Source of the DNA: a virus
Taxonomy: Duplodnaviria > Heunggongvirae > Uroviricota > Caudoviricetes
Length of the DNA stretch: 64,000 bases
Strand: one strand, 5' to 3'
IMG/VR virus record: IMGVR_UViG_2700989507_000006
The notes beneath the pieces were generated by a model. The model had not been told where the DNA came from and ran no database searches. It worked only from the letters and a program-made list of their open reading frames with translations. The position numbers were made by a program, and so were the translations under genes. Of this stretch, positions 1 to 64,000 are shown piece after piece. Positions within the stretch are counted from its first letter, which is position 1; every line of letters begins with the position of its first letter.

Positions 1-72
1 AAAGTCAATGAAACTGCGCCGTAAGCGCCTCGGCTAAAGGAGGAGGCCGGAGAACTCCGGCCTTTAACTTGA

Positions 73-654
73 ATGGCACCTATACCTTATGGGGTTTACA
101 GCCAGGCTGACGGTGTATCGCCATTTCTGAAAGTTACTTTAACGAACTCTCAGTACCAGGTTACCGGATATATCAGCCAGGGGGCGGCAATGAACATGGC
201 CCAGAATTGGGAAGCACCTTTTACTGGTATGTCCATGGGTTCTGTTGCTGGTGCCTTCAGTGGTTTTGCGCAGGTTGGTACTGAAACAACGTCTGTTGCT
301 CGTTGGAACAGCTTAATGGTTTGGGAAGGGGGAACACCGCCGACTTTCACGCTGCCAGTAACTTTCATCGCTTTGTTTGACCCATTCACGGAGGTTTCAG
401 GAGCTATCGCCGCATTGTCAGCGATGATTAGCCCGGAACTCAAAGATGCCAGTATTGGTGGTCGAATCCCGGAGCGTGTGACGCTAAACATTGGTCGCCG
501 GATCAACATCATTGATGTCGCTATCCAGGACATAAGTTTCGATCTCGATGCGCCCAGGGACAGCAATGGGCATTTCCTGAAAAACACCGTCAACCTCCAG
601 TTGACCGGTTCTTCGATATATAACAGCTCCGATATTGTTCGGGCGTTCCAGTAA
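73..654 (+). CDS. putative virion (tail/baseplate) structural protein
   Basis: 193-aa ORF with balanced composition, immediately followed by a second structural-looking ORF and a terminator; the overlapping antisense ORF 150..881 looks like junk. No family recognised. Confidence 0.45.
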   Translation: MAPIPYGVYSQADGVSPFLKVTLTNSQYQVTGYISQGAAMNMAQNWEAPFTGMSMGSVAGAFSGFAQVGTETTSVARWNSLMVWEGGTPPTFTLPVTFIALFDPFTEVSGAIAALSAMISPELKDASIGGRIPERVTLNIGRRINIIDVAIQDISFDLDAPRDSNGHFLKNTVNLQLTGSSIYNSSDIVRAFQ

Positions 655-665
655 AAGGATTTTAT

Positions 666-1175
666 ATGGGGCACAATAACACTAAGGGAAACCGTAAATT
701 TATTAAGGGCCGCTATACTGCCAACGCGGCCAAAGGCGAACGACTGGTATCTTCTGAATTCCAGCTCACTTTTGCAGGCCATGAAGATATCAGCGTACTG
801 GTTCGCACGTCGCAAATTCCTGAAATGACCCGCGAGGATGTGGAGGACTATGGTCCGAATGGTGTGAAGTTCAACCAGCACGGACCAATTCGAAACTCTG
901 GGGAAATCCAGGTCCAGTGCGTGGAGACTATCGAAGGCGATATTCTTCAGTTCATCAAGGATCGCATTGCGGCGAAGGACTATGTTGATATCACGATGGC
1001 TGCTACCCCTGAATCCAAATCTTCCGGGGTTAACGCTGTGACAAAAGCTGCTACAACAATTGAAATGTTGGACTGCAAAATCTACAGTGATGCAATCGAC
1101 TTTAGTACCGAAGATGTGACTGCCGCTGTGCGCCCGTCACTTCGTATCGTCTACAACTGGATTGAGTGGGATTAA
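666..1175 (+). CDS. putative virion structural protein
   Basis: 169-aa ORF 12 bp downstream of the previous gene, followed by a rho-independent terminator. Confidence 0.45.
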   Translation: MGHNNTKGNRKFIKGRYTANAAKGERLVSSEFQLTFAGHEDISVLVRTSQIPEMTREDVEDYGPNGVKFNQHGPIRNSGEIQVQCVETIEGDILQFIKDRIAAKDYVDITMAATPESKSSGVNAVTKAATTIEMLDCKIYSDAIDFSTEDVTAAVRPSLRIVYNWIEWD

Positions 1176-1194
1176 GAGTCATCCCTTGTATTTT

Positions 1195-1218
1195 AAAGCT
1201 CCTTCGGGAGCTTTTTTT
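1195..1218 (+). terminator. rho-independent terminator
   Basis: aaagctccTTCGggagcttttttt: GC-containing hairpin followed by a T-run, directly after the stop of 666..1175. Confidence 0.6.
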
Positions 1219-1310
1219 ATAACTATTTTATATAAACATGCATCGATAACATTGTCTGGAGTTTTATGTTAGATTATTAATGTTCTAATAAACTACAATT
1301 ATTGAGGTAG

Positions 1311-1943
1311 ATGTTTGTGCCTGTACTGTTAAAGGGGGACTCTAAAATGGCTGTGATTCCAATGTCGTACTCCCCGGGTACTGTCGCTCGTCGATTTTCG
1401 ATCCTGGACGGAGTTACCATCCAAGGTGTGCTTTACCAGGTTATATGGGATTCCAAAACCCCATTTGCAGCTGTAATAGAGGCTGCGCCTTCTATTATCG
1501 ATGGTGATATGCGCCATAAGGTTGTAGCTACTCTTGAACTTCAACGTCGCCCGCAGCTTGAAGGCGTACTGGTAAGGAAGTTCTGGGAGGATAGCGATGT
1601 TGCCCAGATTGAAGGTATCGTGGTTGATGGAACCGTCCGGGATGTCGGTTTAGCTACTTTTGTTTACGAAACCGTAGCCTCAAAAGCTGGTGTTGTTTTG
1701 CTCAGTGATAATGAGCAATACGAAGGTGGAAAAGCTCTTTGGCAACACATCGCCCGTCGCTCTTCCGAGCTAAAAGTGTTTATCCTTGACACCGATGCCG
1801 CTCAGTATTACCCGTTTGACGGCGAACGTGTTTGCTATGACGGGGTAAGTATTCCTGAATCCGAGATATGGAGTGAACACCCAGATCGAAGTAAGCATGG
1901 GGTTGTTCTGGTCGCTGAATCCATAATTGGAAATGCGGCATAG
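1311..1943 (+). CDS. hypothetical protein (possible acetyltransferase-like fold)
   Basis: 210-aa ORF; alternative start at 1347 has a better RBS (aagggggac). AT-rich promoter-like region upstream. Function not recognised. Confidence 0.4.
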   Translation: MFVPVLLKGDSKMAVIPMSYSPGTVARRFSILDGVTIQGVLYQVIWDSKTPFAAVIEAAPSIIDGDMRHKVVATLELQRRPQLEGVLVRKFWEDSDVAQIEGIVVDGTVRDVGLATFVYETVASKAGVVLLSDNEQYEGGKALWQHIARRSSELKVFILDTDAAQYYPFDGERVCYDGVSIPESEIWSEHPDRSKHGVVLVAESIIGNAA

Positions 1944-2125
1944 CAGTAAAAAATTCCTTGCTCCTTAAAAGGGGAGAGGGTTAATCTACGTATGCTAAGC
2001 ATAGATATGGCCTCAGATTAATGTTAAGCGTCTTGCAGGACGCGTAATGTTATCTGGGGCTTTCTTCTATCTGCTTTTCGGGTAATGCCTGAAGCAGATA
2101 GCCTCAAGCACCCGCAACGATTGTA

Positions 2126-2371
2126 TCAATGTCTGGCTTTTTTTCTATAGAAATCACCTGGAAGGGTGAATATCCACATCAGAAGAAATGTTGCAGCAAA
2201 CATGATCCCTAATGGCCAGACCGCGCCAAAGAAAATCCATACTAAGATCTCCTCTGCTTGTTCTTTGCGGTCGATATCGACAAGCATTTTTCGGCTGATC
2301 ATGTATACACAGAAGCCAATACAAACATATCCTGCAAAAGCGATCGCTAACTGTAAAAAATCAGATTGCAT
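2126..2371 (-). CDS. small membrane protein (two predicted TM helices)
   Basis: ORF trimmed to the Met preceded by GAGG (start at 2371); two hydrophobic stretches; lies directly downstream of the repL-like gene. An operator-like half-site (2402-2418) sits in the upstream extension of the longer ORF. Confidence 0.4.
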   Translation of the reverse strand: MQSDFLQLAIAFAGYVCIGFCVYMISRKMLVDIDRKEQAEEILVWIFFGAVWPLGIMFAATFLLMWIFTLPGDFYRKKARH

Positions 2372-2421
2372 CTCCGACCTCAAACTGAAAACGCCAGGTG
2401 ACTCCAGATTAGAGCAATCTA

Positions 2422-3267
2422 TCACCCTCTGAATCCTGCCGGTATACCCCATTGTTCGTTATCTTTATTTTTGGCTAAAACCGCATTAAGAGCTTCGTTT
2501 ACCGTCATGCAATGCGGCAGATTATCGAAGTTTGATACCCCGCCAATATCAGGAGAACGCTTGTTCTTCAGGTAAGCATATTTCCGCGCTGCCGCCTCTA
2601 CTTTCTGCTTGAACTCATGTTTTTGAGCGCGTTTTTTGGATAACCGCAGATTGTCAGCCTTTGCTTTTGCCTCAGCGATCCATGAAGTCAATTTTTTGAG
2701 TCTGGTCGTTCCGGCACCGCCGGAAACTGATCTTTTTGTTTTTTTAACTTGTGACTTCTTATTCTTTATTGCCACGTCATCCTGACAGGGGGAGGGGGTA
2801 TCATTTTGACATGGGGGTGTGGATAAAAAATTAAATAAAGCCAATGTCTTAGCGAGAACAGCTTTAACCTTGGTTGCCGCTGAAGAGATCTTTAATTTGC
2901 TTTCAATCAGCGCATTTTTGGCTTGTTGTGCGAAGGCCAAAAAGGATAGTGTAAACCGGTACAGGTTAGCGCGACGTTCATGGTGATCGCCGATAACAAT
3001 CTCTACAGACAGAATTCCTTTGTTTACAGCTTCACGGAATGCACGAACGACGGTTGATTGGCTATAACCAGTTTCTGCCGCGATCAGGCGGTGAGGCTTG
3101 TGAATGAAGTATTCACTGGTTGTTGCCGCTAGATTTGCACATTGCGACAGGATATGCCCGGCGCTACGGGATAGACCGGAGTGTGTTACAAAGCAGGCCA
3201 ATTCATAGCCAGAAAAAGTAAAATCGCTCATCGTTATACAGCTCAGGAAAGTGACTTTAGCCAGCAT
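2422..3267 (-). CDS. repL: RepL-like lytic replication initiator (winged-helix N-terminus, basic C-terminus)
   Basis: 281 aa; position after the KilA-N gene as in the P1 kilA-repL operon; N-terminal HTH-like region and Lys/Arg-rich tail. Start codon uncertain (3267 or 3231). Confidence 0.5.
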   Translation of the reverse strand: MLAKVTFLSCITMSDFTFSGYELACFVTHSGLSRSAGHILSQCANLAATTSEYFIHKPHRLIAAETGYSQSTVVRAFREAVNKGILSVEIVIGDHHERRANLYRFTLSFLAFAQQAKNALIESKLKISSAATKVKAVLAKTLALFNFLSTPPCQNDTPSPCQDDVAIKNKKSQVKKTKRSVSGGAGTTRLKKLTSWIAEAKAKADNLRLSKKRAQKHEFKQKVEAAARKYAYLKNKRSPDIGGVSNFDNLPHCMTVNEALNAVLAKNKDNEQWGIPAGFRG

Positions 3268-3296
3268 TACAATGCTGGTGGTTCTTACTACGTCTG

Positions 3297-4097
3297 TTAG
3301 CGCGTTGCCGCGACAGGTACCAGCACACCAGCATCAAGCAATCGCTTCATCAGCCACTGCTGACCTTTGCCGGTTATACGAGTCGTGAAAGAAATCCTGC
3401 TTCCATTGCTTGTATCGATCACGGTTTCTTTAAGGGTGAAATACCCACGGGATATGTATTCTTGTTTGGGGACGTTCCTGCGTTCACCGGTTGCGATCAG
3501 AATTCCGTTATCACGCAACCAGGTGAAGAGATAGTTTTGGCCCAGGCCGAGCACTTTGGCATAGTTGCCGATTAGAACCCCGCTGGCGGTAGCAACGCGT
3601 TCGGCGAATTCGACTTTAGGTGCATCCATAAGCATTTTTTGCTCCAGCCGTTGCTTTTGCTCTGCCAGGTCGGCAGCCAAACGGAGAGCTTCAGGGAGAC
3701 TCTGCGGAATAGCAGGTTGTAATCTTCCGGCTCGATAGTCGATAAATGTCTGGTTTACCTTCAGCCGAAACGCGGGAGAAATCCAGCCTGCGTACTCCAC
3801 AGCGAGCAATTCATGGGCAAAAGTGCCGCCGCCACGGCCTTCGAACGAAACTATGCAATTCTGCATAGTTTCTTTTTCAAGCTCTTCGATGAGCTGTTTT
3901 GCTGACAGCGTTCTTAGCCATTGAGCTGGCGCTTTATGGGCACCGAGTCCGCTCGCTCTGTGTAGAGCATTAAGGTTGTAACGGCCAGCGCGGTCGGTCG
4001 TAATTTCAACACCACAAATAACGGGCAGAGTGGTTGAAGGATCGACATTTTGATGAAGGTTTGATATATTCATATCCGCATTGAATGTTTGTTGCAT
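3297..4097 (-). CDS. kilA: KilA (KilA-N domain plus antirepressor-type C-terminal domain)
   Basis: 266 aa; N-terminus matches the KilA-N domain pattern; C-terminal about 110 aa is paralogous to the C-terminus of the next gene; C1 operator immediately upstream. Confidence 0.65.
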   Translation of the reverse strand: MQQTFNADMNISNLHQNVDPSTTLPVICGVEITTDRAGRYNLNALHRASGLGAHKAPAQWLRTLSAKQLIEELEKETMQNCIVSFEGRGGGTFAHELLAVEYAGWISPAFRLKVNQTFIDYRAGRLQPAIPQSLPEALRLAADLAEQKQRLEQKMLMDAPKVEFAERVATASGVLIGNYAKVLGLGQNYLFTWLRDNGILIATGERRNVPKQEYISRGYFTLKETVIDTSNGSRISFTTRITGKGQQWLMKRLLDAGVLVPVAATR

Positions 4098-4166
4098 TTT
4101 TTCTCCAAATTTGCATCAACCTTCAATCACCAGCTCGAAATGGTGATTCTTTGCACTTAGAAAACG

Positions 4167-4183
4167 AAATTTATTAGAGCAAA
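4167..4183. promoter_or_regulatory. C1 repressor operator (16/17 match to AAATTTATTAGAGCAAT)
   Basis: aaatttattagagcaaa upstream of the kilA start; matches the position of the P1 kilA-repL operator. Confidence 0.6.
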
Positions 4184-4260
4184 TTTCTCTGACTCGATCC
4201 AGATCGGGTTGGACGATCTGCTCAGAAACCTGCCAGTTTGCTGGCAGGTTTTTTCTTTTG

Positions 4261-5670
4261 TTAACCTATTGCTACTGGTTTTAACAAACCAGCATCAAGT
4301 AGCTTGCGAGTTAACCACTGCTGGCCTTTACCCGTTAATTGGGGCGTCAGCCGTATCTGATAGCCATTTTCATCATCCAGCACCACTTCTTTCACCGTGA
4401 AATACCCGGCGTTGATGTACTGTTGGCGCGGTACGTTTTTGCGCGCACCAAAAGCCATGAGAATGCCGTTCTGGCGCAACCATGAGAAAAGGGCGTTTTG
4501 CTTAAGTCCAACGACCTTTGCAAAGTTCCCGATCAGGATTCCATTAGCCACTGATACCCGATCGGCAAAATCGACTTTAGGGGCTGCGGCCACCAGCTGC
4601 TGATTTAGCTGGTGGGTTTTCTGTTCCAGTAGCTGCTTTTGTTCAGCCAGCTCGGCAGCCAGGCGCAGAGCTTCGGGAAGCGTCTGGGGGATTGCGACCG
4701 GTTGCTGTTCTTTTTGCCGGAAGTAGCTGTCTTCCAGTTTTTCAAAGAATGCCCACGCTTGCTCTGTGTCTACGATCTTAGACATGCGTGCCGCTCCGCG
4801 TTCGGTCCAGAGTATTAAGGATCTGGTCTTGGGGGAAATTTGCAGCTCGCTAAAAGATAGTCGCAAACTTTTTATCTCATCTCCTTTGATTTTAAAGAAG
4901 TGTTTACCCTCTACAAATCGTTCTTCATTGCGATTGTAGTTCTGCTGAATACGAATAGGTGTAGTGCCATACCCTCTAGCAAGAGTCTCGGTTGTCACGA
5001 CGCGTACTCCCTGCCATTCCAGAACGGGAATTTCATCAGGCTGATTTTCAACATTTATAGGTTCCAATGACTGAATCATGGTATGTAGCGAACGGCGGAC
5101 CGCTTTTGACTCGCGCGCGGCGACTCGCAGGGCTTGTTTGTAGGTCATGGTTATGACAACCATAGGCGTACCACCACCTGGCGGCACGGTTGCACTTTTT
5201 GTGTAACCGTCCTCACCTTCTAATTCGTCGAGTATTTTTTCGATGAATTTGTTGTTCCGAACCTCTGGTTCCCCACATAACTTACGCGCTTCATTGACCA
5301 TCTTTAACAGTGTCTGGCTGTCGATTGTGTCTCCGGTGGTGGGGATGACATTCACGGCTGGTGCTGGCGTTGCTGAAGCAACAGGTGCTGGTTTTTTAAC
5401 ATTCAAATTATTACTGGTCATTCTATGTGCCTCCTTTCTCATTTCTGCTGCCACCGTTGCGTAACGTAGACGTCCTTGTTCAATCAAATAATCCCTGATC
5501 TCGGCTATCAGTAGCCTGTTGATCACAGCCTTATCTGTTCGGGTATAAAAACGTCTGGTTATCATGAAATAGTTGGCAATTGCGCCGGGGATCTCCCGTG
5601 TCGGCACACAGGCAGTATGCAGGGCGATCGCTTCGGCTATGTCATTACGGGTGACGAGAGGTTTTTTCAT
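4261..5670 (-). CDS. ant: antirepressor Ant (ORF6N-type N-terminal domain plus ANT/KilAC C-terminal domain)
   Basis: 469 aa; central region matches the ORF6N domain pattern; C-terminus matches the antirepressor C-terminal domain; start overlaps the stop of the icd-like ORF. Confidence 0.65.
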   Translation of the reverse strand: MKKPLVTRNDIAEAIALHTACVPTREIPGAIANYFMITRRFYTRTDKAVINRLLIAEIRDYLIEQGRLRYATVAAEMRKEAHRMTSNNLNVKKPAPVASATPAPAVNVIPTTGDTIDSQTLLKMVNEARKLCGEPEVRNNKFIEKILDELEGEDGYTKSATVPPGGGTPMVVITMTYKQALRVAARESKAVRRSLHTMIQSLEPINVENQPDEIPVLEWQGVRVVTTETLARGYGTTPIRIQQNYNRNEERFVEGKHFFKIKGDEIKSLRLSFSELQISPKTRSLILWTERGAARMSKIVDTEQAWAFFEKLEDSYFRQKEQQPVAIPQTLPEALRLAAELAEQKQLLEQKTHQLNQQLVAAAPKVDFADRVSVANGILIGNFAKVVGLKQNALFSWLRQNGILMAFGARKNVPRQQYINAGYFTVKEVVLDDENGYQIRLTPQLTGKGQQWLTRKLLDAGLLKPVAIG

Positions 5671-5888
5671 AAACCCCCCTGAACGTCGGCAGAGAAGGGG
5701 AGGTTCCAGTAACTAAGTGAATTGCGCGAGTTAGTTGAAAAACGGGCAGTAAAAATGCAGGGGCCATCAGGCAATTGAGAGCGTGCTTCGTCTTCTGTTG
5801 CTGCGATAACGAAGTGATAGTGGTGTTTTTTACAGGAATAGAAACGCCAGATGAATTCTTGGCGTGCGCAAGGATTGGCATTAACCAT
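5667..5888 (-). CDS. icd: Icd-like small protein, translationally coupled to ant
   Basis: 73-aa ORF whose stop overlaps the ant start codon; RBS GAGG upstream; position matches P1 icd downstream of c4. Confidence 0.45.
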   Translation of the reverse strand: MVNANPCARQEFIWRFYSCKKHHYHFVIAATEDEARSQLPDGPCIFTARFSTNSRNSLSYWNLPFSADVQGGL

Positions 5889-5927
5889 AGTTACGGCCTC
5901 ACAATCAGGTTTAACAACCTGCTACCC

Positions 5928-6106
5928 GCTGCTAAACAGGTGGCAGGACGTGACGGGGTTAGCAGACTGGCGATTGTGAAACCAGCAGGCCGAAGCCTCC
6001 CCATCACGCCCCACCATAATTTGGGCGTAACGCGGTTTTACGGACACAAAAATACCGCAATATAGGATATCTGCGGCTGTCCGCACAATCATTCAGGCTG
6101 CTAAAC
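5928..6106 (-). ncRNA. c4: c4-type antisense RNA and leader region (boundaries approximate)
   Basis: 10-bp direct repeats (gtttagcagc on the transcribed strand) at 5928-5937 and 6097-6106 flank a segment containing partially complementary elements; sits between a sigma70-like promoter and icd, as in the P1 immI leader. The about 77-nt RNA itself probably lies near 5945-6025. Confidence 0.35.
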
Positions 6107-6133
6107 CCGGTCGCAGAATTTGCTACGACGGCG

Positions 6134-6162
6134 GAACTATAAGCCTGAACGATTAAAAGGTC
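6134..6162 (-). promoter_or_regulatory. sigma70-like promoter (TTGACC-17-TATAGT) reading toward c4-icd-ant
   Basis: Hexamers with 17-bp spacing read on the minus strand. Confidence 0.4.
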
Positions 6163-6202
6163 AATATGATGCGAAAAGATAGCATTCGCGACTTAAAAAT
6201 AC

Positions 6203-6219
6203 AAATTTATTAGAGCATT
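6203..6219. promoter_or_regulatory. C1 repressor operator (15-16/17)
   Basis: aaatttattagagcatt, lying between the divergent immI leader and the downstream secreted-protein gene. Confidence 0.55.
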
Positions 6220-6315
6220 ATATGCTTAATAAATACACAATTGGATCTAATAACCTCTTTTTTTTAAAGGCGAAAATATGTACCCTAAATGAGTTATAAG
6301 GCAGGTGAGGTTATA

Positions 6316-6963
6316 ATGAGAAAACTATTACTACCGTTATTATTTATGGCTGGGACTGTTAATGCAGCATCAAGCGTAAAGGAGATTTGTACCGATTATA
6401 CGAAATACCTTGGGCACGTTTACGGCTTTGCTGTCAGTCAAGACGAATCCATGCGCAAGAAGTTACTGTCAGATATGAAACGCCTTAAACTTTCTGAAGC
6501 GATGGTGCAGCAAGAACTGTATAAAGTCGCAACCAACGAAAATGCTAAATATCAATATTCTCGCCTGTTAAATCCCGACGCAAACGAGATCAATCGAAGC
6601 TCTTTCGATTATATGGTAAAGGCATGCGAAACCGCTCCTGATTTTGCTATCCCTAGCTGGGGTGTGCTGGTGGCGAGCAATGCCGTTAATAAAGAAGACG
6701 TTGGAAGAAACGGCATTGATTCAATCAGAAACGCCCCGGGAATGCGCCATCAAAACGTGCAGGGTACGCTTGAAGAGCGGGCCAGGGGGCCGGGTACAAA
6801 CTCCCCAATGGGAAACCTCTCACCAGAGGAATTGCAAGAGTATAACCAACGGATGGAGCAGTATGAGAAAGCGGCACGCGAACAAATGGAACAACAAAAG
6901 AACGGCTCACTTAATACCTTCCAGCAAGGTTTAAAAGCGCTTAATTTACCCTATGAATGGTAA
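6316..6963 (+). CDS. secreted/periplasmic protein, possible superinfection-exclusion (Sim-like) protein
   Basis: Start chosen at MRKLLLPLLFMAGTVNAASS (signal peptide) with RBS ggtgagg; ORF track starts at 6289. Shares a peptide motif with Sit (see findings). Confidence 0.6.
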   Translation: MRKLLLPLLFMAGTVNAASSVKEICTDYTKYLGHVYGFAVSQDESMRKKLLSDMKRLKLSEAMVQQELYKVATNENAKYQYSRLLNPDANEINRSSFDYMVKACETAPDFAIPSWGVLVASNAVNKEDVGRNGIDSIRNAPGMRHQNVQGTLEERARGPGTNSPMGNLSPEELQEYNQRMEQYEKAAREQMEQQKNGSLNTFQQGLKALNLPYEW

Positions 6964-7024
6964 ATATATTATGGATAACCAATTAAAATATTGATAATCG
7001 TTAATATCCAAAGGAGATAAATTA

Positions 7025-7501
7025 ATGCGCATCAAACGATTTTTTCTAATTCTTGCTTTGCTTACTCCATTTTCATCAATGGCAAATGTAAGCAAATGGT
7101 CAACCGGCGAGACTCATGGTGTTCGTTCTTATGCTGTTTCCAGCAAAGATAATTATACGCTTACATTTGAGTGCGATGTTGGATTTAATAATACGGATCC
7201 CAATCAAGTAGGAACACGACTACTCACTCTCATGAAAACAGAACCTGGCGGTGAGTCATTTGATGCTAAAAAAGAACAAATAACGCTGAAAGTTGGTGAT
7301 GATGAATATCCTATCAGTTCTATCGGTTCCTCTGTGGGTGATAGTTACTGGTATGGTTTTTGGTCAGATACCCCTGATATGGAAGTTAAAACATTCGATG
7401 CATACGTAGACGGAAAAAAAATCGCAACATTTACGCTACGTAAGGCCGCAGAGCTTTTCAACGCGGCACCTGAAGATGGCTGCCTGAAGCGCGCAAAATG
7501 A
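7025..7501 (+). CDS. secreted protein of unknown function
   Basis: 158 aa with N-terminal signal peptide MRIKRFFLILALLTPFSSMA; RBS aaggagat upstream. Confidence 0.55.
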   Translation: MRIKRFFLILALLTPFSSMANVSKWSTGETHGVRSYAVSSKDNYTLTFECDVGFNNTDPNQVGTRLLTLMKTEPGGESFDAKKEQITLKVGDDEYPISSIGSSVGDSYWYGFWSDTPDMEVKTFDAYVDGKKIATFTLRKAAELFNAAPEDGCLKRAK

Positions 7502-7535
7502 CCTGTCACAAATGACTACTCGTAGAATCGGTTAA

Positions 7536-8126
<591 letters not shown>

Positions 8127-8136
8127 GGGGGCTGAT

Positions 8137-8748
8137 ATGGGGCTTAATGTTGCTTCAGTAAAGTCTTATGTATCTTCGGCATTAACGACGACATTATTTG
8201 GCTCCGGCGTTGGTGAGCGGGAAGTTGGTAAGCTGACGTCAATCATCATGAACAAAATGCTGTTCGCGCAAGGATGGCAGTTCTCTGTCGAAGTTGATGG
8301 TCTGGAGGGGGCAGACTTCTTTGCTAAAGACATTACCTACCACGATTACAGCATCGAATATGAAACGATTAAAATCGGCGGAGGGAATATCCTTCAGCCA
8401 ACGGAGCGTTCGCCTGGGCAGATAACAATGATGGTCAGGGATACCGTTGATGGCCTCGTTTTGGACTGGTTTAAGACGGCAAAAGGTCGGGTGATCAATC
8501 CGGACGGTACCGGGAATATACCGTCTAAATATTTGCTCAATGTGCGTATTTATCGGTTGCTGTCCTCCGGTTTAACCAAACTGGAAAATGAGATGACGGT
8601 ATTCCCGGTCACTACCGGCGATGTCACCTATGCGCGAGATCAGGTTACGGAATTTAAGTCATTCCCAATGACCTTCGCATTGCACAGCACGTTTAACCAA
8701 TCCTCAAGTTCTTTAGCTTCCCTTCTGGGCTTTAGTTTTTCTCTTTGA
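8137..8748 (+). CDS. putative tail structural protein
   Basis: 203-aa ORF, RBS gagggggc upstream, 10 bp after the previous gene. Confidence 0.45.
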   Translation: MGLNVASVKSYVSSALTTTLFGSGVGEREVGKLTSIIMNKMLFAQGWQFSVEVDGLEGADFFAKDITYHDYSIEYETIKIGGGNILQPTERSPGQITMMVRDTVDGLVLDWFKTAKGRVINPDGTGNIPSKYLLNVRIYRLLSSGLTKLENEMTVFPVTTGDVTYARDQVTEFKSFPMTFALHSTFNQSSSSLASLLGFSFSL

Positions 8749-8762
8749 ATTAAGGAGCAAGG

Positions 8763-9644
8763 ATGCTTTTACCTCTTTTCCCGCTACCATCGCGGCCAAC
8801 TGAATTGATCCAGTTCCGTCAGCCAAATATTGCTGATGCGATGCGTTTCAACTCGATAACACCGGAGGAACAAGAACAACAGACAACGGCGTATTTAAAA
8901 GCCTTGCTGGCTGAACCCGCGAAATATGATCCCCTGACATGGACGGCGCAGGACCGGATTACCGCGTTATGGTGGATATTTACTGGCTCCCGTGAAACAC
9001 CGGTCGAGACATTCACCTACACCTGTAAACATTGTGGTAAAGAGCATTATTACGATTGCGATATGAATGCTCTGGCTGAAGATATCCAGGTCCTGGAAGT
9101 GGAACCGTTCATTGACGATATTGAGGTGTCTGTAGAGGGCGTGCCTTATCAATGGCGTATCGTGCCGCTTGATGGTTGGGCAATGGAAATGCTGGAGATG
9201 CGCCGTGCAGCATTGCCACCTGAAGACGACGCGGAATTCAAAGAAGCGATCGTTGATTTGCGTTTTTGGGAATTCGCTTATCAGTGTGAACTTTATAACG
9301 ATGTTAGCGGTACTCGTGAAGAGCAGGCTGAGCGTCGTTATGAAACGATCAAACGGATGGCCATTGATACTGAATTTATGAAGCTGGCGGCACACATCCG
9401 GCTGGCTCATGAAAAGCTCGAACATGGTTTACCGTGCTACATCGATAAAGGCGAAATGCGTCTTCGTCTCCCGCCGCACAAATGCCCAAACCAGGATACA
9501 AAGGAGTCCACAGAGGGTGCGTATACCCGTCTGTGGGTGCCCTTTCGGGCTACCGACTTCATTCCACAGGTGGGGATTGAAAAGCTATCAGACCTTAGTG
9601 TCCAACCTGGTTTTGTATGGGGGTATACCGATTCAGGACGCTGA
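8763..9644 (+). CDS. putative tail assembly protein (Cys-containing)
   Basis: 293-aa ORF immediately upstream of sit; contains a CKHCGKEHYYDC motif. Confidence 0.5.
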   Translation: MLLPLFPLPSRPTELIQFRQPNIADAMRFNSITPEEQEQQTTAYLKALLAEPAKYDPLTWTAQDRITALWWIFTGSRETPVETFTYTCKHCGKEHYYDCDMNALAEDIQVLEVEPFIDDIEVSVEGVPYQWRIVPLDGWAMEMLEMRRAALPPEDDAEFKEAIVDLRFWEFAYQCELYNDVSGTREEQAERRYETIKRMAIDTEFMKLAAHIRLAHEKLEHGLPCYIDKGEMRLRLPPHKCPNQDTKESTEGAYTRLWVPFRATDFIPQVGIEKLSDLSVQPGFVWGYTDSGR

Positions 9645-9725
9645 AAGGCTCACTGAATCCTATGCGTTTTTCCTGTTGGAGAAACTGGAAGAAAAACTTA
9701 AACCGAAGCGGTAGGCGATAAGATC

Positions 9726-12700
9726 ATGGAAAGAAAAAACGCCAACATTGACGATGTGATAAGGACGGTTGAAACCGCCAGCGCAAAAGAGCTGGAAGAG
9801 CTTGCAGGTATTCGGGAAGCTGTTGAAGATTTGAAAGGGGGGCGAGTTGCTACTGTTGATCCTGTCTCTCGCAGCGTGTCGGCATTAAATCGCACAATCG
9901 AAAATTCCCGGCCTGACTTTGTGGCCAAAGCGCCATCCGTAGACCCTATTGTTGACGCAATGAAACGGCTTAATTTAGGGGACGTTTCTCGTGTAGTTCA
10001 GGAAGATGTTGCTCAACAGGAACAGCGGGCCAAATCAACCACACCAAAGGGTAAAAAACGACGCAGGAAGGCTATACCAGAGGATGTAAAGGCACAACGG
10101 ACCGAAGCAGCCGAACACGCTCGCGAAATGTTCGGTCAAAAAGGCGGTGCGCAAAAAAGCCAAAACCAACGCGATGCGCGTGGTCGTTTTATTGGAAAGT
10201 CAGGGAGTAAGGCCGCAGCGGAAGATGCCCGTGCTGAACGAGCAGAAAAGGCCAGGCGAAAAGAGGATGATGAGCGTCTAAATGCTGAATCAGGTTTATT
10301 AAAAAAACTGTCAAAAGTAGCTGAAGGCATAGGTAACCCTTCAGAGACTCGTGCCGTCGATGCGTTAGGTTATGCCGTTGCTGGTCCATTGTGGGCAGCA
10401 GGGAAGGAGCTTGGCGGGATATCAAAAGAAGTTGGTGGATCGCTTAATGGTGCCAGAAAGTCTATTGCCGATGTGATTCGTGGCAATGACGATAACAGCC
10501 GTAGAAAAGGTTTTTTTAGGCGTAAATCGCAAAATAGTGCCGATGTCGTTCAGGTTAACACCCAAAAACGGACGGTTCAGGAACTTCAGGAGCAGACCAG
10601 CGAAATTAAAGAGGGCAATGACAAGATTCTCAGCGCCCTTGATCAGATAGCCAAAAACACCGGGAAAAAGAAGGGCGGCTTGCTGTCCAAACTATTTAGC
10701 CTGTTAGGGAAGGGGGCCGGTGGCGTCGCGTCGTTGTTAATGGGGCGTGGCATGCTGAAAAAAGCTGGAGCACTCGCTTTTGGCGCTCTGGGGGCAAAGA
10801 AACTTGTAGGAATGCTACGCGGTGGTGGCAAGAAGACTCTCGCCCATGAAGGCGGAGATTTGGCTGCCCGGGCAGCAGGTAAACTTGGATTAAAGGCAGT
10901 TGGTAAAGGGGCGTTACGCGCAATTCCACTAGTCGGCACAGTGGCTGGAGGTATTTATGATGCGGTAACCGGTTGGAATGATACAGAAGCGCAACGTCGA
11001 GCGTTTGGGCTTAAATCAGGACAAGATCCATCATTCCAGCAAAAAGCCGCTTATACGTTAGCTAATGTTCTTGATATGGGGGGACTGGTATCTGGTATTA
11101 GCAGCGCCATTGGTGAGGTTCTCAAATCACTTGGATTTGAGGATATCGGCAATATGTTGCAATCATTTTCGACGGAAAGTATTGCCCAGGCCATTGATAG
11201 TGGGATTACCAACTTAGAAACATATATTTCTAACCTTGGCGACACCATTTCTACCAAGTTCGATGATTACACAGCAAAGATTGGTGATGCTGTTTCAGCA
11301 TGGTTTAGCGATACATCTAATAAGCTGCTTGAAAAGCTGGATGCCATCAAAGACTTCTTTACTGTCGATAACCTGAAACAGGTTTTCAGTGATGCAATTG
11401 ATAGTGCAATTGATTTCATTAAGAACCCAGGGAAACACATTAAAGAGGCGGCTGGTAATATTTGGGATGGGGTTAAAAATTTACCAGGTAAAGCATTAGA
11501 TGCAGCGGTTGATGCCGTTAAAAATACCCCTGCGGCGATGATTGTATCAAAAATACCCAATCCGATCGGCGAGGCTAATGCGAAAGAAATCACTCCAGAG
11601 TTAAAAGCTCCGGTTAATAGCCACCAGGAGACGTCTAATTCTAAAACTGAATCCGATGCCAAACAGAGTAATATTGCTACCCGCGTGATAAATGCGGCAC
11701 TGGACACGGCGAAAGATAGCAATAAAACAGTTAAACAAACTGCCAATCAGATTATCAATGCAAATGCCGTAGAAACGGGCAATAGCGCGTTGCAGAAAAT
11801 TGATAAAGCTATTGGTCAAAATAGCTCGTCATCATCGTCGCTTAATACCACTGGCACCAGGAATGACATTCAGAAAGCTGCGGATACCTACAACAATGGC
11901 AACTTGGATGTAAAAGTCGGAAGTCTTGGCGCTGAAGGTAAGGCAAATCTCGATAAGTTGGCTCCGTATTTTGCCGAACTAGAGAATAAATACGGTCTTC
12001 CAGAAGGCACTCTTTACGCGATTGCTGCAACTGAATCTGGTGGTAATCCGTATGCAAAATCCCAAACCGGTGCTCTGGGGATGTTTCAGTTCACGGGGAT
12101 TGCTCGTGAAGAGACTGGCTTAGCTGAAGGTGAATCGTTTGATCCTGTGAAATCGGCAGAAGCTGCGGCTCTTCTCATGAGCAAATATCTGAAGCAAGCC
12201 AATGGAGACTTAAACGAGGCCATCACTGCATATAATGCTGGGTTTGGCACTATCAATAAGTGGAAAAAAGGCACAGGTGACTTATCGAAAGAAAACCGTG
12301 AGTACGCGATCAAGGTCAATACTCATCGTGCTCGCTATTTAGGTGGTGAAATCTATACACCTGGAGCAGGAGCACAGGGTGGGGCGCAATATGGAGTGAG
12401 GGGACCACTGCCTGATAACGCTGTTATCGATCAGTCTACTGGCCTAGCGTTTACCCCTGGTGATAGCCCGTTTGAGAAAGGCGGTCTGGTAGACAAAATT
12501 GGTAATGCTGTTGGCGTTAACGATCTGGTCAACAAATTCATGAATGGCCGGGGTATGCGTCGGGAAGTCGTTCAGGGAACGCTCGAAGAACGTGCACGAG
12601 GGAAGGGGACCGCAACAGCAGCTGGCAATGTGTATGTTGATACCCCGATGCCAGTTGAAGAGGCGCGTCCGGTGGCCAACAACTCAAGTTACTTTGACCA

Positions 12701-13118
12701 GCTCGGCGCACAAATGGGGGTTGATGGACTATTCGATAAACTCCGCAACTCGCCGGGGATGCGGAAAAATAATGCGCCTGAACCAGCCTCCACGTCCCAG
12801 GTGACGACTGCCGCCAACGATTTGCAGCAACCAACCGGTCGTATGCAGATAGACGGGCAGGTTATTAGTGACCTTGGCGGTTCCGGTGCCAAGCCGACAA
12901 TGCAGTTGGCTGATAATACCGTTTCACTTGATGGTGAAACGAAGCGGCTGTTTGCGCAGATGACCTCATTGCTCGCCAGGATTGAAGAGCACACCAAAGA
13001 CTCGGCGAAAGGCCAGGGAACTGTCGTAAAGGTCAGCACGCCTCAGCCGGGCGTTATGCGCACGGTACCACTGTCAATTGATGATCCGTTGATGAATGAC
13101 TACGCGAGAGTTGATTGA
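9726..13118 (+). CDS. sit: Sit-like injected/tape-measure-type protein with soluble lytic transglycosylase domain
   Basis: 1130 aa; internal SLT-type motif ESGGNPYAKSQTGALGMFQF; Gly/Lys-rich low-complexity N-terminal third. Confidence 0.8.
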   Translation: MERKNANIDDVIRTVETASAKELEELAGIREAVEDLKGGRVATVDPVSRSVSALNRTIENSRPDFVAKAPSVDPIVDAMKRLNLGDVSRVVQEDVAQQEQRAKSTTPKGKKRRRKAIPEDVKAQRTEAAEHAREMFGQKGGAQKSQNQRDARGRFIGKSGSKAAAEDARAERAEKARRKEDDERLNAESGLLKKLSKVAEGIGNPSETRAVDALGYAVAGPLWAAGKELGGISKEVGGSLNGARKSIADVIRGNDDNSRRKGFFRRKSQNSADVVQVNTQKRTVQELQEQTSEIKEGNDKILSALDQIAKNTGKKKGGLLSKLFSLLGKGAGGVASLLMGRGMLKKAGALAFGALGAKKLVGMLRGGGKKTLAHEGGDLAARAAGKLGLKAVGKGALRAIPLVGTVAGGIYDAVTGWNDTEAQRRAFGLKSGQDPSFQQKAAYTLANVLDMGGLVSGISSAIGEVLKSLGFEDIGNMLQSFSTESIAQAIDSGITNLETYISNLGDTISTKFDDYTAKIGDAVSAWFSDTSNKLLEKLDAIKDFFTVDNLKQVFSDAIDSAIDFIKNPGKHIKEAAGNIWDGVKNLPGKALDAAVDAVKNTPAAMIVSKIPNPIGEANAKEITPELKAPVNSHQETSNSKTESDAKQSNIATRVINAALDTAKDSNKTVKQTANQIINANAVETGNSALQKIDKAIGQNSSSSSSLNTTGTRNDIQKAADTYNNGNLDVKVGSLGAEGKANLDKLAPYFAELENKYGLPEGTLYAIAATESGGNPYAKSQTGALGMFQFTGIAREETGLAEGESFDPVKSAEAAALLMSKYLKQANGDLNEAITAYNAGFGTINKWKKGTGDLSKENREYAIKVNTHRARYLGGEIYTPGAGAQGGAQYGVRGPLPDNAVIDQSTGLAFTPGDSPFEKGGLVDKIGNAVGVNDLVNKFMNGRGMRREVVQGTLEERARGKGTATAAGNVYVDTPMPVEEARPVANNSSYFDQLGAQMGVDGLFDKLRNSPGMRKNNAPEPASTSQVTTAANDLQQPTGRMQIDGQVISDLGGSGAKPTMQLADNTVSLDGETKRLFAQMTSLLARIEEHTKDSAKGQGTVVKVSTPQPGVMRTVPLSIDDPLMNDYARVD

Positions 13119-13474
13119 TGGCCAACAATAACGAAATTGATCCTTTGCTGACGCTGGAGTTATCCGGCGTAAAAACGTATGAGTCCCAGGAGGAGGCCTG
13201 GGGCGCTCGTTTATATGAGTGGCTAAACACTTATCAGGGTGAGGTATACGGAGATCCGTCATGGGGCAATGTTTTACCGCAGTTTAAACACGAACCGACC
13301 AACTTGTCGCATGTTCAAATTGCGGTTGAGGCAATGCTGTTGCAAAAACTGACGGTAGATTTACCTGACATACCGATTTCTGGCTTGTCTGTAGCCGAGG
13401 GAGATGCTTTTGATAAGTTGAAAATATCCATTCGTATCAGGGATATAACTATCACACAGGAAGTGGTGCTATGA
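13115..13474 (+). CDS. putative baseplate assembly protein
   Basis: 119-aa ORF overlapping the sit stop by 4 bp. Confidence 0.45.
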   Translation: MMANNNEIDPLLTLELSGVKTYESQEEAWGARLYEWLNTYQGEVYGDPSWGNVLPQFKHEPTNLSHVQIAVEAMLLQKLTVDLPDIPISGLSVAEGDAFDKLKISIRIRDITITQEVVL

Positions 13475-14904
13475 GTAAAACAACACCGACTAAAGACAGT
13501 ATTCGTGCAGAGTTTGAAGAGCTTGTCGAGAAAGATTCATTCTGGTCGAAGTTTGTCGGCTCTCAATTTGTCTCGATGCTGACATTGTTTATTACCCAGA
13601 TTGTCTACAGGTGCTTTCAGTATGCCGATGCGGCGCTGGCTGAAGGCTTTATATCGACCGCGACGCGGCGTTCCTCTATCCTGGCAGCGGCAGAAACGAA
13701 TAGTTACGTTGGTACCAAGCCAACACCGTCATCGGGGATGATTGAGATCACCGCCACAAGTGAAGATGCCCCAGCGGTAATTCCCAAAAACATGCCTTTA
13801 ATATCTGACGACCAGTACCCTTACATGACTATGGATGTATGCAGGTTGGTTGACGGCACCGGTACGGTAGAAGTGGCACAGTTGGAAATCCAGGAGGTGA
13901 CATATACCGTTACGGCTGCCAAAGAATTTCTGGAAGTCGTGTTATCAAAGGCTCTCACTGCTGTCTGCTATAAGCTGGAAGTATTCGTGACGACCGATGG
14001 TAAGACCACGCAGTGGTCTTCCAGCACAATGTTCCGGTTAGCTGGTAGTAAAAGCCAGGTCTACGTTGAGTTTTATAAACCATCCGAACAGTTGGGGGTC
14101 CGATTCGGCGATGGGCTAATTGGGCAAATACCGCCAGAAGGCTCGACAATTACGCTTAAGGTATGGTGCACCAACGGCGATATAACCCTGGTTGCTGGCC
14201 AAAACCTGACTCCTGTTGATTCTGCGGCTAATTTAGCTAATTTGATTTCAGTTAAGACAACGACACCTATAACCGCAGGTACCGATGCTGAAACAACGGA
14301 GATCACACGTAACCGTGCACAATATTACCTTGCCTATGATGATCAGGTCGTATGGGGCGGGGACTATACGTATTTTCTGGTTCGTAACATCCCGGGGCTG
14401 TCCTGGGTAAAGGCATGGGGCGAAGGCCAGCAAGAGAAATTAGATGGTGCTTATAATGTTCAGAATATCAATAAGATATTTATTTCAGGATGGCATCCAA
14501 ATAAAAGCCAGTCAGAGCTTGAAGAAATGATCCTGACTGCCTTTAAGAAGGTACCGAATGAACTGAACAAGAAATTCTCTTATAAAGAGGTCAGAAAACT
14601 ACCATTTAAGATAACCATCACCGGACGGATATCGGCAAGCCTGACCATTGAGAATGTGACCGATGAGCTGAAGTCGGCACTGGAAACAAAATTTGGGCGC
14701 GACTCAACTTTCTTTGATCCGAACCGCGTCGGAAAGTACATCCTGATTAAGAAAAAAGACGTTTGGGCGTTTATCGAAACGCTGGGTTATTTCCGCGACT
14801 TTTATCTGGAATTTGTCGAGTGGAATGAGTCCAACGGCTTTTACGATTTCGTTTATCTGGATACAGAAAACTCCACCTTTAATATTTCGTATGAGGAGGA
14901 GTGA
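13471..14904 (+). CDS. putative baseplate protein
   Basis: 477-aa ORF overlapping the upstream gene by 4 bp. Confidence 0.5.
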   Translation: MSKTTPTKDSIRAEFEELVEKDSFWSKFVGSQFVSMLTLFITQIVYRCFQYADAALAEGFISTATRRSSILAAAETNSYVGTKPTPSSGMIEITATSEDAPAVIPKNMPLISDDQYPYMTMDVCRLVDGTGTVEVAQLEIQEVTYTVTAAKEFLEVVLSKALTAVCYKLEVFVTTDGKTTQWSSSTMFRLAGSKSQVYVEFYKPSEQLGVRFGDGLIGQIPPEGSTITLKVWCTNGDITLVAGQNLTPVDSAANLANLISVKTTTPITAGTDAETTEITRNRAQYYLAYDDQVVWGGDYTYFLVRNIPGLSWVKAWGEGQQEKLDGAYNVQNINKIFISGWHPNKSQSELEEMILTAFKKVPNELNKKFSYKEVRKLPFKITITGRISASLTIENVTDELKSALETKFGRDSTFFDPNRVGKYILIKKKDVWAFIETLGYFRDFYLEFVEWNESNGFYDFVYLDTENSTFNISYEEE

Positions 14905-15740
14905 TGCAGCGTTCCTGGTTTAATAACCGGCTTACATCAGCTAAGCAAAAGTCATTGCTCTATAAATCATTGGCTGATTTGGTTCAGTCAATGATGGACA
15001 CCTTTGTTGACCCATGGTTGGAGCGAATTACCAACCGGAAGTCTATTTTCTCCATGAGCAAGGAGGATCTGGAGACCAGGACAAATGAACTTGGCCAGTT
15101 CTTTACTATCAGAACCTCGAACTCATCTTCCGTTCCGATGTTGTTACAACAGCGGCTTGATGAGATCCACTTTAAGGGAACTGAACGTCCTATAAACCAG
15201 ACAATTTACCGCGAATTTAACGGTATTTCTGTTTTATGGGATCCGATATATGCACCGGTGGACCTTGAGCGTCATCCCTATGGCACAGTTCTAATACCAG
15301 AAAGCACACTGGAGACTACCGGCGGCACATTCGGCGAGATGTTTCTGACTTCCAGAGGGATGATCAGTATTCCCATAAACAACCTGGCCCGGACAATGGG
15401 GATTACTGGCACGATAGATCAGTCCGCAATTACGGAAGAAATTCTCAGAAAGTTTAATCAGTTCGTAAAGCCTCTACTGCCACTGCATATAGTGTTTGAT
15501 GGGCTTACGCTCTATTTGTCGGTTGTTGTAAATGAACAGGCCGACATGATCACTTTGAACGAGATTTCTGATACCGAAAAAGCATTCTGCTGGTTTGAAA
15601 CTTCGGATACAACTTCGCTTACTGGAGTTACGTCGATTAGCGCCCCGATCACCGCAACGCCTGGTGGCACTATTGTGAAAGCGACACCTACGTTTGATCG
15701 CACACGCGCAGATGATTTGTTGCTGGATAGCGACGCCTGA
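14901..15740 (+). CDS. putative baseplate/tail protein
   Basis: 279-aa ORF overlapping the upstream gene by 4 bp; followed by a hairpin and promoter-like region. Confidence 0.45.
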   Translation: MMQRSWFNNRLTSAKQKSLLYKSLADLVQSMMDTFVDPWLERITNRKSIFSMSKEDLETRTNELGQFFTIRTSNSSSVPMLLQQRLDEIHFKGTERPINQTIYREFNGISVLWDPIYAPVDLERHPYGTVLIPESTLETTGGTFGEMFLTSRGMISIPINNLARTMGITGTIDQSAITEEILRKFNQFVKPLLPLHIVFDGLTLYLSVVVNEQADMITLNEISDTEKAFCWFETSDTTSLTGVTSISAPITATPGGTIVKATPTFDRTRADDLLLDSDA

Positions 15741-15818
15741 CAATCACCCCGTCCGCAGGGCGGGGTGACAAGTTACTTCTCTTACAATGAGGCTTCACAA
15801 CATTGATTAGGGAAAATC

Positions 15819-16253
15819 ATGTCTGACGTCTCAACAAACCTCTATAAGAGTCAGTTGTTGGACTATTACTATCAGCGGCGCGCTGAATCGTCCATTAACA
15901 AAGGCTCTCGATTTTTAATCAGCAAGGCCGTTTTCGGTACCAGTTCACTGGTTACTAAGAAAGGAGATGGCACTTATGAGATTGGAGAACTGCCAAAGGC
16001 TTTCGATCTGGCAGAACTGACCAGTCAATTTTGCACCATCAACCTCGTCCCAACCTACTCAGGCGGGATAATTACTGTCCGAATGGACCTTGATCAAAGC
16101 CAGTTGCAGGAAGGGAAAAACTACCCATTCAACACTCTGGTTGTTCTGGATAACGAGAACAAGCCAATCGCCATTATTTGTGTCCAGGAAGACTCGCTGT
16201 ATGTGGGCAAAACATATACCGCAGTTATGGCCATAAACACGACAACAGCATAA
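15819..16253 (+). CDS. tail-fibre-associated protein (P1 R-like by position)
   Basis: 144-aa ORF directly upstream of the tail fibre gene. Confidence 0.45.
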   Translation: MSDVSTNLYKSQLLDYYYQRRAESSINKGSRFLISKAVFGTSSLVTKKGDGTYEIGELPKAFDLAELTSQFCTINLVPTYSGGIITVRMDLDQSQLQEGKNYPFNTLVVLDNENKPIAIICVQEDSLYVGKTYTAVMAINTTTA

Positions 16254-16264
16254 GGATATGCTTG

Positions 16265-19207
16265 ATGAATGACGTTACAGTTGTTACATCAGTTACTTAC
16301 CCATCACCCGAGTCGTTGGCTCTGGTGGCTGATGTGCAATACCACGAACCATATCTGTCAGCCGCGCTAAACCGAAAATTCAGGGGGATTGTTGACCCGG
16401 GATTTTATGCCGGTTTCTTACCTAAGCCTGGCGGTGGGATGAACCTGTTAATCACCTCAGTGGATGGTGATAAAACCGCAGGCGCGGCGTCGGTGGATAT
16501 TGGTGAATTCTACCAGGTAACTATTCAGCATCGTAAGGATATTTCTCTTGCACTTAGCGCAGGTAAGAAATATGCAATTGTGCTGAAGGGAAGATATCTC
16601 CTTGGAGAGGATACCTATCAGGTTAATACAGCGTCACATATTCATGCGGCTGAATTTGTTACCAGAACCTATACCGATTCATATCAGTTGGGAGATGGGG
16701 AACTGCTTGTTTGTACGGTGAATATCCCTGCTGGCGTATCTGCCATTACCCAGGAGATGATTGATACATCCGAGCGTATTAACCGCACGATCGGCATTGA
16801 TATTTCAGACTCTGTAACCAGTACCAGAAGTGATGTTGCGGCAAGTTCGCTGGCGGTTAAAAAAGCCTACGATCTGGCAAAAAGCAAGTATACGGCGCAG
16901 GATGCAAGCACAACGCAAAAGGGATTAGTTCAGCTCAGTAGCGAAACTAACAGCGACAGCGAAACAATGGCGGCGACCCCTAAAGCCGTTAAGTCTGTAA
17001 AAGATCTTGCTGATACCAAAGCGCCAATAGAAAGCCCGAGTCTGACAGGAACGCCAACCGCGCCGACGGCAGCGCAAGGTACAAACAGCACGCAGATCGC
17101 AAATACAGCCTTTGTTAAGGAAGCTATAACTGCACTTATCAACGGTGCGCCTGGCACACTGGATACGCTGAAAGAAATAGCGGCTGCGATCAATAACGAC
17201 CCGAATTTCAGCACAACTATCAACAATGCCCTGGCTCTCAAAGCGCCTTTGGCAAGCCCTGCATTAACGGGTGTCCCTACTGCGCCGACCGCCGCACAGG
17301 GCACAAATAATACGCAGATTGCTACGACCGCTTATGTAAGAGCTGCCATATCCGCATTGGTTGGTTCATCACCAGAAGCTCTTGATACCCTGAATGAGCT
17401 TGCCGCAGCACTTGGCAATGACCCGAACTTTGCGACAACAATGACAAATGCGCTGGCAGGCAAACAGCCTCTGGATGCAACTTTAACCGCGCTCGCTGGC
17501 CTTGCGACTGGTGCAAACAAACTGCCTTATTTCACTGGTAAGGATACGGTAGCTCAGACTGATTTAACGTCAGTCGGTCGCGATATTCTGGCTAAAACAA
17601 GCACACTGGCCGTTATCCAATACCTTGGTTTAAGAGAACTCGGTACCAGCGGTGAAAAGATCCCCCTGTTGAGTACGGCTAACACATGGAGTGCACGCCA
17701 GACTTTCAACGGCGGGATCACCGGGGCGCTGACAGGGAACGCCGACACCGCGACGAAATTAAAAACAGCCATAAACATTAATGGCGTCAGATTCGATGGT
17801 TCTACGAACATTTCGATACCAACAATTACGTCTAGAGGACGCGTTACTGCGCTTACCGGTACAACGCAAGGTGCTGCTACTGGATTGCAGATGTATGAGG
17901 CATACAACAATGGCTACCCTTCCCCCTATGGCAATGTGCTTCACCTTAAAGGTGCCACCGCTGCTGGCGAAGGTGAGTTATTCGTTGGCTGGAGTGGCAC
18001 AAATGGCGCTCATGCACCTGCTTTCATTCGATCCAAAAGAGATAGCACTGCTGCGGCATGGTCCGAATGGGCACAGATCTATACGTCAAAAGATTCAGTT
18101 CCCGGCGTCAATGCTAAAGGGAATCAGGACACCTCTGGTAATGCGGCTACAGCGACCAAATTGCAGATAGCACGTACCATTAACGGTGTCTCGTTTGATG
18201 GTTCTAAAAATATTGAGTTAACGGCGGAAGATTTAAATCTTGAGCAAACTGTAGAATTAGCCGCAGGGGCATTACAGAAAAACCAGAACGGCGCAGATAT
18301 TCCAGGAAAAGATACCTTCACAAAAAATATTGGTGCATGTCGCGCTTTTCACGGTGCTATTAGTACAGGGGCAGGGAACTGGACAACGGCACAATTGATT
18401 GAATGGCTGGATTCTCAAGGGGCATTCAATCACCCATACTGGATGTGCAAATGTTCATGGTCATACGGCAATAATAAAATTATAACCGATACTGGCTGTG
18501 GAACTATTCATCTTGCAGGTTGTGTTATTGAGGTTATGGGTAATAAAGGAGCCATGACCATCCGTGTAACCACCCCGAGCACTTCCAGCGGTGGCGGAAC
18601 TACTAATGCACAATTTACTTATATAAACCACGGTGGAGATTATGCGCCAGGCTGGCGGCGTGACTACAGTACCAAAAATCAGCAGCCTGCATTTGCTTTA
18701 GGGCAAACAGGAAGTACTGTCGGAAATGATAAAGCTGTTGGCTGGAACTGGAATAGCGGGGTCTATAACGCAAATATTGGTGGCGCATCGACATTAATCC
18801 TCCACTTCAATATGAATACGGGGAGCAGCCCTGCTGTACAGTTCCGTGTGAATTACAGGAACGGTGGTATTTTTTATCGTTCAGCGCGTGATGGTTACGG
18901 ATTCGAAGCTGACTGGTCAGAATTTTACACCACAACACGCAAGCCATCAGCAGGAGATGTTGGTGCATATACCAAAGCGGAAGCGGACTCCCGTTATGTA
19001 CGTGATATCCGACTTGGTGGCGCATCATCATACAAACCAGCAAATAATGGCACAACATGGACACATCAGGCTCCATCTGGTTGCGCATATACCGGAATAA
19101 TTGTTCAGGATACAGGCTCAAACTCTGCCGATAATATTGGTGGTGTTTATTACAGACCAATTCAAAAAAATATTAATGGCACATGGTATAACGTATCGAG
19201 TATTTGA
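16265..19207 (+). CDS. S: tail fibre protein S (constant N-terminus, invertible variable C-terminus)
   Basis: Start taken at MNDVTVVTSV with RBS aagga (ORF track starts at 16178 in the R overlap); contains tandem tail-fibre repeats and Gly/Asn-rich C-terminal domain; crosses the left crossover site. Confidence 0.8.
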   Translation: MNDVTVVTSVTYPSPESLALVADVQYHEPYLSAALNRKFRGIVDPGFYAGFLPKPGGGMNLLITSVDGDKTAGAASVDIGEFYQVTIQHRKDISLALSAGKKYAIVLKGRYLLGEDTYQVNTASHIHAAEFVTRTYTDSYQLGDGELLVCTVNIPAGVSAITQEMIDTSERINRTIGIDISDSVTSTRSDVAASSLAVKKAYDLAKSKYTAQDASTTQKGLVQLSSETNSDSETMAATPKAVKSVKDLADTKAPIESPSLTGTPTAPTAAQGTNSTQIANTAFVKEAITALINGAPGTLDTLKEIAAAINNDPNFSTTINNALALKAPLASPALTGVPTAPTAAQGTNNTQIATTAYVRAAISALVGSSPEALDTLNELAAALGNDPNFATTMTNALAGKQPLDATLTALAGLATGANKLPYFTGKDTVAQTDLTSVGRDILAKTSTLAVIQYLGLRELGTSGEKIPLLSTANTWSARQTFNGGITGALTGNADTATKLKTAININGVRFDGSTNISIPTITSRGRVTALTGTTQGAATGLQMYEAYNNGYPSPYGNVLHLKGATAAGEGELFVGWSGTNGAHAPAFIRSKRDSTAAAWSEWAQIYTSKDSVPGVNAKGNQDTSGNAATATKLQIARTINGVSFDGSKNIELTAEDLNLEQTVELAAGALQKNQNGADIPGKDTFTKNIGACRAFHGAISTGAGNWTTAQLIEWLDSQGAFNHPYWMCKCSWSYGNNKIITDTGCGTIHLAGCVIEVMGNKGAMTIRVTTPSTSSGGGTTNAQFTYINHGGDYAPGWRRDYSTKNQQPAFALGQTGSTVGNDKAVGWNWNSGVYNANIGGASTLILHFNMNTGSSPAVQFRVNYRNGGIFYRSARDGYGFEADWSEFYTTTRKPSAGDVGAYTKAEADSRYVRDIRLGGASSYKPANNGTTWTHQAPSGCAYTGIIVQDTGSNSADNIGGVYYRPIQKNINGTWYNVSSI
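17029..17470 (+). repeat. tandem in-frame repeat within S (two copies of about 70 codons)
   Basis: Repeated peptide ...SP.LTG.PTAPTAAQGTN.TQIA.TA.V..AI.AL......LDTL.E.AAA..NDPNF.TT..NALA.K.PL. Confidence 0.6.
17613..17638. other. crossover site cixL (26-bp imperfect palindrome, core TT)
   Basis: ttatccaatacc-tt-ggtttaagagaa; the inner half starts the long inverted repeat; resembles gix/hix half-sites. Confidence 0.6.
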
Positions 19208-19209
19208 TT

Positions 19210-19743
19210 ATGATGCATTTAAAAAACATAAAGCCAGGCAATCCAAAAACCGAAGAGCAATATCTTTTAACTAAAAACTCAGGCGTCGTCTGGTTATGGA
19301 CCGAAGATGGTAAGAACTGGTATGAGGAACAAAAGAACTTTCAGGAAGACACCATAAAGATTGCATATGATGAAAATAATGTTATATGCGACGTGCAAAA
19401 GGATGTGACTGCAATTTGCCCGGAGGGAAAAAGTGTCGTTGAGGTTCCTGATATTACAGCAAATCGCCGGGCTGATATTTCTGGTAAATGGATGTTCAAA
19501 GATGGCGTAGTGATAAAGCGAACTTATACCGAGGAAGAGCAGAGGCAACAAGCGGAAAATGAAAAGCAAAGCCTGCTACAGCTCGTCAGGGATAAAACAC
19601 AGCTATGGGACTCACAGCTACGGCTGGGCATCATTTCCGACGAGAATAAACAAAAATTAACCGAGTGGATGCTCTATGCGCAGAAAGTCGAATCCACAGA
19701 CACCTCCCGCCTGCCAGTAACGTTTCCCGAACAACCAGAATGA
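19210..19743 (+). CDS. U: tail fibre assembly protein U
   Basis: Tail-fibre-assembly family signature (HLKNIKPGNPKT...WLWTEDGKNWYEE...KWMFKDGVVIKR); follows S directly. Confidence 0.8.
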   Translation: MMHLKNIKPGNPKTEEQYLLTKNSGVVWLWTEDGKNWYEEQKNFQEDTIKIAYDENNVICDVQKDVTAICPEGKSVVEVPDITANRRADISGKWMFKDGVVIKRTYTEEEQRQQAENEKQSLLQLVRDKTQLWDSQLRLGIISDENKQKLTEWMLYAQKVESTDTSRLPVTFPEQPE

Positions 19744-19746
19744 GAG

Positions 19747-19776
19747 AAGGCCCGATATCGGGCCTTAATTTTTATT
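19747..19776. terminator. bidirectional rho-independent terminator between convergent U and U'
   Basis: aaggcccgatatcgggcctt hairpin flanked by A/T runs on both sides. Confidence 0.55.
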
Positions 19777-20299
19777 CAGGCTTTTGTGGCCATTCAGGCT
19801 TTGCCGTATCCACACGGCTGACCATAACACTGTAGCGTTCCCATGCTTCCAGTCGTGTGCGTTCCTCGTCTGTTGCCATATTCAGCCTGACAGCGCGTTC
19901 CAGCGGCTGAATAACGCTTTCTGCTTCGGAAAGCAATGCGGCCTTTTGTGATTCGGCTTGTTGTTGCTGTTCGTCTGCCGTATAAATCCGCTTAATCACG
20001 GCACCATCCTTAAACATCCATTTACCTGAGTCATCAGCACGTCGGTTGGAGGTAATATCAGGAACCTCGACAACGCTGAAACCTTCAGGGTTAAGCGTTG
20101 AAGCATCTCTGGTGATGCCGACAATTATATTATTCTCGTCGTAAACAATCTTTATCGTGTCTTCCTGAAAATTACTTACTTCCTCATACCAGTTTTTTCC
20201 CTCTTCGGACCATAACCAGATAACATCAAAATTTTTTGTCAGTTGATATTGGGCAACAGTTTTTGGATTACCCGCAGTAATATTTTTTAAATGCTGCAT
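19772..20299 (-). CDS. alternative tail fibre assembly protein U'
   Basis: 175-aa paralogue of U on the opposite strand inside the invertible segment. Confidence 0.75.
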
Positions 20300-20302
20300 A
20301 AA

Positions 20303-21778
20303 TTACACCTGTGCGACGTTATACCATGTGCCATTGATGTATTTTTGTATTGGCCTGAATACTGCGGGGTCATCACCATCGACTTCACCGACAATACCAA
20401 GCCCGGTAATTACGTGCCCTGCTTTCTCATACATCACCCCTTTCTGCATAGTCTGGACAACACGTGTGCCAAGTCTGATATCTCTCACATAGCGGGAATC
20501 AAAGTTACCGTAATCCGAGGGATTAACACGCCCCGTAATATTTATGGTCTTATTACTTTGAATGCTTCCGGAAACAAAGCGCATAACATGGACGTTATTA
20601 GCATAAACATCCAGATTACCATCGCCATTTTGTTTAAATCCGGTGTCGTTATCACCAAGAACAATAGAGTTCCCACCCAACGCGTTATTCGTGCCAAGTG
20701 CCAGCCCGCCATCAATCCTGGCACCATTACCAACAGACACAACTCCTGTTCTTAAGTTGATGCCGAATGGCCTTAATGGCCCAATATCTCCATTTTCACC
20801 CTCATTTTCTCGTGTAGGGATGATATACAGGTTTTCTTCAGAACGGCGAAAAATAGCACCAAAAGATGAATTAAATATCCTCAGTGCATTGACTGTAGAT
20901 ATTTTTACTTCACTGCTGAAAAGGGCTTTAACAAGAACATACAGAGCATCCCATTTAAGATTCATCAGATCTTTTGTTGTGGTGCTCTGACGACTTCTCC
21001 ATTTGAAATATTCATTGCCGTTGTCACCTGTTTCAAACCACATGTATGAATCAGTGTCACCATCGGCATCATTTTTAAATCCAATCTTCGCCCAGTCAGT
21101 ATTTCGAATCCAGGCAAGGATTGAGTCGTTTTCAAAAGTAAGTCCGCCGGACAAGATATCGCCTGAACGCTGAACGGCATTATTTGCTTTATTAATGAAT
21201 TCCTGTAGATTTAAATCTTCCGCCGTTAGCTCAATGTTTTTAGAACCATCAAACGAGACACCGTTAATAGTACGTGCTGTCTGCAATTTGGTCGCTGTAG
21301 CCGCATTACCAGAGGTGTCCTGATTCCCTTTGGTATTAACGCCGGGAACGGAATCTTTTGACGTATAGATCTGTGCCCATTCGGACCATGCCGCAGCAGT
21401 GCTATCTCTTTTGGATCGAATGAAAGCTGGTGCATGAGCGCCATTTGTGCCACTCCAGCCAATGAGCAACTCGCCTTCACCAGTGGATGCAGCTCCCTTC
21501 AGGTGAAGTACATTCCCGTAAGTCGTCGGATAACCATTGTTGTATGCCTCATACATCTGCAATCCAGTAGCAGCACCTTGCGTTGTACCGGTAAGCGCAG
21601 TAACGCGTCCTCTAGACGTAATTGTTGGTATCGAAATGTTCGTAGAACCATCGAATCTGACGCCATTAATGTTTATGGCTGTTTTTAATTTCGTCGCGGT
21701 GTCGGCGTTCCCTGTCAGCGCCCCGGTGATCCCGCCGTTGAAAGTCTGGCGTGCACTCCATGTGTTAGCCGTGCTCAA
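20303..21778 (-). CDS. silent alternative tail-fibre C-terminal cassette Sv' (expressed only after inversion)
   Basis: N-terminal about 190 codons are about 97 percent identical to the matching S segment (the inverted repeat); the rest is a different C-terminal domain. The apparent Met start is fortuitous. Confidence 0.7.
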   Translation of the reverse strand: MSTANTWSARQTFNGGITGALTGNADTATKLKTAININGVRFDGSTNISIPTITSRGRVTALTGTTQGAATGLQMYEAYNNGYPTTYGNVLHLKGAASTGEGELLIGWSGTNGAHAPAFIRSKRDSTAAAWSEWAQIYTSKDSVPGVNTKGNQDTSGNAATATKLQTARTINGVSFDGSKNIELTAEDLNLQEFINKANNAVQRSGDILSGGLTFENDSILAWIRNTDWAKIGFKNDADGDTDSYMWFETGDNGNEYFKWRSRQSTTTKDLMNLKWDALYVLVKALFSSEVKISTVNALRIFNSSFGAIFRRSEENLYIIPTRENEGENGDIGPLRPFGINLRTGVVSVGNGARIDGGLALGTNNALGGNSIVLGDNDTGFKQNGDGNLDVYANNVHVMRFVSGSIQSNKTINITGRVNPSDYGNFDSRYVRDIRLGTRVVQTMQKGVMYEKAGHVITGLGIVGEVDGDDPAVFRPIQKYINGTWYNVAQV

Positions 21779-21808
21779 CAGGGGGATCTTTTCACCGCTG
21801 GTACCGAG

Positions 21809-21834
21809 TTCTCTTAAACCAAGGTTTAGGATTG
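21809..21834. other. crossover site cixR (26-bp imperfect palindrome, core AA)
   Basis: ttctcttaaacc-aa-ggtttaggattg; overlaps the invertase stop codon. Confidence 0.6.
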
Positions 21835-22386
21835 AAATGACGACGCCGGAAACTTCTTATAAAGCGTGGAAACAGCCACATCATAGATGATTGCAACCTG
21901 CTTACGGGGGATGCCATTCTCCAGCAATCGCCGCATTTGCTGCCATGTTTCTTCTTGGTATTTAGGCCGACGCCCACCTATACGACCTTCTGCGCGAGCT
22001 GCATCAAGTCCAGCGCGTGTACGTTCAACGATAAGCTCACGTTCCATTTCTGCCAGCGCCCCCATTACGTGAAAGAAAAAGCGCCCCATTGGTGTACTGG
22101 TGTCGATAGAGTCAGTGAGACTCCGGAAATTAATTCCTCTGTCACGCAGCTCTTCCACCAGCACAACCAAGTGACGCATGCTGCGCCCAAGACGATCTAA
22201 CTTCCATACGACCAGGGTGTCACCTCTGGAAAGCATACGCAAAACCTTTTTTAGCCCAGGGCGTTCAGTCTTTTTGCCGCTCGCCTTATCCTCAAAAATT
22301 AGCTCACATCCTGCGCTTTCAAGGGCATTTCGTTGCAAAGCAGTGTTTTGTTCATTTGTTGATACGCGTACATAGCCGATCAGCAT
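21826..22386 (-). CDS. cin: Cin-type DNA invertase (serine recombinase, Gin/Hin/Pin family)
   Basis: 186 aa beginning MLIGYVRVSTNEQNT, with catalytic serine region and C-terminal HTH; adjacent to the invertible segment. Confidence 0.9.
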   Translation of the reverse strand: MLIGYVRVSTNEQNTALQRNALESAGCELIFEDKASGKKTERPGLKKVLRMLSRGDTLVVWKLDRLGRSMRHLVVLVEELRDRGINFRSLTDSIDTSTPMGRFFFHVMGALAEMERELIVERTRAGLDAARAEGRIGGRRPKYQEETWQQMRRLLENGIPRKQVAIIYDVAVSTLYKKFPASSFQS

Positions 22387-22852
22387 GATTTTTACTCTAA
22401 TGCGTTGTTCTTATGAGTCTGCGAATTTTAAAGAACAAAGCGTTATGCACAGAAATAACAATCTGAATAGGTTCCTGCTTGATTTTTGTTAGATCCGGGA
22501 GGAGCTTATGCAGATTTTGATTTTTTTAATGTCCATTATTAGTGGAACCTATTTATTTCTTACTGGAGTTAGGCGTGGAGCTTATAAGCCATGTTTTTTA
22601 CATTGGCTTGAAGCATGGCTGCTTGCCATAAAAGGTGGTTTTGTTGGTTTTTGTCTTGCAGAAGTTCAGTGGGGAAACTCATTTTTGAATGTGGTTGCTT
22701 TTTTGATATGTAGTTGGAATAGCCATTTTGTATTAAGAATAACCAAAATATGGGTTTTTCACTTGATTTACGAATGTATTGGCAAATTATGAACAACCAG
22801 ATGAGAAGTTACTTTGCATACCATTACCTCCTGACAACGTAGGAGGGAACTT

Positions 22853-23182
22853 GTGCTTGACACACAGGAATTAGCTCCAGTTGCTATTGCGCTCCTGCTT
22901 TCAGTAATTGGTGGGATAGGCACGTTCCTGATGGATGTCCGAGACGGTCGCCAGTCTGGCAATTTGTTGGGATTGGTTACGGAGATCTTTGTTGCAGTGA
23001 CAGCTGGCGCGGTGGCGTACCTATTGGGGCAACACGAGGGCTGGGAGTTATCAATTACGTACTTAATGGTAACGATAGCCAGCAATAACGGTCATGAGGT
23101 GATTTCAGGGATGAAACGAGTGAATATCGATAGCATTCTGAATGTTCTTACAAGTTTGGTGAAAAAGGGAGGTGGGAAATGA
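22853..23182 (+). CDS. lydA: holin (LydA-like)
   Basis: 109 aa, GTG start with RBS aggaggga, hydrophobic TM segments and charged C-terminus; heads the darA operon. Confidence 0.6.
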   Translation: MLDTQELAPVAIALLLSVIGGIGTFLMDVRDGRQSGNLLGLVTEIFVAVTAGAVAYLLGQHEGWELSITYLMVTIASNNGHEVISGMKRVNIDSILNVLTSLVKKGGGK

Positions 23183-23622
23183 TTGGCTGGGGTGTATGCG
23201 TTCTTGCGTTAGCCTTAGCCGATCGCTATTTGCTAAAACGCAAGGACATCACGCATTTAGAACTTGGTGATGTGGAAATTAAACCGGGTTTCATCCGGGT
23301 GCCGTTCAAGTACCGGTCTAAATTCCCGTTTTTGCGCGGCGCAACGGTCAGATATTGGATCCGCGATGTTCAGAAGCCGACGACAGTGATTGAAGGTGAA
23401 CAACGTTGTCTGACGTCGGCTGAACAGGGCGAAAACAGTGAATGGTTGTACATACCCACTGAATATATGGGTAAAGGAGAGCGACTGTGGCATTTCAACG
23501 TCATGGTTACGCATGGCGACTCGTTCATTAACCCGTTGTATCGGATTTTCCCTGTTACTCAGCAAATCCGCAGAAGTTACGTAATAAATCTCGCACAGGA
23601 TGTGTCAGATGACGAAAAATAA
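23179..23622 (+). CDS. lydB: antiholin (LydB-like)
   Basis: 147-aa ORF overlapping the holin stop by 4 bp; assignment by position. Confidence 0.5.
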   Translation: MIGWGVCVLALALADRYLLKRKDITHLELGDVEIKPGFIRVPFKYRSKFPFLRGATVRYWIRDVQKPTTVIEGEQRCLTSAEQGENSEWLYIPTEYMGKGERLWHFNVMVTHGDSFINPLYRIFPVTQQIRRSYVINLAQDVSDDEK

Positions 23623-24211
23623 GTATGCAACGGTCGATTTTGACCAGGTTAATGAAAAGGGGCTGAAATCCCTTATCGCGGCGATCAATAAAACCGGTGT
23701 TACGGTAATTGAGGTTGACTCCAGCAACCGCGCAACAACGAAAGATGGCGTTAAAGTTAAAACCGCAAAGCTGGTTCTTAACGACGGACAAATTCTTGCC
23801 ATACAGGTAAACGATACTGGCGATATATCGTCTGTGAAACTGAATGGAAAAGCTATTCCTAACGCTCAGTCGCCGGATATCAAGACGCTTGGTACCGTCA
23901 TGGGACAGGCGGCCCGCAAAAACTCCGCAAAATTCCAGAAATCACTGATCGCCAAAGCGAAGCGTGTTGCCAATCCGGTAGACAAGAAACCGGCAGTTAA
24001 ATCCAACTTTCAGCGCCTGCAAGAAGCAAAACAGCGGAATGCTCAGGTGGTTGCCGCTTATAAGTCCGCGCAGAATTCGGTGTCTTTCAATCAACAGCAG
24101 ATCACTGATTTGCGGGCGAAGCTGGATAAGGAGACGGGCCGACTCAATAACGAAAAGGCACGGAATGGCGAACTCAAACGTCGTCTTAAGCAACTGAAAG
24201 CAGGAAATTAA
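23609..24211 (+). CDS. Hdf-like protein (shares a segment with DarA)
   Basis: About 200 aa, Lys-rich; shares the KNSAKFQ-containing segment with the next, larger gene. Confidence 0.5.
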   Translation: MTKNKYATVDFDQVNEKGLKSLIAAINKTGVTVIEVDSSNRATTKDGVKVKTAKLVLNDGQILAIQVNDTGDISSVKLNGKAIPNAQSPDIKTLGTVMGQAARKNSAKFQKSLIAKAKRVANPVDKKPAVKSNFQRLQEAKQRNAQVVAAYKSAQNSVSFNQQQITDLRAKLDKETGRLNNEKARNGELKRRLKQLKAGN

Positions 24212-24212
24212 C

Positions 24213-26132
24213 ATGGAACAGTTCAATATCAATAAAGGGGTGACGATCAAGCCTGGGCTTGACGTGCTTCCCCCGCCAGTGACTGATGATGAATATCGCG
24301 CATTAATGGCCGGTGAGGACCGCTATCTGATGACGGAATCCAACACCCTGGAGGAAATCGAGGCTACGTTCTTCTATGACACGCCGATCCACTGGTGTGC
24401 TACGGATTTATTGGAGGCGATTAGTTCTACTCGTTTGCAGTTACACCGGACCATGCAGGCATTTGTCCGGGCATTGAACCAGAAGCTGAATGGTACCGGA
24501 ATCTCTGCGGGGAGTGATAAAACGGGGGATGTGGCCCAGAGCGGCGCGCGCGCGATCGGCGGCGCTGAAATTGGCCGGGCACGTAACGTTAACGGGCTGC
24601 CAGTCCTGCCAGCCATTATTCCGCTCAGTGATGGTCAGACTATCAGTATTCTGTTTCATAGCCCGACAGCGGAAAACCGGATCACCAATAGCGATACGCT
24701 GGTTGCTTTCCAGTTCTTACTGAATAAAAAAGACGTTACTCACACCGTTGCTCCGATGAGTGGACGTGATATGACGCTGGCGCAGGTCACCATGAAACTT
24801 GCCAACCTTGCAGAGAAAAACTCGGCAAAATTCCAGCGTGCGCAGAAGAAGAAAAAAGCCCTTGTTGATGAAATAACCCAACTACAGGCTGACAGTGACC
24901 AGAAAGAGGATGCCATGAGCGACCTCGCGGATCAGGTGGCAGCGGTAGAAGGGCAGAAGGCAGATCTGGAGCAGAAAATTAACGCTGTTGCATCGGAAGC
25001 GGATTCTCTTTATGAAGAGAATGAGCGTTTGCAGACGGAGATTGATCAGCTCAATCGCACTGGTGGGCGCGATACCATTGCTCCAGCGGGGATGACTGGT
25101 GGGCACTCTCGCGCGCTGACGGATCGCCTTGCCAGTATCAAAAATCGTATGCATATGGACGGGGAAGTGACGCTCAGTAATGGTGCATCAATGAAGCAAT
25201 TCATTGGGGGCGGCGAAGGGTATATCCAGTTAACCGATCCGGATGGCAGCGTATACATGATCAAGGCTAAATCCATACAGGGTGTGGACATGGCAGATGC
25301 GATCGGCAAGCTGTTTAAAGCCTATAAAGCGGGTAATGTATCGGAATACCTGGTCCAACCAGAAGAACATAAACCGGAAAACGTCGAACCTGAACCAGCG
25401 GAGGATACCGGTAGCTCTTCGCCTGAACCAGAAGTCTCTGTAGGTGCATATCGATATGCCCTGCAAATGCGTCCGGCGGCCCCTGGCGCAATACCTGAAG
25501 GTAACAAAGCAATTCTGCCGCGCCCTGATGAAGGTGACCCGTATTATGAATATGCACGCTACGGCATTGCTACTTACGATACCCCGCTTTCTGATCAGCA
25601 AATGAGTGAGTACGACCTGAAGTTATTGCCTCGCGAGGATTCTTTCGACTTCCTGGCGAAGACACTTACTAATGGTCCGTTTGGCAAATATGCACAAAAA
25701 GCTCTGGAGCTGGCCACCAGCTCACCAGACGAGTTCCGCGTAATGCTGAAAACTCAGTTTCAAAAAACTTTCCCCAATATTGCGTTTCCTGGGGGCGCTG
25801 GCACCGAGAAAATGGTGCAGAGCATGATCAATGCATTGCAGGCCGAAGTCGGTGAGATTACTCAGCCAGAACCGGCCCCGGCACAGCCTGATGAAACGGT
25901 TAGCGAAGCAGATGCAGAGGCTAATAAAGCCATTGAATATCTCAATAACGTGATGGATATACAAAGCACTGACATGGCGGAGATCCGTAACGCCCGGGGC
26001 AATGTCCGGGAAGCGATTGCAGCCCTTCAGGCTGCCGGACGTTTTGAGGAAAACGAAGAGCTGGTTAACGGCGCAGCTCGCCACCTGGCTGATCTGCTGG
26101 TAGCAATCCAGAAAGCGGGGGTAGCGGCATGA
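24213..26132 (+). CDS. darA: DarA-like antirestriction/capsid protein
   Basis: 639 aa; position and size match P1 DarA within the lydAB-hdf-darA-ddrA-ddrB operon. Confidence 0.55.
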   Translation: MEQFNINKGVTIKPGLDVLPPPVTDDEYRALMAGEDRYLMTESNTLEEIEATFFYDTPIHWCATDLLEAISSTRLQLHRTMQAFVRALNQKLNGTGISAGSDKTGDVAQSGARAIGGAEIGRARNVNGLPVLPAIIPLSDGQTISILFHSPTAENRITNSDTLVAFQFLLNKKDVTHTVAPMSGRDMTLAQVTMKLANLAEKNSAKFQRAQKKKKALVDEITQLQADSDQKEDAMSDLADQVAAVEGQKADLEQKINAVASEADSLYEENERLQTEIDQLNRTGGRDTIAPAGMTGGHSRALTDRLASIKNRMHMDGEVTLSNGASMKQFIGGGEGYIQLTDPDGSVYMIKAKSIQGVDMADAIGKLFKAYKAGNVSEYLVQPEEHKPENVEPEPAEDTGSSSPEPEVSVGAYRYALQMRPAAPGAIPEGNKAILPRPDEGDPYYEYARYGIATYDTPLSDQQMSEYDLKLLPREDSFDFLAKTLTNGPFGKYAQKALELATSSPDEFRVMLKTQFQKTFPNIAFPGGAGTEKMVQSMINALQAEVGEITQPEPAPAQPDETVSEADAEANKAIEYLNNVMDIQSTDMAEIRNARGNVREAIAALQAAGRFEENEELVNGAARHLADLLVAIQKAGVAA

Positions 26133-26494
26133 CACTATCAGCTATTGAGTTAATGGACCTCAGCGACAAGTTGGATTCTCTGATGTCCAAAGCTGCTACC
26201 GCGAGTGGCATGGAGTTGTTGGATATCAGCGATGAAATTGACCAGATCATGCAACAGATGGGGTACGGCGCGTCCGGCGGCGGTAGTGGTGAGGAAAAAC
26301 AACCTTCGGTACATGATGGTGTGCCAAAACTGGTTGCTGATTTCCTGGCTGATAAATTCGTCGATCAGAGCACCGATGCATTTATCGGTACGTTGCAGGA
26401 CTTGAGTCAATATGTTGGCACATACATCGATCTGGACCAGGTTAAACAACACACGGCGGCATGGATAGCCGCCAACATTAAAGAGGCAGCATAA
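26129..26494 (+). CDS. DdrA-like protein
   Basis: 121-aa acidic ORF overlapping the DarA stop by 4 bp. Confidence 0.45.
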   Translation: MTLSAIELMDLSDKLDSLMSKAATASGMELLDISDEIDQIMQQMGYGASGGGSGEEKQPSVHDGVPKLVADFLADKFVDQSTDAFIGTLQDLSQYVGTYIDLDQVKQHTAAWIAANIKEAA

Positions 26495-26506
26495 GGCGTA
26501 ACAGGG

Positions 26507-29494
26507 ATGAGCTTAAGCGATCAGGTGGTGATGGCCACCAGCATAGAAACGCTGATCGAGCTGCTAAAAAACCTGCCCGATTACGGGCGGGTTTCGTATG
26601 TGGTGACAGCGAAGGGAGACGAGGTAAAAACAGCGTTTGATATCGTCGATGCCTCAACTCTTTTGGTATCCAATACTCTGGACGGGAAAATTAATCCGGA
26701 CTATCCCCAGGAACTTCAGCCGCGCGACCGGACCCGCGCATCCAGCCTTCTTCAGGTTAACCAGATATCCAAGGATTTGCGGCCTGCTCAGCTTACCGAT
26801 TCCGGTCTATCCAGCCATGGCGCGCCGATAATTGGTGAGGACAATGCCGTTGAGTCAGGTAATGGACGGACCATGGGGATCATTAAAGCCTATCAGGACG
26901 GCAATGCGGATCGGTATCGGGAGTACCTGATTGAACATGCGAGCGAATTCGGCATACGTCCTGAAAAGGTTGAATCAATGACGGCTCCGGTACTGGTGCG
27001 CCGCCGGTTAACTAAGGTTGACCGCGTTCAGTTTGCCAAAGACTCAAATATTTCTGATCTTCAGGAAATGGCAGCCAGTGAAAAGGCTTTTGTTGATGCC
27101 GACAGCATAACACCGGCGATGATGGCGCTGTTTAATCCGTCAGAAAGCGGAGATCTGCTTAGCCGCAGTAATGACGCGTTTATTCGCGGATTCATGACGC
27201 AAGTTGGTGCCACACAGGCTGCTGGCCTTGTAACGGAAGATGGGCGACCAACGCGGCAACTTGTTGACCGTATACAAAACGCGATCTTTGCCAAGGCATA
27301 TAAGGATGCGCGCCTGGTAAGGATGGTTGCAGAAGAACCTGATCCGGATATGCGTAATGTTCTGACGGCGCTTAATGCGGCGGCCAATGATTTTGTACAG
27401 ATGCAGGCTTTATCAGGAGAAGCGCACAAGCAGGCTGTGACAACTATCGTTGATGGTATTGAAACAGCGGATAGCCTCGATAAAAAGGCGCTGGCGGCAT
27501 TGAAAGATGCGGTAGACCTGGTAAGGCAATCGAAGGAGTCAGGCCAACATATTACCGATGTTATTGCTCAGGGGGATATGTTCAGCGAAACGGCCCCGGA
27601 AGTGAAAGCACTCGCGTTGTTTATCGTCGCGAATAACCGTAGCGCGAAGCGTATGGCCACCGCCTTTAAGTTGATGGCGCAACGTATCAATGATGAGTTA
27701 CAGCACCAGGGCCAGGCGCTCGGGGATATGTTTGGCGGCGGTGATGTGTCGTTACAGGATATCCTTCGCCAGGTGTCTCAGGAACTGGAAAACGAAGGCA
27801 TGCAAGGGATATCCGGCGGTCTTTTCGAGTCCGTTTCCGGCGGTAGTTACAACGGCGTTGCTCCATATACCAGTTTGCTATTACATCGGGCATCCGGCAC
27901 CAAAGACATTATTCATCTGATCAGGCTGCTTTCCCGTACAGATCCCCAGGATGAACAGCTTGTTCAAGTGCTTGCGCATTTTGTTCGAATGCCTGTTGCC
28001 GACGTGAAAAAATGGTGCCGATTATTCGGTATCAGCAATTCGTTACTTCGCGGCTTGTTAAATCACGCATCCTCCCTTGGGCGCGATGGCTTTGACGAGA
28101 TAGCGCAGGCGATAAAAAACGGAGATATGCCACCAGCTATTGACTGGTTTTCCATTCGCCCAACCAGGGTGAAAGCATTCCTTAGCGCGGCGCAATCAGC
28201 ATCACCATTGGCAGAAATGGTTCAGAGGTTATCGCTCATATTCACAGACCATACCGCGTTGGGTGATCTGACTCTGGACGAGATGAAGGAAGCCTCCATT
28301 CAGTGGGCCGATCAACAAAATGAGGTTAACTCAGACTTCTTGCCAGCATTCAGGAAGGCCGTTAGTAAAGCGGATGATGCCCGTGGAATTCTGAAGGCAT
28401 TTAAGGCATTGCAAAGTCGTGTTAATAAACATGTCGGTGATATCGATGGGGTAACGGCGGAAGGCCGGGATATCCTTAAAGAGCACGGCATAACGCCAGA
28501 GTTTATTGATGAGATCAGGACTGATATGCAGCGTGAGGTCGTATCGTCCCTGCAAATCGTAGCCAGAGCGTTGGCGGATGCTAATCCGAAGAGTGCGGCC
28601 ATTGTTAACCGTGTTATTGGTGATATTGAAGCATCGGAGGGCATGGGGGCGCTGAAACTCTTCCTTTCGCGAGCGTTTAATCCTAACGGCAATATTCTCC
28701 CCAGCATTATTGGTGAGGCTAAAAAGCATGTCAGTGAAGAAGAACTTGAGCTGCTTAACCAGCTACTCAATCGATTTTCATATATCCCGCAGAAACGCTG
28801 GCAAATGAATCAGCGAAGTATGGATTCGGTCTACGAGAAAGTGTTATCTGCCATGAACAGTGCGATCGCCAACTCATCTGTATCAGAAGAAAAAGCTCTT
28901 GAGTGGGCCGACTCTTTTATCACGGAAGAAGTGGAAGAAGCCCGCGCTGGACAGAATGGTGGAATAGACTTGCGCAAGGAACTTGCTGATATTTATCGCC
29001 TGACCGGCGGGAAAATATCAACCTTATCAAGGGTAATTCACCACAAGGGTAGGGCGTATGCAAATCTTAATGGTGTTGTTGCTGTCGATTTGCACGATGA
29101 AAATGCAAATGCACTGTGGCACGAGCTGGGTCATCATCTTGAGTACAGTAACCCGGGGTTGTTAGAGAAAGCCAGGTCATTCCTGAAGGCCAATGTTGAA
29201 GGGGATAAGCCATCTTTCGTTAATATCGGTGGGCGTGGCAAGCCTGAATGGTGCTTCAGATCTCGATTGAGTGATATTTATATGGCGAAGGTATACCCGC
29301 CAGCCTCAGTAAGTAACACCGGGAAAATTCGGCAGAAATCACCGACTATTTCCAAAACGTCAGCAACGGAAGTATTCTCTATGGCTCTTCAGTTGTATCA
29401 TGACAAAGAGGCCGCTGCCGCATCACTGATGAATGGTGACGGATTGCTGGAACTGTTATTAGGTGTGGCAAAGGAGCTAAATAATGCAGATTAA
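26507..29494 (+). CDS. DdrB-like large protein of the darA operon
   Basis: 995-aa ORF; assignment by position and size. Confidence 0.5.
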   Translation: MSLSDQVVMATSIETLIELLKNLPDYGRVSYVVTAKGDEVKTAFDIVDASTLLVSNTLDGKINPDYPQELQPRDRTRASSLLQVNQISKDLRPAQLTDSGLSSHGAPIIGEDNAVESGNGRTMGIIKAYQDGNADRYREYLIEHASEFGIRPEKVESMTAPVLVRRRLTKVDRVQFAKDSNISDLQEMAASEKAFVDADSITPAMMALFNPSESGDLLSRSNDAFIRGFMTQVGATQAAGLVTEDGRPTRQLVDRIQNAIFAKAYKDARLVRMVAEEPDPDMRNVLTALNAAANDFVQMQALSGEAHKQAVTTIVDGIETADSLDKKALAALKDAVDLVRQSKESGQHITDVIAQGDMFSETAPEVKALALFIVANNRSAKRMATAFKLMAQRINDELQHQGQALGDMFGGGDVSLQDILRQVSQELENEGMQGISGGLFESVSGGSYNGVAPYTSLLLHRASGTKDIIHLIRLLSRTDPQDEQLVQVLAHFVRMPVADVKKWCRLFGISNSLLRGLLNHASSLGRDGFDEIAQAIKNGDMPPAIDWFSIRPTRVKAFLSAAQSASPLAEMVQRLSLIFTDHTALGDLTLDEMKEASIQWADQQNEVNSDFLPAFRKAVSKADDARGILKAFKALQSRVNKHVGDIDGVTAEGRDILKEHGITPEFIDEIRTDMQREVVSSLQIVARALADANPKSAAIVNRVIGDIEASEGMGALKLFLSRAFNPNGNILPSIIGEAKKHVSEEELELLNQLLNRFSYIPQKRWQMNQRSMDSVYEKVLSAMNSAIANSSVSEEKALEWADSFITEEVEEARAGQNGGIDLRKELADIYRLTGGKISTLSRVIHHKGRAYANLNGVVAVDLHDENANALWHELGHHLEYSNPGLLEKARSFLKANVEGDKPSFVNIGGRGKPEWCFRSRLSDIYMAKVYPPASVSNTGKIRQKSPTISKTSATEVFSMALQLYHDKEAAAASLMNGDGLLELLLGVAKELNNAD

Positions 29495-29795
29495 AATCGC
29501 AGCGCCATTAGGCGGAGATGCCATTATCGAATTTGATGATAATGAAGAAGTTTCCGGGCGTTTAAGCATTATCTCCGGTGACATTACCGAGGACATGATC
29601 GCTGAAGCCATAGTTGGGGCAAATCCCAATAGCTATATGGGATTCGTTAATACCCTTGATGCTCCCGCAAGTGATGTTCTCCGAACGCTGCATCTTTACG
29701 CTGGCTGGTTTGTTGATTGGCCAGCAGTAGATGGTGGTGATGAGGACGACGACGACGATGATTTTGGTGATCATGTAGACCAGATCGTATATTGA
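29484..29795 (+). CDS. highly acidic small protein (possible DNA mimic)
   Basis: 103 aa, Asp/Glu-rich with a DDDDDD run; overlaps the upstream stop by 11 bp. Confidence 0.5.
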   Translation: MQIKIAAPLGGDAIIEFDDNEEVSGRLSIISGDITEDMIAEAIVGANPNSYMGFVNTLDAPASDVLRTLHLYAGWFVDWPAVDGGDEDDDDDDFGDHVDQIVY

Positions 29796-29826
29796 AGAAA
29801 TCCCGCCAATCGGCGGGATTTTTACC

Positions 29827-30921
29827 TCACGAGAAGCTCTTTTCTGATGTCAGCCAACAGTGCTCGTGCAAATCTCTTGGTGGTTTTTCGACAAATGCCT
29901 CTTCAGCTACATCCCGCCAGGGAATTTGTTTAGCCCATTCAGCTATAGCGTTATGGTTTGCTGAGAATAACGGTATTGTATAGGCTTTCAGCCAGTCTAA
30001 TGTGCTGGAGTTGTGTTTTTGAGCGTGATGTTTCGCATGGTGTTTGGCGATCACGATCGTAGGCACTACCCATTTACTACCGTCAGTCATTGTGAAGTGC
30101 ATATTACGGGGAACAGATGATTTTTCCATCAACTCCCGAATCCCAGGGAATTTCCCCAAGATCAATCGGCGATATTTATCGCTATTGCACCCACCAAACT
30201 CTTTGGCTTTATATTCAAGATATGCTTCAGAAACGAGAGGTGAATCCTCTGTGCTGAGAGTTATAGCCGTGAAAATACCAGCAGGATTGTTCTCACTATG
30301 GGCCAACCGGTGATGCGAATCATAAAAATACCCTTTCTCTCGTTCCGATGGTTTCGACAGCAACAGCAGGCGCGAATCATAACCGGTCAAATTGCCTGTT
30401 ATCACAGCATGAGCGCGGTCGCTGATTTCTGCCGCGTTAATAACGATGAAGAGATCATGCGGCCCAGTAAAACCAGCCAGAGATTCTTCGTTATTCAGAC
30501 AATAGTTTAAATATACACATCCCCATGCTTCACTGATATGTACCAACCCTTTTTCAGGGTGCAGTTTGAAATGATTGCCAAGAAAAGGGTGTTTCTTGAT
30601 AACCTGCGCCCAATAACAGCACATATAGTCAATTATATTGTTTCGACTATCGTTAATAGCAGGAGAAACAACCACTGTACGGGAACACGAATACAGTATT
30701 GTTTGCAGGATGCTAATCACTGCCACAATAGAGGTTTCCCCAATACCATGTGGTGTGGTGGCAGTGACTTTGGCTCCGGTGTTCTTTATCGCGTTAATAA
30801 TTTTTGCTTGATGAGGTGTTAACTTAATATCAAGCAACTCTTTTGCTGCCAGTTCCCAATTGTCTTTATACCGTTCTATCAGTGCTAACCAGGCAGATTC
30901 ATTCTGTATACGATTAATCAC
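29827..30921 (-). CDS. terminase-large-subunit ATPase-domain paralogue with degenerate Walker motifs
   Basis: 364 aa colinear with the PacB N-terminal ATPase domain from this window; Walker A GKS replaced by GETS and Walker B acid replaced by Asn; no nuclease domain. Confidence 0.6.
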   Translation of the reverse strand: MINRIQNESAWLALIERYKDNWELAAKELLDIKLTPHQAKIINAIKNTGAKVTATTPHGIGETSIVAVISILQTILYSCSRTVVVSPAINDSRNNIIDYMCCYWAQVIKKHPFLGNHFKLHPEKGLVHISEAWGCVYLNYCLNNEESLAGFTGPHDLFIVINAAEISDRAHAVITGNLTGYDSRLLLLSKPSEREKGYFYDSHHRLAHSENNPAGIFTAITLSTEDSPLVSEAYLEYKAKEFGGCNSDKYRRLILGKFPGIRELMEKSSVPRNMHFTMTDGSKWVVPTIVIAKHHAKHHAQKHNSSTLDWLKAYTIPLFSANHNAIAEWAKQIPWRDVAEEAFVEKPPRDLHEHCWLTSEKSFS

Positions 30922-31708
30922 TTTCCACCTCTTCCGTGGTGTTTTCTTGCAGTTCTGTTAATGCAGCACGACACAGGTTCCGGGCATTGGCTATAGCCAC
31001 ACTTTTTACCTCATCCGTCATTGTGCAGGTAATGTACTGATCGAGTTCTTCAGCTCGGATGATGCTTTTCCCAATCATAAACTCTATTTGCCAGAGCAGA
31101 TCGGCATCCATCGTCAGTATTTCAGCCTGGCCTTCTGGGCCTGCGGGGAAGCAAACATAAGACTGTTTGCCCAGGCCGATAACTCGACAACTTGCTTCAA
31201 GAATTGCACGCTTGAGGTCTAACTTTGTAACTGAAACAGGTTGATTTTCACCTGTGATTACGCCATTGACATGGACGTGGAAGGGCATGTAGCTTGAAAT
31301 TCGCTCTACTTTCCATACGCCAGCAAGCGATCCTTCATGCAGCACAATGGGGGTAACCGCGAGTTTCATCTCACCATATAACTGCTGGCAGATAGCTGGA
31401 TTGCTGAATACATCCAAAGGTTCACACTCAAACAGCGGCGCAATCTGCATGAGGTCCATCATGGTCATACCAGGGGTACGAGCAGTAATGAATCTGCGCA
31501 TTCCAGTATCCATTGTGCGCCAGATAGCTACACCATGCTTTTTGCTCACTTCTTCAGTAAAGCCAAGGTGGCACATGATGGTTTTTTCGATAGCCAGATC
31601 AGAGATAGAAACCTTTTCGCCTGGCACTCCATCATTATTGATGGTCACTTCGACACTCTGGCCATTACGTAGGCGGTATTGAATGGTTTTAGTATTTTGT
31701 GCTGTCAT
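30914..31708 (-). CDS. hypothetical protein co-transcribed with the terminase-like paralogue
   Basis: 264-aa ORF whose stop overlaps the downstream gene start by 8 bp. Confidence 0.5.
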   Translation of the reverse strand: MTAQNTKTIQYRLRNGQSVEVTINNDGVPGEKVSISDLAIEKTIMCHLGFTEEVSKKHGVAIWRTMDTGMRRFITARTPGMTMMDLMQIAPLFECEPLDVFSNPAICQQLYGEMKLAVTPIVLHEGSLAGVWKVERISSYMPFHVHVNGVITGENQPVSVTKLDLKRAILEASCRVIGLGKQSYVCFPAGPEGQAEILTMDADLLWQIEFMIGKSIIRAEELDQYITCTMTDEVKSVAIANARNLCRAALTELQENTTEEVESD

Positions 31709-31805
31709 AGTCTTTTCTCTGCTTAAAAACTGATGTATTGCGCCTTCAGGTTGGTTAGGAATGTTTTCCCACCAGCGAAAGCAATATCTCGGGGTGTTCT
31801 ATTCG

Positions 31806-32294
31806 TTAAAACGGAATATCGTCTTCAAAGTCCATTGGAGGTTCGTTATTGGCGTTGCTCTGAGGTTTACCGCCACCGCTGTATTGCTGGTGGTTTTGAG
31901 GTTGGTTTGACTGCCCCCAGCCATTTGAGGACTGTGAATCGTCGCGGCGAGCGCCGATCATTTGCATGGTGCCGCCCTGGCTGACGATAATTTCCGTCGT
32001 GTAACGTTCTACACCGGCGTCATCTGTCCACTTACGGGTTTTAAGTTTCCCTTCGATGTAGACCTGAGAACCTTTTCGTAAATATTCACTCGCAATTTCA
32101 GCAAGTTTTCCGAACAAAACGACTTTATGCCATTCTGTTTGCTCTTTCTGTTGGCCCGTTTGCTTGTCGCGCCATGATTCATTCGTTGCGATGCTGAGTC
32201 TTCCGACCGCTCCGCCATTTGGTATATACCTGATCTCCGGGTCTTGCCCCAGGGTACCAATCAGGATGACTTTGTTTACACCGCGTTGTGCCAC
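31806..32294 (-). CDS. ssb: single-stranded DNA-binding protein
   Basis: 162 aa; OB-fold core, Gly/Gln-rich linker and acidic C-terminal tip DFEDDIPF. Confidence 0.9.
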
Positions 32295-32313
32295 TTATCT
32301 TACCTAATAAAAT

Positions 32314-32330
32314 AAATTAATTAGAGCAAT
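32314..32330. promoter_or_regulatory. C1 repressor operator (16/17)
   Basis: aaattaattagagcaat between the divergent ssb and lyz genes. Confidence 0.55.
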
Positions 32331-32463
32331 AATGTATATCTTTGAAACGTAGCTAACAAGTGATTTGCATTATCCTGTGCCTTCTAAAGGGATCGAGTCA
32401 GTCGGTATTGGCTGTGAATGGGTGTTTGTCCTGGAGCGTAAAAAATTCGCTTATGAGGTCTTT

Positions 32464-33021
32464 ATGAAGGGAAAAACAGCCGCAGGAGGCGGTGCAATTT
32501 GCGCTATCGCGGTGATGATTACCATCGTGATGGGTAATGGCAATGTGCGAACCAACCAGGCGGGGCTTGAGCTGATTGGTAACGCTGAAGGTTGCCGACG
32601 TGATCCATACATGTGCCCGGCGGGGGTATGGACTGACGGGATCGGTAATACACACGGGGTAACGCCGGGTGTGCGAAAAACCGACCAGCAAATCGCCGCT
32701 GATTGGGAAAAGAATATCCTGATCGCTGAACGCTGTATTAATCAGCACTTCCGGGGCAAAGACATGCCCGATAATGCCTTCAGTGCAATGACAAGCGCGG
32801 CATTCAATATGGGATGCAATAGCTTACGGACCTACTACAGCAAAGCGCGAGGCATGCGAGTCGAAACGTCCATCCACAAGTGGGCGCAGAAAGGGGAATG
32901 GGTGAATATGTGTAACCATCTCCCTGATTTCGTGAACAGTAACGGCGTGCCCCTGCGAGGTTTAAAGATTCGCCGTGAAAAAGAACGCCAGCTTTGCCTG
33001 ACGGGACTGGTCAATGAATAA
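32464..33021 (+). CDS. lyz: SAR-type endolysin (T4-lysozyme fold with N-terminal signal-arrest-release segment)
   Basis: Start at MKGKTAAGGGAICAIAVMITIVMG (RBS gagg), giving 185 aa; catalytic region ...LELIGNAEGCRRDPYMCPAGVWTDGIGNTHG. Confidence 0.85.
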   Translation: MKGKTAAGGGAICAIAVMITIVMGNGNVRTNQAGLELIGNAEGCRRDPYMCPAGVWTDGIGNTHGVTPGVRKTDQQIAADWEKNILIAERCINQHFRGKDMPDNAFSAMTSAAFNMGCNSLRTYYSKARGMRVETSIHKWAQKGEWVNMCNHLPDFVNSNGVPLRGLKIRREKERQLCLTGLVNE

Positions 33022-33268
33022 ACTCCGGCAGCTCCGCCGACTTTCGACAATGAAGTTATCGCTGGCGGCGATAGTTTTTGACTCGATTTTCATGGCGGTA
33101 TATGTGCTCAATGAGACGTGGCCACTGGAACCGCTATTGTATGCCGGGCTTCGGCTGTGCCTGACATTTTTGAGCATGGCTGCGAGATTGATGCAGCAGA
33201 AAGAAACTGCTTCAGATTGTCCACGCCGCGCGGTGCGCAAATATATGGCACGCAGGCGAAGGAGATAA
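33014..33268 (+). CDS. small membrane protein downstream of lyz (possibly lysis-associated)
   Basis: 84 aa with one TM helix and an Arg-rich C-terminus; overlaps the lyz stop by 8 bp. Confidence 0.35.
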   Translation: MNKLRQLRRLSTMKLSLAAIVFDSIFMAVYVLNETWPLEPLLYAGLRLCLTFLSMAARLMQQKETASDCPRRAVRKYMARRRRR

Positions 33269-33281
33269 TAGTTAACGAGAA

Positions 33282-33307
33282 CCCCGGCAGCCGCCGGGGT
33301 TATTTTT
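33282..33307. terminator. rho-independent terminator between convergent genes
   Basis: ccccggcAGCCgccgggg hairpin followed by ttattttt. Confidence 0.6.
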
Positions 33308-33312
33308 GGTGG

Positions 33313-36043
<2,731 letters not shown>

Positions 36044-36109
36044 TTAATTAGAATAATTCGCATCGTGTTTTAACGGAATTTAACACTAGTCACTTGTTAA
36101 GGATTACCA

Positions 36110-39100
36110 ATGAACAAGCTATCTATGGGGGTGTTTCGCTGTTCAAGTGTCAGCGAAATATTGAAATACATTAGGGCAATAGCATCTCACCGAGCGCCGA
36201 TTAAATACGGCGTGGAAAAGGTGGAAGGCAAAAGCTATGACCGACTGCGCCGGGAGGCGAATCAGAAGGCGATAGATTTGCTTAATTCACTGGTGGACGG
36301 CGCGACACTGACAGATGAACAGCGCCAGATCCTGGCTGGGTACACCGGTGAAGGCGGCATTGGCGGGTCCGTCTCCGAATATTACACACCAAAGCCGATC
36401 GCTGAAGGTGTCTGGGAGATCATGAAGCTCTACGGCGCGGACGTAGGTAACACTCTGGAACCATCGGCGGGCACCGGCGTTTTTAATGAGACAAAACCGG
36501 TTGGTACGGTGATGACCGCGACTGAGATCAGCAGTGTTTCCGGTCGTATAAACCAGCTGTTACACCCGGAAGACAGCGTACAGATTTCCCCGTTTGAACA
36601 GCTGGCTGTAAGCACGCCTAACGATTCATTCGACCATGTTGTGGGTAACGTTCCGTTCGGTGGTCGTGATCACACACGCAACATCGATAAGCCTTACGCA
36701 GAAGAAACGGACATGGGTTCTTACTTCATGCTCCGCATTCTGGACAAGATAAAGCCAGGCGGATTCATGTGCGTGATTGTGCCGCCGTCCATTGTTTCAG
36801 GTTCAAACATGAAGCGGTTACGCCTGCGCCTATCACGGAAAGCTGAATTTCTTGGTGCCCACCGCTTGCCTACCGGTACTTTTGACGCAAACGGGACCAG
36901 TACGGTCGTTGACGTGGTGCTGATGCGCAAACATCCGGCGGAGATGGCTGAGAAAATCCCCCTGGTGGATGAAGGCACTCTTGAATCGGCAAATGTGCTT
37001 TGGCCAACGTTTATTTCTGGCAAGTGGTTTGAAAAGGATGGCCGCCGGTTTGTTCATGGCACCCAGGAAAAGGGCTTCCAGGGGCGTATTGAGGTTCGTG
37101 CCGACGGTCAGATTGATAACCAGGCTCTTAAAGCGAAGCTGATTCATCGTTTCGAAAGCCGTATCGACTGGTCTTTGCTCGATATGGCTGAACCGTCACC
37201 GACCGCAGACGTTGTTGGTGAAGGGGAAATGCGCCTGATTAATGGTGTATGGCAAAAATATGCTGGTGGTCGCTGGATTGAAGCTGATGCCGGGAAGGAA
37301 CTTAAGATCGATGCTGCCAGTTATGGCGCGGACAGCTGGGAGGCTCTTCAGCGTAACCTGACTACAACAGAAGGCCGTCTCGGCATGACATTTACCCAGA
37401 TGGCAAATGTCCGCGATAAGTACACCACATCAATCAGCGACGATATGGTGCAGCTGGTGGACTGGATTAACAGCCAGCCTGAAAAATACCGTGAACGCTT
37501 GTATCGCGGGGCGATGATTGGCCGGATGTTAATTGAATATCAGGACATGAAGGCCGCCGGGCATAGTGCTGAACAAATCGAACAGCAGCGCCTTTCTCTG
37601 GTATCCCGTTTGCAGGCAGAGATTGACCGTTTTGGTAACCCCGGTCGCGGTCCGATAGCGAAATTATCGGGGAGCGGTGCGCGCGCCTGGTTTGCTTTCC
37701 GTGGTGCAATTAAGCTGGATGGCACTATTTCTGACGAGCTGACAGGAAAACTGGTTACGCATGATTCCAGCGCCAGTTATGACTCCACCAGCTATCAGGA
37801 CACCCTGCGTTATCTCTACAGTGATCTCACTCGCGATCCAATCCAGCTCGATGATTTCCGCCTTGCGTTTACCGGCGAACTGCCAGCCAGTGATGACGAG
37901 TTGCTTAATTTATTGGCCAGCACCCCTGGCATTGCGGTTTCACCGTATGGCGGGATTGTTCCGTTCGCCCGCGCCACCAGCGGCGACATTAACGAGATAG
38001 TGGCTCCAAAACAGGAATTCCTCGCCACGCTCCCCGACGGTCCAGTAAAGAACAACGTCCTTAATCAGCTGGCAGCGATCGAAGAGAAGCGCATCAAGAC
38101 GCCAGCAGAGAATATCCGCTTTAAGCTCAATAGCCGTTGGTTCGACCGTTCCGTCATTCTGGAGTTTTTGCAGGAAAACGGCTATCCGGATCTGCGCTAT
38201 GTGCAGTCAGTGCAGTTGGAAGGCGACGAAATGGTTTCTGACACCTATCACGGTGGTGATGGTCTGTTCGTCGGGCACCGATACGGTGTCGTCCAGCGTA
38301 AGGATAAAGAAACAGGCGAGATCCGCTACGAGTGGGACCGTAAATCAGGTGAAAACGCGACCGGGTTCCCGGCACAGCTGGAAAAGTATCTCAATGGTGC
38401 GCGTATCGGTGGCAAAGATAGCGCGACGGCGAACGGCTACCGCGAGCAGATGGCACTGCTTGAGGACCAGTTCAATAAGTGGATCAAGACGCACGATCGC
38501 TACGATGAGCTGGTTGCCAAATACAACGATGTGTTCAATAGCAATATCCCGTATGAACACTCTGGCGATCCGCTTGGGTTGAAGGGATTAAGCGGTAAGC
38601 GTCAGCCATTTGATTACCAGAATAGCGAGGTGCGCCGACTGTCCGAAGATGGGCGCGGCATCCTGGGCTTCGGCACCGGGCTGGGTAAAACCACGACCGC
38701 GCTGGCACTTGAGGCGTTCAACTATGAGAACGGTCGCTCCACCCGTACTGCGTATGTAGTGCCTAAATCAGTGCTGGAAAACTGGTATTACGAAGCAAAA
38801 GAATTCCTGAGTGAAGAGGCATTCAGTAACTACCTGTTCGTCGGTCTTGATGTGCTGATGGATGGCGATCAGATTCGCCAGGTGCCGGTGCTCGATGAGA
38901 ACGGTAAACCTGTTCTTGGTGCTGATGGCACTCCAGTTATGCGCGATGCTCTTAAGCTGGCAGATGAAGCCACTATCACGGCGCGGATGAATGCGATCCC
39001 GCACTCAAATTACCGTGCAGTCGTGTTTACCAAAGAACAATACGCCCGCATTCCGCTACGTGATGACACCGTAGATGAGCATGCACAAGACATGCTTTAT

Positions 39101-42100
39101 GACTTCGTTGCTGCCGGACGTGTGGCCAGCGCAATGGATTCCGATTCCCATCGCAAAGAGGCGGCGCGTCGCCGGGTATTGTCGGAGTATTCAGATACCG
39201 GTACCGAAAAAGCAGAGAAGTATCCGTACTTTGAGGATATGGGCTTCGACAGCGTGATCGCCGACGAAGGCCACAACTACCGCAATAGCTATAAAAATGG
39301 TCGCGAAGCGTCACAACTGGCCTATCTGCCCACCAGCGCGGTGGCGCAATCGGCGCGGGATATGGCAATTAAAAACGCGTACCTGATGAAAAAGAATGGC
39401 GGGCGCGGACCGGTTCTCCTGACTGCAACGCCAGTCGTTAACACCCCGATCGATGCATACAACATGCTTTCTCATGTTCTGCCGAAGGAATACTGGCAGA
39501 AGATGGGGATCTACGGTCCTGATGACTTCGTTAAATTCTTCGGCAAGACCAGGCTGGAAACGGTACAGAAAATCAGCGGTGAAGTTGAAGAAAAAATGGC
39601 GCTGGTGGGCTTTGAAAACCTTGATGCGCTGCGCGGTATATTCCATCGCTGGGTAACGCTTAAAACGGCGGAAGACGTTAAGGATACCGTGGAGATCCCG
39701 GAGCTGGACGAACACCAGCAGGATGCACCACTTACTGAAGAACAACTGGCGGCGTATGAAGAATTGCGTCAGCAGGCGGAAGCGGCAGCAAAAGCCAACA
39801 ATGGCGTAACGACCTCGGTTAATGAAGACGGCGTGATTGAGCACGAGAAAGCCCGTCCGATCTTCTCAATAATCAGGGATATGGACCGCGTATGTACTGA
39901 CATGGACCTGTACTATCGCCGGATCACCTATCGTTTCCTGCCGGAGTACGCCGATGCGGTGCAGCAGCTGGCGGACAGTTTGCCTAAACAAGCCACCAGC
40001 GAAGACGACGACAGTGATGATTCAATCACGCAGCAATCGCAATACTCCCTGATAGATAAGGGCGAGTTTATTCAGTTGCAGGTTCCGGAAGCGTTCGAGC
40101 AGGAAGTGAATAAGCGCCTGGCCAGGTTTGGCATTGACGAACAGACCGTAACTCACCCCGTTACGCCCAAATACGCGAAGCTGATTGCCACGCTGAAGGA
40201 GTTTTTCCCGGAAGGTAAGCAAATCATCTTCACGGACGAAAAAACGCAGCACCAGAAGCTCAAGCGCATTATCTGCAATGCTCTTAACCTTGAACCTTCA
40301 AAGGTGGGGATCCTGAATGCTCAGACGGTTGCCGAGGCAGGTAAAACCGGTAAGAAACTGAAAGCGGTTAAACCGCCGAAAGAGTTACCGGATGAACCAA
40401 CAGATGCACAGATAGCGAAATACAACGAGCAAATGGCTCTGTATGACGCCTATATCGCGCAGCAAAATGAAATGTCGTTGGGCGGTCTGGAAAAGATTGC
40501 AGCCGACTTCCAGGAGGGCCGGACTCCGATCATCATCTGCAACAAAAAGGCAGAGGTGGGTATCAACCTGCATCGAGGAACAACTGACATCCATCATCTG
40601 ACGTTGCCATGGACACCAGCCAGTATCGCACAACGTAACGGTCGCGGTGCCCGAGTTGGCTCCAACCGTGCAAGCGTTCGCGTTCACTACTACTGCGGCA
40701 AGGGTTCTTTCGATGAATACCGACTGAAGACGCTGAAGCGTAAAGCAGGCTGGATCTCCGATATCCTCCGTTCAGATAAGTCAGAAATGGAGAACGCCGA
40801 CGCCAACGATATGATCGAAATGCAGATGTATACCGCTAAGGATGATGGCGAACGTCTGGCAATGATGCAGGTTCAAATGGATAAGGCGAAAGCCGCGCAA
40901 CGCGCTCGCCAGAAAGAACAGGCTACTATCGACCTTCAGAACTACATCAAGGCGCAGCACGCAGCTGGCGAGGATGTGGAGGTACTTACCGCTGAATTAG
41001 AGCGAAGCAAAGCGGAATTTGAAAAGAGCACCGACGAGGTAGCTAAATTCAAACAGGCGGTAATGGCCAAAGCCGCTGATAACGCAGACTGGAAGGCCCG
41101 CTGGGGGAGTGTCCATCACACAGACCGTATGTTGTTAGCACAGTATCGCGCGTCGTTGAAAAGCGCCATTCAGCGCAAGGCTAATATCTCTCAAGCCATT
41201 TCCCGCTATGAGAAATTATTGAACCGTACTCAGAAGGCCGCGACGGATATCAAACGCCTGCGCCCGCTGGTGGAGGATGCAATAAATAAAGGCATTCTGG
41301 ATGTTGATCCTGATCTGGTTAACCATGCGAATGAATTCCTTGTTATCGGCGATCGCTCATGGCGTGTAGGCCAATACTACGATTGTGCCGGTGATATCGT
41401 TCGCATTAAGTCGCTGGACTTCGACAGCCAGCGCGCAGACGTGGAGATCATCTTTACCTTCAAAGGCACCAAATCGGGTAACTGGGATGTGAAGACGCTG
41501 GATAAACAGGTGGATGTAACTCCCGATGAAGATGCTGTTATGCAGAAAATCAGTGGAGGCGTCTCCATCGCCGGGATTAACGACATCATTTCCTGTGACG
41601 ATTTCTACCGTTTCCAGCAGCGCGGCATGATCAAAATCACTGACTCATACGGCGTTCAGACTACAGAGTCAGGCTATAGCATTGATTTTGTTGGTACCTA
41701 TACGGACCCACTGAAGCATGCGGTTTACCCGGATCGCCGTGACGGCGCGCTGAAGTCGTCAATTGCAAAATGGGTGCTTGGTATGATGTCGGAAGGGAAT
41801 AACCGCCAGGTCCGTTTGGCAGAAGTATTCCTGACTGAACTGTTTGGCTCCAATTATGGCGATGTAATCGCGTCATACGGAGATACGCTATCTCCTGAAG
41901 CAATTCAGGAGAAAATAGCGGATGCGATCGCAAAAATGCCGGAGAAAACAAGCCAGGGGGCTACTCGTAACGGGGATTCTGAACTTGAGGTCACCAATGC
42001 TATTTTCGGTACCAATGAGTTCCGGGCGTCAGATTATGAGATCACCACAGCACAGTTTGGCACCATTGGCATTTACAGCAATAAAGACGAGATCAAGCAG

Positions 42101-42877
42101 GCAATGGACGCAGCAAGCGCGCGCATTGCAGCAGAACGGAAAGCCAATCTGAATCATGCAGTCGCCGCGCTGACTCAATCGTGGGTAACAGCAATCAGGG
42201 AGGCCGCCACCATAGGGAAAATCACACCGGCAATTGCGGATGTCGTAAACGACGGCTCTAAATTTATGGATGCCTATCAAATGGATGCGGTGAAGTTGCC
42301 ATCAGCCTATGGTCAACTCAGCTATCGTATGACCTACAACCTGGTATCAATGTTTTCCGACCTTGCCATCCTTGGGCTGGTGGATCTTAACGAGGTTACG
42401 CCGGAATTGCTCAGCATGCGCAAGAATCATGTGGAGATATTGCAGAGAATTAACACGGTTCTTGCCGGGCGCACCGATGAAGAGAAACAGGCCGACGCTG
42501 ATCGGATAAACCTGGCCCTTGGCAACATCACGGAGGAAGAAATTGCCGCCAGAAACGAGAAACAAGAAGAGTTATCATCAATACAGGGTGATGCCACCAG
42601 CATAGCTCAGTCTCTTGGTCTGAATTATCGCGTATCCACCGCCGACCTGAAGATGATGTACGCACCAAAATTCGCCGCTGGCGAGGTATTTGGGCTTCAG
42701 GAGGCGTCCGGCATGAAAGGCATTCTTTTCCGTGCGAAAGACGCAATCAAGGCGAAATTCGGCGCTCGCTGGCTGCCAGCGAAGGCGAAGAACAGCGATT
42801 TCCCGGGCAACTGGTGGATTATCGAGACAAAACACAACGTGGCGGACGTTCTGGCCGTCATCCAACAATACGCATAA
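36110..42877 (+). CDS. darB: DarB antirestriction protein (N6-adenine methyltransferase plus DExH helicase)
   Basis: 2255 aa; MTase motifs EPSAGTGVF and VGNVPFGG; helicase motifs GFGTGLGKTTTA and ADEGHNYRN; matches P1 DarB size. Confidence 0.85.
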   Translation: MNKLSMGVFRCSSVSEILKYIRAIASHRAPIKYGVEKVEGKSYDRLRREANQKAIDLLNSLVDGATLTDEQRQILAGYTGEGGIGGSVSEYYTPKPIAEGVWEIMKLYGADVGNTLEPSAGTGVFNETKPVGTVMTATEISSVSGRINQLLHPEDSVQISPFEQLAVSTPNDSFDHVVGNVPFGGRDHTRNIDKPYAEETDMGSYFMLRILDKIKPGGFMCVIVPPSIVSGSNMKRLRLRLSRKAEFLGAHRLPTGTFDANGTSTVVDVVLMRKHPAEMAEKIPLVDEGTLESANVLWPTFISGKWFEKDGRRFVHGTQEKGFQGRIEVRADGQIDNQALKAKLIHRFESRIDWSLLDMAEPSPTADVVGEGEMRLINGVWQKYAGGRWIEADAGKELKIDAASYGADSWEALQRNLTTTEGRLGMTFTQMANVRDKYTTSISDDMVQLVDWINSQPEKYRERLYRGAMIGRMLIEYQDMKAAGHSAEQIEQQRLSLVSRLQAEIDRFGNPGRGPIAKLSGSGARAWFAFRGAIKLDGTISDELTGKLVTHDSSASYDSTSYQDTLRYLYSDLTRDPIQLDDFRLAFTGELPASDDELLNLLASTPGIAVSPYGGIVPFARATSGDINEIVAPKQEFLATLPDGPVKNNVLNQLAAIEEKRIKTPAENIRFKLNSRWFDRSVILEFLQENGYPDLRYVQSVQLEGDEMVSDTYHGGDGLFVGHRYGVVQRKDKETGEIRYEWDRKSGENATGFPAQLEKYLNGARIGGKDSATANGYREQMALLEDQFNKWIKTHDRYDELVAKYNDVFNSNIPYEHSGDPLGLKGLSGKRQPFDYQNSEVRRLSEDGRGILGFGTGLGKTTTALALEAFNYENGRSTRTAYVVPKSVLENWYYEAKEFLSEEAFSNYLFVGLDVLMDGDQIRQVPVLDENGKPVLGADGTPVMRDALKLADEATITARMNAIPHSNYRAVVFTKEQYARIPLRDDTVDEHAQDMLYDFVAAGRVASAMDSDSHRKEAARRRVLSEYSDTGTEKAEKYPYFEDMGFDSVIADEGHNYRNSYKNGREASQLAYLPTSAVAQSARDMAIKNAYLMKKNGGRGPVLLTATPVVNTPIDAYNMLSHVLPKEYWQKMGIYGPDDFVKFFGKTRLETVQKISGEVEEKMALVGFENLDALRGIFHRWVTLKTAEDVKDTVEIPELDEHQQDAPLTEEQLAAYEELRQQAEAAAKANNGVTTSVNEDGVIEHEKARPIFSIIRDMDRVCTDMDLYYRRITYRFLPEYADAVQQLADSLPKQATSEDDDSDDSITQQSQYSLIDKGEFIQLQVPEAFEQEVNKRLARFGIDEQTVTHPVTPKYAKLIATLKEFFPEGKQIIFTDEKTQHQKLKRIICNALNLEPSKVGILNAQTVAEAGKTGKKLKAVKPPKELPDEPTDAQIAKYNEQMALYDAYIAQQNEMSLGGLEKIAADFQEGRTPIIICNKKAEVGINLHRGTTDIHHLTLPWTPASIAQRNGRGARVGSNRASVRVHYYCGKGSFDEYRLKTLKRKAGWISDILRSDKSEMENADANDMIEMQMYTAKDDGERLAMMQVQMDKAKAAQRARQKEQATIDLQNYIKAQHAAGEDVEVLTAELERSKAEFEKSTDEVAKFKQAVMAKAADNADWKARWGSVHHTDRMLLAQYRASLKSAIQRKANISQAISRYEKLLNRTQKAATDIKRLRPLVEDAINKGILDVDPDLVNHANEFLVIGDRSWRVGQYYDCAGDIVRIKSLDFDSQRADVEIIFTFKGTKSGNWDVKTLDKQVDVTPDEDAVMQKISGGVSIAGINDIISCDDFYRFQQRGMIKITDSYGVQTTESGYSIDFVGTYTDPLKHAVYPDRRDGALKSSIAKWVLGMMSEGNNRQVRLAEVFLTELFGSNYGDVIASYGDTLSPEAIQEKIADAIAKMPEKTSQGATRNGDSELEVTNAIFGTNEFRASDYEITTAQFGTIGIYSNKDEIKQAMDAASARIAAERKANLNHAVAALTQSWVTAIREAATIGKITPAIADVVNDGSKFMDAYQMDAVKLPSAYGQLSYRMTYNLVSMFSDLAILGLVDLNEVTPELLSMRKNHVEILQRINTVLAGRTDEEKQADADRINLALGNITEEEIAARNEKQEELSSIQGDATSIAQSLGLNYRVSTADLKMMYAPKFAAGEVFGLQEASGMKGILFRAKDAIKAKFGARWLPAKAKNSDFPGNWWIIETKHNVADVLAVIQQYA

Positions 42878-42910
42878 CAGGAGCGCCCGGTTCGCCGGGC
42901 GTCGCATAAT

Positions 42911-43351
42911 ATGGCCACACTATCTGATACAATAAAACCGAATAAAACATATCTTGAGGCGGTACTCCGTACAGCGTTGTTAGGAAAGACAGAAGACGAA
43001 TACGTTGATTTCTTCCTGTCAGGGCTACGCGGGCGATTACTGAAAAATCCCCGCCTGTACCGCAGCTATGGTCCATACTGGCCGGAAATTAAAAAATTAT
43101 TACTGGAGCGCGGTTATGGTAATTTCGGTCGTCTCGTTGACCGTGACGTTCGCAAAATTTACCGTTATGACCGCCCGGCGCTAACACTCATAGCCGCGAC
43201 GCTCTACAGCCAGGAGCGTTTTGATAATGGTCAGATATACTCAGCCTGGCATTTACTGCCAGTGCCTGAAGAAGTTGACGACCAGGACTATGAGTTTGAG
43301 TCTTACGATTTGGAAGTTGAAGCCTTGGCACAGGCTGGAGAGAAAACTTGA
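42911..43351 (+). CDS. small protein downstream of darB (P1 Ulx-like by position)
   Basis: 146-aa ORF 34 bp after darB, separated from it by a short hairpin. Confidence 0.45.
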   Translation: MATLSDTIKPNKTYLEAVLRTALLGKTEDEYVDFFLSGLRGRLLKNPRLYRSYGPYWPEIKKLLLERGYGNFGRLVDRDVRKIYRYDRPALTLIAATLYSQERFDNGQIYSAWHLLPVPEEVDDQDYEFESYDLEVEALAQAGEKT

Positions 43352-43596
43352 AAAAGCGATACTACACAGTAAAGCATGGGACGCTACGAGCATTACAAGA
43401 GTTTGCTGACAAGCATAACGTTGAGGTGCGCAGGGAAGGGGGAAGTAAAGCTCTGCGCATGTACCGTCCGGACGGGAAATGGCGTACGGTCGTCGATTTC
43501 AAAACTAACAGTGTTCCCCAGGGCGTCCGCGATCGGGCATTCGAAGAATGGGAGCAGATCATCATAGATAACGCATTGCTCCTGAATGCTGATTAA
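43348..43596 (+). CDS. small basic protein (P1 Lxc/Bof-like by position and size)
   Basis: 82-aa ORF overlapping the upstream stop by 4 bp. Confidence 0.45.
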   Translation: MKKRYYTVKHGTLRALQEFADKHNVEVRREGGSKALRMYRPDGKWRTVVDFKTNSVPQGVRDRAFEEWEQIIIDNALLLNAD

Positions 43597-43635
43597 ACTT
43601 TCCGCCCTTTTGCCCGGTCTATCGCCGGGCATCTT

Positions 43636-44277
43636 TCAGAGATAATTACCTTTACCCGTCAATTCCCCTTGTGGTACTTGTTTTTGCGCCAGTGTTTGGG
43701 TTCCGCGAATTATGTTAATCAGAGGGCTTAGTAACGATGGTTCCTGGCGTGCCTCAACTTCTCCAGCCATTGCCCTGATGTAGTCGGCGCTGGCAACGTT
43801 GTTGTATTCCGTCGCAAAGCAACATAGTAACGTCAGAACATGCTCTGTCGTTATTTCACTCCAGTTGATGTTGAAAAATTCATCGCCTTTTTTATCGTGT
43901 TCGGAATCGAAGATGCTTTGGTGGAGGATGTATTTGCCGGATTCCTTGCGCGGTAACTTGATCGCTTTCTGGCGTTCCAGCTCCTTGTAAATCTGCATTG
44001 CTTCAATCAGTACCGGCCTGCCGTTCATGAAGGGATCGCGCAACCTTACACGCTGGCCAACTCGACCAGTAATAAAGCTGTTTTCCTCTTCCACCAGCAC
44101 GATAAAACCCTTTTCCTCTTTTTCTCGCAATTCGCGCAGCAGCTGGAGTTCCATGTCGCGGCGGCGTTCAGGGTAGCTGGTCCGCTCAGCCATTATCAGC
44201 TCGTTGTTGATCCATGCAGCAGTCATTGACGCCGGTTTGCCGACGCTCATCGAAACAACGCATATTTTCTTATCCAT
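43636..44277 (-). CDS. hypothetical protein at the res-mod-equivalent locus (possibly Mat-like)
   Basis: 213-aa ORF with normal GC content; no motif recognised. Confidence 0.5.
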   Translation of the reverse strand: MDKKICVVSMSVGKPASMTAAWINNELIMAERTSYPERRRDMELQLLRELREKEEKGFIVLVEEENSFITGRVGQRVRLRDPFMNGRPVLIEAMQIYKELERQKAIKLPRKESGKYILHQSIFDSEHDKKGDEFFNINWSEITTEHVLTLLCCFATEYNNVASADYIRAMAGEVEARQEPSLLSPLINIIRGTQTLAQKQVPQGELTGKGNYL

Positions 44278-44295
44278 AGCGCCCCCTACAAAAAA

Positions 44296-44325
44296 AGAAA
44301 AGCCACCAGTGGCGGCTTAGCAATA
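44296..44325 (-). terminator. rho-independent terminator downstream of the AT-rich accessory gene
   Basis: Minus-strand reading aagccgccactggtggcttttctttttttg: hairpin plus T-run. Confidence 0.55.
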
Positions 44326-44435
44326 CAGCTGAAGGTAGCGCCCGGTACTCAGACTGTGCCGTCCATGGAATATTTGAAAAGGGATCCATCCGTACCGGGC
44401 GTGTGATGATTCTGACTGAAGTCACTTGTCAGTTG

Positions 44436-45185
44436 TCAACATTTTTGTTTTTGAGGATTAAATTTTTTGTCTAGATTATGAGCTAACTCACTAACCTTTT
44501 TGCGATTATCCGAATATAAATCACTTAGAATAAAATTCATGATCTCGTATGAGTTATCCAAGTCATCTGCGGTAACTTTTTCATAGCGGTGGCTACCCGC
44601 ATTTCCAAGAAACTTAATCGCAAATAACAGGCTTTTAAAGCCAGAATGTTCACTAGGGATCATCTCAATTCTATTATGGAGGTTAATTCTATTCCCATTT
44701 TCGCTTGTTTCAGTTACCCCGATAGCAGTAAGTAACCTTTCTACAGATGTTCTTATTAGATTTGCAGCGGCACCTGGATGAATTGTGCTTAGTGCAAACG
44801 AGGTGTTTATAGGCAAGGCTATGTCTTCAGGGCACATGTTCGGGATAAGAAATAGCTTTAACGCAGGAGTAAAACTTAATGGTTCATACCAGCGATAGTA
44901 ACTAAGCCCTTTATGTTCGCACCAATCTTGTTCTAGACCACTTCTGCCGATACATGCCACTACCTCCTTACATTGAGGTCTTACGCACTGTGACATACAA
45001 CTGAATACCGAGCTTGTATACTCTAAGTCAAACCATTCTTCACCCTCCATTTTGACAGTTTCAGCTGTATCCTTACAGATGAAAGATTCATCTAAAATTT
45101 TTAAAGTTGTTTGCCCACAATTAGGACATGGCCATTCAACCATTTTGTTGTCCCAAAATTTTTTGGGGATTTTGTGTATTGTCAT
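44436..45185 (-). CDS. zinc-ribbon plus DUF4145-like protein (AT-rich accessory gene, candidate defence function)
   Basis: 249 aa; N-terminal CPNC...C and CMSQCVRPQC Cys clusters; C-terminal ...FLGNAGSHRYEKVTADDLDNSYEIMNFILSDLY resembles DUF4145; clearly lower GC than flanking genes. Confidence 0.6.
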   Translation of the reverse strand: MTIHKIPKKFWDNKMVEWPCPNCGQTTLKILDESFICKDTAETVKMEGEEWFDLEYTSSVFSCMSQCVRPQCKEVVACIGRSGLEQDWCEHKGLSYYRWYEPLSFTPALKLFLIPNMCPEDIALPINTSFALSTIHPGAAANLIRTSVERLLTAIGVTETSENGNRINLHNRIEMIPSEHSGFKSLLFAIKFLGNAGSHRYEKVTADDLDNSYEIMNFILSDLYSDNRKKVSELAHNLDKKFNPQKQKC

Positions 45186-45271
45186 ATTTGGCTTATGCCC
45201 CGTATATGAAGAACTAATCTCGATAATAACAGAGAAGTTCTGTTTTAATAAAAATTAAAATAATAAATATA

Positions 45272-45832
45272 TTAGAATAATAAGTTTGCCATCTCATAGG
45301 CGTCAACCAACAGCTCCATCTCTGACTTGTTCCGCAGGGTGAATTCTTTCTTGCCTCCAACCACACCATCGGCATGAACAGGGACCAGCCAGGGGTATTT
45401 TGCTCTTACTTCAGCCGGTGCTGCATGCTGGTGGTGCCATCTACAAAGTGGCAATTGCTTTTTATGACAACCCGGCGCGGTACGACCGGAGATATGGTGC
45501 AGAGACACCTCTTCAGATATTACTCCATGCATGTAGCAGGCAATGCAGGGGAGAGCGCCAAGAGCATTGGCGATGCTCCGTTCCTCCGCCGTCGGTGTTC
45601 GCCCCTTCAAGCCACGAGATTTTATCTTTACCGCACTTTTCCGCGTTTTGCTGGCTGGTGGACGCTCTTTCTGTTTAGCGATACGGCGGTCGATAGAATC
45701 CCGCATTTTCTGATATTGCGATTCTCGCCAGGCGGGGTCAGCCAACTTTTCCCGTTGCCGAGCGATCGCTCGTTCTCTGGCTGCCTTCTGCCACTCGCGG
45801 CGCTGTTCAAGTTTTTGTTCGATTGTTTTCAT
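45272..45832 (-). CDS. ref: Ref recombination-enhancement HNH nuclease
   Basis: 186 aa from MKTIEQKLEQRREWQKAARERA...; HNH-type Cys/His motif ...CIACYMHG...HH...CRWHH; ORF track has a longer 212-aa version from 45910. Confidence 0.75.
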   Translation of the reverse strand: MKTIEQKLEQRREWQKAARERAIARQREKLADPAWRESQYQKMRDSIDRRIAKQKERPPASKTRKSAVKIKSRGLKGRTPTAEERSIANALGALPCIACYMHGVISEEVSLHHISGRTAPGCHKKQLPLCRWHHQHAAPAEVRAKYPWLVPVHADGVVGGKKEFTLRNKSEMELLVDAYEMANLLF

Positions 45833-45836
45833 ATGG

Positions 45837-45861
45837 CAAAAAAAAGGCGGCCTAATGGCCG
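45837..45861 (-). terminator. hairpin plus T-run immediately upstream of the ref start
   Basis: Minus-strand reading ggcggccattaggccgcctttttttt. Confidence 0.4.
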
Positions 45862-45929
45862 CCAATGATGTCAAGGAGTGAAGTAATGGCAACGTCTTCG
45901 TAGTTGACAAAAACTGCGGCTAAATTATA

Positions 45930-45946
45930 TCAATCAATTAGAGCAA
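45930..45946. promoter_or_regulatory. C1 repressor operator (about 14/17) at the ref promoter
   Basis: caatcaattagagcaat overlapping a TATAAT-like element on the minus strand. Confidence 0.5.
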
Positions 45947-46077
45947 TGGTAGATATTTTGTTTATCGCGAATCACATTTTTTCACTTCAGTACCTGTGTG
46001 CTATACTCCTTCTTGATTGATTGGATGCGGAATACAAACCCGCTCTTTTGTGCAGCCTGGCTCCTTGCCAGGCTTTT

Positions 46078-46389
46078 TTATTTCATCATGGAAGCTGTTA
46101 ACGCTTTGGATCTTGCTGAACTGATTGAAAGGGCATTGTTTACCTTACCCAAGAGTTGGCCAAATTCCGCCATCACTCTAGTAAGCCCGCGCCGCGCTTC
46201 CTCCTCCGTTGCATTCATCACAAAATGTTCAGCACTCCGCATGCTTTTAACGGGGAACGCAACAGATATCGAGTCGATATCAGGCATCCTATCACTCAAT
46301 TTTACGGTGACAATGACAGATGGTGACTGAATTTGAGAGCTTACAGACAGCACCACATATTTTCCGTCTATTTTGAAATCCTTCCGCAT
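46078..46389 (-). CDS. small protein between cre and ref (Cra-like by position)
   Basis: 103-aa ORF with plausible composition; the overlapping + strand ORF 45998..46330 looks antisense-like. Confidence 0.4.
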   Translation of the reverse strand: MRKDFKIDGKYVVLSVSSQIQSPSVIVTVKLSDRMPDIDSISVAFPVKSMRSAEHFVMNATEEEARRGLTRVMAEFGQLLGKVNNALSISSARSKALTASMMK

Positions 46390-46404
46390 GTGTCACCATA
46401 AATA

Positions 46405-46421
46405 TCAAATAATTAGAGCAA
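46405..46421. promoter_or_regulatory. C1 repressor operator (about 14/17)
   Basis: caaataattagagcaat between the cre stop and the downstream small gene. Confidence 0.45.
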
Positions 46422-46439
46422 TCAAGCGCAAATGAACGG

Positions 46440-47471
46440 CTAATCGCCATCTTCCAGCAGGCGCACCATTGCCCCCGTTTCACTATCCAGGTTACGAATG
46501 TAGTTCATGACAATATTTACGTTGGTCCAGCCACCAGCTTGCATGATCTCCGGTATTGAAACTCCGGCGCGGGCCATATCTCGCGCGGCACCGACACGGG
46601 CACTATGTCCAGACCAGGCCAGGTATCGCTGACCAGAGTCATCTTTTGCCCCGTAAATCAATCGGTGAGTTGCTTCAAAAATCCCTTCCAAGGCGCGAGT
46701 TGATAGCTGGCTGGTGGATGATGGCGCGGCAACACCATTTTTTCTGACGCGGCAAAACAGGTAGTTATTCGGATCATCAGCTACACCAGAGACAGAAATC
46801 CATCGCTCAACCAGTTTAGTTACCCCCAGGCTAAGTGCCTTCTCTACACCAGCGGTGCTAACCAGCGTTTTCGTTCTGCCAATATGGATTAACATTCTCC
46901 CACCGTCAGTACGTGAGATATCTTTAACCCTGATCCTGGAAATTTCGGCTATACGTAACAGGGTGTTATAAGCAATCCCCAGAAATGCCAGATTACGTAT
47001 ATCCTGGCAGCGATCGCTATTTTCCATAAGTGAACGAACCAGGTCGAAATCAGTGCGTTCGAACGCCAGTGCCTGTTTTGCACGTTCACCGGCATCAACG
47101 TTTTCTTTTCGGATCCGTCGCATGACCAGTGAAACAGCATTGCTGTCACTTGGTCGTGGCAGACCGGACCGACGATGAAGCATATTTAGCTGGCCCAAAT
47201 GTTGCTGGATAGTTTTCACTGCCAGACCGCGCGCCTGAAGATATAGAAGATAATCGCGAACATCTTCAGGTTCTGCGGGAAACCACTTCCGGTTATTCAA
47301 CTTGCACCATGCCGCCCACGACCGGCAAACGGACAGAAGCATTTTCCAGGTATGCTCAGAAAACGCCTGGCGATCCCTGAACATGTCCATCAGGTTCTTG
47401 CGAACCTCATCACTCGTTGCATCGACCGGTAATGCAGGCAAATTTTGGTGTACGGTCAGTAAATTGGACAT
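46440..47471 (-). CDS. cre: Cre site-specific tyrosine recombinase
   Basis: 343 aa starting MSNLLTVHQNLPALPVDATSDEVRKNLMDMFRDRQAFSEHTWK..., recognised as P1 Cre; loxP lies 419 bp upstream. Confidence 0.95.
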   Translation of the reverse strand: MSNLLTVHQNLPALPVDATSDEVRKNLMDMFRDRQAFSEHTWKMLLSVCRSWAAWCKLNNRKWFPAEPEDVRDYLLYLQARGLAVKTIQQHLGQLNMLHRRSGLPRPSDSNAVSLVMRRIRKENVDAGERAKQALAFERTDFDLVRSLMENSDRCQDIRNLAFLGIAYNTLLRIAEISRIRVKDISRTDGGRMLIHIGRTKTLVSTAGVEKALSLGVTKLVERWISVSGVADDPNNYLFCRVRKNGVAAPSSTSQLSTRALEGIFEATHRLIYGAKDDSGQRYLAWSGHSARVGAARDMARAGVSIPEIMQAGGWTNVNIVMNYIRNLDSETGAMVRLLEDGD

Positions 47472-47796
47472 TTAACACTCAGATAATGGTTTTAAGTAAA
47501 GTGTACAGGATCGGCTCTGCCTTTACCTGTTTATGGTTCTCGTCATAGAAACGCCAGCGACCGCGCGTGCGTTCTATTTTCTCTTCACCGCGCGATAATG
47601 ACAGTTGGCAACTATCACGATCAAACCCTTTTGCCCGCCAGTAACCACGGTTTTTCTCAAGCTCAAGATGAGTGGACACTTTAGCAGCTGAATATCCCAT
47701 TTTTCACCTCTGATTGATTGGTGGTGCTAAGTGCGCTACGCGAAATCTGGAGCACTAACACTGCCAACATTTCGCAGATTTTACGTAGCGCAACCT

Positions 47797-47868
47797 TGAT
47801 CAAATGATCAAGTGATCACTATTTGACCTGATAAGGTATTGAACTGTATGGATTTACAGGTAAATTGA
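47797..47868. promoter_or_regulatory. cluster of four GATC (Dam) sites in the cre promoter region
   Basis: tgatcaaatgatcaagtgatcac ... ttgatca within about 70 bp between cre and loxP. Confidence 0.45.
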
Positions 47869-47889
47869 TCATGTTCAATAACCCTTAAG

Positions 47890-47923
47890 ATAACTTCGTA
47901 TAATGTATGCTATACGAAGTTAT
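47890..47923. other. loxP recombination site
   Basis: Exact 34-bp ATAACTTCGTATA-ATGTATGC-TATACGAAGTTAT. Confidence 0.97.
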
Positions 47924-47966
47924 TAGGTCCGAAGAGGAGTTTACGTCCAGCTGCGCATAAAAATCA

Positions 47967-47983
47967 AGAATTATTAGAGCAAT
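47967..47983. promoter_or_regulatory. C1 repressor operator (15/17)
   Basis: agaattattagagcaat upstream of coi-c1. Confidence 0.55.
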
Positions 47984-48049
47984 AAATTTTGAGAGAAAAA
48001 TCCCACTCCACCAGCCAAAAACTGGATTGTTTTTCATAGTTGTTTGACA

Positions 48050-48066
48050 ATTGCTCTAATAAATTA
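48050..48066. promoter_or_regulatory. C1 repressor operator (16/17) overlapping a TTGACA promoter element
   Basis: ttgacaATTGCTCTAATAAATTAtagt. Confidence 0.6.
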
Positions 48067-48304
48067 TAGTTTTGCCGCCGTTTCGTAATACGACTTTGGA
48101 TTCACTATTTAATGTGTCTTCAGCGTTGTAGAGCGGCTCAGAAGGAAATGAGCAAACAGGGAAACCTTATACAACGGCATTACAGCTATGCATTGCTCAT
48201 CTTACACACAGCGCAATGTTGTTAGATTACCCCAGCATGGATCATGGGTGAAACAGTAGGTCAGAGCTTCAGGCTCTGTGTTGTCAATACAGTGAGGCAT
48301 AATT

Positions 48305-48514
48305 ATGGCTTTCATTCCACCAACCATCGACGACGTTAGACATTGCTCTAACGCTTTATCTGTAGACCCTGCCGAAACCGACGCTGCCCGCGCCATTGCT
48401 GAACACTACTCAAAGATATCCAATCAGGAGTACCGCATCACCCAAGACGACCTGGATGATCTCACTGACACAATCGAATATCTCATGGCCACTAACCAGC
48501 CAGACTCACAATAA
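48305..48514 (+). CDS. coi: Coi, C1 inactivator
   Basis: 69-aa ORF immediately upstream of c1 and downstream of the operator cluster; size and position match P1 Coi. Confidence 0.7.
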   Translation: MAFIPPTIDDVRHCSNALSVDPAETDAARAIAEHYSKISNQEYRITQDDLDDLTDTIEYLMATNQPDSQ

Positions 48515-48624
48515 ATGCACTAATAAATCTATTATTTTCGTTGGATCCTTCTATAATGGTGGCCAACAACTCCCAGTGTAATCCGCTGTGAGTTGTTGGC
48601 CATGTCAATTCTGGAGGAGGATCA

Positions 48625-49476
48625 ATGATAAATTATGTCTACGGCGAACAACTGTACCAGGAGTTCGTCAGCTTCAGGGATCTCTTTCTAAAAAAAGCTG
48701 TTGCACGCGCCCAACACGTTGATGCCGCCAGCGACGGTCGTCCTGTTCGCCCGGTTGTCGTTCTACCGTTCAAAGAAACGGACAGCATTCAGGCTGAAAT
48801 TGATAAATGGACTTTAATGGCGCGGGAACTGGAACAGTACCCAGACCTCAATATCCCAAAGACTATTTTATATCCAGTGCCTAACATCCTTCGCGGTGTG
48901 CGTAAGGTTACAACTTATCAGACAGAAGCTGTGAACAGCGTCAACATGACCGCTGGCCGCATTATTCATCTGATTGATAAGGACATTCGCATCCAGAAAA
49001 GCGCGGGGATCAATGAGCACAGTGCGAAATACATAGAGAACCTGGAAGCAACAAAAGAGCTAATGAAGCAGTACCCGGAGGATGAAAAATTCCGTATGCG
49101 TGTACACGGCTTTAGCGAAACAATGCTGCGCGTCCATTACATTTCCAGTAGCCCTAACTACAATGATGGTAAATCAGTTAGTTACCATGTGCCGCTGTGT
49201 GGTGTGTTTATCTGCGATGAAACTCTCCGTGATGGAATCATCATCAACGGTGAATTCGAGAAAGCAAAATTTAGCCTTTATGACTCTATAGAACCGATCA
49301 TCTGCGACCGCTGGCCGCAGGCAAAAATATATCGCCTGGCAGATATTGAAAATGTAAAAAAACAAATTGCCATCACTCGCGAAGAGAAAAAGGTCAAATC
49401 AGCCGCATCAGTTACGCGCAGCCGTAAAACTAAGAAGGGGCAGCCAGTAAACGACAACCCCGAAAGCGCGCAATAG
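48625..49476 (+). CDS. c1: C1 immunity repressor
   Basis: 283 aa; RBS ggaggagg; preceded by a 12-bp-stem hairpin; size and context match P1 C1, and its operators are present throughout the window. Confidence 0.85.
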   Translation: MINYVYGEQLYQEFVSFRDLFLKKAVARAQHVDAASDGRPVRPVVVLPFKETDSIQAEIDKWTLMARELEQYPDLNIPKTILYPVPNILRGVRKVTTYQTEAVNSVNMTAGRIIHLIDKDIRIQKSAGINEHSAKYIENLEATKELMKQYPEDEKFRMRVHGFSETMLRVHYISSSPNYNDGKSVSYHVPLCGVFICDETLRDGIIINGEFEKAKFSLYDSIEPIICDRWPQAKIYRLADIENVKKQIAITREEKKVKSAASVTRSRKTKKGQPVNDNPESAQ

Positions 49477-49500
49477 TTTCCATCCGGCATGGTCAATGAG

Positions 49501-50985
49501 TTATTCATTAAGCCATGCCAGAGCTTCATCAACCTGCGCTTCGTCTTCGACGCTAAGCACTTCATCCTGGGGAACATAATCCGCCAGCATAGCGAAACAA
49601 TATGTATCCCAATGGTCTGGTGAGTGCAGGTTGAGTTTTTTCTTCATATCCTCCTTACTCATCACCTTCCATTGACCTGCGGAGTTAATCCCTACAGGGA
49701 TTTTCGACGCTTCCTCAATAGTTTCATTACCCTTATCCAGTCTCATACGACCTGATTTTACGGCCTCTGCGGCTTGAACGTTGGCATAAGCACGCTTATC
49801 AAAGTACAGGCTCTTATCTTCACGGCTATGCATCTTTTTACCCCAGCGTATACGCTGTACGGTAATACCATAATACTCGTACATCAGATCCGCCGTTGCT
49901 TTACCCAGCCCATCGCCGTCTATCGCTATGGTGATATTTGGGAATCGCTCAGGATTACATTCTGCGAAAATTTTGGCGGCAAGCTGCGTTTCTGTAACGT
50001 CTGTGTATTCCAGCATTCGATAGTTGATTACACGGCGTTTATTTCGCTGGCCGGACACCATCATGATATTGATAACGGACTTATCCCGTCCCGTACCACC
50101 AGCAACGTCCACACATGCAAGCCAGCCCCATCCTTTGGCAATCTTGACTTTCCGCCGCGTTGCACGTTCAACCTCATCACGTCCAAGAAGGAAGCCATCC
50201 TGTGATTTAGGGAATAGGCCGCGTACCTTAATCATGTACATAGGGTTATCACGCCCGCCGTACTCCGCCAGCTTCATTTTGATAAATGCTGGCGTTACCA
50301 ACGGTGATTCCTCACTGTTAAGCGTGATCGCCGTATAAACACCATCAGGGTTACCAGGACGCTTGGCCAGTTTATGGTGTGTATCGTAGAAATAGCCGCT
50401 TGGGCGTGTAGGCTGTGACAGCAATAAGATGCGGTTATCCTGTCCGGTAAGAGCACCGGTGATGATACCGAAAGCTCTATCACTGACACCGGAGGCTTCA
50501 TCGATAATATACAGAAGATGATCTGCGTGTTCACCGGCGAGAGCTTCTTCACTTCCCAGACGAAAGCCCTTCGGTACTACAGTCCATACACCTTTACCAG
50601 TAACCTCATAGAAAGCGGTTTCTGTCAGAACAAAATAATCAGCAAGCCATGGAAAACGGCTGGTGGCAGTAGCCCAGTTTATCTTGATGTACTTGAATAT
50701 ACCGGTCATTACCTGCTGAATTTTGTTCGCAACGATAATGGCGCGGGCACCGGGATACATGATTATGAACAACATGATCATGATAGAAGTCATGTCTGAT
50801 TTCCCGGTACCGTGACCAGACGAAACAGATGTCTTGCTACCCTGTTCCTGCACAGACTCAATAATCAGATCCTGCTGCCAGGTAGGTGTTTTGCCGAACA
50901 AAACATCAGCGGCCGCAATCCAGTCATAACGATATAGCGCCACCAGCTCGCGCCAACGTGGATCCGTTACGCAACTTCTGGCCAT
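49501..50985 (-). CDS. pacB: terminase large subunit PacB
   Basis: 494 aa; Walker A GHGTGKSD, Walker [13 protein letters not shown]-terminal nuclease region; overlaps the pacA stop. Confidence 0.9.
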
Positions 50986-52178
50986 TAATCATCATCCCCG
51001 TATAGCTTGCGGGTAACTTCTTCGTCTTCCTCCTCGTCTTCGTCCAGGTCTTGTTCCAGCCATGGGTCGTTTGATACACCTTCAGTATCAACATCTCCAT
51101 AACCGCCTGTATCAACGATATCGGCGATTTCTTCCCTACGCTGCTCAATCCACAATGCGGCATCCGCGCGGCGGTTGGCGGCCCGTTCTCGCGCAACTTT
51201 GTCCAGATCTTCAAGAGAAGGGCCACCGACGGCTGTTTGCCTTTCCTCATCATCGGTATTGGTCTTAGGAGCACGCAGATCGGCTTTGATTTGCTCCAGC
51301 ATCAGGGGCGGCACTTTCCCGCCATGCGCCTCGATGAATTCAGCTGCTTCCAGCACTGACCAGTTATTTTCACGCTTTCGTTCGTATGCCAGCTTAACAA
51401 TGCCAGCTTGCCCCATAGACAAAGCGTGCTTTTCCGCCTCCCGGCTTTCTTTTCGATAGTTATTCCGGATGCTGTAAATGGTGTTGATCAGGCTGCTTAT
51501 CTGCGCGGAACAGCTGTTTAGCATGCTCGCGATACGATATTCAGGCGGAGTCCCTTCATCATCGTCTTTTTGCTGATCGCGCATTTCCTGCACCAGACGA
51601 ATACACGTATCCCTGGCGTTCTCCAGCATAAGGAGATGAGAAAGAGACTTTTCCAGAAGAGTGGTTTCCAGAACATCGGCCCCGGACCGACGCAACATAG
51701 CGCGCGCGGCCTTCCGCGCTTCAACGTTATCTATCAGGTAATCGCCAGCTTCGAATTCAAAGCGTTCACCATCATCATCCAGGGTGTCGCGTTCCAGGCG
51801 ATCACGTAAGGTTCGGTGGGCACGGGTGATCACGTCATGATCATCAGAACGATCATTTATGCGCTTATTTTGGCGCTTAGCGTTCTCGACTGCGGCACTG
51901 ACAACAGCATTAACTCTTTGTTTTTCAGCCATTTCAGCCACAATGTGATCACCTGCACGTTGATCATTAGCGTGATCAATGATCATGCTTTTTAGTGGTT
52001 TCCTGACAGGCTTATTTGGCTTACGGCTGTCCGCTGTTCCGGTGTCTTCTTTGAATGCACGGAGATAACGACGTGCGGTGTTTGGGTTGAGATTAAACTC
52101 GGCGGCATATTGTGCGATGGTGTAACCACCATCTCGCGCCAGGCGAGCAAAATTCTTCTTGTGATCGTCCCAGGTCAC
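50985..52178 (-). CDS. pacA: terminase small subunit PacA (contains the pac site)
   Basis: 397 aa; N-terminal HTH-like region; the pac hexamer cluster lies in its 5' third. Confidence 0.9.
51826..51986. other. pac packaging site (3 + 4 TGATCA/G hexamers flanking the cleavage region)
   Basis: GATC-containing hexamers at 51828, 51837, 51851 and at 51947, 51962, 51974, 51981, inside pacA. Confidence 0.8.
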
Positions 52179-52264
52179 TTATGCTTCCTTTCGTATAAAA
52201 CTCTTTTTGACGCGAGGGTAACGAAAGTCACATGTCAAAAGGCCCGGAACGGGCAAGCAATCAA

Positions 52265-52717
52265 TCAGATACGTGCGGATGTGGCATTACCGTAATGACG
52301 GTGCTGACGGACCACCTTATTGAAAAGTTGACGCGCCATCACCCAAGGCTGGTGCTCCCGGCGTTCCTTTTCGTCCTGCGTCATATAGAGTTCGTTCTGG
52401 AGTTTTTCATCAAACCGGCGCGGAGCGCGGCTGCGGCGAAAGAATTCAGGATTCAGAGAGTGGATCTGAAATCTACGTGGGCGTGTACTGTCATCAATCA
52501 AAACAGACGAATACTTAGACACAGCGATAGCCTTTAAGCGCAGATAAACATCGCGCTTATCGACATCCAGATGCGGGTATTCCTTTTCAAGAATTGCTGC
52601 GAGTTCTTTCGCTGATAGAAGAGATTTAGTGCGGATCATGTAATCCGCAATCTCGTACGATGTTATTCGTGAGTGATTTATTTCCATGAAGTGGCGTCCC
52701 TGCCAGTTAAGTAACAT
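52265..52717 (-). CDS. lpa: late promoter activator (Lpa-like)
   Basis: About 140-150 aa directly upstream of pacA with a C1 operator in front; start may be the internal MEINHSR. Confidence 0.55.
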   Translation of the reverse strand: MLLNWQGRHFMEINHSRITSYEIADYMIRTKSLLSAKELAAILEKEYPHLDVDKRDVYLRLKAIAVSKYSSVLIDDSTRPRRFQIHSLNPEFFRRSRAPRRFDEKLQNELYMTQDEKERREHQPWVMARQLFNKVVRQHRHYGNATSARI

Positions 52718-52787
52718 CCTGTCACCTACTGATTAGCCCATGTCAACTAATCAACGTGGAATATAATACCCTCGATTAAAGAAATAG

Positions 52788-52804
52788 CAATACATTAGAG
52801 CAAT
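52788..52804. promoter_or_regulatory. C1 repressor operator (about 14/17) upstream of lpa
   Basis: caatacattagagcaat. Confidence 0.5.
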
Positions 52805-52805
52805 T

Positions 52806-53849
52806 TTATCTAACGCTCGACGAGTGACTTGTGATAGCGCCGACTCCAAGCGCGTAATCAAAGAACAATCGTTGATGCATCGCCAGCCTACCGTGCGTCT
52901 TCTCCCAATTATCGCGGTCACGCTCAATATCACGCTGGCATGACTGGCACAGAGGAATTGCGTAAATGTCATGCGCGCATAATCGACTATGACGAACGAT
53001 ATAAGGCGTAATGCGAGCGCCAGCTCCCGCAGCTCCACATCCACAGCACGGACGGGAAGCAACAAAGTCCATGTACTCGGGTAATTTTAGCGATTGCAGT
53101 TTTGGTATTTTGAAATGCGCCATGCCAGGGTCGGAGTCAACATCCACAGGGCATACTTTTGCACGCATCGGCGCGGCGCGTTCTTCCATCATCTGAACAT
53201 ATGCTGTAGCACGATCGTCGTACGGGCGAATATCCGCCTCTTTCAAAGGTCCGCTATCCTGCGGAGCAGCCTTCATCTTATTTATTGATATGCGGCAGAC
53301 TTCTTCCGGCATCAGGTGCATCATGTTACGCATGAAAGCCCACCAGCACAGCTCCTGAATACTTAAATCATGGCTATCTGAAAGGCCCATTTCCTGACGG
53401 GCGACATCCAGTATCCAGTTAACGCGATTATTATGCAGCGTTTCTTTCAGCTCATTAAAACCACGCATCCGGTAATGGTTATCGTGATGCCAGCACAGCA
53501 ACACCGCGCTATTGTCTCGTTCTGCGTGGACAATATGGTTGTCACACCAGCTACGATCTGCGGCCTGGCATTGCCCCTCTTTCCTGCGCAACCACGCCAC
53601 CAGCGCGTCAATTCCACCAATACGGCGAAACAGTTCATCGCTGTTAAAAAACGGCTGCAACGCCTCATTTGTTGCCATAGTTTGCTCGGAAACAACGAGG
53701 CCGTCGTCCATGTGCTCGATTAACTCACGCGGCACCGGCTCCATAATAAATTTACGGCCAGCCTCCACCAGCTTTCTGACTTCCTGATCCACTTTGAATG
53801 TGGCGACGCCAAGCTCTTTTTGTACAAAGGGAGTAATTACGGCTTTCAC
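52806..53849 (-). CDS. Cys-rich hypothetical protein (P1 PdcB-like by position)
   Basis: 347-aa ORF between the doc cluster and lpa. Confidence 0.5.
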
Positions 53850-53876
53850 ATCACACCTTTCATCACTGATTGGGCT

Positions 53877-54077
53877 TTATCTGCTGCCCGGCATTCTCTG
53901 TTTAAGCACAACCATTTCCTGACGGCATAACACAGCAATAGCGGTCCTGACTCCAATTTGCTTACCAACCAGGTATTGCTTTACCTTGCGGCGGCTCACG
54001 CCATCAAGAAGCATCTTTAACGCTTCACGGGACAATTTGTTGTATTTACGTGCCATTAATCTACTCCGCAGAACCAT
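53877..54077 (-). CDS. small basic protein
   Basis: About 60-66 aa, Lys/Arg-rich; start uncertain. Confidence 0.3.
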   Translation of the reverse strand: MVLRSRLMARKYNKLSREALKMLLDGVSRRKVKQYLVGKQIGVRTAIAVLCRQEMVVLKQRMPGSR

Positions 54078-54336
54078 ACAATCTACGTAGCGTGGTAGCA
54101 GTAGATGCAGATATCGCTCTTAAAACCTCCTCCTTACTTACATCACTGCGGGAGAGGATTTCAGAAGGCGATATTTCCTTTAACGACTTTTGCTTCTCTT
54201 TGCAGTTCTCGACCAGTTCCGCAGGAATAACAAACCTGCTATCAATCGGCACAAGTTCATCAAGCGTTTGTTTGGGTACGTTAAACGTAGGATTCTTGAA
54301 CACCGCAGATTCGGTTCTTAAGTTAATTTTCGACAT
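54061..54336 (-). CDS. small hypothetical protein (P1 PdcA-like by position)
   Basis: 91-aa ORF just downstream of doc. Confidence 0.4.
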   Translation of the reverse strand: MSKINLRTESAVFKNPTFNVPKQTLDELVPIDSRFVIPAELVENCKEKQKSLKEISPSEILSRSDVSKEEVLRAISASTATTLRRLYGSAE

Positions 54337-54355
54337 TGTTTCGTAACTCCACTAC

Positions 54356-54736
54356 TCAAGTCTTGGAACCATATAGTTCACGTAGCTTTTCTGCGACTGA
54401 AGATACGGCGATTTCACCAGTCGCAGCGCCTACAGTAAGGTCTGCCAGTTCAGGTGAATCAAATACCTGCACCCCGTTACGGCGTAGAAATAGCAGCGCA
54501 CTGTTTAGCGCGGTACGCTTATTGGCATCATTGAATATATGCCCTCTCGCAGTAGCCACCAGGTAGGTTGCGGAGACTTCGAAAAGGTCGGTAATCTCTT
54601 CGTACACAACTCTGGCCTGGACTCTCCCGATAATGGCCTCTGCCCTGCCCGGATCTGACATGCCAGGCAGGCCGCCGTAGCGGTTTATATTCGCATCATG
54701 AAGCGCAATAAGTTCTTCCGGTGATATATGCCTCAT
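54356..54736 (-). CDS. doc: Doc toxin (Fic-fold kinase) of the phd-doc addiction module
   Basis: 126 aa starting [25 protein letters not shown]...; start overlaps the phd stop by 1 nt. Confidence 0.95.
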
Positions 54737-54957
54737 TATCGGTTAACCAGTTCCTTGTTGGTGGAGTCCAGGGTGTCAAACAGGGATGCAAATTCAGCAT
54801 CCAGCGCCGCTTTTTTGTAGGCTTCGAAAGTAGCCTTGCTGACAATTACTGCTGGCTCACGGCCTCTGCGGGTGATTTCAACCTCTTCCCCGGCTTCAAC
54901 ATTGTTGAGCACTTCAGAAAGGTTGCCGCGCGCGGTACGGAAGTTAATGGATTGCAT
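54736..54957 (-). CDS. phd: Phd antitoxin
   Basis: 73 aa starting [41 protein letters not shown]... Confidence 0.9.
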
Positions 54958-55029
54958 AAACACCTCGTGTACTCGTTATGTGTACACAATTATAAACCTC
55001 ACAGGCATAAAGCACCAGCCCTTTGCAGC

Positions 55030-55419
55030 TTAAATAACCGGACAATCATCAAACTCCCCACTTCGGGCATCATTGATGACATGAGTGATCACACCAAAAA
55101 CAGCATTACTGCCCGTGCATCCATCGTCATCTACTGGTAACGCCTCTTTCTTCCCGGTGCTTAAATCCTCCAGGTGCTGGCGCGGATACTTCCTGTATCT
55201 CTTTATGCGATATTCACCCTCCATAGCGCAGACAAGTAGCGAACCATCAACCGGAGTAAGTGAGGAATCGACCACCAGCAAAGCACCCTGCAATATTCCC
55301 TCACGGTGATGGCTATCAGCTGCCCGCATGAAGTAGGTTGCTGATGGATGCCTGATTAGTTGCTGATCAAGAGAAATTCTGCTTTCAACATAATCCGCCG
55401 CAGGAGAAGGGAAGCCCAT
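55030..55419 (-). CDS. humD: HumD (UmuD' homologue)
   Basis: 129 aa with LexA/UmuD-type peptidase motifs; LexA box upstream. Confidence 0.8.
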   Translation of the reverse strand: MGFPSPAADYVESRISLDQQLIRHPSATYFMRAADSHHREGILQGALLVVDSSLTPVDGSLLVCAMEGEYRIKRYRKYPRQHLEDLSTGKKEALPVDDDGCTGSNAVFGVITHVINDARSGEFDDCPVI

Positions 55420-55438
55420 AGCGTTTTCACCTCAATAA

Positions 55439-55458
55439 TACTGTTCATTTATACAGTA
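55439..55458. promoter_or_regulatory. LexA box (SOS operator)
   Basis: TACTGTtcatttatACAGTA matches CTGT-N8-ACAG; between divergent humD and the + strand gene. Confidence 0.7.
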
Positions 55459-55593
55459 TACATTAAAGAGACACCTTTGGTGCAAACGCGTTATGTACAT
55501 CAATCACCGCAGATGATTTTGTGCGCTTTGCTACTATTCATCACCAACGGATCCGCGTAATCTCATTGCCAATCAGTTAATAAGGAATTAGCT

Positions 55594-56175
55594 ATGCCTA
55601 ATCGCATTCCTCTCGATCCTGTATTGCCCAAAAATTTTGACTGCACTCCTAACGAGAAACGCTCTAAAGCTCAGCTGGACGCCTGGTGGGACCATCCATA
55701 TGGGGTTACACAACCTGACGGGAAAATTGTAGTTTATTGTCTGAATGGTGGGGCGTGGGACCGTCCATCCGTGCTTTGTTTGGCAGATAACTATGATGAA
55801 GCCTGTGAACTTGCCGAAAGACAGCAGGCAAGCTGGGTAAAAACACGGTCTGAACCGACATTCATGTTTTCAAAAGAACCGCCATTTATACTGGCGAGGA
55901 TGCCGCAGCGACCGGATCATCAACAAGAAATTGTTGCTGAATTTTCCTCAAGGGATGAGATGAATCTCTTCTCATTAAAGCAGGAAGAAAGGGATCGCGT
56001 CGAAGTGTCTCCAACTCTCGACCACAACCGGATGAACCTGGCCCAACTCGCCTGGTACAGCAAAGAATTAGAGATTTCTATTGCCCGACTTGAAAACGAA
56101 AAAGCCGCTATCCAAGCCCAGCATGAAGTAGTTCTGAACCGGATTAGAGAAATGCAAAACGATAATAGAGGCTAA
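55594..56175 (+). CDS. hypothetical protein divergent from humD (possibly LexA-regulated)
   Basis: 193-aa ORF with RBS aaggaatt; C-terminal coiled-coil. Confidence 0.5.
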   Translation: MPNRIPLDPVLPKNFDCTPNEKRSKAQLDAWWDHPYGVTQPDGKIVVYCLNGGAWDRPSVLCLADNYDEACELAERQQASWVKTRSEPTFMFSKEPPFILARMPQRPDHQQEIVAEFSSRDEMNLFSLKQEERDRVEVSPTLDHNRMNLAQLAWYSKELEISIARLENEKAAIQAQHEVVLNRIREMQNDNRG

Positions 56176-56235
56176 ATCGAGGTAGAAAACACATTGTTTA
56201 AGGCCACTAATTGTGGCCTCAAAGGGGAGAGATGC

Positions 56236-56787
56236 TTATTGGCTATGGCTAAAAATCAAATGAGACACTTCATGTGGTTGTAGCTCGTCAAGATCCGGGG
56301 CCACAAAACCTTTTCCGAAAGACTTCACAAGTGATTCACCAGCCACATCATTGTCACCTATTACACGAAAGTCATACGGCAGCATCGCAAGTTGACGGCG
56401 TAATCCAGCGGAGAAAGTCGAACCTAACAGCGCCCACGAATTGCCGCCCGCGTTGTGTACAGCTGCGCTCTTAAAAATAGACTCAGTTATCCATATTGGG
56501 CCATCTTTTAAAGGAAGATAGGTTCCCCAAAGTAACTGTCTGCCATGTGATCGCGTGAAATACCGGGCCATCTTCGGATTGCTATGCTGCTTAGGAGCAC
56601 CTGGTCTATATGTCTGATACCCAGCCAACATCCCATCAAACCTGTATAGAGGGAATGTAACTACTCCTTCGCTTTCATCGATCCACTGTCTATATGGGTG
56701 TATATCATGGCGGTAGTTACGAGTTAGCAAATGAGCTTCCAGCTTTCCAAATTTTGTCATATTCCGTTCTTCCTGCATACTGGGCAT
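56236..56787 (-). CDS. small TOPRIM-domain protein
   Basis: IWITESIFKSAAV (conserved Glu) and VIGDNDVAGESL (DxD) resemble TOPRIM motifs; N-terminal start uncertain. Confidence 0.45.
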   Translation of the reverse strand: MPSMQEERNMTKFGKLEAHLLTRNYRHDIHPYRQWIDESEGVVTFPLYRFDGMLAGYQTYRPGAPKQHSNPKMARYFTRSHGRQLLWGTYLPLKDGPIWITESIFKSAAVHNAGGNSWALLGSTFSAGLRRQLAMLPYDFRVIGDNDVAGESLVKSFGKGFVAPDLDELQPHEVSHLIFSHSQ

Positions 56788-57062
56788 GTGTTCTCTGTGA
56801 AATATGGGAAACTATTATCCAGCTCATCTACCCACTGTTTATGGTCGAAGCAGAAAAATATCTCCCACGGCATTCCATATTCTTCCATCCATAGGCGGAT
56901 CTGCATTTCTATTGGAATCGGCGGTATTGCAGACACCATATCAACAGGATAACAGTTCAGACGACGTTCCAGTTCTTCTACTCTCTTCTGGAGATGAAAT
57001 ATCCGATCCAGATGCACACGCCGCTCCCGTGCCATTTTAAAATAAAGCTCGCCGGTCATCAT
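56757..57062 (-). CDS. small Cys-motif protein, paralogue of the next gene
   Basis: C-terminal motif WE.FFC.DH..W.DELD.SFPYF.E..CP.CR shared with 57062..57358. Confidence 0.4.
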   Translation of the reverse strand: MMTGELYFKMARERRVHLDRIFHLQKRVEELERRLNCYPVDMVSAIPPIPIEMQIRLWMEEYGMPWEIFFCFDHKQWVDELDNSFPYFTENTCPVCRKNGI

Positions 57063-57358
57063 TAACTCCTACATTCAGGGCAAGAGTTCCCTTCCGCAAA
57101 ATAGGGGAAACTGCTATCAAGCTCATCACACCATCTGCGATGGTCGTAGCACCAAAACGCCTCCCACGGTGCACGGAAATACTTCATCCACCAGGACACT
57201 CGATCAGGTATATCTGCTGGTGGCAGCTCTTCTGGCAATAATTTGCCTGATAATTCCCTTTCCGCCCGCGCCAGCATTCCTTTTAGACTCGCATTCTCTT
57301 TTTCAAGAATATCTATGCGCGCCTGTAACTCAGCTTTCGTTGGCATGGTCCGCCTCAT
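57062..57358 (-). CDS. small coiled-coil/Cys-motif protein, paralogue of 56757..57062
   Basis: Start taken at the internal Met (MRRTMPTKAEL); ORF track starts at 57427. Confidence 0.4.
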   Translation of the reverse strand: MRRTMPTKAELQARIDILEKENASLKGMLARAERELSGKLLPEELPPADIPDRVSWWMKYFRAPWEAFWCYDHRRWCDELDSSFPYFAEGNSCPECRS

Positions 57359-58010
57359 GTTTTTCAGCCACCAGCGGCAATAAAGCCCTGGCCATCTTAT
57401 GAACCAACAGAGCATCGATAATGCCAAGCGTATGCCCCGGCTTAATGTTTAATGCCGCCTCAAGGTGACACCTTTCCAGGTCACTTTTCTCGGCTTGTTT
57501 ATGATGATCTGGCGTAATAACGTCGCCCAAAACACGGCTAATTCTTTCTCGTAATTGCTGGGTGCCAGCACACTTGATCGCTGTATCGTGGAGACGGTTA
57601 ACCAGTTCGCGATAAACATGCGGCTTAATGCGGATACGTTCACCGGTGACGCCCTTTCCTGGCGCTGGCACCGAACTATCCGGAATATCCGGATAGTTGC
57701 CAGCCTCGTAAGCTACCCGCAGCCAGTGCATGAATGTTTCAGTGGACACACAACCACAGTCCACATCGATTTTTCCGCGTTGCTGTTCCAGCCACTGCTC
57801 AAAATTCAATCTACACGTATTACTTTCATGTTGCTCTTTTTGTCTCAAGGCCAGCACCTGTTGGGCCAGTTTCAGAACGATACCGGGTGACGCTAACCTC
57901 TCAAATTCCAATAAATAGTTTGCGTCAGGATGACAAGTAGCCTCGCCTGCAAAAAATACCAATTGCTGTAAGTATGCTGTCGTTAGAGTAGTCATTTCTT
58001 TTTGCGCCAT
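57330..58010 (-). CDS. hypothetical protein
   Basis: 226-aa ORF; boundaries uncertain. Confidence 0.4.
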   Translation of the reverse strand: MAQKEMTTLTTAYLQQLVFFAGEATCHPDANYLLEFERLASPGIVLKLAQQVLALRQKEQHESNTCRLNFEQWLEQQRGKIDVDCGCVSTETFMHWLRVAYEAGNYPDIPDSSVPAPGKGVTGERIRIKPHVYRELVNRLHDTAIKCAGTQQLRERISRVLGDVITPDHHKQAEKSDLERCHLEAALNIKPGHTLGIIDALLVHKMARALLPLVAEKHEADHANES

Positions 58011-58366
58011 TTCTTTTCACATTCCTTAGTCCATTTTTCAATGTTCATTTTGGCAATATCAGTCATTCCATCACCTAAGAAATACTTTTTCCGGTACGTC
58101 TTGCACTTAAACCACACTACAACAGCCACCAGCCAGAAAATAAAAGGCCATACGGCAATACCAACTCCAGCCGCGATAAAGCCCAATATCCATAAATGAA
58201 GCTCTCCAACTTCTGTTTCCGGCAATATTCTTAAAGAATTAAACAGCAGGCTGAACGAATGGTCGTATGCATTGGCAGTATAAGACATGCAATCCATATA
58301 ATTAAAGTCATAGCCTGCGGCTGCCGCCCATAATGGGCGGTCAAGAAAATGTTTTAGTGTCATCAT
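57992..58366 (-). CDS. membrane protein
   Basis: 124 aa with a strongly hydrophobic central helix pair and Lys-rich C-terminus. Confidence 0.4.
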   Translation of the reverse strand: MMTLKHFLDRPLWAAAAGYDFNYMDCMSYTANAYDHSFSLLFNSLRILPETEVGELHLWILGFIAAGVGIAVWPFIFWLVAVVVWFKCKTYRKKYFLGDGMTDIAKMNIEKWTKECEKKWRKKK

Positions 58367-58372
58367 ATTAAT

Positions 58373-58666
58373 TTAAGGTTCAGACCAGTTATCTTCAATA
58401 GCAATGCTTAATCTTTGTAGCCATTCTGCTAATTTCAGCATTGCTTCTCTTTCGCTTAAACCACACGGAAAATCATCAAGCGATATTGTTGGCTTGAAGT
58501 TTCCCAAATTATCCATTTCAACGGTCAGATTTTGCTCCAGAACGGTATTTCTTACGCGGCTATTGTGCCGAAGCAAATATACTGAACGTGATTTATTGGT
58601 TTTGTGGTCGAACGTATATTCGGTAAGTATCATCTGACTTCCGCCATGATTATTACCGCGCCACAT
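58373..58666 (-). CDS. hypothetical protein
   Basis: 97-aa ORF in a tightly packed minus-strand operon. Confidence 0.35.
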   Translation of the reverse strand: MWRGNNHGGSQMILTEYTFDHKTNKSRSVYLLRHNSRVRNTVLEQNLTVEMDNLGNFKPTISLDDFPCGLSEREAMLKLAEWLQRLSIAIEDNWSEP

Positions 58667-58689
58667 AATTACTCCGTGTTAATTGAAAT

Positions 58690-58971
58690 TTAGCTATTAA
58701 TCTTCACTTTTATCGCGAACACCTTTACCGGTTTATCACCGAAGTGTGGATGTGTGATTGTTTTTATTTCATATCCGTTATACGGGACGTCAATTCTGCG
58801 ACTGAAGTCTTCGCGCTTCGGATATCCCTTTGTGATAATCAGGCGGTCATACTCCCGGAACATAATTCGCTTATTCCAGTAGTCATTACACAGGCGATAT
58901 TCTTCTGTTTTCTCTCCACGAATCATGGCATCGAAGTATTCACCTTTGACGGCAAGTTGCAGGTTAGCCAT
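58690..58971 (-). CDS. hypothetical protein
   Basis: About 93 aa from the internal Met that overlaps the upstream stop. Confidence 0.35.
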   Translation of the reverse strand: MANLQLAVKGEYFDAMIRGEKTEEYRLCNDYWNKRIMFREYDRLIITKGYPKREDFSRRIDVPYNGYEIKTITHPHFGDKPVKVFAIKVKINS

Positions 58972-59231
58972 TACCGCACCTCCAGTCTCCATACCGCCTG
59001 ACCAATCCGGCTGGCATAGGTATCTTTGGATACTGCTCCGTCTTTAGCCAGCTCCATAAGAATTTTGCGCAAATCTGCCGAACGCCATTCTTCATCAGGA
59101 AATTCCTTCTCCATTGCCAACCGCAGATTCCAGGTTGCTATCGTGAATGGATATTCACCGCCGAGAGCTTTCTCTTGTAGGGCAGCACGGGAACGCATCA
59201 CCTGCAAAACCTTCTCTTTTACATCCATCAT
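58971..59231 (-). CDS. hypothetical protein
   Basis: About 86 aa from the internal Met (MMDVKEK) that overlaps the upstream stop. Confidence 0.35.
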   Translation of the reverse strand: MMDVKEKVLQVMRSRAALQEKALGGEYPFTIATWNLRLAMEKEFPDEEWRSADLRKILMELAKDGAVSKDTYASRIGQAVWRLEVR

Positions 59232-59773
59232 TTCGCCTCCTGTGGCGGTTCTGGTAGCGGCATCCAGTGTGATGGAATCCACGACGCACCAGGAATTATC
59301 CAACCATCATTAGCATCAGGATGTCCCGGTATGTAAGTCGCCCACTTCATTCGCCAGTCACCTTTCCCGTCAAACTCCCTGGCAACAAGAACAGCTGTTT
59401 TGCTATCCGGCATTCGCTCACTACAGCTTATCCAACCATCCGGAGTTACCGGAGAGTTGCCATTTACATCGAAGTTTGGCTCTGCGTCCTGAACCAGGAG
59501 GATGTAACCATTCTTGGCAGTATCAAGTTCTAACGCCTCGGTGACGGTGCCGAAATAGCGATTACCTAAATCAGCATCACAAGTGCTTACATCAATGGAA
59601 ACTTCCATCCCTTCGATTAATTCTGGCAAGTTGTAAGTTTGGCTTACAGGCTCTGCTTCCAGCGATGCCAGTGCAATTTCATAAGCACGGCGCTCAATAT
59701 TGTCTCGAACGTCCAGGCCGCCTATGCGCTCTTTGATTTCTTTAATCAGTTCTTTGTCGGTAAAAGTGGTCAT
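59228..59773 (-). CDS. DUF551-like protein
   Basis: C-terminal ...GWI.PGASWIPSHWMPLPEPP resembles the DUF551 signature of lambdoid early-region proteins. Confidence 0.45.
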   Translation of the reverse strand: MTTFTDKELIKEIKERIGGLDVRDNIERRAYEIALASLEAEPVSQTYNLPELIEGMEVSIDVSTCDADLGNRYFGTVTEALELDTAKNGYILLVQDAEPNFDVNGNSPVTPDGWISCSERMPDSKTAVLVAREFDGKGDWRMKWATYIPGHPDANDGWIIPGASWIPSHWMPLPEPPQEAK

Positions 59774-60135
59774 GCTGTAGCCCCTTCTTGATATTTTTCA
59801 AACCAGAACACAACCGGGTCAGATTTCATTTCAACCAATCCCATACGAACCAGCGCTTTGCCTTTCCCGGACGCAAGGAATTCACGACGACCATCACTGA
59901 TAATTCGCCGATAATCTTCCAGGCTACTGCAATGCTTGTGCAGATTGCATGGGTGGCATGCTGGTACCATGTTGGATATATCGTCACATTCCTGGTGAAG
60001 CATATTTCCATCAAAACGAATGACCGGTTTTACATGGTCTGCATGCCACTTTTCGCCAAGTTCGCAGCCGCAATAAGCGCAGCGACCACCAAACTTCATG
60101 CGCAATTCTGCACGTTGTTTTTTCGTCAGTGCCAT
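59770..60135 (-). CDS. HNH endonuclease
   Basis: About 121 aa from MALTKKQRAEL; CAYCGCEL...HADHVKP...CHPCNLHKH motif. Confidence 0.6.
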   Translation of the reverse strand: MALTKKQRAELRMKFGGRCAYCGCELGEKWHADHVKPVIRFDGNMLHQECDDISNMVPACHPCNLHKHCSSLEDYRRIISDGRREFLASGKGKALVRMGLVEMKSDPVVFWFEKYQEGATA

Positions 60136-60136
60136 A

Positions 60137-60355
60137 TCAGCTTTCCTTATACGGATTAATTTTATTGTGCAGTGTGTTGAACGACGCCCATACCACGTCG
60201 TTATACAATTCAATAACTGGCTCAATTATTTTCCCGATTATCCAGACCAGTAATAGCGGGGATATCGGTATCATCAACACGATAAACAGAATGAGAAACA
60301 AAAATTCTGTTGTTCTACTCCTTCGCGGATATTTTTTTCTGAATAATGTGACCAT
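60137..60355 (-). CDS. small membrane protein
   Basis: 72-aa ORF with one long hydrophobic stretch, just upstream of the HNH gene. Confidence 0.3.
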   Translation of the reverse strand: MVTLFRKKYPRRSRTTEFLFLILFIVLMIPISPLLLVWIIGKIIEPVIELYNDVVWASFNTLHNKINPYKES

Positions 60356-60449
60356 TCATTACCGCCCTTTCGGGCGGCCTCCTGATGTTCTGAGGGTGCA
60401 GAAATCCCTCCGGTTAAGGATTAAATTTTATTTACAACACTAAATTTAA

Positions 60450-61115
60450 TTATTCAGGCGCGCGAATCTGTTCCGCACAATGCAACAATGCTTCTGTCAC
60501 TTCCTTAAGCGTCACGGTATCGGCATCATCCAGTCCTGCAACTTTTGCGTGCCTGACAAACGCCGCGCGAAGCTCGTTAAACGCCACCGCCCGTACATCA
60601 GCCAGGAAAGCATCTGTAGCCAAGGTTTGCGGCATACCTCCGTCTGTTGCGCAGATATACGCATCAGATATTTCATCCTGCTGGCCATCAAACACGTAGC
60701 AACAGCCCCTGATAAACAGCTTCATTGAGGCATTCTCCACTGCCAGCGCCGTGCGATTACCATCCAGCTCTGCAATGCGCTGTTTTGCGGCATCCAGTTC
60801 AATCGACAATTTTCCCAACTGCTCTTGATGCTTCTTGTATTCCTGATATGCGTGCCAAGACTGACCTTTGCGCACACTATCAGTGATATCAGTAATCTGT
60901 TCTGGTGTTAGCGTGGTCAGTGGCTGTGATGGGAAAATAAGCACTTTCCCGGAATCCCAATCAAAACCAGCGTGAATTGACTGAACCTCAACTGAAGGTG
61001 TTGAACCAATGCTGCCAGGCGAATGAACAACGATCGTTACATCCATATCGCGACGATGGCTGTGGTTGTTGGACAAAATACGATTCACCAACTCAGAAAA
61101 TTTGGAAAATTTCAT
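60450..61115 (-). CDS. Ea22/Ead-like protein
   Basis: 221 aa; shares IAELDGNRTALAVENA and TLATDAFLADVRA segments with 61399..62274. Confidence 0.45.
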   Translation of the reverse strand: MKFSKFSELVNRILSNNHSHRRDMDVTIVVHSPGSIGSTPSVEVQSIHAGFDWDSGKVLIFPSQPLTTLTPEQITDITDSVRKGQSWHAYQEYKKHQEQLGKLSIELDAAKQRIAELDGNRTALAVENASMKLFIRGCCYVFDGQQDEISDAYICATDGGMPQTLATDAFLADVRAVAFNELRAAFVRHAKVAGLDDADTVTLKEVTEALLHCAEQIRAPE

Positions 61116-61435
61116 GCTGATTCCCCTTTCTCTGCTCTCTCCTGTCGGAACATCACTATCATCAGGTCGCCTTTTGTCGCTATCCTGGCTGTTGTACCTG
61201 GTTCAATGCGGCTAAGCTCAAATGCGTCATAGAACGCTTCTAATGCCTTCTGGCGTAGTTCCTGTTTGCGCCGTTTTTTCCACTGTTTTAGGAAAATGGA
61301 ACCCAGCCATCGCCATGTACGGGACATGATGTAAAGCCAACCGAGAAGTGCCAGACCGGTATTTAGGAGCGTATCGATCGTTATTGTCGTGTCGATATTC
61401 ACTGGCTGCTTCCTTTGCGAATCTGTTCCGCCCAT
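61112..61435 (-). CDS. small hypothetical protein (possible membrane protein)
   Basis: ORF overlapping the downstream start by 4 bp; start uncertain. Confidence 0.3.
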   Translation of the reverse strand: MGGTDSQRKQPVNIDTTITIDTLLNTGLALLGWLYIMSRTWRWLGSIFLKQWKKRRKQELRQKALEAFYDAFELSRIEPGTTARIATKGDLMIVMFRQERAEKGESA

Positions 61436-62274
61436 TCTTCAAGGGATTTCTCCGCATATTCACCAGACAGGCCATCAATCGGATGCGCTTCATTAGCCAA
61501 CTCTTCTTTCGCTGACAAAATCATGCGTGTAACGTCGAAAACTTCACGCAAAGACTTATTGATAAATCCGTGATTGAACGCAGCAGCAAGACGGCTGGCG
61601 GTATAGTTAATCCCCTCGTTGCGTGCTTCCGCACGTACTTCAGCAAGGAAAGCATCGGTGGCTGGGGTTTCGACATTAGGTCGAAGCTCATAATCACAAA
61701 CTCTTTCAATCCATGGTGATACTCTGTCGCATTTCCTCTTCTTGCGTTCACCGACCTTGGTTGCCTGCTGAATAATTACCCCCCAGCAAATGCTTTCGAC
61801 CTCTTCGCTCCATCCATCGCAAGCATCGCCTCTATAGTCGTCAATTGCAGCCTCAGCAGCAGCGATAGCCTCCTCAGCAGTTTTGTGACACTCGAAACTA
61901 AATTCAGAGCCATATGAGAAATACATAGCCCCGGCCTTAAGCCCCGCATTCTCCGCCACCAGCGCCGCGAGATTAGTCTCAAGCTCTGCAATTCGACACA
62001 TAGCATCAATATTTGTGTCCTCCAGGCGCTTAATTTCACCAAGCAGCTCCAGTGCAACCTTTGGGTTGAACGCGGCAACATAACGAGCGTTGTTCTCTGC
62101 ATTTTTCTGTCCATCAAAGCCGGTCCATTTGATAACGTCTTCACATCGTTCATCACCTGGCGTGTGCACCGCATAAGTACCAGTATCCGTCGAAATAAAT
62201 GCGACCCATTCATCTGGTGTTGCCTTTTCTGCCGCCTCACGCAGTACCTGATAGTCAATTGTCATTCTCGCCAT
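61399..62274 (-). CDS. Ea22/Ead-like protein
   Basis: 291-aa paralogue of 60450..61115. Confidence 0.45.
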   Translation of the reverse strand: MARMTIDYQVLREAAEKATPDEWVAFISTDTGTYAVHTPGDERCEDVIKWTGFDGQKNAENNARYVAAFNPKVALELLGEIKRLEDTNIDAMCRIAELETNLAALVAENAGLKAGAMYFSYGSEFSFECHKTAEEAIAAAEAAIDDYRGDACDGWSEEVESICWGVIIQQATKVGERKKRKCDRVSPWIERVCDYELRPNVETPATDAFLAEVRAEARNEGINYTASRLAAAFNHGFINKSLREVFDVTRMILSAKEELANEAHPIDGLSGEYAEKSLEEWAEQIRKGSSQ

Positions 62275-62942
62275 CCTTCACAGTTGTAATCACTACAGCC
62301 TTCAAAATCATATGGGCTGTACTGCCAAGTTATTTTTCCGCAATGCGGACAATTCCAACGCACCTTCCCGCTTCGCGACTTCTTTCTTCTGTTCTGCTCT
62401 TTCAACCAGTCAGGCATGACCAAACCTGCGCCCTGAACCATTGTTCTACGGTTAAAGTTATTGATATTGAACGTCCGGCGCTTTGCTGCATCAGCAATGG
62501 AAAATGGCAACCAAACTATTCCTGGTTCGTTTTTGTTGGCGACGCTAAAGATGGTCGCTTTACTGAAGTCATCTGTTGGCAATCCACCGTGTTGAAGCCA
62601 GTAAACATCGTTGCCGTTCCAGCTACCTTTTTTGTAGGCCACATACGCAGTGCAATCTGACTCAATCAGGCTTTCTGTAGGGATGTACTGGCAATCAACG
62701 TGCCACACAGCCATTGCATCCACGCTATCAGCGCAAACAGGCTGATCGATATCTCGACCACAATTCCAGGCTTTTTGGGCTTCTTCCTGCGTGTAAACAT
62801 GTGCTCGATCGATATCAGAACTGTAACCATTGCCGTTATGGCAATGGAATGAGGCGTTATTACCCACAGTTTCACGCAAGCACATCATGTAAAAACGGTT
62901 ACTCACTGGTTGCCTCCTTGGTGGAGTTGCGCTGCGATGCAC
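62262..62942 (-). CDS. Cys-rich hypothetical protein
   Basis: About 210-226 aa; C-terminal CPHCGK...C..C motif; start uncertain. Confidence 0.4.
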   Translation of the reverse strand: MHRSATPPRRQPVSNRFYMMCLRETVGNNASFHCHNGNGYSSDIDRAHVYTQEEAQKAWNCGRDIDQPVCADSVDAMAVWHVDCQYIPTESLIESDCTAYVAYKKGSWNGNDVYWLQHGGLPTDDFSKATIFSVANKNEPGIVWLPFSIADAAKRRTFNINNFNRRTMVQGAGLVMPDWLKEQNRRKKSRSGKVRWNCPHCGKITWQYSPYDFEGCSDYNCEGWRE

Positions 62943-63142
62943 GAAAAAAAAGACTCCCGAGTGTGACAGTTAAGAGCTGGTGCGAACGCCGCGTTAAGAA
63001 CGGCGGCATCACAGCCGTCATCAATATAGAGCGCAATTTTTTTCTCCAGGCGCGCTTTGGCTTCCTGCAACTGCATACCCCAGCACGCACGCGGGATATA
63101 ATCAGCAATTTGAGCGATAGCTTTTTCGTTCTGTTTAAACAT
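62903..63142 (-). CDS. small hypothetical protein
   Basis: 79-aa ORF in operon context. Confidence 0.3.
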   Translation of the reverse strand: MFKQNEKAIAQIADYIPRACWGMQLQEAKARLEKKIALYIDDGCDAAVLNAAFAPALNCHTRESFFSCIAAQLHQGGNQ

Positions 63143-63338
63143 GCTTCACCTCGATAGGCTTGATGGTGTCTAACAGCAGTCGGCGGCGCGTATTTTCTGC
63201 AAAATGGCGGCGTCCAGTTTCTTTGTGGTAAAACTCGTTTTTGCCAACGACCCACATCCGCTCTGTTTGGTGCAGTTTTTTTACCTTCGGGCCATCTTTG
63301 GTGATCACGGTACCGGTATGGGTTTTTACGATTGTCAT
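63135..63338 (-). CDS. small basic protein
   Basis: 67-aa ORF overlapping both neighbours by 4-8 bp. Confidence 0.35.
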   Translation of the reverse strand: MTIVKTHTGTVITKDGPKVKKLHQTERMWVVGKNEFYHKETGRRHFAENTRRRLLLDTIKPIEVKHV

Positions 63339-64000
63339 TCCACTACCTCTTCGAATTTCAACTCCAATTGGTCACCCCAGATTTCACATGATTCGGAACA
63401 CGAACCAGTATCAAACCGCTTGGCCAGCACCATCGCCTGATACAAATTTCTGTAGTCACTGTCGGCATACATTCTGGCAATCCCGTCAAGCGTCAGGAGG
63501 CCACGGTACATAACGTCTTTACCTGTTCTGCGCTGACCATCCCTGACGTGTTTGCCTGTAACCAGTTCATTAAAAACCCGCATCAGACCTGGTTCGTCTT
63601 TACATGCAAGCCCCAGCTTTTGCGTTGACTTTTTGATGCAAAAAACACAGTTCCCGAGGTGCTCCGGGATTTGCAAATCAAAAGGTTGTTTTCGCCACCA
63701 CCGGATAACATCCGACTTATCAAAATCTGACAGTTCGGCAAGATACCGGACGCCCGGTTTCGGTTTCAGCCTACGGGGTTCGTCCGCACGAATACCGAGC
63801 CATGTGATGTAATTCCCTCGCCCAAAATGGTCATCGCAATATTTCGTGAAAGGGGTGAGTTTTAGCCTGTCGGTACAGAATGCGCCGCCGATGTATGGCG
63901 TACCGTACTTTTTAACCATGTCCATAAACGGTTTAAGCACCGGCATTCGCGTCTGAATATCCTTTGGTTCCCATTCCGTATAACCATTTGGCTGCCCAAG
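63335..64000 (-). CDS. PAPS-reductase-like protein (N-terminus beyond the window edge)
   Basis: The reading frame stays open to position 64000 upstream of the first Met; C-terminal region with conserved Cys pairs resembles phage PAPS-reductase family proteins. Confidence 0.6.
   Translation of the reverse strand, partial: LGQPNGYTEWEPKDIQTRMPVLKPFMDMVKKYGTPYIGGAFCTDRLKLTPFTKYCDDHFGRGNYITWLGIRADEPRRLKPKPGVRYLAELSDFDKSDVIRWWRKQPFDLQIPEHLGNCVFCIKKSTQKLGLACKDEPGLMRVFNELVTGKHVRDGQRRTGKDVMYRGLLTLDGIARMYADSDYRNLYQAMVLAKRFDTGSCSESCEIWGDQLELKFEEVVE

Follow-up and report, generated by a model that had tools for sequence, protein, structure and literature searches.

Hxr, the strongly acidic product of the last gene of the dar operon in a P1-like element, as a putative accessory protein of the Dar antirestriction module

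The window, i.e., the whole stretch of 64,000 nucleotides of a Caudoviricetes virus (IMG/VR record IMGVR_UViG_2700989507_000006) that was analysed, carries the late operon lydA-lydB-hdf-darA-ddrA-ddrB-hxr, of which hxr is the last cistron, between the promoter LPdar and a hairpin terminator (Table 1). In the window the promoter sequence has just one exact match, against a chance expectation of 0. A scan of the plus strand from 21000 to 32000 gave no sigma-70-like promoter, and an Rfam search of both strands of 28800-30400 returned no RNA family. The terminator hairpin has a folding energy of -19.3 kcal/mol (z -5.51), and none of 200 shuffled sequences folds as well; the genes that come next are on the opposite strand. 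These features bear out the claim of the first-pass annotation, made from the sequence alone, that a small acidic protein closes the darA operon. The same annotation had its start overlapping the stop of a 995-aa DdrB-like gene, and indeed the ddrB stop lies 11 nt inside hxr and the 995-aa reading frame holds the PF18763 domain. The C-terminal region of DdrB shows a HEXXH motif at residue 872 (nt 29120), and this region has been read as a metallopeptidase and the N-terminal one as ParB-like (PMC5512222). Since overlapping starts are common in the dar operon (4 nt in lydA/lydB, 23 nt in lydB/hdf, and 4 nt in darA/ddrA), the coupling of hxr to ddrB indicates co-expression, and not partnership.

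Table 1. Features of the dar operon and of its last gene in the window.
Feature	Position	Strand	Description
LPdar late promoter	22806..22824	+	-22 box AAGTTACTT, -10 TACCAT; identical to the annotated LPdar of P1 (NC_005856)
lydA	22853-23182	+	Lysis gene at the head of the operon; ORF and gene order as in the P1 annotation
lydB	23179-23622	+	Lysis gene; ORF and gene order as in the P1 annotation
hdf	23600..24211	+	Sole basic Dar protein, pI 10.2, net charge +20.5
darA	24213..26132	+	ORF and P1 gene order
ddrA	26129..26494	+	121 aa, pI 4.09; PHROG 1855 'DdrA-like anti-restriction protein', E 1.7e-57
ddrB	26507..29494	+	995 aa; N-terminal ddrB-ParB domain PF18763 (Pfam, E 2.5e-39)
Shine-Dalgarno AAGGAG of hxr	29471-29476	+	Inside the last ddrB codons (Lys-Glu), 7 nt before the ATG
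hxr CDS	29484..29795	+	103 aa + stop; first 11 nt overlap the ddrB end
Hxr globular core (predicted)	aa 1-82 (29484..29729)	+	AF2 model m1fed447f64ab; net charge about -10
Polyacidic tail (predicted disordered)	aa 83-103 (29730..29792)	+	11 acidic, 0 basic residues; pLDDT 39-53
Hairpin terminator	29796..29823	.	12-bp stem, AAUC loop, U-run; between converging hxr and a 364-aa minus-strand ORF

The hxr reading frame is ATG-initiated and encodes 103 aa plus a stop. Its product begins with MQIKIAAPLGG and continues with VDGGDEDDDDDDFGDHVDQIVY, exactly the Asp/Glu-rich protein, with the same C-terminal end, that had been described before. Sequence comparison identifies the gene as the orthologue of hxr of phage P1 (P1_gp021, YP_006490), lying in a P1-like phage-plasmid: the two are 96-97% identical in DNA and 97% in amino acids, P1 annotates hxr at the same place, after ddrB and with the same 11-nt overlap, and residues 1-103 match positions 1-105 of the PHROG 2292 profile, to which the P1 protein belongs, over the full length (E 1.4e-59). 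The allele of the window differs from P1 Hxr by a single private substitution (A44V) and an extra Asp, the tails being the same except for the length of the Asp run. Downstream of hxr, the window holds two minus-strand genes of no assigned function, whereas P1 has isaB-IS1-isaA. Two ORFs of 50 and 70 aa that run antisense within hxr have no support, and the substitution pattern fits the plus-strand frame. The gene is present in 479 of 5,426 complete Escherichia coli genomes, mostly on P1-like plasmids, a kind of element that has been reported with resistance genes such as mcr-1.

Hxr belongs to a small family, of about 30 clusters, that turned up in P1-like elements alone. The gene directly follows ddrB with the 11-nt overlap in 137 of 142 loci, and this overlap, together with a Shine-Dalgarno-like purine motif in the last ddrB codons, is kept where the proteins are only 29-45% identical; the GGAG core of the motif is retained in most clades, with GGAA in clade L004/L008. 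All 95 copies recovered from the first 97 loci are in frame, and dN/dS is 0.13-0.22 against diverged homologues, with a value of about 0.04 for the core between L004 and L008. By these sequence comparisons, hxr is a real, conserved gene under purifying selection. Its tail evolves freely in sequence, including an Asp run that varies in frame among alleles, and retains its acidic, non-basic character.

Between-clade identities point to a common history for the operon. In the same elements, drawn from four clades, Hxr is 29-41% identical, and LydB, Hdf, DarA, DdrA, and DdrB are 28-45% identical, so that Hxr is co-inherited with Hdf, DarA, DdrA, and DdrB and has diverged in step with them. The neighbourhood downstream of hxr is completely variable, the moron slot beginning just 3' of the gene. 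Locus L007 shares 94-100% identity with the window over the operon up to about nt 29057, from which point the 3' end of ddrB (including the HEXXH motif) and hxr have been jointly replaced by a divergent allele, a joint exchange that physical linkage alone can explain. A seemingly stand-alone hxr without ddrB, in locus L003, was rejected as a deletion remnant, because it still carries about 95 nt from the 3' end of ddrB.

Other candidate relatives were also discarded. Paralogy between Hxr and DdrA finds no support in BLASTP (E 0.087). Three large repeat proteins (P0023, P0025, and P0026) matched the Hxr profile at E values of 5e-5 to 6e-4, in 4-9 stretches each; P0025 and P0026 turned out on inspection to be unrelated tandem-repeat proteins, and these matches, with that of P0023 alongside them, were treated as spurious. 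In Vibrio phages of the Ackermannviridae, distant DdrB-type metallopeptidase proteins are immediately followed by ORFs of 87-90 aa (L098 4232-4495, L099 4232-4504). As relatives of Hxr, these ORFs were rejected: their products are not acidic, carry no tail, and reach an hhalign probability of <1% against the Hxr profile, and one of them, A0A4Y5TVF7 of VAP7, appears at rank 20 in BFVD with a TM of 0.32-0.36 and a non-significant E of 1.7. Their likeness to hxr seems to be an analogy of position only.

Hxr contains 24 Asp/Glu and 3 Lys/Arg residues; of the products of the window's 112 ORFs that have an ATG start and 80 aa or more, it is the most acidic. The calculation of pI and charge distribution, which the first-pass annotation had proposed as a check, gave a pI of 4.05 and a net charge of -21.3, half of which lies in the disordered tail. 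The resulting charge density, -0.21 per residue, is in the range of Ocr and ArdA. According to the AlphaFold monomer model, the core comprises about 80 residues (pLDDT about 88) arranged as beta-beta-beta-alpha-alpha plus a short strand, that is, three to four strands and two helices; residues G53, V65, L66, R67, W75, W79, and P80 are invariant in the family alignment. The modelled core has no fold match in PDB or BFVD. The tail that follows is found in 20 of 20 family members, with 18-23 aa, 7-13 acidic residues, and no basic ones. In the window, its Asp run lies at 29739-29762 and it terminates in IVY, an ending proper to the P1 clade; across the family the end is mostly [IV][IV]N, and no aromatic residue is conserved in it. 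As modelled, Hxr combines a small globular core, with a fold that is not recognised, and a tail that is acidic and intrinsically disordered.

These properties bear directly on the function that the databases assign to this protein. The P1 GenBank record describes it as a 'possible repressor; homolog of Xre', and the name Hxr derives from this proposed homology. The label goes back to the original annotation only, which relied on a match of about 58 residues, 28% of them identical, to an Xre repressor, and was copied into many records. However, a Pfam search with 20 family members gave no match at E <= 1, whether to HTH_3 or to another family, no meaningful NCBIfam match was obtained, and no helix-turn-helix protein is among the PDB sequence matches. 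The model has mixed strands and helices instead of the five-helix fold with a basic DNA-binding surface of Xre, the pI of 4.05 and net charge of -21 are incompatible with DNA binding, and the gene is expressed from a late structural operon. The Xre/HTH homology is effectively refuted, and an Xre-related transcriptional repressor is hardly a credible identity for Hxr.

The first-pass annotation had proposed instead a DNA mimic like Ocr or ArdA, and this part of it did not hold up. The window protein and the same 20 proteins of its family have no Pfam match at E <= 1, the models scanned being assumed to include those of Ocr and ArdA; a PDB sequence search returned only RapA and CD109, neither of them significant (E >= 0.35), and PADLOC and NCBIfam gave nothing meaningful. 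The suggested comparison of the predicted fold with those of known DNA mimics ended in the same way, as no structural match to a solved mimic was obtained and a disordered tail, instead of a rigid DNA-shaped surface, carries half of the net charge. Hxr does not belong to the Ocr or ArdA families, and its model is not the all-alpha, rigid, DNA-shaped fold of Ocr. Both Ocr and ArdA form rigid dimers with a structured surface that imitates B-DNA; they act in trans and are produced early or at entry. A free decoy of the Ocr type must be made early, so the late expression of hxr from LPdar argues against this kind of action. Moreover, Dar protection has been reported in cis only, on DNA packaged in the same head (PMC12707154), which also speaks against a diffusible decoy. 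On some partner, Hxr may still act as an electrostatic mimic of nucleic acid.

The wider suggestion of an additional Dar or anti-defence component is a reasonable one, because hxr is a conserved cistron of the darA operon and its product is extremely acidic throughout the family. The explanation that we tentatively favour is that Hxr could be a seventh protein of the Dar module which, while heads are being assembled, would bind to Dar cargo on surfaces that are basic or DNA-binding. It would be a Dar accessory protein at work inside the producing cell, at a late stage of infection. Its folded core would dock on a Dar cargo protein, and the polyanionic tail would serve as a surrogate of nucleic acid on a basic or DNA-binding surface, where it would stay until real DNA takes its place once the cargo has entered the prohead. 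A candidate for this surface is the positively charged DNA-facing side of the Hdf-DarA pair; alternatively, it might be the ParB-like or the metallopeptidase part of DdrB, the C-terminus of which is translated just ahead of Hxr. Functionally, Hxr would be an escort, a placeholder, or an inhibitor, following the logic of acidic histone chaperones or of barstar and immunity proteins, and since packaging would displace it, mature virions would contain little or none of it.

Several data agree with this escort role. A cryo-EM study has reported a positively charged DNA-facing surface on the 55 DarA-Hdf pairs (PMC12810830), and Hdf is also basic in other clades (+5.7 to +7.6). In favour of a link to DdrB are the joint exchange in L007 and the reported processing of this protein, from about 109 to 76 kDa, ahead of packaging (PMC5512222). 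Knock-down of hxr by CRISPRi left plaquing unaffected and the gene was scored as non-essential (PMC10695390), as would fit an escort. On the other hand, the positive charge of Hdf varies three-fold between clades and the negative charge of Hxr does not, and the segments of DdrB are neutral to acidic overall (pI 4.8-6.4), offering no obvious global basic target.

The absence of Hxr from the list of virion proteins (PMC9024508) also fits an escort that is left behind. This absence is weak evidence, because that study used trypsin and required at least two unique peptides, and Hxr, whose tryptic peptides have 4, 22, 41, and 36 aa, only one of them of ordinary size, would probably be missed. The same consideration leaves room for a different role, in which Hxr would be a head-internal Dar component, packaged as DdrA is and injected along with the DNA, whose acidic core and tail would decoy or block DNA-binding host enzymes of defence systems such as type I R-M or BREX at the site of entry. 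Such a protein would be a DNA mimic in effect, and not in family. The neighbouring products Hdf, DarA, DdrA, and DdrB occur as proteins of the virion head (PMC9024508), and one of these, DdrA (pI 4.09), resembles Hxr in its small size and strong acidity; the charge density of Hxr is in keeping with such a role, and late expression is compatible with packaging only. Nevertheless, no report places Hxr in virions, a consensus capsid-targeting signal is not known, neither its fold nor its sequence is related to that of a solved DNA mimic, and the strictly cis-acting nature of Dar (PMC12707154) is at odds with a diffusible decoy. We regard an injected decoy as the main rival of the escort role, and as unlikely.

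A role outside Dar has also been weighed, in which Hxr would act on another host or phage target and simply ride on the late transcript. The operon also holds the non-Dar genes lydA and lydB, and an acidic tail with a hydrophobic end recalls SSB-type tails, the element's own SSB ending in DFEDDIPF. Examples of such roles would be a protein that imitates the acidic tip at the C-terminus of SSB (or another acidic-tailed replication protein), a lysis-timing factor, or an inhibitor of a host nuclease, such as RecBCD, protecting the linear DNA ends made during packaging; P1 is not known to have an anti-RecBCD function, which counts in favour of this option. However, the family endings described above are not D-D-D-I-P-F, the C-terminal tip motif of SSB, and no aromatic residue is conserved among them. 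Furthermore, strict and deep co-inheritance with ddrB would not be expected of an independent moron, and the real moron slot starts just downstream of hxr. A target outside Dar is accordingly considered improbable.

The Dar system of P1 is the classic packaged antirestriction system. The published accounts that were found list six Dar proteins, and none of them gives Hxr a function. In all the P1-like elements sampled, Hxr is inherited together with the Dar operon; it is translationally coupled to ddrB and is the operon's most acidic protein. The 'Xre-like repressor' label of 2004 and its near invisibility to trypsin-based proteomics are the likely causes of its having been overlooked. In its most far-reaching form, which we hold to be somewhat doubtful, the proposal is that Hxr is an overlooked seventh Dar component with a fold new to PDB and BFVD, whose tail would be either a removable DNA surrogate gating Dar cargo at prohead loading or, after injection, a means to jam host DNA-tracking defence enzymes at entry, i.e., a 'fuzzy' DNA mimic unlike the rigid Ocr and ArdA. 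If Hxr escorts or gates Dar cargo, it would bear on how large DNA-binding proteins are loaded into proheads and on the engineering of P1 as a protein-delivery vehicle; if it is injected, it would represent a new structural class of anti-defence polyanion. At a minimum, the 'Xre repressor' annotation that has spread through databases should be dropped.

Among known systems, Ocr (T7 gp0.3) and ArdA share with Hxr the small size, the very low pI, the origin in a mobile element, and the antirestriction context, and differ from it in sequence and fold, in the timing of expression, and in the disordered tail that Hxr carries. Acidic tails of the SSB, T7 gp2.5, or T4 gp32 type dock in basic or DNA-binding clefts, and that of Hxr is likewise disordered, purely acidic, and hydrophobic at its end; this end is mostly [IV][IV]N, or IVY in the P1 clade, instead of DDDIPF or DDF, and the Hxr core has no OB-fold.

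Barstar, colicin Im proteins, and acidic histone chaperones are, like Hxr, small and acidic, and by analogy Hxr would shield a nucleic-acid-binding surface until the time is right. As with immunity proteins, a small gene lies immediately downstream of, and coupled to, a larger one, here ddrB, with predicted nuclease-like ParB and peptidase domains. The analogy differs from a relationship in that these proteins match Hxr neither in fold nor in sequence, and we know of no toxicity of DdrB.

The closest comparison is that with the Dar head proteins of P1 (Hdf, DarA, DdrA, DdrB, Ulx, and DarB). Proteins of this system are encoded in the darA or darB late operons, and so is Hxr, which shares its late operon with them and is deeply co-inherited. 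Hxr shows no similarity to DdrA, and differs from these proteins in a far higher charge density, half of the net charge being concentrated in a short tail predicted to be disordered; it is acidic, as are DarA, DdrA, DdrB, and DarB.

Hxr, the 103-aa product of the last gene of the darA operon, is encoded by a known gene that is uncharacterised and mis-annotated. The hxr region is 96-97% identical to that of phage P1 and its relatives; the NCBI pipeline labels the product a hypothetical protein, and it matches PHROG 2292 ('unknown function') with an E value of 1.4e-59. Full-text literature searches found no paper giving Hxr a function, and mentions of the gene are limited to gene tables and a 'non-essential' score in a CRISPRi screen (PMC10695390). 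Of 5,426 complete genomes of E. coli, 479 contain the hxr segment (window 29380-29830), with 471 of the places lying on plasmids and 11 on chromosomes, a frequency that shows how common P1-like phage-plasmids are. Among the matches listed, the majority of the hxr-bearing plasmids are ~95-100 kb in size.

The first-pass annotation described a strongly acidic, Asp/Glu-rich protein whose start overlaps the stop of the 995-aa DdrB-like gene and which closes the operon, an observation confirmed in full by the ORF, its acidity, the overlap with ddrB, the hairpin and the converging neighbours. Hxr holds 24 Asp/Glu residues versus three Lys/Arg (pI 4.05, net charge -21), ends in ...VDGGDEDDDDDDFGDHVDQIVY, and is the most acidic product among the 112 ORFs of the window that start with ATG and encode at least 80 aa. 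The end of ddrB reaches 11 nt into hxr, AAGGAG lies 7 nt upstream of the hxr ATG, and the two genes beyond the hairpin are convergent to hxr. The genes run in the same order as in the darA operon of P1 (lydA-lydB-hdf-darA-ddrA-ddrB-hxr), and an operon-wide search found no sigma-70-like promoter on the hxr strand; no RNA family matched in the hxr region. A copy of hxr was recovered in 95 of the first 97 homologous loci fetched, all 95 in frame and none frameshifted. The dN/dS ratio is 0.13-0.22 against homologues at 59-96% identity and, between two relatives 81% identical (L004 and L008), the core shows a dN of 0.043 and a dS of 1.16. Hxr is therefore a real gene product. Length variation in the Asp run accounts for most of the differences between near-identical alleles, which carry ~4 to 9 Asp in a row and encode proteins of 101-105 aa.

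Coordinates of hxr and associated features in the window and in homologous loci fetched from other elements (L numbers)
Feature	Element	Coordinates	Strand	Remarks
LPdar late promoter	window	22806-22824		unchanged from annotated P1 LPdar
hdf	window	23600-24211	+	product strongly basic, pI 10.2, net charge +20.5
ddrB	window	26507-29494	+	995-aa ORF directly upstream of hxr; ddrB-ParB domain, E 2.5e-39
132-aa ORF antisense within ddrB	window	28331-28729	-	counterpart of P1 annotated gene iddB; predicted ORF only
hxr	window	29484-29795	+	ATG start, 103 codons plus stop
Asp run	window	29739-29762		in-frame length polymorphism of GAC/GAT repeats; same position in L018-L097
Hairpin 3' of hxr stop	window	29796-29823		12-bp stem, -19.3 kcal/mol, z -5.5
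Slot ORF, 364 aa	window	29827-30921	-	overlaps next ORF
Slot ORF, 264 aa	window	30914-31708	-	overlaps previous ORF
Slot 3' of hxr	L001	6905-9468
Slot 3' of hxr	L004	8457-9147
Slot 3' of hxr	L005	14374-14951
Slot 3' of hxr	L007	9015-10127
Slot 3' of hxr	L010	9669-10408
Tandemly duplicated hxr	L007	8001-8555		184 aa (P0015)
Shortened and split ddrB with transposase gene	L002 (phage vB_EcoM-813R1)	2203-6495		annotated ddrB pieces 3533-5809 and 5806-6495; IS200/IS605 (IS609) transposase gene 2203-3228, between ddrA and ddrB
hxr-porin fusion ORF	L139 (metagenome contig)	571-1542		323 aa
DdrB-like gene	L098 (Vibrio phage 144E46.1)	2019-4495		span includes the small ORF that follows
DdrB-like gene	L099 (Vibrio phage VAP7)	606-4504		span includes the small ORF that follows

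Exhaustive scanning of 1.84 billion representative proteins with HMMER gave 18 Hxr matches and a profile search across 5.8 billion proteins gave 30, and those that are named or lie on long contigs are Enterobacterales sequences (Escherichia, Salmonella, Klebsiella, Citrobacter and Rosenbergiella) or ~80-96 kb P1-like contigs. Members with identities down to 29-45% keep a length of 95-105 aa and the motifs P-x-S-x-x-G-x-V-N and V-L-R-[ST]-L...G-W-x-V-x-W-P, together with a tail of 18-23 residues, of which 7-13 are acidic and none basic, and a terminus that is mostly [IV][IV]N (IVY in the P1 clade). In divergent elements with fetched context, hxr always lies 3' of a ddrB encoding 929-1017 aa, with an overlap of 11 nt in all of them except L007 (17 nt), and its purine-rich Shine-Dalgarno sequence sits within the final ddrB codons, with a GGAG core in most clades. 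The antirestriction context assigned at first pass is real and deeply conserved.

In 137 of the 142 fetched loci scanned, ddrB sits immediately upstream and overlaps hxr by 11 nt, and the loci departing from this arrangement are recent accidents: the shortened and split ddrB of phage vB_EcoM-813R1, where hxr is intact; a deletion remnant (L003) retaining ~95 nt from the 3' end of ddrB; and partial contigs. In one metagenome contig (L139), the tail of hxr is lost after ...DGGDE and the frame reads into porin-like sequence, which is probably due to a deletion joining hxr to a downstream porin gene or to mis-assembly. The C-terminal metallopeptidase region of DdrB recurs, at 26-30% identity, in large proteins of Vibrio phages of the Ackermannviridae, whose genes are directly followed by an ORF of 87-90 aa that is non-acidic and has no detectable kinship with Hxr; the annotation 'tetraspanin-15' on the VAP7 copy is surely wrong.

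The slot immediately 3' of hxr holds variable cargo in P1-like elements, including genes for a RelE-family toxin and an MqsA/HTH-type antitoxin, toxin-antitoxin pairs of the MazE/PemK and ParE/HTH kinds, a porin gene, and IS1 with isaA/isaB; the gene table of an mcr-1 P7-like plasmid also places an ompD porin gene there. In the window, the site of P1 isaB-IS1-isaA is occupied by two ORFs (364 and 264 aa) whose products have no Pfam matches and fall into PHROGs 5902 and 2326, two groups of unknown function. The larger, 364-aa product also matches a terminase-large-subunit PHROG weakly (E 8.7e-9), and the name 'terminase large subunit' given to it in one GenBank record looks like over-annotation of an ATPase-like domain. 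This downstream sequence changes clade by clade (toxin-antitoxin pairs, porin, IS1 or genes of unknown function). Between clades, the identity of Hxr (29-41%) equals that of LydB, Hdf, DarA, DdrA and DdrB (28-45%). Hxr thus forms the conserved end of the module, and the cargo slot starts right after it.

Regarding structure, AlphaFold2 run with a 20-sequence alignment gave five agreeing models (mean pLDDT 73-77), with a predicted core at residues 1-80 (pLDDT ~88), built from three beta strands and two helices and closed by a short strand, and a disordered tail at residues 83-103 (pLDDT 39-53). The P1 annotation calls hxr (P1_gp021) a 'possible repressor; homolog of Xre', a role that is extremely improbable: no HTH family was matched at E <= 1 by any of 20 Hxr members, the predicted fold is the wrong one, and its net charge, -21, precludes DNA binding. 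For the Ocr- or ArdA-like DNA mimic suggested at first pass, membership of either family fails both by sequence and by fold, and a mimic mechanism has weak support. Hxr was also rejected as a DdrA paralogue. A function outside Dar (defence against restriction), for example as a host nuclease inhibitor or a mimic of the SSB tail, is improbable; the SSB tip motif is absent from the Hxr tail and present in the SSB of the element itself.

Three features of the Dar system limit the mechanism of Hxr: its late timing, its reported action only in cis, and the DNA-binding surfaces of its cargo. The gene is expressed late, under LPdar, so a free cytoplasmic decoy would come too late for incoming DNA and an antirestriction role would require packaging. 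Dar protection has been reported to act only on the DNA of the same head (PMC12707154), which argues against a diffusible Ocr-type decoy as its basis. Under the main rival explanation, which we regard as unlikely, Hxr itself would be packaged and then injected, much as the neighbouring DdrA is, and would work where the DNA enters as a polyanionic decoy. The absence of Hxr from the virion proteome (PMC9024508) is weak evidence against packaging, as Hxr has three tryptic sites and yields few peptides (4, 22, 41 and 36 residues), whereas that study needed two unique peptides per protein.

As for the cargo, a cryo-EM study reports that the 55 DarA-Hdf pairs carry positive charge on the side facing the DNA (PMC12810830). 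Within the operon, Hdf alone is basic; the other Dar proteins with a computed charge (DarA, DdrA, DdrB and DarB) and Hxr are acidic. The positive sign of Hdf is kept in three other clades at a lower magnitude (+5.7 to +7.6). DdrB combines a ParB-like domain with a C-terminal metallopeptidase (HEXXH motif at residue 872), and is reportedly cut from ~109 to 76 kDa before packaging (PMC5512222). The Dar cargo has DNA-binding surfaces that need handling before DNA enters the head. As far as ~nt 29057, the operon of L007 matches the window at 94-100% identity; beyond this point, the HEXXH region of ddrB (last ~430 nt) and hxr have been jointly exchanged for a divergent allele, with hxr duplicated (the first tail a stub, the second full). 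This exchange may hint at a tie between Hxr and the DdrB C-terminus; simple linkage could give the same pattern.

The explanation we favour, tentatively and by inference, is that Hxr escorts or inhibits a Dar cargo surface or serves it as a placeholder. Made together with DdrB in the producing cell, Hxr would dock through its core on the cargo, its polyanionic, DNA-like tail would cover the DNA-binding surface, and it would be displaced on DNA entry. The main gain is a testable proposal: reviews and structural papers count six Dar proteins, to which Hxr, with its orphan fold and disordered polyacidic tail, may be added as an overlooked seventh protein of the module.

Follow-up and report, generated by a model that had tools for sequence, protein, structure and literature searches.

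The 64,000-nucleotide stretch of Caudoviricetes DNA analysed here (the window), from a P1-like phage-plasmid, encodes, besides the canonical large terminase PacB, a 364-aa protein that is very probably a selection-maintained pseudo-enzyme: an ancient paralogue of the PacB ATPase domain that has lost its catalytic motifs and nuclease, has kept its fold, has been fused to a separate C-terminal domain and is carried as an accessory gene at the distal end of a C1-controlled operon (Table 1). By BLASTP the protein shared 36% identity with PacB of the window over 266 aa (E = 5e-56; paralogue residues 11–272 against PacB residues 11–274), confirming the colinearity with the PacB ATPase domain that had been proposed from the sequence, and PHROG 5902 matched both proteins end to end (E = 1.7e-180 for the paralogue, which also matched phrog_2 at E = 8.7e-9). 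Over this colinear region the two proteins have in common the N-terminal helices, the Q-motif Gln, P-loop glycines, FYDSHH and the lid motifs. Database entries name the paralogue variously 'hypothetical protein', 'terminase large subunit' and 'DNA packaging protein'; the last two labels are misleading.

Table 1. Features of the paralogue locus, with the PacB comparator, in window coordinates
Feature	Position	Strand	Basis
364-aa terminase-ATPase paralogue (pseudo-terminase)	29827..30921	-	ORF; GTG start, TGA stop
PacB-like ATPase-fold domain, aa 1–262, catalytic motifs erased	30136..30921	-	alignment with 30 canonical PacB-like terminases and 12 paralogues
Degenerate Walker A, PHGIGETS (PacB: GHGTGKSD)	30730..30753	-	alignment
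Degenerate Walker B, FIVINAAE (PacB: YIIDEASG)	30427..30450	-	alignment
C-terminal ~100-aa domain, aa 268–364	29830..30120	-	phrog_17928 C-terminus match
GC-rich hairpin AAATCCCGCC-AATC-GGCGGGATTT and T-run, between the stops of hxr and the paralogue, which converge	29798..29823	.	sequence read directly
Translational-coupling junction: Shine-Dalgarno GAGGTGG (30925–30931), then GTGATTAA (30914–30921)	30914..30931	-	sequence read directly
isaA homologue, 264 aa, upstream gene	30914..31708	-	98% identical to P1 IsaA; PHROG 2326
ssb, first gene of the putative ssb-isaA-paralogue operon	31806..32294	-	ORF; P1 annotation
C1 repressor operator just upstream of ssb, ATTGCTCTAATTAATTT (1 mismatch to consensus)	32314..32330	-	site scan; P1 Ossb/Op21 by P1 annotation
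PacB, canonical large terminase of the same element, comparator	49501..50985	-	ORF, BLASTP, PHROG match

Alignment of the 30 canonical terminases with the 12 paralogues revealed that residues of the fold are retained in the paralogues, while those of Walker A, Walker B and the C-motif are gone. The Walker A lysine, present in 100% of the canonical set, is replaced as the initial annotation had read it (GIGETS against GTGKSD; Lys62 to Glu) and is E, Y, R, H, M, T, I or C across the paralogues; the first P-loop Gly has become Pro, and the Walker A Ser is missing along with the Lys. The Walker B glutamate is likewise present throughout the canonical set and in 0 of the 12 paralogues. Here the initial annotation was correct that acidity is lost, since both acidic residues are absent in either register, but its pairing of N for D and A for E was shifted by one residue: in the gap-free register Asp162 corresponds to Ile and Glu163 to Asn. 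A further segment reads SQPTR in PacB and SKPSE(R) in the paralogue, with Q191, T193 and R194 scored as lost across the paralogues; it presumably represents the coupling (C-) motif and an adjacent conserved Arg. The pairwise comparison thus returned significant similarity to PacB together with catalytic residues that are not intact. Paralogues resemble one another more closely than true terminases do in the N-terminal segment at PacB positions 21–40, and conservation of the lid subdomain is strong.

No RNase H-like nuclease domain was detected in the paralogue, whose alignment with PacB stops at residue 272, and hhalign of its C-terminal 100 aa gave a probability of 0.1% against PacB-family nuclease domains. 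The absence of the nuclease that had been claimed was therefore borne out; the C-terminus is, however, not merely truncated, as a distinct domain of about 100 aa lies there. A MAFFT alignment had suggested that these 100 residues were a remnant of the PacB nuclease, which the hhalign probability led us to reject, and the different C-terminal extension of P0045 was likewise rejected as a nuclease. The C-terminal 97 aa of the paralogue instead belong to a family of early-region proteins of about 100 aa, matching the C-terminus of phrog_17928 (E = 2.8e-13) and JK004 (tblastn E = 2.7e-9), in which the domain stands alone as gene_35 beside a DnaB-like helicase gene. In Xanthomonas phage CP2 it forms part of a fusion with a DUF1351-like protein, and Erf, exonuclease and SSB lie alongside. 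The family is mostly free-standing (71 IMG/VR loci, with ORFs mostly of 98–106 aa) or fused to DUF1351-like proteins, whereas fusion to a pseudo-terminase was found in three paralogue alleles only. Neighbours in 42 representative IMG/VR loci included Mu Gam-like proteins (4), RdgC (3), DnaB (3), RecT, Rad52, ERF and SSB. As a stand-alone small protein the domain occurs in the early and recombination regions of many phages. Searches of PADLOC, Pfam and NCBIfam gave no match for the 364-aa protein; with the PADLOC-DB defence models, neither it nor IsaA nor Hxr had a hit at E ≤ 1, and a PDB-sequence profile search with the paralogue returned weak matches only, all at the nuclease end of true terminases. 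An AF2 model of the paralogue, built from a 5-sequence alignment, reached a pLDDT of 50 and was left out of the fold search.

The loss of every catalytic motif and of the nuclease domain, together with the dispensability of the gene in P1, could suggest that a terminase gene, once duplicated or acquired, is decaying here and no longer has a function. This is contradicted by the signs of selection and by the intactness of the copies, and we consider it highly improbable. Each of the 22 copies (IMG/VR and the window) is an intact ORF with exactly 364 codons, dN/dS is about 0.26 overall and 0.12 in the C-terminal domain, and every one of the 101 matching records in complete E. coli genomes covers at least 80% of the gene; the paralogue is not a sequencing artefact or a pseudogene. 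The loss of motifs is also a property of the family. No fewer than 12 clusters of PacB paralogues that are short and Walker-dead were found, diverged to below 50% identity, and all retain the fold residues. Among the best 150 cluster representatives, 123 had canonical Walker A and B motifs, and those that were clearly degenerate were all short (230–444 aa). The paralogues formed one clade in a neighbour-joining tree, with PacB-type and not T4-type terminases. The view of the initial annotation that this is a dedicated non-catalytic terminase paralogue is upheld by the intact ORFs, the purifying selection and the family-wide motif loss. Literature searches for pseudo-terminases and terminase paralogues returned no description of this Walker-dead PacB family.

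Family members with context evidence all lie on P1/D6-like phage-plasmids, and the four relatives checked, like the window, each carry a normal PacB as well. Short-paralogue contexts, taken from cluster look-up and PLSDB (searches of IMG/VR, GTDB genomes and JGI metagenomes yielded no such locus), place one between ref and mat (L035) and another with rdgC, a methylase and dam (L036); one short paralogue is translationally coupled to the Dam methyltransferase gene. The short members lack both the C-terminal domain and adjacency to IsaA.

The arrangement of the locus departs from that first proposed, in which the stop of the paralogue overlapped the start of the 264-aa gene. The order is the inverse: isaA is the upstream gene, and the paralogue begins at a GTG that lies behind a Shine-Dalgarno sequence, in an 8-nt overlap with the TAA stop of isaA. 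Such stop/start overlaps recur in four paralogue contexts, a further point against decay. A consensus scan of the interval from ssb to the paralogue gave no terminator or promoter match, and the window holds 11 C1 operator sites against 0.22 expected by chance. With a C1 operator ahead of the series, the paralogue comes last, behind ssb and isaA, and is translationally coupled; it would be made when C1 repression is lifted, ahead of late-expressed PacB. The hairpin beyond its stop codon is probably a bidirectional terminator; the consensus terminator scan did not report it. Describing the 264-aa protein as an unknown partner was an overstatement, as this IsaA homologue also occurs without the paralogue. 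It does so in SJ46, Ro157c2YLVW and D6-like elements, and at the same stringency isaA was found in 335 complete E. coli genomes against 100 for the paralogue (about 3x), while the short paralogues have ref or dam as the coupled gene. IsaA, for which an AF2 model (pLDDT 86.5) gave no informative fold match, is not an obligate partner of the paralogue.

The paralogue is an accessory gene, its allele occurring in roughly one in six (about 17%) of the complete E. coli genomes that are PacB-positive. P1 lacks it, retaining only the first three codons (GTG ATT AAT), followed by a hairpin, IS1 and the unrelated isaB; the possibility that P1 IsaB is an IS1-truncated remnant of the paralogue was rejected for want of similarity. 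This isaA–IS1–isaB interval is variable region 2, or RD-2, of P1-like phage-plasmids (PMC9603915, PMC6906374). In the window the locus abuts the dar anti-restriction genes, with ddrB of the dar operon adjacent, and in relatives a Tad2-like gene (PF11195) precedes isaA. The location is therefore circumstantially that of an accessory, early-expressed hotspot with counter-defence genes.

The paralogue has diverged in a manner unlike that of the packaging proteins. Between the plasmids NZ_CP029365 and NZ_CP031917, PacB is 99%, PacA 95% and IsaA 96% identical, and the paralogue has a C-terminal domain that is 90–96% identical, whereas its pseudo-ATPase core shows 23–56% identity per 30-column window and about 53% over residues 1–262. 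Furthermore, none of the paralogues resembles the PacB of its own element more closely than it does foreign PacBs. This pattern argues against co-evolution with PacA and PacB and for a conflict-type role, and because the pseudo-ATPase is hypervariable while PacA and PacB are near-identical, its target would be expected to lie outside the phage packaging machine. The hypervariable segment could, however, reflect mosaic recombination rather than an arms race.

No phage protein serves bacterial immune sensors more widely as a mark of infection than the large terminase. We tentatively propose, as the likeliest of the roles considered but one that falls short of being probable, that the paralogue is made early, mimics terminase and acts on the host's sensing of terminase at the phage–host immune interface. 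As neither ATP hydrolysis nor DNA cutting should be possible for it, it would act by binding. In one version it would occupy a host factor that recognizes the terminase ATPase fold, without triggering it; in another it would carry out an early task while lacking the ATP-bound active site by which Avs2/Avs3-type sensors recognize terminase. A second contact or an output would come from the constant C-terminal domain and perhaps from IsaA. The terminase ATPase domain alone triggers EcAvs2 and Upx (PMC13601566, PMC11564622), and in published structures EcAvs2 and SeAvs3 contact terminase-bound ATP and the active site (PMC13601566). Because these sensors read the ATP-bound active site, a Walker-dead copy is more likely to be invisible to EcAvs2 and SeAvs3 than to be a straightforward decoy, the role raised in the initial annotation. 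The more specific idea that this hypervariable, Walker-dead copy of the motor domain is kept as an immune-interface protein that, made early, blinds or pre-empts Avs1–3, Upx or other sensors, with erasure of the ATP site keeping it from triggering them, is doubtful. An interface that depends on the ATP site may leave the paralogue unable to bind and hence a poor competitive inhibitor. The existence of stand-alone terminase-ATPase-like proteins suspected of anti-defence roles (T4 vs.8 and Ksap1/2; PMC13601566, PMC11564622) favours an immune function here, but these proteins activate Avs2 and do not inhibit it, which speaks against one. Moreover, Avs sensors are broad, so a decoy might be expected beyond PacB-type elements, the only ones on which the family has been located so far, and the neighbours (ssb, ref, rdgC and dam, with Gam, DnaB and SSAP genes for the C-terminal domain) would fit DNA metabolism equally well.

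That the family has so far been located only on elements with a PacB-type terminase would suit a packaging modulator, a dead ATPase that joins PacA, PacB, portal or pac DNA as a subunit that is not productive. It would thereby set the timing or the extent of pac cleavage and motor assembly, for instance by keeping plasmid or concatemer from being cut too soon. The conserved N-terminal segment and lid point the same way, as do the short paralogue coupled to the Dam gene and the one between ref and mat; P1 pac cleavage is reportedly controlled by adenine methylation, a finding credited to Sternberg and Coulby. Nevertheless, we regard this function, which the initial annotation had also raised, as unlikely. 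The independent divergence of the pseudo-ATPase from PacA and PacB weakens it, P1 packages normally without the gene, the allele is missing from most PacB-positive E. coli genomes, and the paralogue belongs to an early operon, not a late one, far from pacAB. That early setting, with ssb in the window and ref or rdgC–methylase–dam beside short relatives, would accommodate an early DNA-transaction factor, in which an ATPase-stripped RecA-like fold and the C-terminal domain bind DNA or recombination/replication proteins to protect ends, say, or to aid concatemer formation or cyclization. The recombination and replication genes around the C-terminal domain in JK004, CP2 and the 42 IMG/VR loci agree with such a factor, as does the position of DUF1351, which is Gam-like and beside single-strand annealing protein genes (PMC8093625). 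Yet these neighbours mark the early region generally, which is also home to anti-defence genes; a general DNA binder would not be expected to stay on PacB-type elements, nor to have a hypervariable core between near-identical flanks. We know of no precedent for the terminase fold as a DNA-transaction accessory factor, and hold this role, too, to be improbable.

The pairing of a variable with a constant module in an accessory hotspot would also be compatible with an inter-element weapon or sensor, whose variable module binds packaging proteins such as the small terminase of rival phages or satellites and whose constant C-terminal domain, IsaA or both serve as the output that brings about exclusion. 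A terminase ATPase domain would be a natural binder of small terminase, and there are defence systems, TerI and Rip1, that sense the small terminase (cited in PMC13601566). We consider such a weapon distinctly unlikely: the upstream C1 operator implies repression in lysogens, the protein has no PADLOC match and no recognizable effector domain, and the short members manage without the C-terminal domain or IsaA adjacency.

Several known systems resemble the paralogue in part. Compared with PacB, it lacks the Walker A Lys/Ser, the Walker B Asp-Glu, the C-motif Thr/Arg and the nuclease domain and bears the unrelated C-terminal domain; it lies in an early C1-controlled operon where PacB lies in the late pacAB operon, and it is accessory where PacB is essential. 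Packaging interference of the SaPI Ppi/TerS type is an established case in which accessory proteins affect the packaging machinery through binding and not catalysis, as the paralogue might; those proteins are, however, encoded by satellites, target the small terminase of the helper and are unrelated in sequence, whereas the paralogue is encoded on the phage-plasmid itself. T4 vs.8 is also an extra, lineage-restricted ATPase-domain homologue of its phage's own large terminase without a nuclease, but it keeps Walker A and B, both of which the paralogue has lost, and activates EcAvs2 (PMC13601566); by the neighbour-joining tree, the P1-like family comes from a different terminase lineage. Ksap1 and Ksap2 are small, lineage-specific phage proteins with a terminase-ATPase-like fold and suspected anti-defence roles (PMC11564622, PMC13601566). 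They share that fold alone, having no detectable sequence homology to terminases, and are known triggers of Avs2, whereas the paralogue is a clear sequence paralogue of PacB and much larger.

The role of stand-alone terminase-ATPase-like phage proteins has been posed explicitly as an open question (PMC13601566), and the paralogue is an independently evolved example in which selection maintains the fold although all motifs for catalysis and ATP binding are gone, and in which hypervariability of the look-alike module goes with constancy of the real terminase. If it does blind or pre-empt host sensors of the terminase fold, it would be the first terminase-mimic anti-defence protein and would offer a natural answer to the role of vs.8 and Ksap1/2. 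The absence of the gene from P1 makes add-back straightforward in a well-developed genetic system. Whatever its target, the paralogue provides a clean case of a viral pseudo-enzyme derived from a packaging motor.

The window is a P1-like phage-plasmid (Punavirus) encoding, in a neighbourhood that also includes lyz, pro and prt, a 364-aa paralogue of its own large terminase, PacB. By BLASTP, the two proteins share 36% identity across 266 residues (E = 5e-56), colinear from the N terminus through the whole ATPase domain, as the initial annotation had described. The Walker A lysine is replaced as reported (PHGIGETS in the paralogue versus GHGTGKSD in PacB), and the nuclease domain is indeed absent. 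Loss of Walker B also stands (FIVINAAE versus YIIDEASG), although the alignment originally given, which set Asn at the acidic position, was off by one residue: in gap-free register, Ile takes the place of Asp and Asn that of Glu. The observation thus holds overall, with two corrections. Because all catalytic motifs and the nuclease domain are lost, the names 'terminase large subunit' and 'DNA packaging protein' attached to this protein in MH422554.1 / MH445380.1 and in UniRef are misleading.

The paralogue had been described as preceding, by a stop–start overlap, a 264-aa partner of unknown function. The order is the reverse: the 264-aa protein is a homologue of P1 IsaA (98% identical), isaA lies upstream, and its TAA overlaps the GTG of the paralogue (GTGATTAA, 30914-30921), which a GAGGTGG ribosome-binding site precedes. 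The predicted IsaA fold is confident (pLDDT 86.5), and searches returned no informative structural or sequence relatives of IsaA; isaA was non-essential in a P1 CRISPRi screen (PMC10695390).

Features of the paralogue locus and of the terminase genes in the window
Feature	Coordinates	Strand	Remark
ddrB	26507-29494	+	
hxr	29484-29795	+	
GC-rich hairpin with T-run	29798-29823		between convergent hxr and paralogue stops
Paralogue, 364-aa ORF	29827-30921	-	
isaA homologue, 264-aa ORF	30914-31708	-	
ssb	31806-32294	-	
C1 operator, one mismatch	32314-32330		just upstream of ssb, matching Ossb/Op21 placement in P1
PacB	49501-50985	-	
PacA	50985-52178	-	

The C1 operator consensus ATTGCTCTAATAAATTT has 11 matches in the window at up to 3 mismatches, compared with 0.22 expected by chance (for example 4167-4183, 6203-6219, 48050-48066 and the ssb site, 32314-32330), consistent with the element carrying a full P1-type immunity network. 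A consensus scan found no promoter or terminator from ssb to the end of the paralogue. The hairpin beyond the paralogue stop, a perfect 10-bp stem (AAATCCCGCC/GGCGGGATTT) within the 31-nt gap to hxr, was missed by the terminator scan. We infer a putative ssb–isaA–paralogue transcript that would be kept silent in the lysogen and appear early once induction or infection has begun, before the late pacAB operon.

Searched with a profile, 1.84 billion cluster representatives yielded chiefly canonical PacB-like terminases of about 500 aa, plus short proteins (230-444 aa) ending where the ATPase domain ends. Among the best 150 matches, 123 had both G-x-G-K-[ST] and [DE]-E, and the clearly degenerate ones were all short. 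When 12 paralogue clusters were compared with 30 canonical relatives over the 49 columns conserved to 80% or more among the true enzymes, the paralogues had lost S56, G57, H58, T60 and K62 of Walker A, D162, E163, S165 and G166 of Walker B, H153, and Q191, T193 and R194 of the C-motif region, while retaining fold-defining glycines, aromatics, lid-subdomain motifs and the Q-motif glutamine. What stands in their place varies from one paralogue to another, as would be expected once a pocket has fallen out of use. In a neighbour-joining tree, indicative only as it carries no bootstrap, all paralogues but one formed a single clade apart from canonical terminases; the exception, the 268-aa cluster representative P0079, is degenerate yet branches among canonical terminases and may represent a second, independent inactivation. 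Another Walker-dead representative, P0045 (444 aa), carries a different 190-aa C-terminal extension, which is not a nuclease. Where context evidence exists, members are found either on contigs of 85-100 kb or on plasmids of E. coli, Shigella, Salmonella and Citrobacter, and all four paralogue-carrying elements checked also encode a normal PacB.

The C-terminal ~100 aa of the paralogue are a separate module, unrelated by hhalign to the PacB nuclease domain. They match the C terminus of phrog_17928. They also match a stand-alone 98-aa gene two genes past a DnaB-like helicase in the P1-like Cronobacter phage JK004, as well as the C terminus of ORF36 from Xanthomonas phage CP2, a protein with a DUF1351-like N-terminal part whose gene adjoins DUF2303, Erf, exonuclease and SSB genes; DUF1351 has been described in a Gam-like position beside single-strand annealing protein genes (PMC8093625). 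The domain occurs at 71 IMG/VR loci, mostly as a free-standing ORF of 98-106 aa. In 42 representative loci, same-strand genes of 125 aa or more lying up to three genes away encode, among others, Mu Gam-like proteins (4), DnaB (3), RdgC (3) and integrases (4), along with DNA methylases, SSB, RecT, Rad52-like and ERF proteins; such company marks the early, recombination-rich part of temperate phage genomes. Across these loci (L038-L108; also L026 4010-4306 and L027 3998-4300), the module forms a widespread family of ~100-aa phage proteins that no Pfam model covers. Its conserved motifs are MPDGS-W-VP, PLF and DWA-NNMNW-DV, and it sits in early and recombination regions, close to genes for single-strand annealing proteins and to Mu Gam-like, RdgC and DnaB genes.

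The long form, bearing this module, follows an isaA-like gene in three alleles; the two genes overlap in two of these contexts and lie close together in the third. The isaA–paralogue pair follows ssb in the window; in plasmids NZ_CP029365 and NZ_CP031917 the paralogue ends a cre - ... - dut / Tad2-like - isaA-like operon adjoining doc/phd. IsaA-like genes without a paralogue are common (SJ46, Ro157c2YLVW, Enterobacter and other D6-like elements), usually following a Tad2-like (PF11195) or dUTPase gene, and short paralogues are coupled elsewhere, in the orders ref–paralogue–mat in a Citrobacter plasmid and rdgC–methylase–dam–paralogue in another plasmid. IsaA is therefore a frequent neighbour and no obligate partner. 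In these two short-paralogue contexts, the paralogue overlaps the stop of a Ref-family nuclease by 4 nt (L035 5336-6792) or of a Dam-family methyltransferase by 1 nt (L036 5183-6783); it is always the distal, translationally coupled gene, and the upstream partner varies. In reference P1 (NC_005856), a GC-rich hairpin, IS1 and the unrelated isaB occupy the place of the 364-aa gene. Only the isaA stop and the first three paralogue codons (GTG ATT AAT) are kept before them (L002 3908-4005), so P1, whether it lost the gene or never had it, lacks it through replacement rather than by simple IS1 insertion. The isaA–IS1–isaB segment has been named 'variable region 2' or 'RD-2' of P1-like phage-plasmids (PMC9603915, PMC6906374).

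Each of the 22 copies recovered, one from the window and 21 from IMG/VR loci (15 distinct sequences), is an unbroken ORF with exactly 364 codons. Median dN/dS (Nei–Gojobori) is 0.26 for the whole gene, 0.28 for its ATPase-like part and 0.12 for its C-terminal part. The paralogue is a functional gene and no wreck; these values make a non-functional remnant extremely improbable. Among 5,426 complete E. coli genomes, the window allele occurs in 100, always with at least 80% gene coverage, compared with 599 for PacB and 335 for the window's isaA allele. Near-full-length copies are on 162 PLSDB plasmids, about 120 at 90-99% identity and about 40 with alleles near 50%. Between NZ_CP029365 and NZ_CP031917, PacB is 99%, PacA 95% and the IsaA-like protein 96% identical, and the paralogue C-terminal domains are 90-96% identical, but the pseudo-ATPase part (residues 1-262) is only 53% identical; in 30-column windows, amino-acid identity is 23-56% in the N-terminal two thirds, increasing beyond. 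This core is the only strongly diverged part of an otherwise ~96% identical isaA–paralogue–doc segment (L004 3983-5077 versus L037 ~5001-6056), reflecting either a module swap or localised diversification. The look-alike module, hypervariable between constant flanks, thus varies independently of the real terminase, and none of the paralogues resembles its cognate PacB more than a foreign one (34-41% throughout). Compared with cluster representative P0039, the NZ_CP031917.1 copy carries a stop or frameshift close to the 5' end (L037 4959-6056) and its RefSeq CDS starts 30 codons downstream, so it may be N-terminally damaged. The independent variation argues against a role needing matched PacA/PacB contacts; a packaging modulator is unlikely. 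The pattern resembles that of conflict genes; mosaic recombination could also yield it.

The gene is therefore a real, conserved but accessory PacB paralogue, catalytically dead, nuclease-less and hypervariable. It is fused to an early-region domain, and a C1 operator precedes its operon; we infer that it acts by binding. We found no paper on this Walker-dead family. EcAvs2 and Upx are activated by the terminase ATPase domain alone, a bridging ATP in EcAvs2 touches terminase-bound ATP and Mg, and SeAvs3 reads ATP and active-site residues (PMC13601566, PMC11564622). Phage T4 vs.8, a free-standing homologue of the terminase ATPase whose Walker motifs are intact, triggers EcAvs2, and Ksap1 and Ksap2, of similar fold, are suspected anti-defence proteins (PMC13601566, PMC11564622). 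The P1-like family adds another, independent case, but its ATP site is erased; judging from the Avs2 and Avs3 structures, it should therefore be poorly sensed by either. An early DNA-transaction factor seems about as unlikely a role for the paralogue as a packaging modulator, and an inter-element sensor or weapon less likely still. The leading reading, held tentatively, is that the paralogue may be a terminase look-alike acting at the host immune interface.

Follow-up and report, generated by a model that had tools for sequence, protein, structure and literature searches.

Rad, short for retron anti-defense, is the name given to ORF75 of the T5-like phage SP15, which in the preprint describing it neutralised the retrons Ec67, Ec78, Ec83, Ec48 and Se72 (10.1101/2023.03.15.532788). 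The levels of the msr-msd ncRNA and of the msDNA were both lowered by Rad, the drop in ncRNA being found in the preprint only, and the mutations R13E, P33T, I88T, D135H and E156H weakened the protein (10.1101/2023.03.15.532788). The peer-reviewed version (Nat Commun 2024, PMC11555353) kept the escape from retron-Eco2 (Ec67) and retron-Eco7 (Ec78) via ORF75, and it is the preprint that extends the activity to Ec83, Ec48 and Se72. Anti-retron activity has been reported for the proteins of SP15, T5 and a Proteus phage (10.1101/2023.03.15.532788; PMC11555353), and the phages T5n and SP15m, which both lack an 8-kb region, are viable (PMC11555353). Another group observed that T5-ATCC, which has ORF75, fails to escape a different type I-A retron (PMC12475279), so the spectrum of Rad is limited. 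Very few phage factors besides Rad/ORF75 are reported to act against several retron types. Our literature searches on a mechanistic follow-up of Rad and on the interaction of P1 with retrons turned up neither a mechanism nor any P1-specific result.

The Rad family comprises phage proteins of about 170 aa which consist of the DnaG-type catalytic core only, without the zinc finger or the helicase-binding part. Here we analysed a 64-kb stretch of viral DNA (the window) which carries a gene of this family.

Gene model and family assignment

The original prediction described a small, stand-alone TOPRIM-domain protein, and both the open reading frame and the two motifs on which it was based were recovered in the window (Table 1). 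The likelier start of the gene is the tenth codon of this reading frame, an ATG at position 56760, from which a protein of 174 aa is encoded. In the sequence ATGA, this start codon overlaps with the stop of the preceding gene; a purine-rich stretch lies ahead of it, and the alignments with homologues begin there too. The equivalent start is used by RefSeq in the pO111_2 gene WP_000159954.1 (99 % identical), labelled 'toprim domain-containing protein', so the bare TOPRIM call is already public annotation.

Table 1. Coordinates of the features at the Rad-like locus in the window.
Feature	Position	Strand	Remarks
LexA box CTGTTCATTTATACAG	55441..55456	+	between humD and lxr; outside the transcription unit of the TOPRIM gene
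lxr (LexA-regulated function)	55594..56175	+	convergent with the Rad-like gene; downstream boundary of the variable slot
Terminator-like hairpin	56197..56223	-	11-bp stem, 13 nt past the stop codon, between lxr and the Rad-like gene
Flagged ORF	56787->56236	-	183 aa, longest ORF
Rad-like mini-primase CDS	56236..56760	-	174 aa from M10; based on ORF, RefSeq start, ATGA overlap and homologue alignment
Third acidic cluster D156-L-D158-E159	56284..56295	-	E159 = Rad E156, mutated in the preprint
TOPRIM DxD motif VIGDNDVAGE (D136, D138)	56335..56364	-	D138 = Rad D135, whose mutation lowers anti-retron activity
TOPRIM Glu motif IWITESIFKS (E93)	56467..56496	-	K97 at the position of Asp in DnaG EGxxD
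N-terminal subdomain of DnaG-type RNA-polymerase domain	56521..56691	-	residues ~24-80: FPL..G..GYQ.Y hairpin, NPK.ARYFTR, WG; HMMER alignment to DnaG 'FPI..G..GFGGR...PKYLNSP' and fold matches
PmgV paralogue	56757..57062	-	101 aa, phrog_3797, C-x2-H...C-x2-C; upstream, translationally coupled, P1-lineage-specific
pmgV homologue	57062..57427	-	upstream boundary of the variable slot

Pfam returned no match for the window protein even at E<=10, hence none above the gathering thresholds of PF13155, PF13362, PF13662 and PF01751, so that its assignment to TOPRIM is based on profiles and on structure; the threshold of Toprim_2 is passed by its more canonical relatives. The protein had no match in NCBIfam or PADLOC either, and a single-sequence phmmer search against PDB retrieved nothing. 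Informative were only PHROGs, the profile of the family and structure prediction. PHROGs placed the protein in phrog_849 'DNA primase' (2e-53), and none of the profile searches assigned it to a non-TOPRIM family, the outcome named beforehand as speaking against the call.

Fold and active site

The window protein contains all of the minimal RNA-polymerase domain of a DnaG-type primase and is thus more than a lone TOPRIM. Structure and fold searches covered the DnaG-type N-terminal subdomain together with the TOPRIM over 151-162 residues, so a TOPRIM is present as predicted, but it makes up only part of the protein. The family profile matched bacterial DnaG catalytic cores in PDB, namely 4e2k (E=1e-4) and also 1eqn, 1dd9 and 2au3, in an alignment which starts at the hairpin 'FPL..G..GYQ.Y' (corresponding to DnaG 'FPI..G..GFGGR') and extends through the DxD motif. 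The N-terminal half is specifically DnaG-like, and its residues G47, Y51, Y67 and G79 are invariant or nearly so among 143 sequences. No OLD, Gabija or PARIS structure was found among the top structural matches.

Among 11 homologues, no variation occurs at E93, D136 and D138. Across the family, the Glu is present in 142/142 ungapped sequences, the two Asp of the DxD motif in 130/143 and 129/143 members, and D156 of the third acidic cluster in 131/143. The motifs are thus under selection. The position of Lys97, which HMMER aligned to the Asp of DnaG 'EGxxD', is more variable, with Asp in 87/143 sequences (61 %) and Lys in 41/143, the window protein belonging to the Lys class. Lys is also found here in the T5 and Kagunavirus proteins and Arg in the Proteus protein; every tested Rad lineage that could be placed in the alignment thus falls, like the window protein, into the Lys/Arg class.

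The window protein has zero cysteines and its domain starts at residue ~5; the absence of cysteines excludes a primase zinc finger. Its C-terminus lies about 15 residues past the TOPRIM fold, so there is no helicase-binding part. The predicted small size and stand-alone nature were therefore correct, as the protein is a single domain without any zinc-binding, helicase or ATPase domain.

Relationship to Rad

The T5 counterpart of Rad, AAX12008, is annotated as 'DNA primase'. All five residues mutated in Rad fit this protein in a 172-aa numbering, which happened in 0/200,000 shuffles, and the T5 ORF read from an upstream ATG has exactly 189 aa. The phage vB_Sen_I1, whose Rad was tested, has a counterpart of the T5 gene at 98 % identity.

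The window protein is a full-length homologue of the T5/SP15 Rad. BLASTP against T5 Rad gave 43 % identity over 167 of the 174 aa of the window protein (E=3e-33), and both proteins belong to PHROG 849 and to one HMM family. The residues R13, P33, I88, D135 and E156 of Rad correspond to R14, P37, I91, D138 and E159 of the window protein and are all identical. With its 174 aa, the window protein also has the size of Rad (a stand-alone primase/TOPRIM of ~170-190 aa). The Proteus lineage with the strongly active, tested Rad of 'Privateer' was represented by the Proteus T5-like phages PM135 and Stubb as proxies; their proteins share 39-43 % identity with T5 Rad as well as with the window protein, so the reported activity spans a comparable divergence. 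At 43 % identity, the target of the window protein could still differ from that of T5 Rad.

Locus in the P1-like phage-plasmid

The window represents a P1-like phage-plasmid, with phd-doc, humD, lxr and pmgV 95-99 % identical to P1-family phages and more than 500 plasmids. Between positions 4167 and 52804 we noticed 11 matches to the operator consensus of the P1 C1 repressor (0.22 expected by chance), which fits an intact immunity circuit of the P1 type; all of them are at least 3.4 kb away from the TOPRIM gene. No C1 operator or strong sigma-70 promoter was found near the Rad-like gene, and the timing of its expression was for this reason deduced from the operon structure. The 64-kb window contains no tRNA genes, unlike T5.

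The gene had been placed in an SOS/early region. It does adjoin the SOS unit, but is not a member of it, because the LexA box belongs to the divergent humD/lxr; the gene is convergent with lxr, the hairpin stands between them, and the gene is the last of a long minus-strand accessory operon. The junctions of this operon, TAATG between pmgV and the paralogue and ATGA between the paralogue and the Rad-like gene, indicate that the three genes are translationally coupled. Further upstream, the minus strand carries a string of small accessory genes which is mosaic with Stx and lambdoid phages. Between positions 57330 and 63946 these encode, among others, a PmgT-like fragment, a membrane protein, and ASCH, DUF551, HNH and EaA-like proteins, and reference P1 covers only 38 % of the region. 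PADLOC gave no match on the Rad-like gene and its four neighbours.

The slot between lxr and pmgV differs between P1-like elements. In reference P1 it holds hot, which encodes a homologue of the Pol III theta subunit, and upfO/N/M, whereas the window and pO111_2 have the 101-aa PmgV paralogue and the Rad-like gene at this place. Comparison of the window (56176-57061) with P1 (L001, 3662-4581) and pO111_2 (L002) showed the slot to be polymorphic, with upf93.6/upf94.2 in P7. The lxr-pmgV slot thus behaves like a site of exchangeable accessory cassettes. In the window, the bordering lxr forms one ORF of 193 aa (55594-56175, plus strand), in contrast to two annotated CDS in pO111_2 (L002, 3096-3677), where it is probably disrupted. 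DNA of the Rad-like gene was detected in approximately 141 of the ~520 matching P1-like plasmids and is full length in 48 of them. In 93 of the 141 plasmids the match extends over under 80 % of the gene, and some protein clusters reach only 96-113 aa (P0006, P0008, P0010 and P0011). Both observations suggest that many P1-like plasmids hold decayed or truncated copies.

The two genes upstream of the Rad-like gene contain Cys motifs, and the original prediction raised the question whether these neighbours are required. They encode PmgV, labelled 'putative morphogenetic function' in P1, and its paralogue; the two proteins are 52 % identical over the C-terminal 54 aa and both belong to phrog_3797. 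They share the motif W..F.C.DH..W.DELD.SFPYF....CP.CR with a possible C-x2-H...C-x2-C metal site, and neither has a zinc-finger match in Pfam. We considered them as a zinc finger acting in trans or as a required partner. As a conserved partner they were rejected, given the lack of a Pfam match and the fact that they stand beside homologues of the Rad-like gene only in P1-like loci.

Family size, fusions and genomic contexts

The exhaustive profile search (E<=1e-3) resulted in 1337 cluster representatives, nearly all of which are stand-alone proteins of 155-190 aa. About 490 deposited phage-genome records encode a homologue, among them T5-like phages, Guernseyvirinae of 41-45 kb, jumbo phages of Erwinia, Dickeya and Klebsiella, Proteus T5-like phages and Vibrio phages. 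The homologues are usually labelled 'hypothetical' or 'DNA primase', and the latter label is apt structurally but probably misleading functionally for the Rad family.

Of the 21 longer members, 20 were scanned, and none of these has a zf-CHC2/primase zinc finger, a DnaB-binding domain or a helicase. The fusion partners in these 20 were PolyA_pol/CCA-adding heads with or without HD, cytidylyltransferase-like domains, Arr-type ADP-ribosyltransferase with or without GNAT, HAD, DUF3268 (a zinc finger) and, as a weak match below the threshold, ParB_N. Such fusions or overlaps are rare and were seen in the proteins P0113, P0066, P0106, P0121, P0049, P0071, P0092 and P0151 and at the locus L085 (2631-4465); two very long putative fusions of 994 and 1046 aa may represent a polyprotein or gene-calling read-through. 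The two CCA-enzyme fusions differ at the position equivalent to residue 97, P0066 being of the Asp class and P0113 of the Lys class.

The T5 homologue lies inside a tRNA cluster, and of 49 diverse metagenomic viral loci, 13-16 have the homologue within a same-strand tRNA array. Such embedding (L018-L020, L022, L028, L029, L041, L050, L057, L065 and L067-L069) is seen in several unrelated large-phage lineages beyond T5, on contigs from ~40 kb up, including T5-like ones of 104-122 kb and others of 172-182 kb and 287-307 kb. In Vibrio phages, the homologue overlaps the gene for tRNA nucleotidyltransferase. In Kagunavirus, it follows a SNF2/DEAD helicase gene, to which it is translationally coupled, in a Pol I module, and a separate helicase-primase of 746 aa is present. 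A conserved neighbour was sought in 65 diverse loci, but there was no fixed partner; neighbours included GNAT/MCD-like proteins, gp32 SSB, SNF2 helicase with Dam, ClpP and unknowns. The replication-module, tRNA-array and CCA-fusion contexts hint at other roles in the wider family.

Putative function

Because the window protein belongs to the same family as Rad, its gene is most likely a counter-defence gene and not a replication primase or an OLD-type nuclease. We consider it probable, with considerable room for doubt, that it is a Rad-family counter-defence gene on an exchangeable accessory cassette and that its product inactivates the ncRNA or msDNA of retrons. The protein would act after derepression of the P1-like phage. 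The groove of primases holds a hybrid of template DNA and RNA primer; by its fold, and in line with the preprint data on Rad, the protein may bind the msr-msd RNA or the msDNA with its TOPRIM metal centre and primase-like nucleic-acid groove. The bound molecule would then be inactivated, probably by cleavage, and the retron would be kept from sensing the infection and releasing its toxin. The exchange of the EGxxD Asp for Lys, which the tested Rad proteins have in common with the window protein, agrees with a turn away from processive primer synthesis.

An alternative is a replication function, with the bare DnaG core making or extending RNA primers for lytic or plasmid replication in concert with the host replisome or with Ban, the helicase of P1, and possibly with a zinc module supplied in trans by the PmgV-like Cys/His proteins. 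In its entirety the fold matches a primase RNA-polymerase domain, and the Glu, the DxD and the third acidic cluster are kept; many databases label the family 'DNA primase', and the slot is otherwise occupied by hot, which as a Pol III theta homologue is another replisome accessory. The coupling to a SNF2/DEAD helicase gene in the Pol I module of Kagunavirus, the gp32 SSB upstream at one metagenomic locus and the C-x2-H...C-x2-C motif in the upstream genes point the same way. However, template-directed de novo priming by T7 gp4 and E. coli DnaG needs a zinc-binding and a helicase-interaction domain, and the window protein lacks both, as well as the EGxxD Asp. Kagunavirus has its dedicated helicase-primase besides, none of 20 extended members scanned carries a zf-CHC2 or helicase domain, no PmgV-like gene occurs at any of the non-P1 loci, and P1 has PmgV without a Rad-like gene. 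T5-like phages without the gene are viable (T5n, SP15m; PMC11555353); this argument is based on the published viability, as a separate replicative primase of T5 was not confirmed from annotation. We regard an auxiliary primase as unlikely. The tRNA arrays and CCA-enzyme fusions of the family would instead suit an RNA-processing or repair enzyme, e.g. one maturing or repairing phage or host tRNAs damaged by defence nucleases, of which the anti-retron effect is one manifestation. Against this, tRNA genes are absent from the window and from the Kagunavirus loci, the co-location may be incidental because the tRNA regions of these T5-like phages double as islands of anti-defence genes in general, and the CCA-enzyme fusions are split between the Asp and the Lys class. 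Such a role of the window protein appears quite improbable.

The original prediction also mentioned OLD-like and other nuclease-based conflict systems. An involvement in phage-host conflict is probably right, but on the side of the phage, as the characterised homologue is the anti-retron Rad/ORF75 of T5-like phages. TOPRIM nucleases are common as defence effectors and the gene lies near phd-doc in a mobile element, which could speak for a toxin-type nuclease of a defence or addiction system on the plasmid prophage. This reading is essentially excluded by the lack of an ATPase domain and of an ATPase neighbour, the blank PADLOC result for the gene and its four neighbours, the DnaG-like N-terminal half with no OLD, Gabija or PARIS structure among the top matches, and the origin of the family, which comes overwhelmingly from virulent phages (T5, Kagunavirus, jumbo phages). 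Returning to counter-defence, an extended version of it seems possible but doubtful to us. The Rad clade could be a DnaG core which was turned into an enzyme of RNA or RNA-DNA hybrids when it lost its zinc finger and helicase tether and when one metal-ligand Asp was replaced with Lys, a reversal of charge, and which destroys or blocks primer-template-like structures such as msr-msd/msDNA. P1-type phage-plasmids would then swap the cassette with hot as a determinant of host range, and the tRNA arrays and CCA fusions would point to a wider, RNA-centred set of counter-defence tools in which the effect on retrons happens to be the function recognised first.

With this locus, Rad homologues extend to the P1-like phage-plasmids, which are temperate, amenable to genetics and spread resistance genes between E. 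coli, Salmonella and Shigella. Only a minority of P1-like elements have the gene, which alternates with hot, and P1-like phages with the Rad-like allele should plate on retron-bearing hosts that restrict the hot-carrying ones. The stripped-down DnaG core with a specific active-site substitution, found in Rad and in the window protein, provides a concrete structural hypothesis, and the P1 system is a convenient test bed for the question of the Rad-family mechanism, which is itself testable.

Comparison with known TOPRIM systems

The fold, composed of the N-terminal subdomain and TOPRIM, and the Glu/DxD metal ligands are shared with the primase domain of T7 gp4 (PDB 1nui), whose core is the closest in size, and with the DnaG cores (1dd9, 2au3, 5guj, 4e2k). 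Unlike these primases, the window protein has no Cys4 zinc-binding domain, no C-terminal helical subdomain and no helicase or helicase-binding domain, it carries Lys for the EGxxD Asp, and T5-like phages can do without the gene. The DnaG-type N-terminal subdomain is missing from RNase M5 and from the 'small TOPRIM domain protein' of Bacillus (PDB 6tg6, 2fcj/2i5r), and we detected no sequence relationship of the Rad family to them beyond the DxD region (E ~0.3). The layout of RNase M5, an N-terminal TOPRIM followed by an rRNA/uL18-binding domain, is also not that of the window protein. With the OLD family (P2 Old, GajA, PARIS AriB and the retron-Eco8 effector) the window protein has in common the TOPRIM metal centre and phage-host conflict. 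Those systems, however, act as effectors on the side of the host or prophage and have an ABC-ATPase as a domain or as a partner, whereas the window protein has neither this nor an OLD-type TOPRIM structure, its neighbours being PmgV-like proteins and Lxr.

Rad of T5 and SP15 is a stand-alone protein of the same size, with the Glu, DxD and acidic cluster kept and Lys at the EGxxD Asp position, and both genes are encoded among accessory genes. The differences concern the carrier, a temperate P1-like phage-plasmid as opposed to a virulent T5-like phage, and the surroundings. Unlike T5 Rad, the window gene occupies the hot slot of P1 and is coupled to a PmgV paralogue, and it lies in a variable accessory operon and not in a tRNA-rich or anti-defence region, which is a contextual and not a defining feature. 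The gene is thus the addition of the P1 lineage to Rad, an already known kind of system and not a new one.
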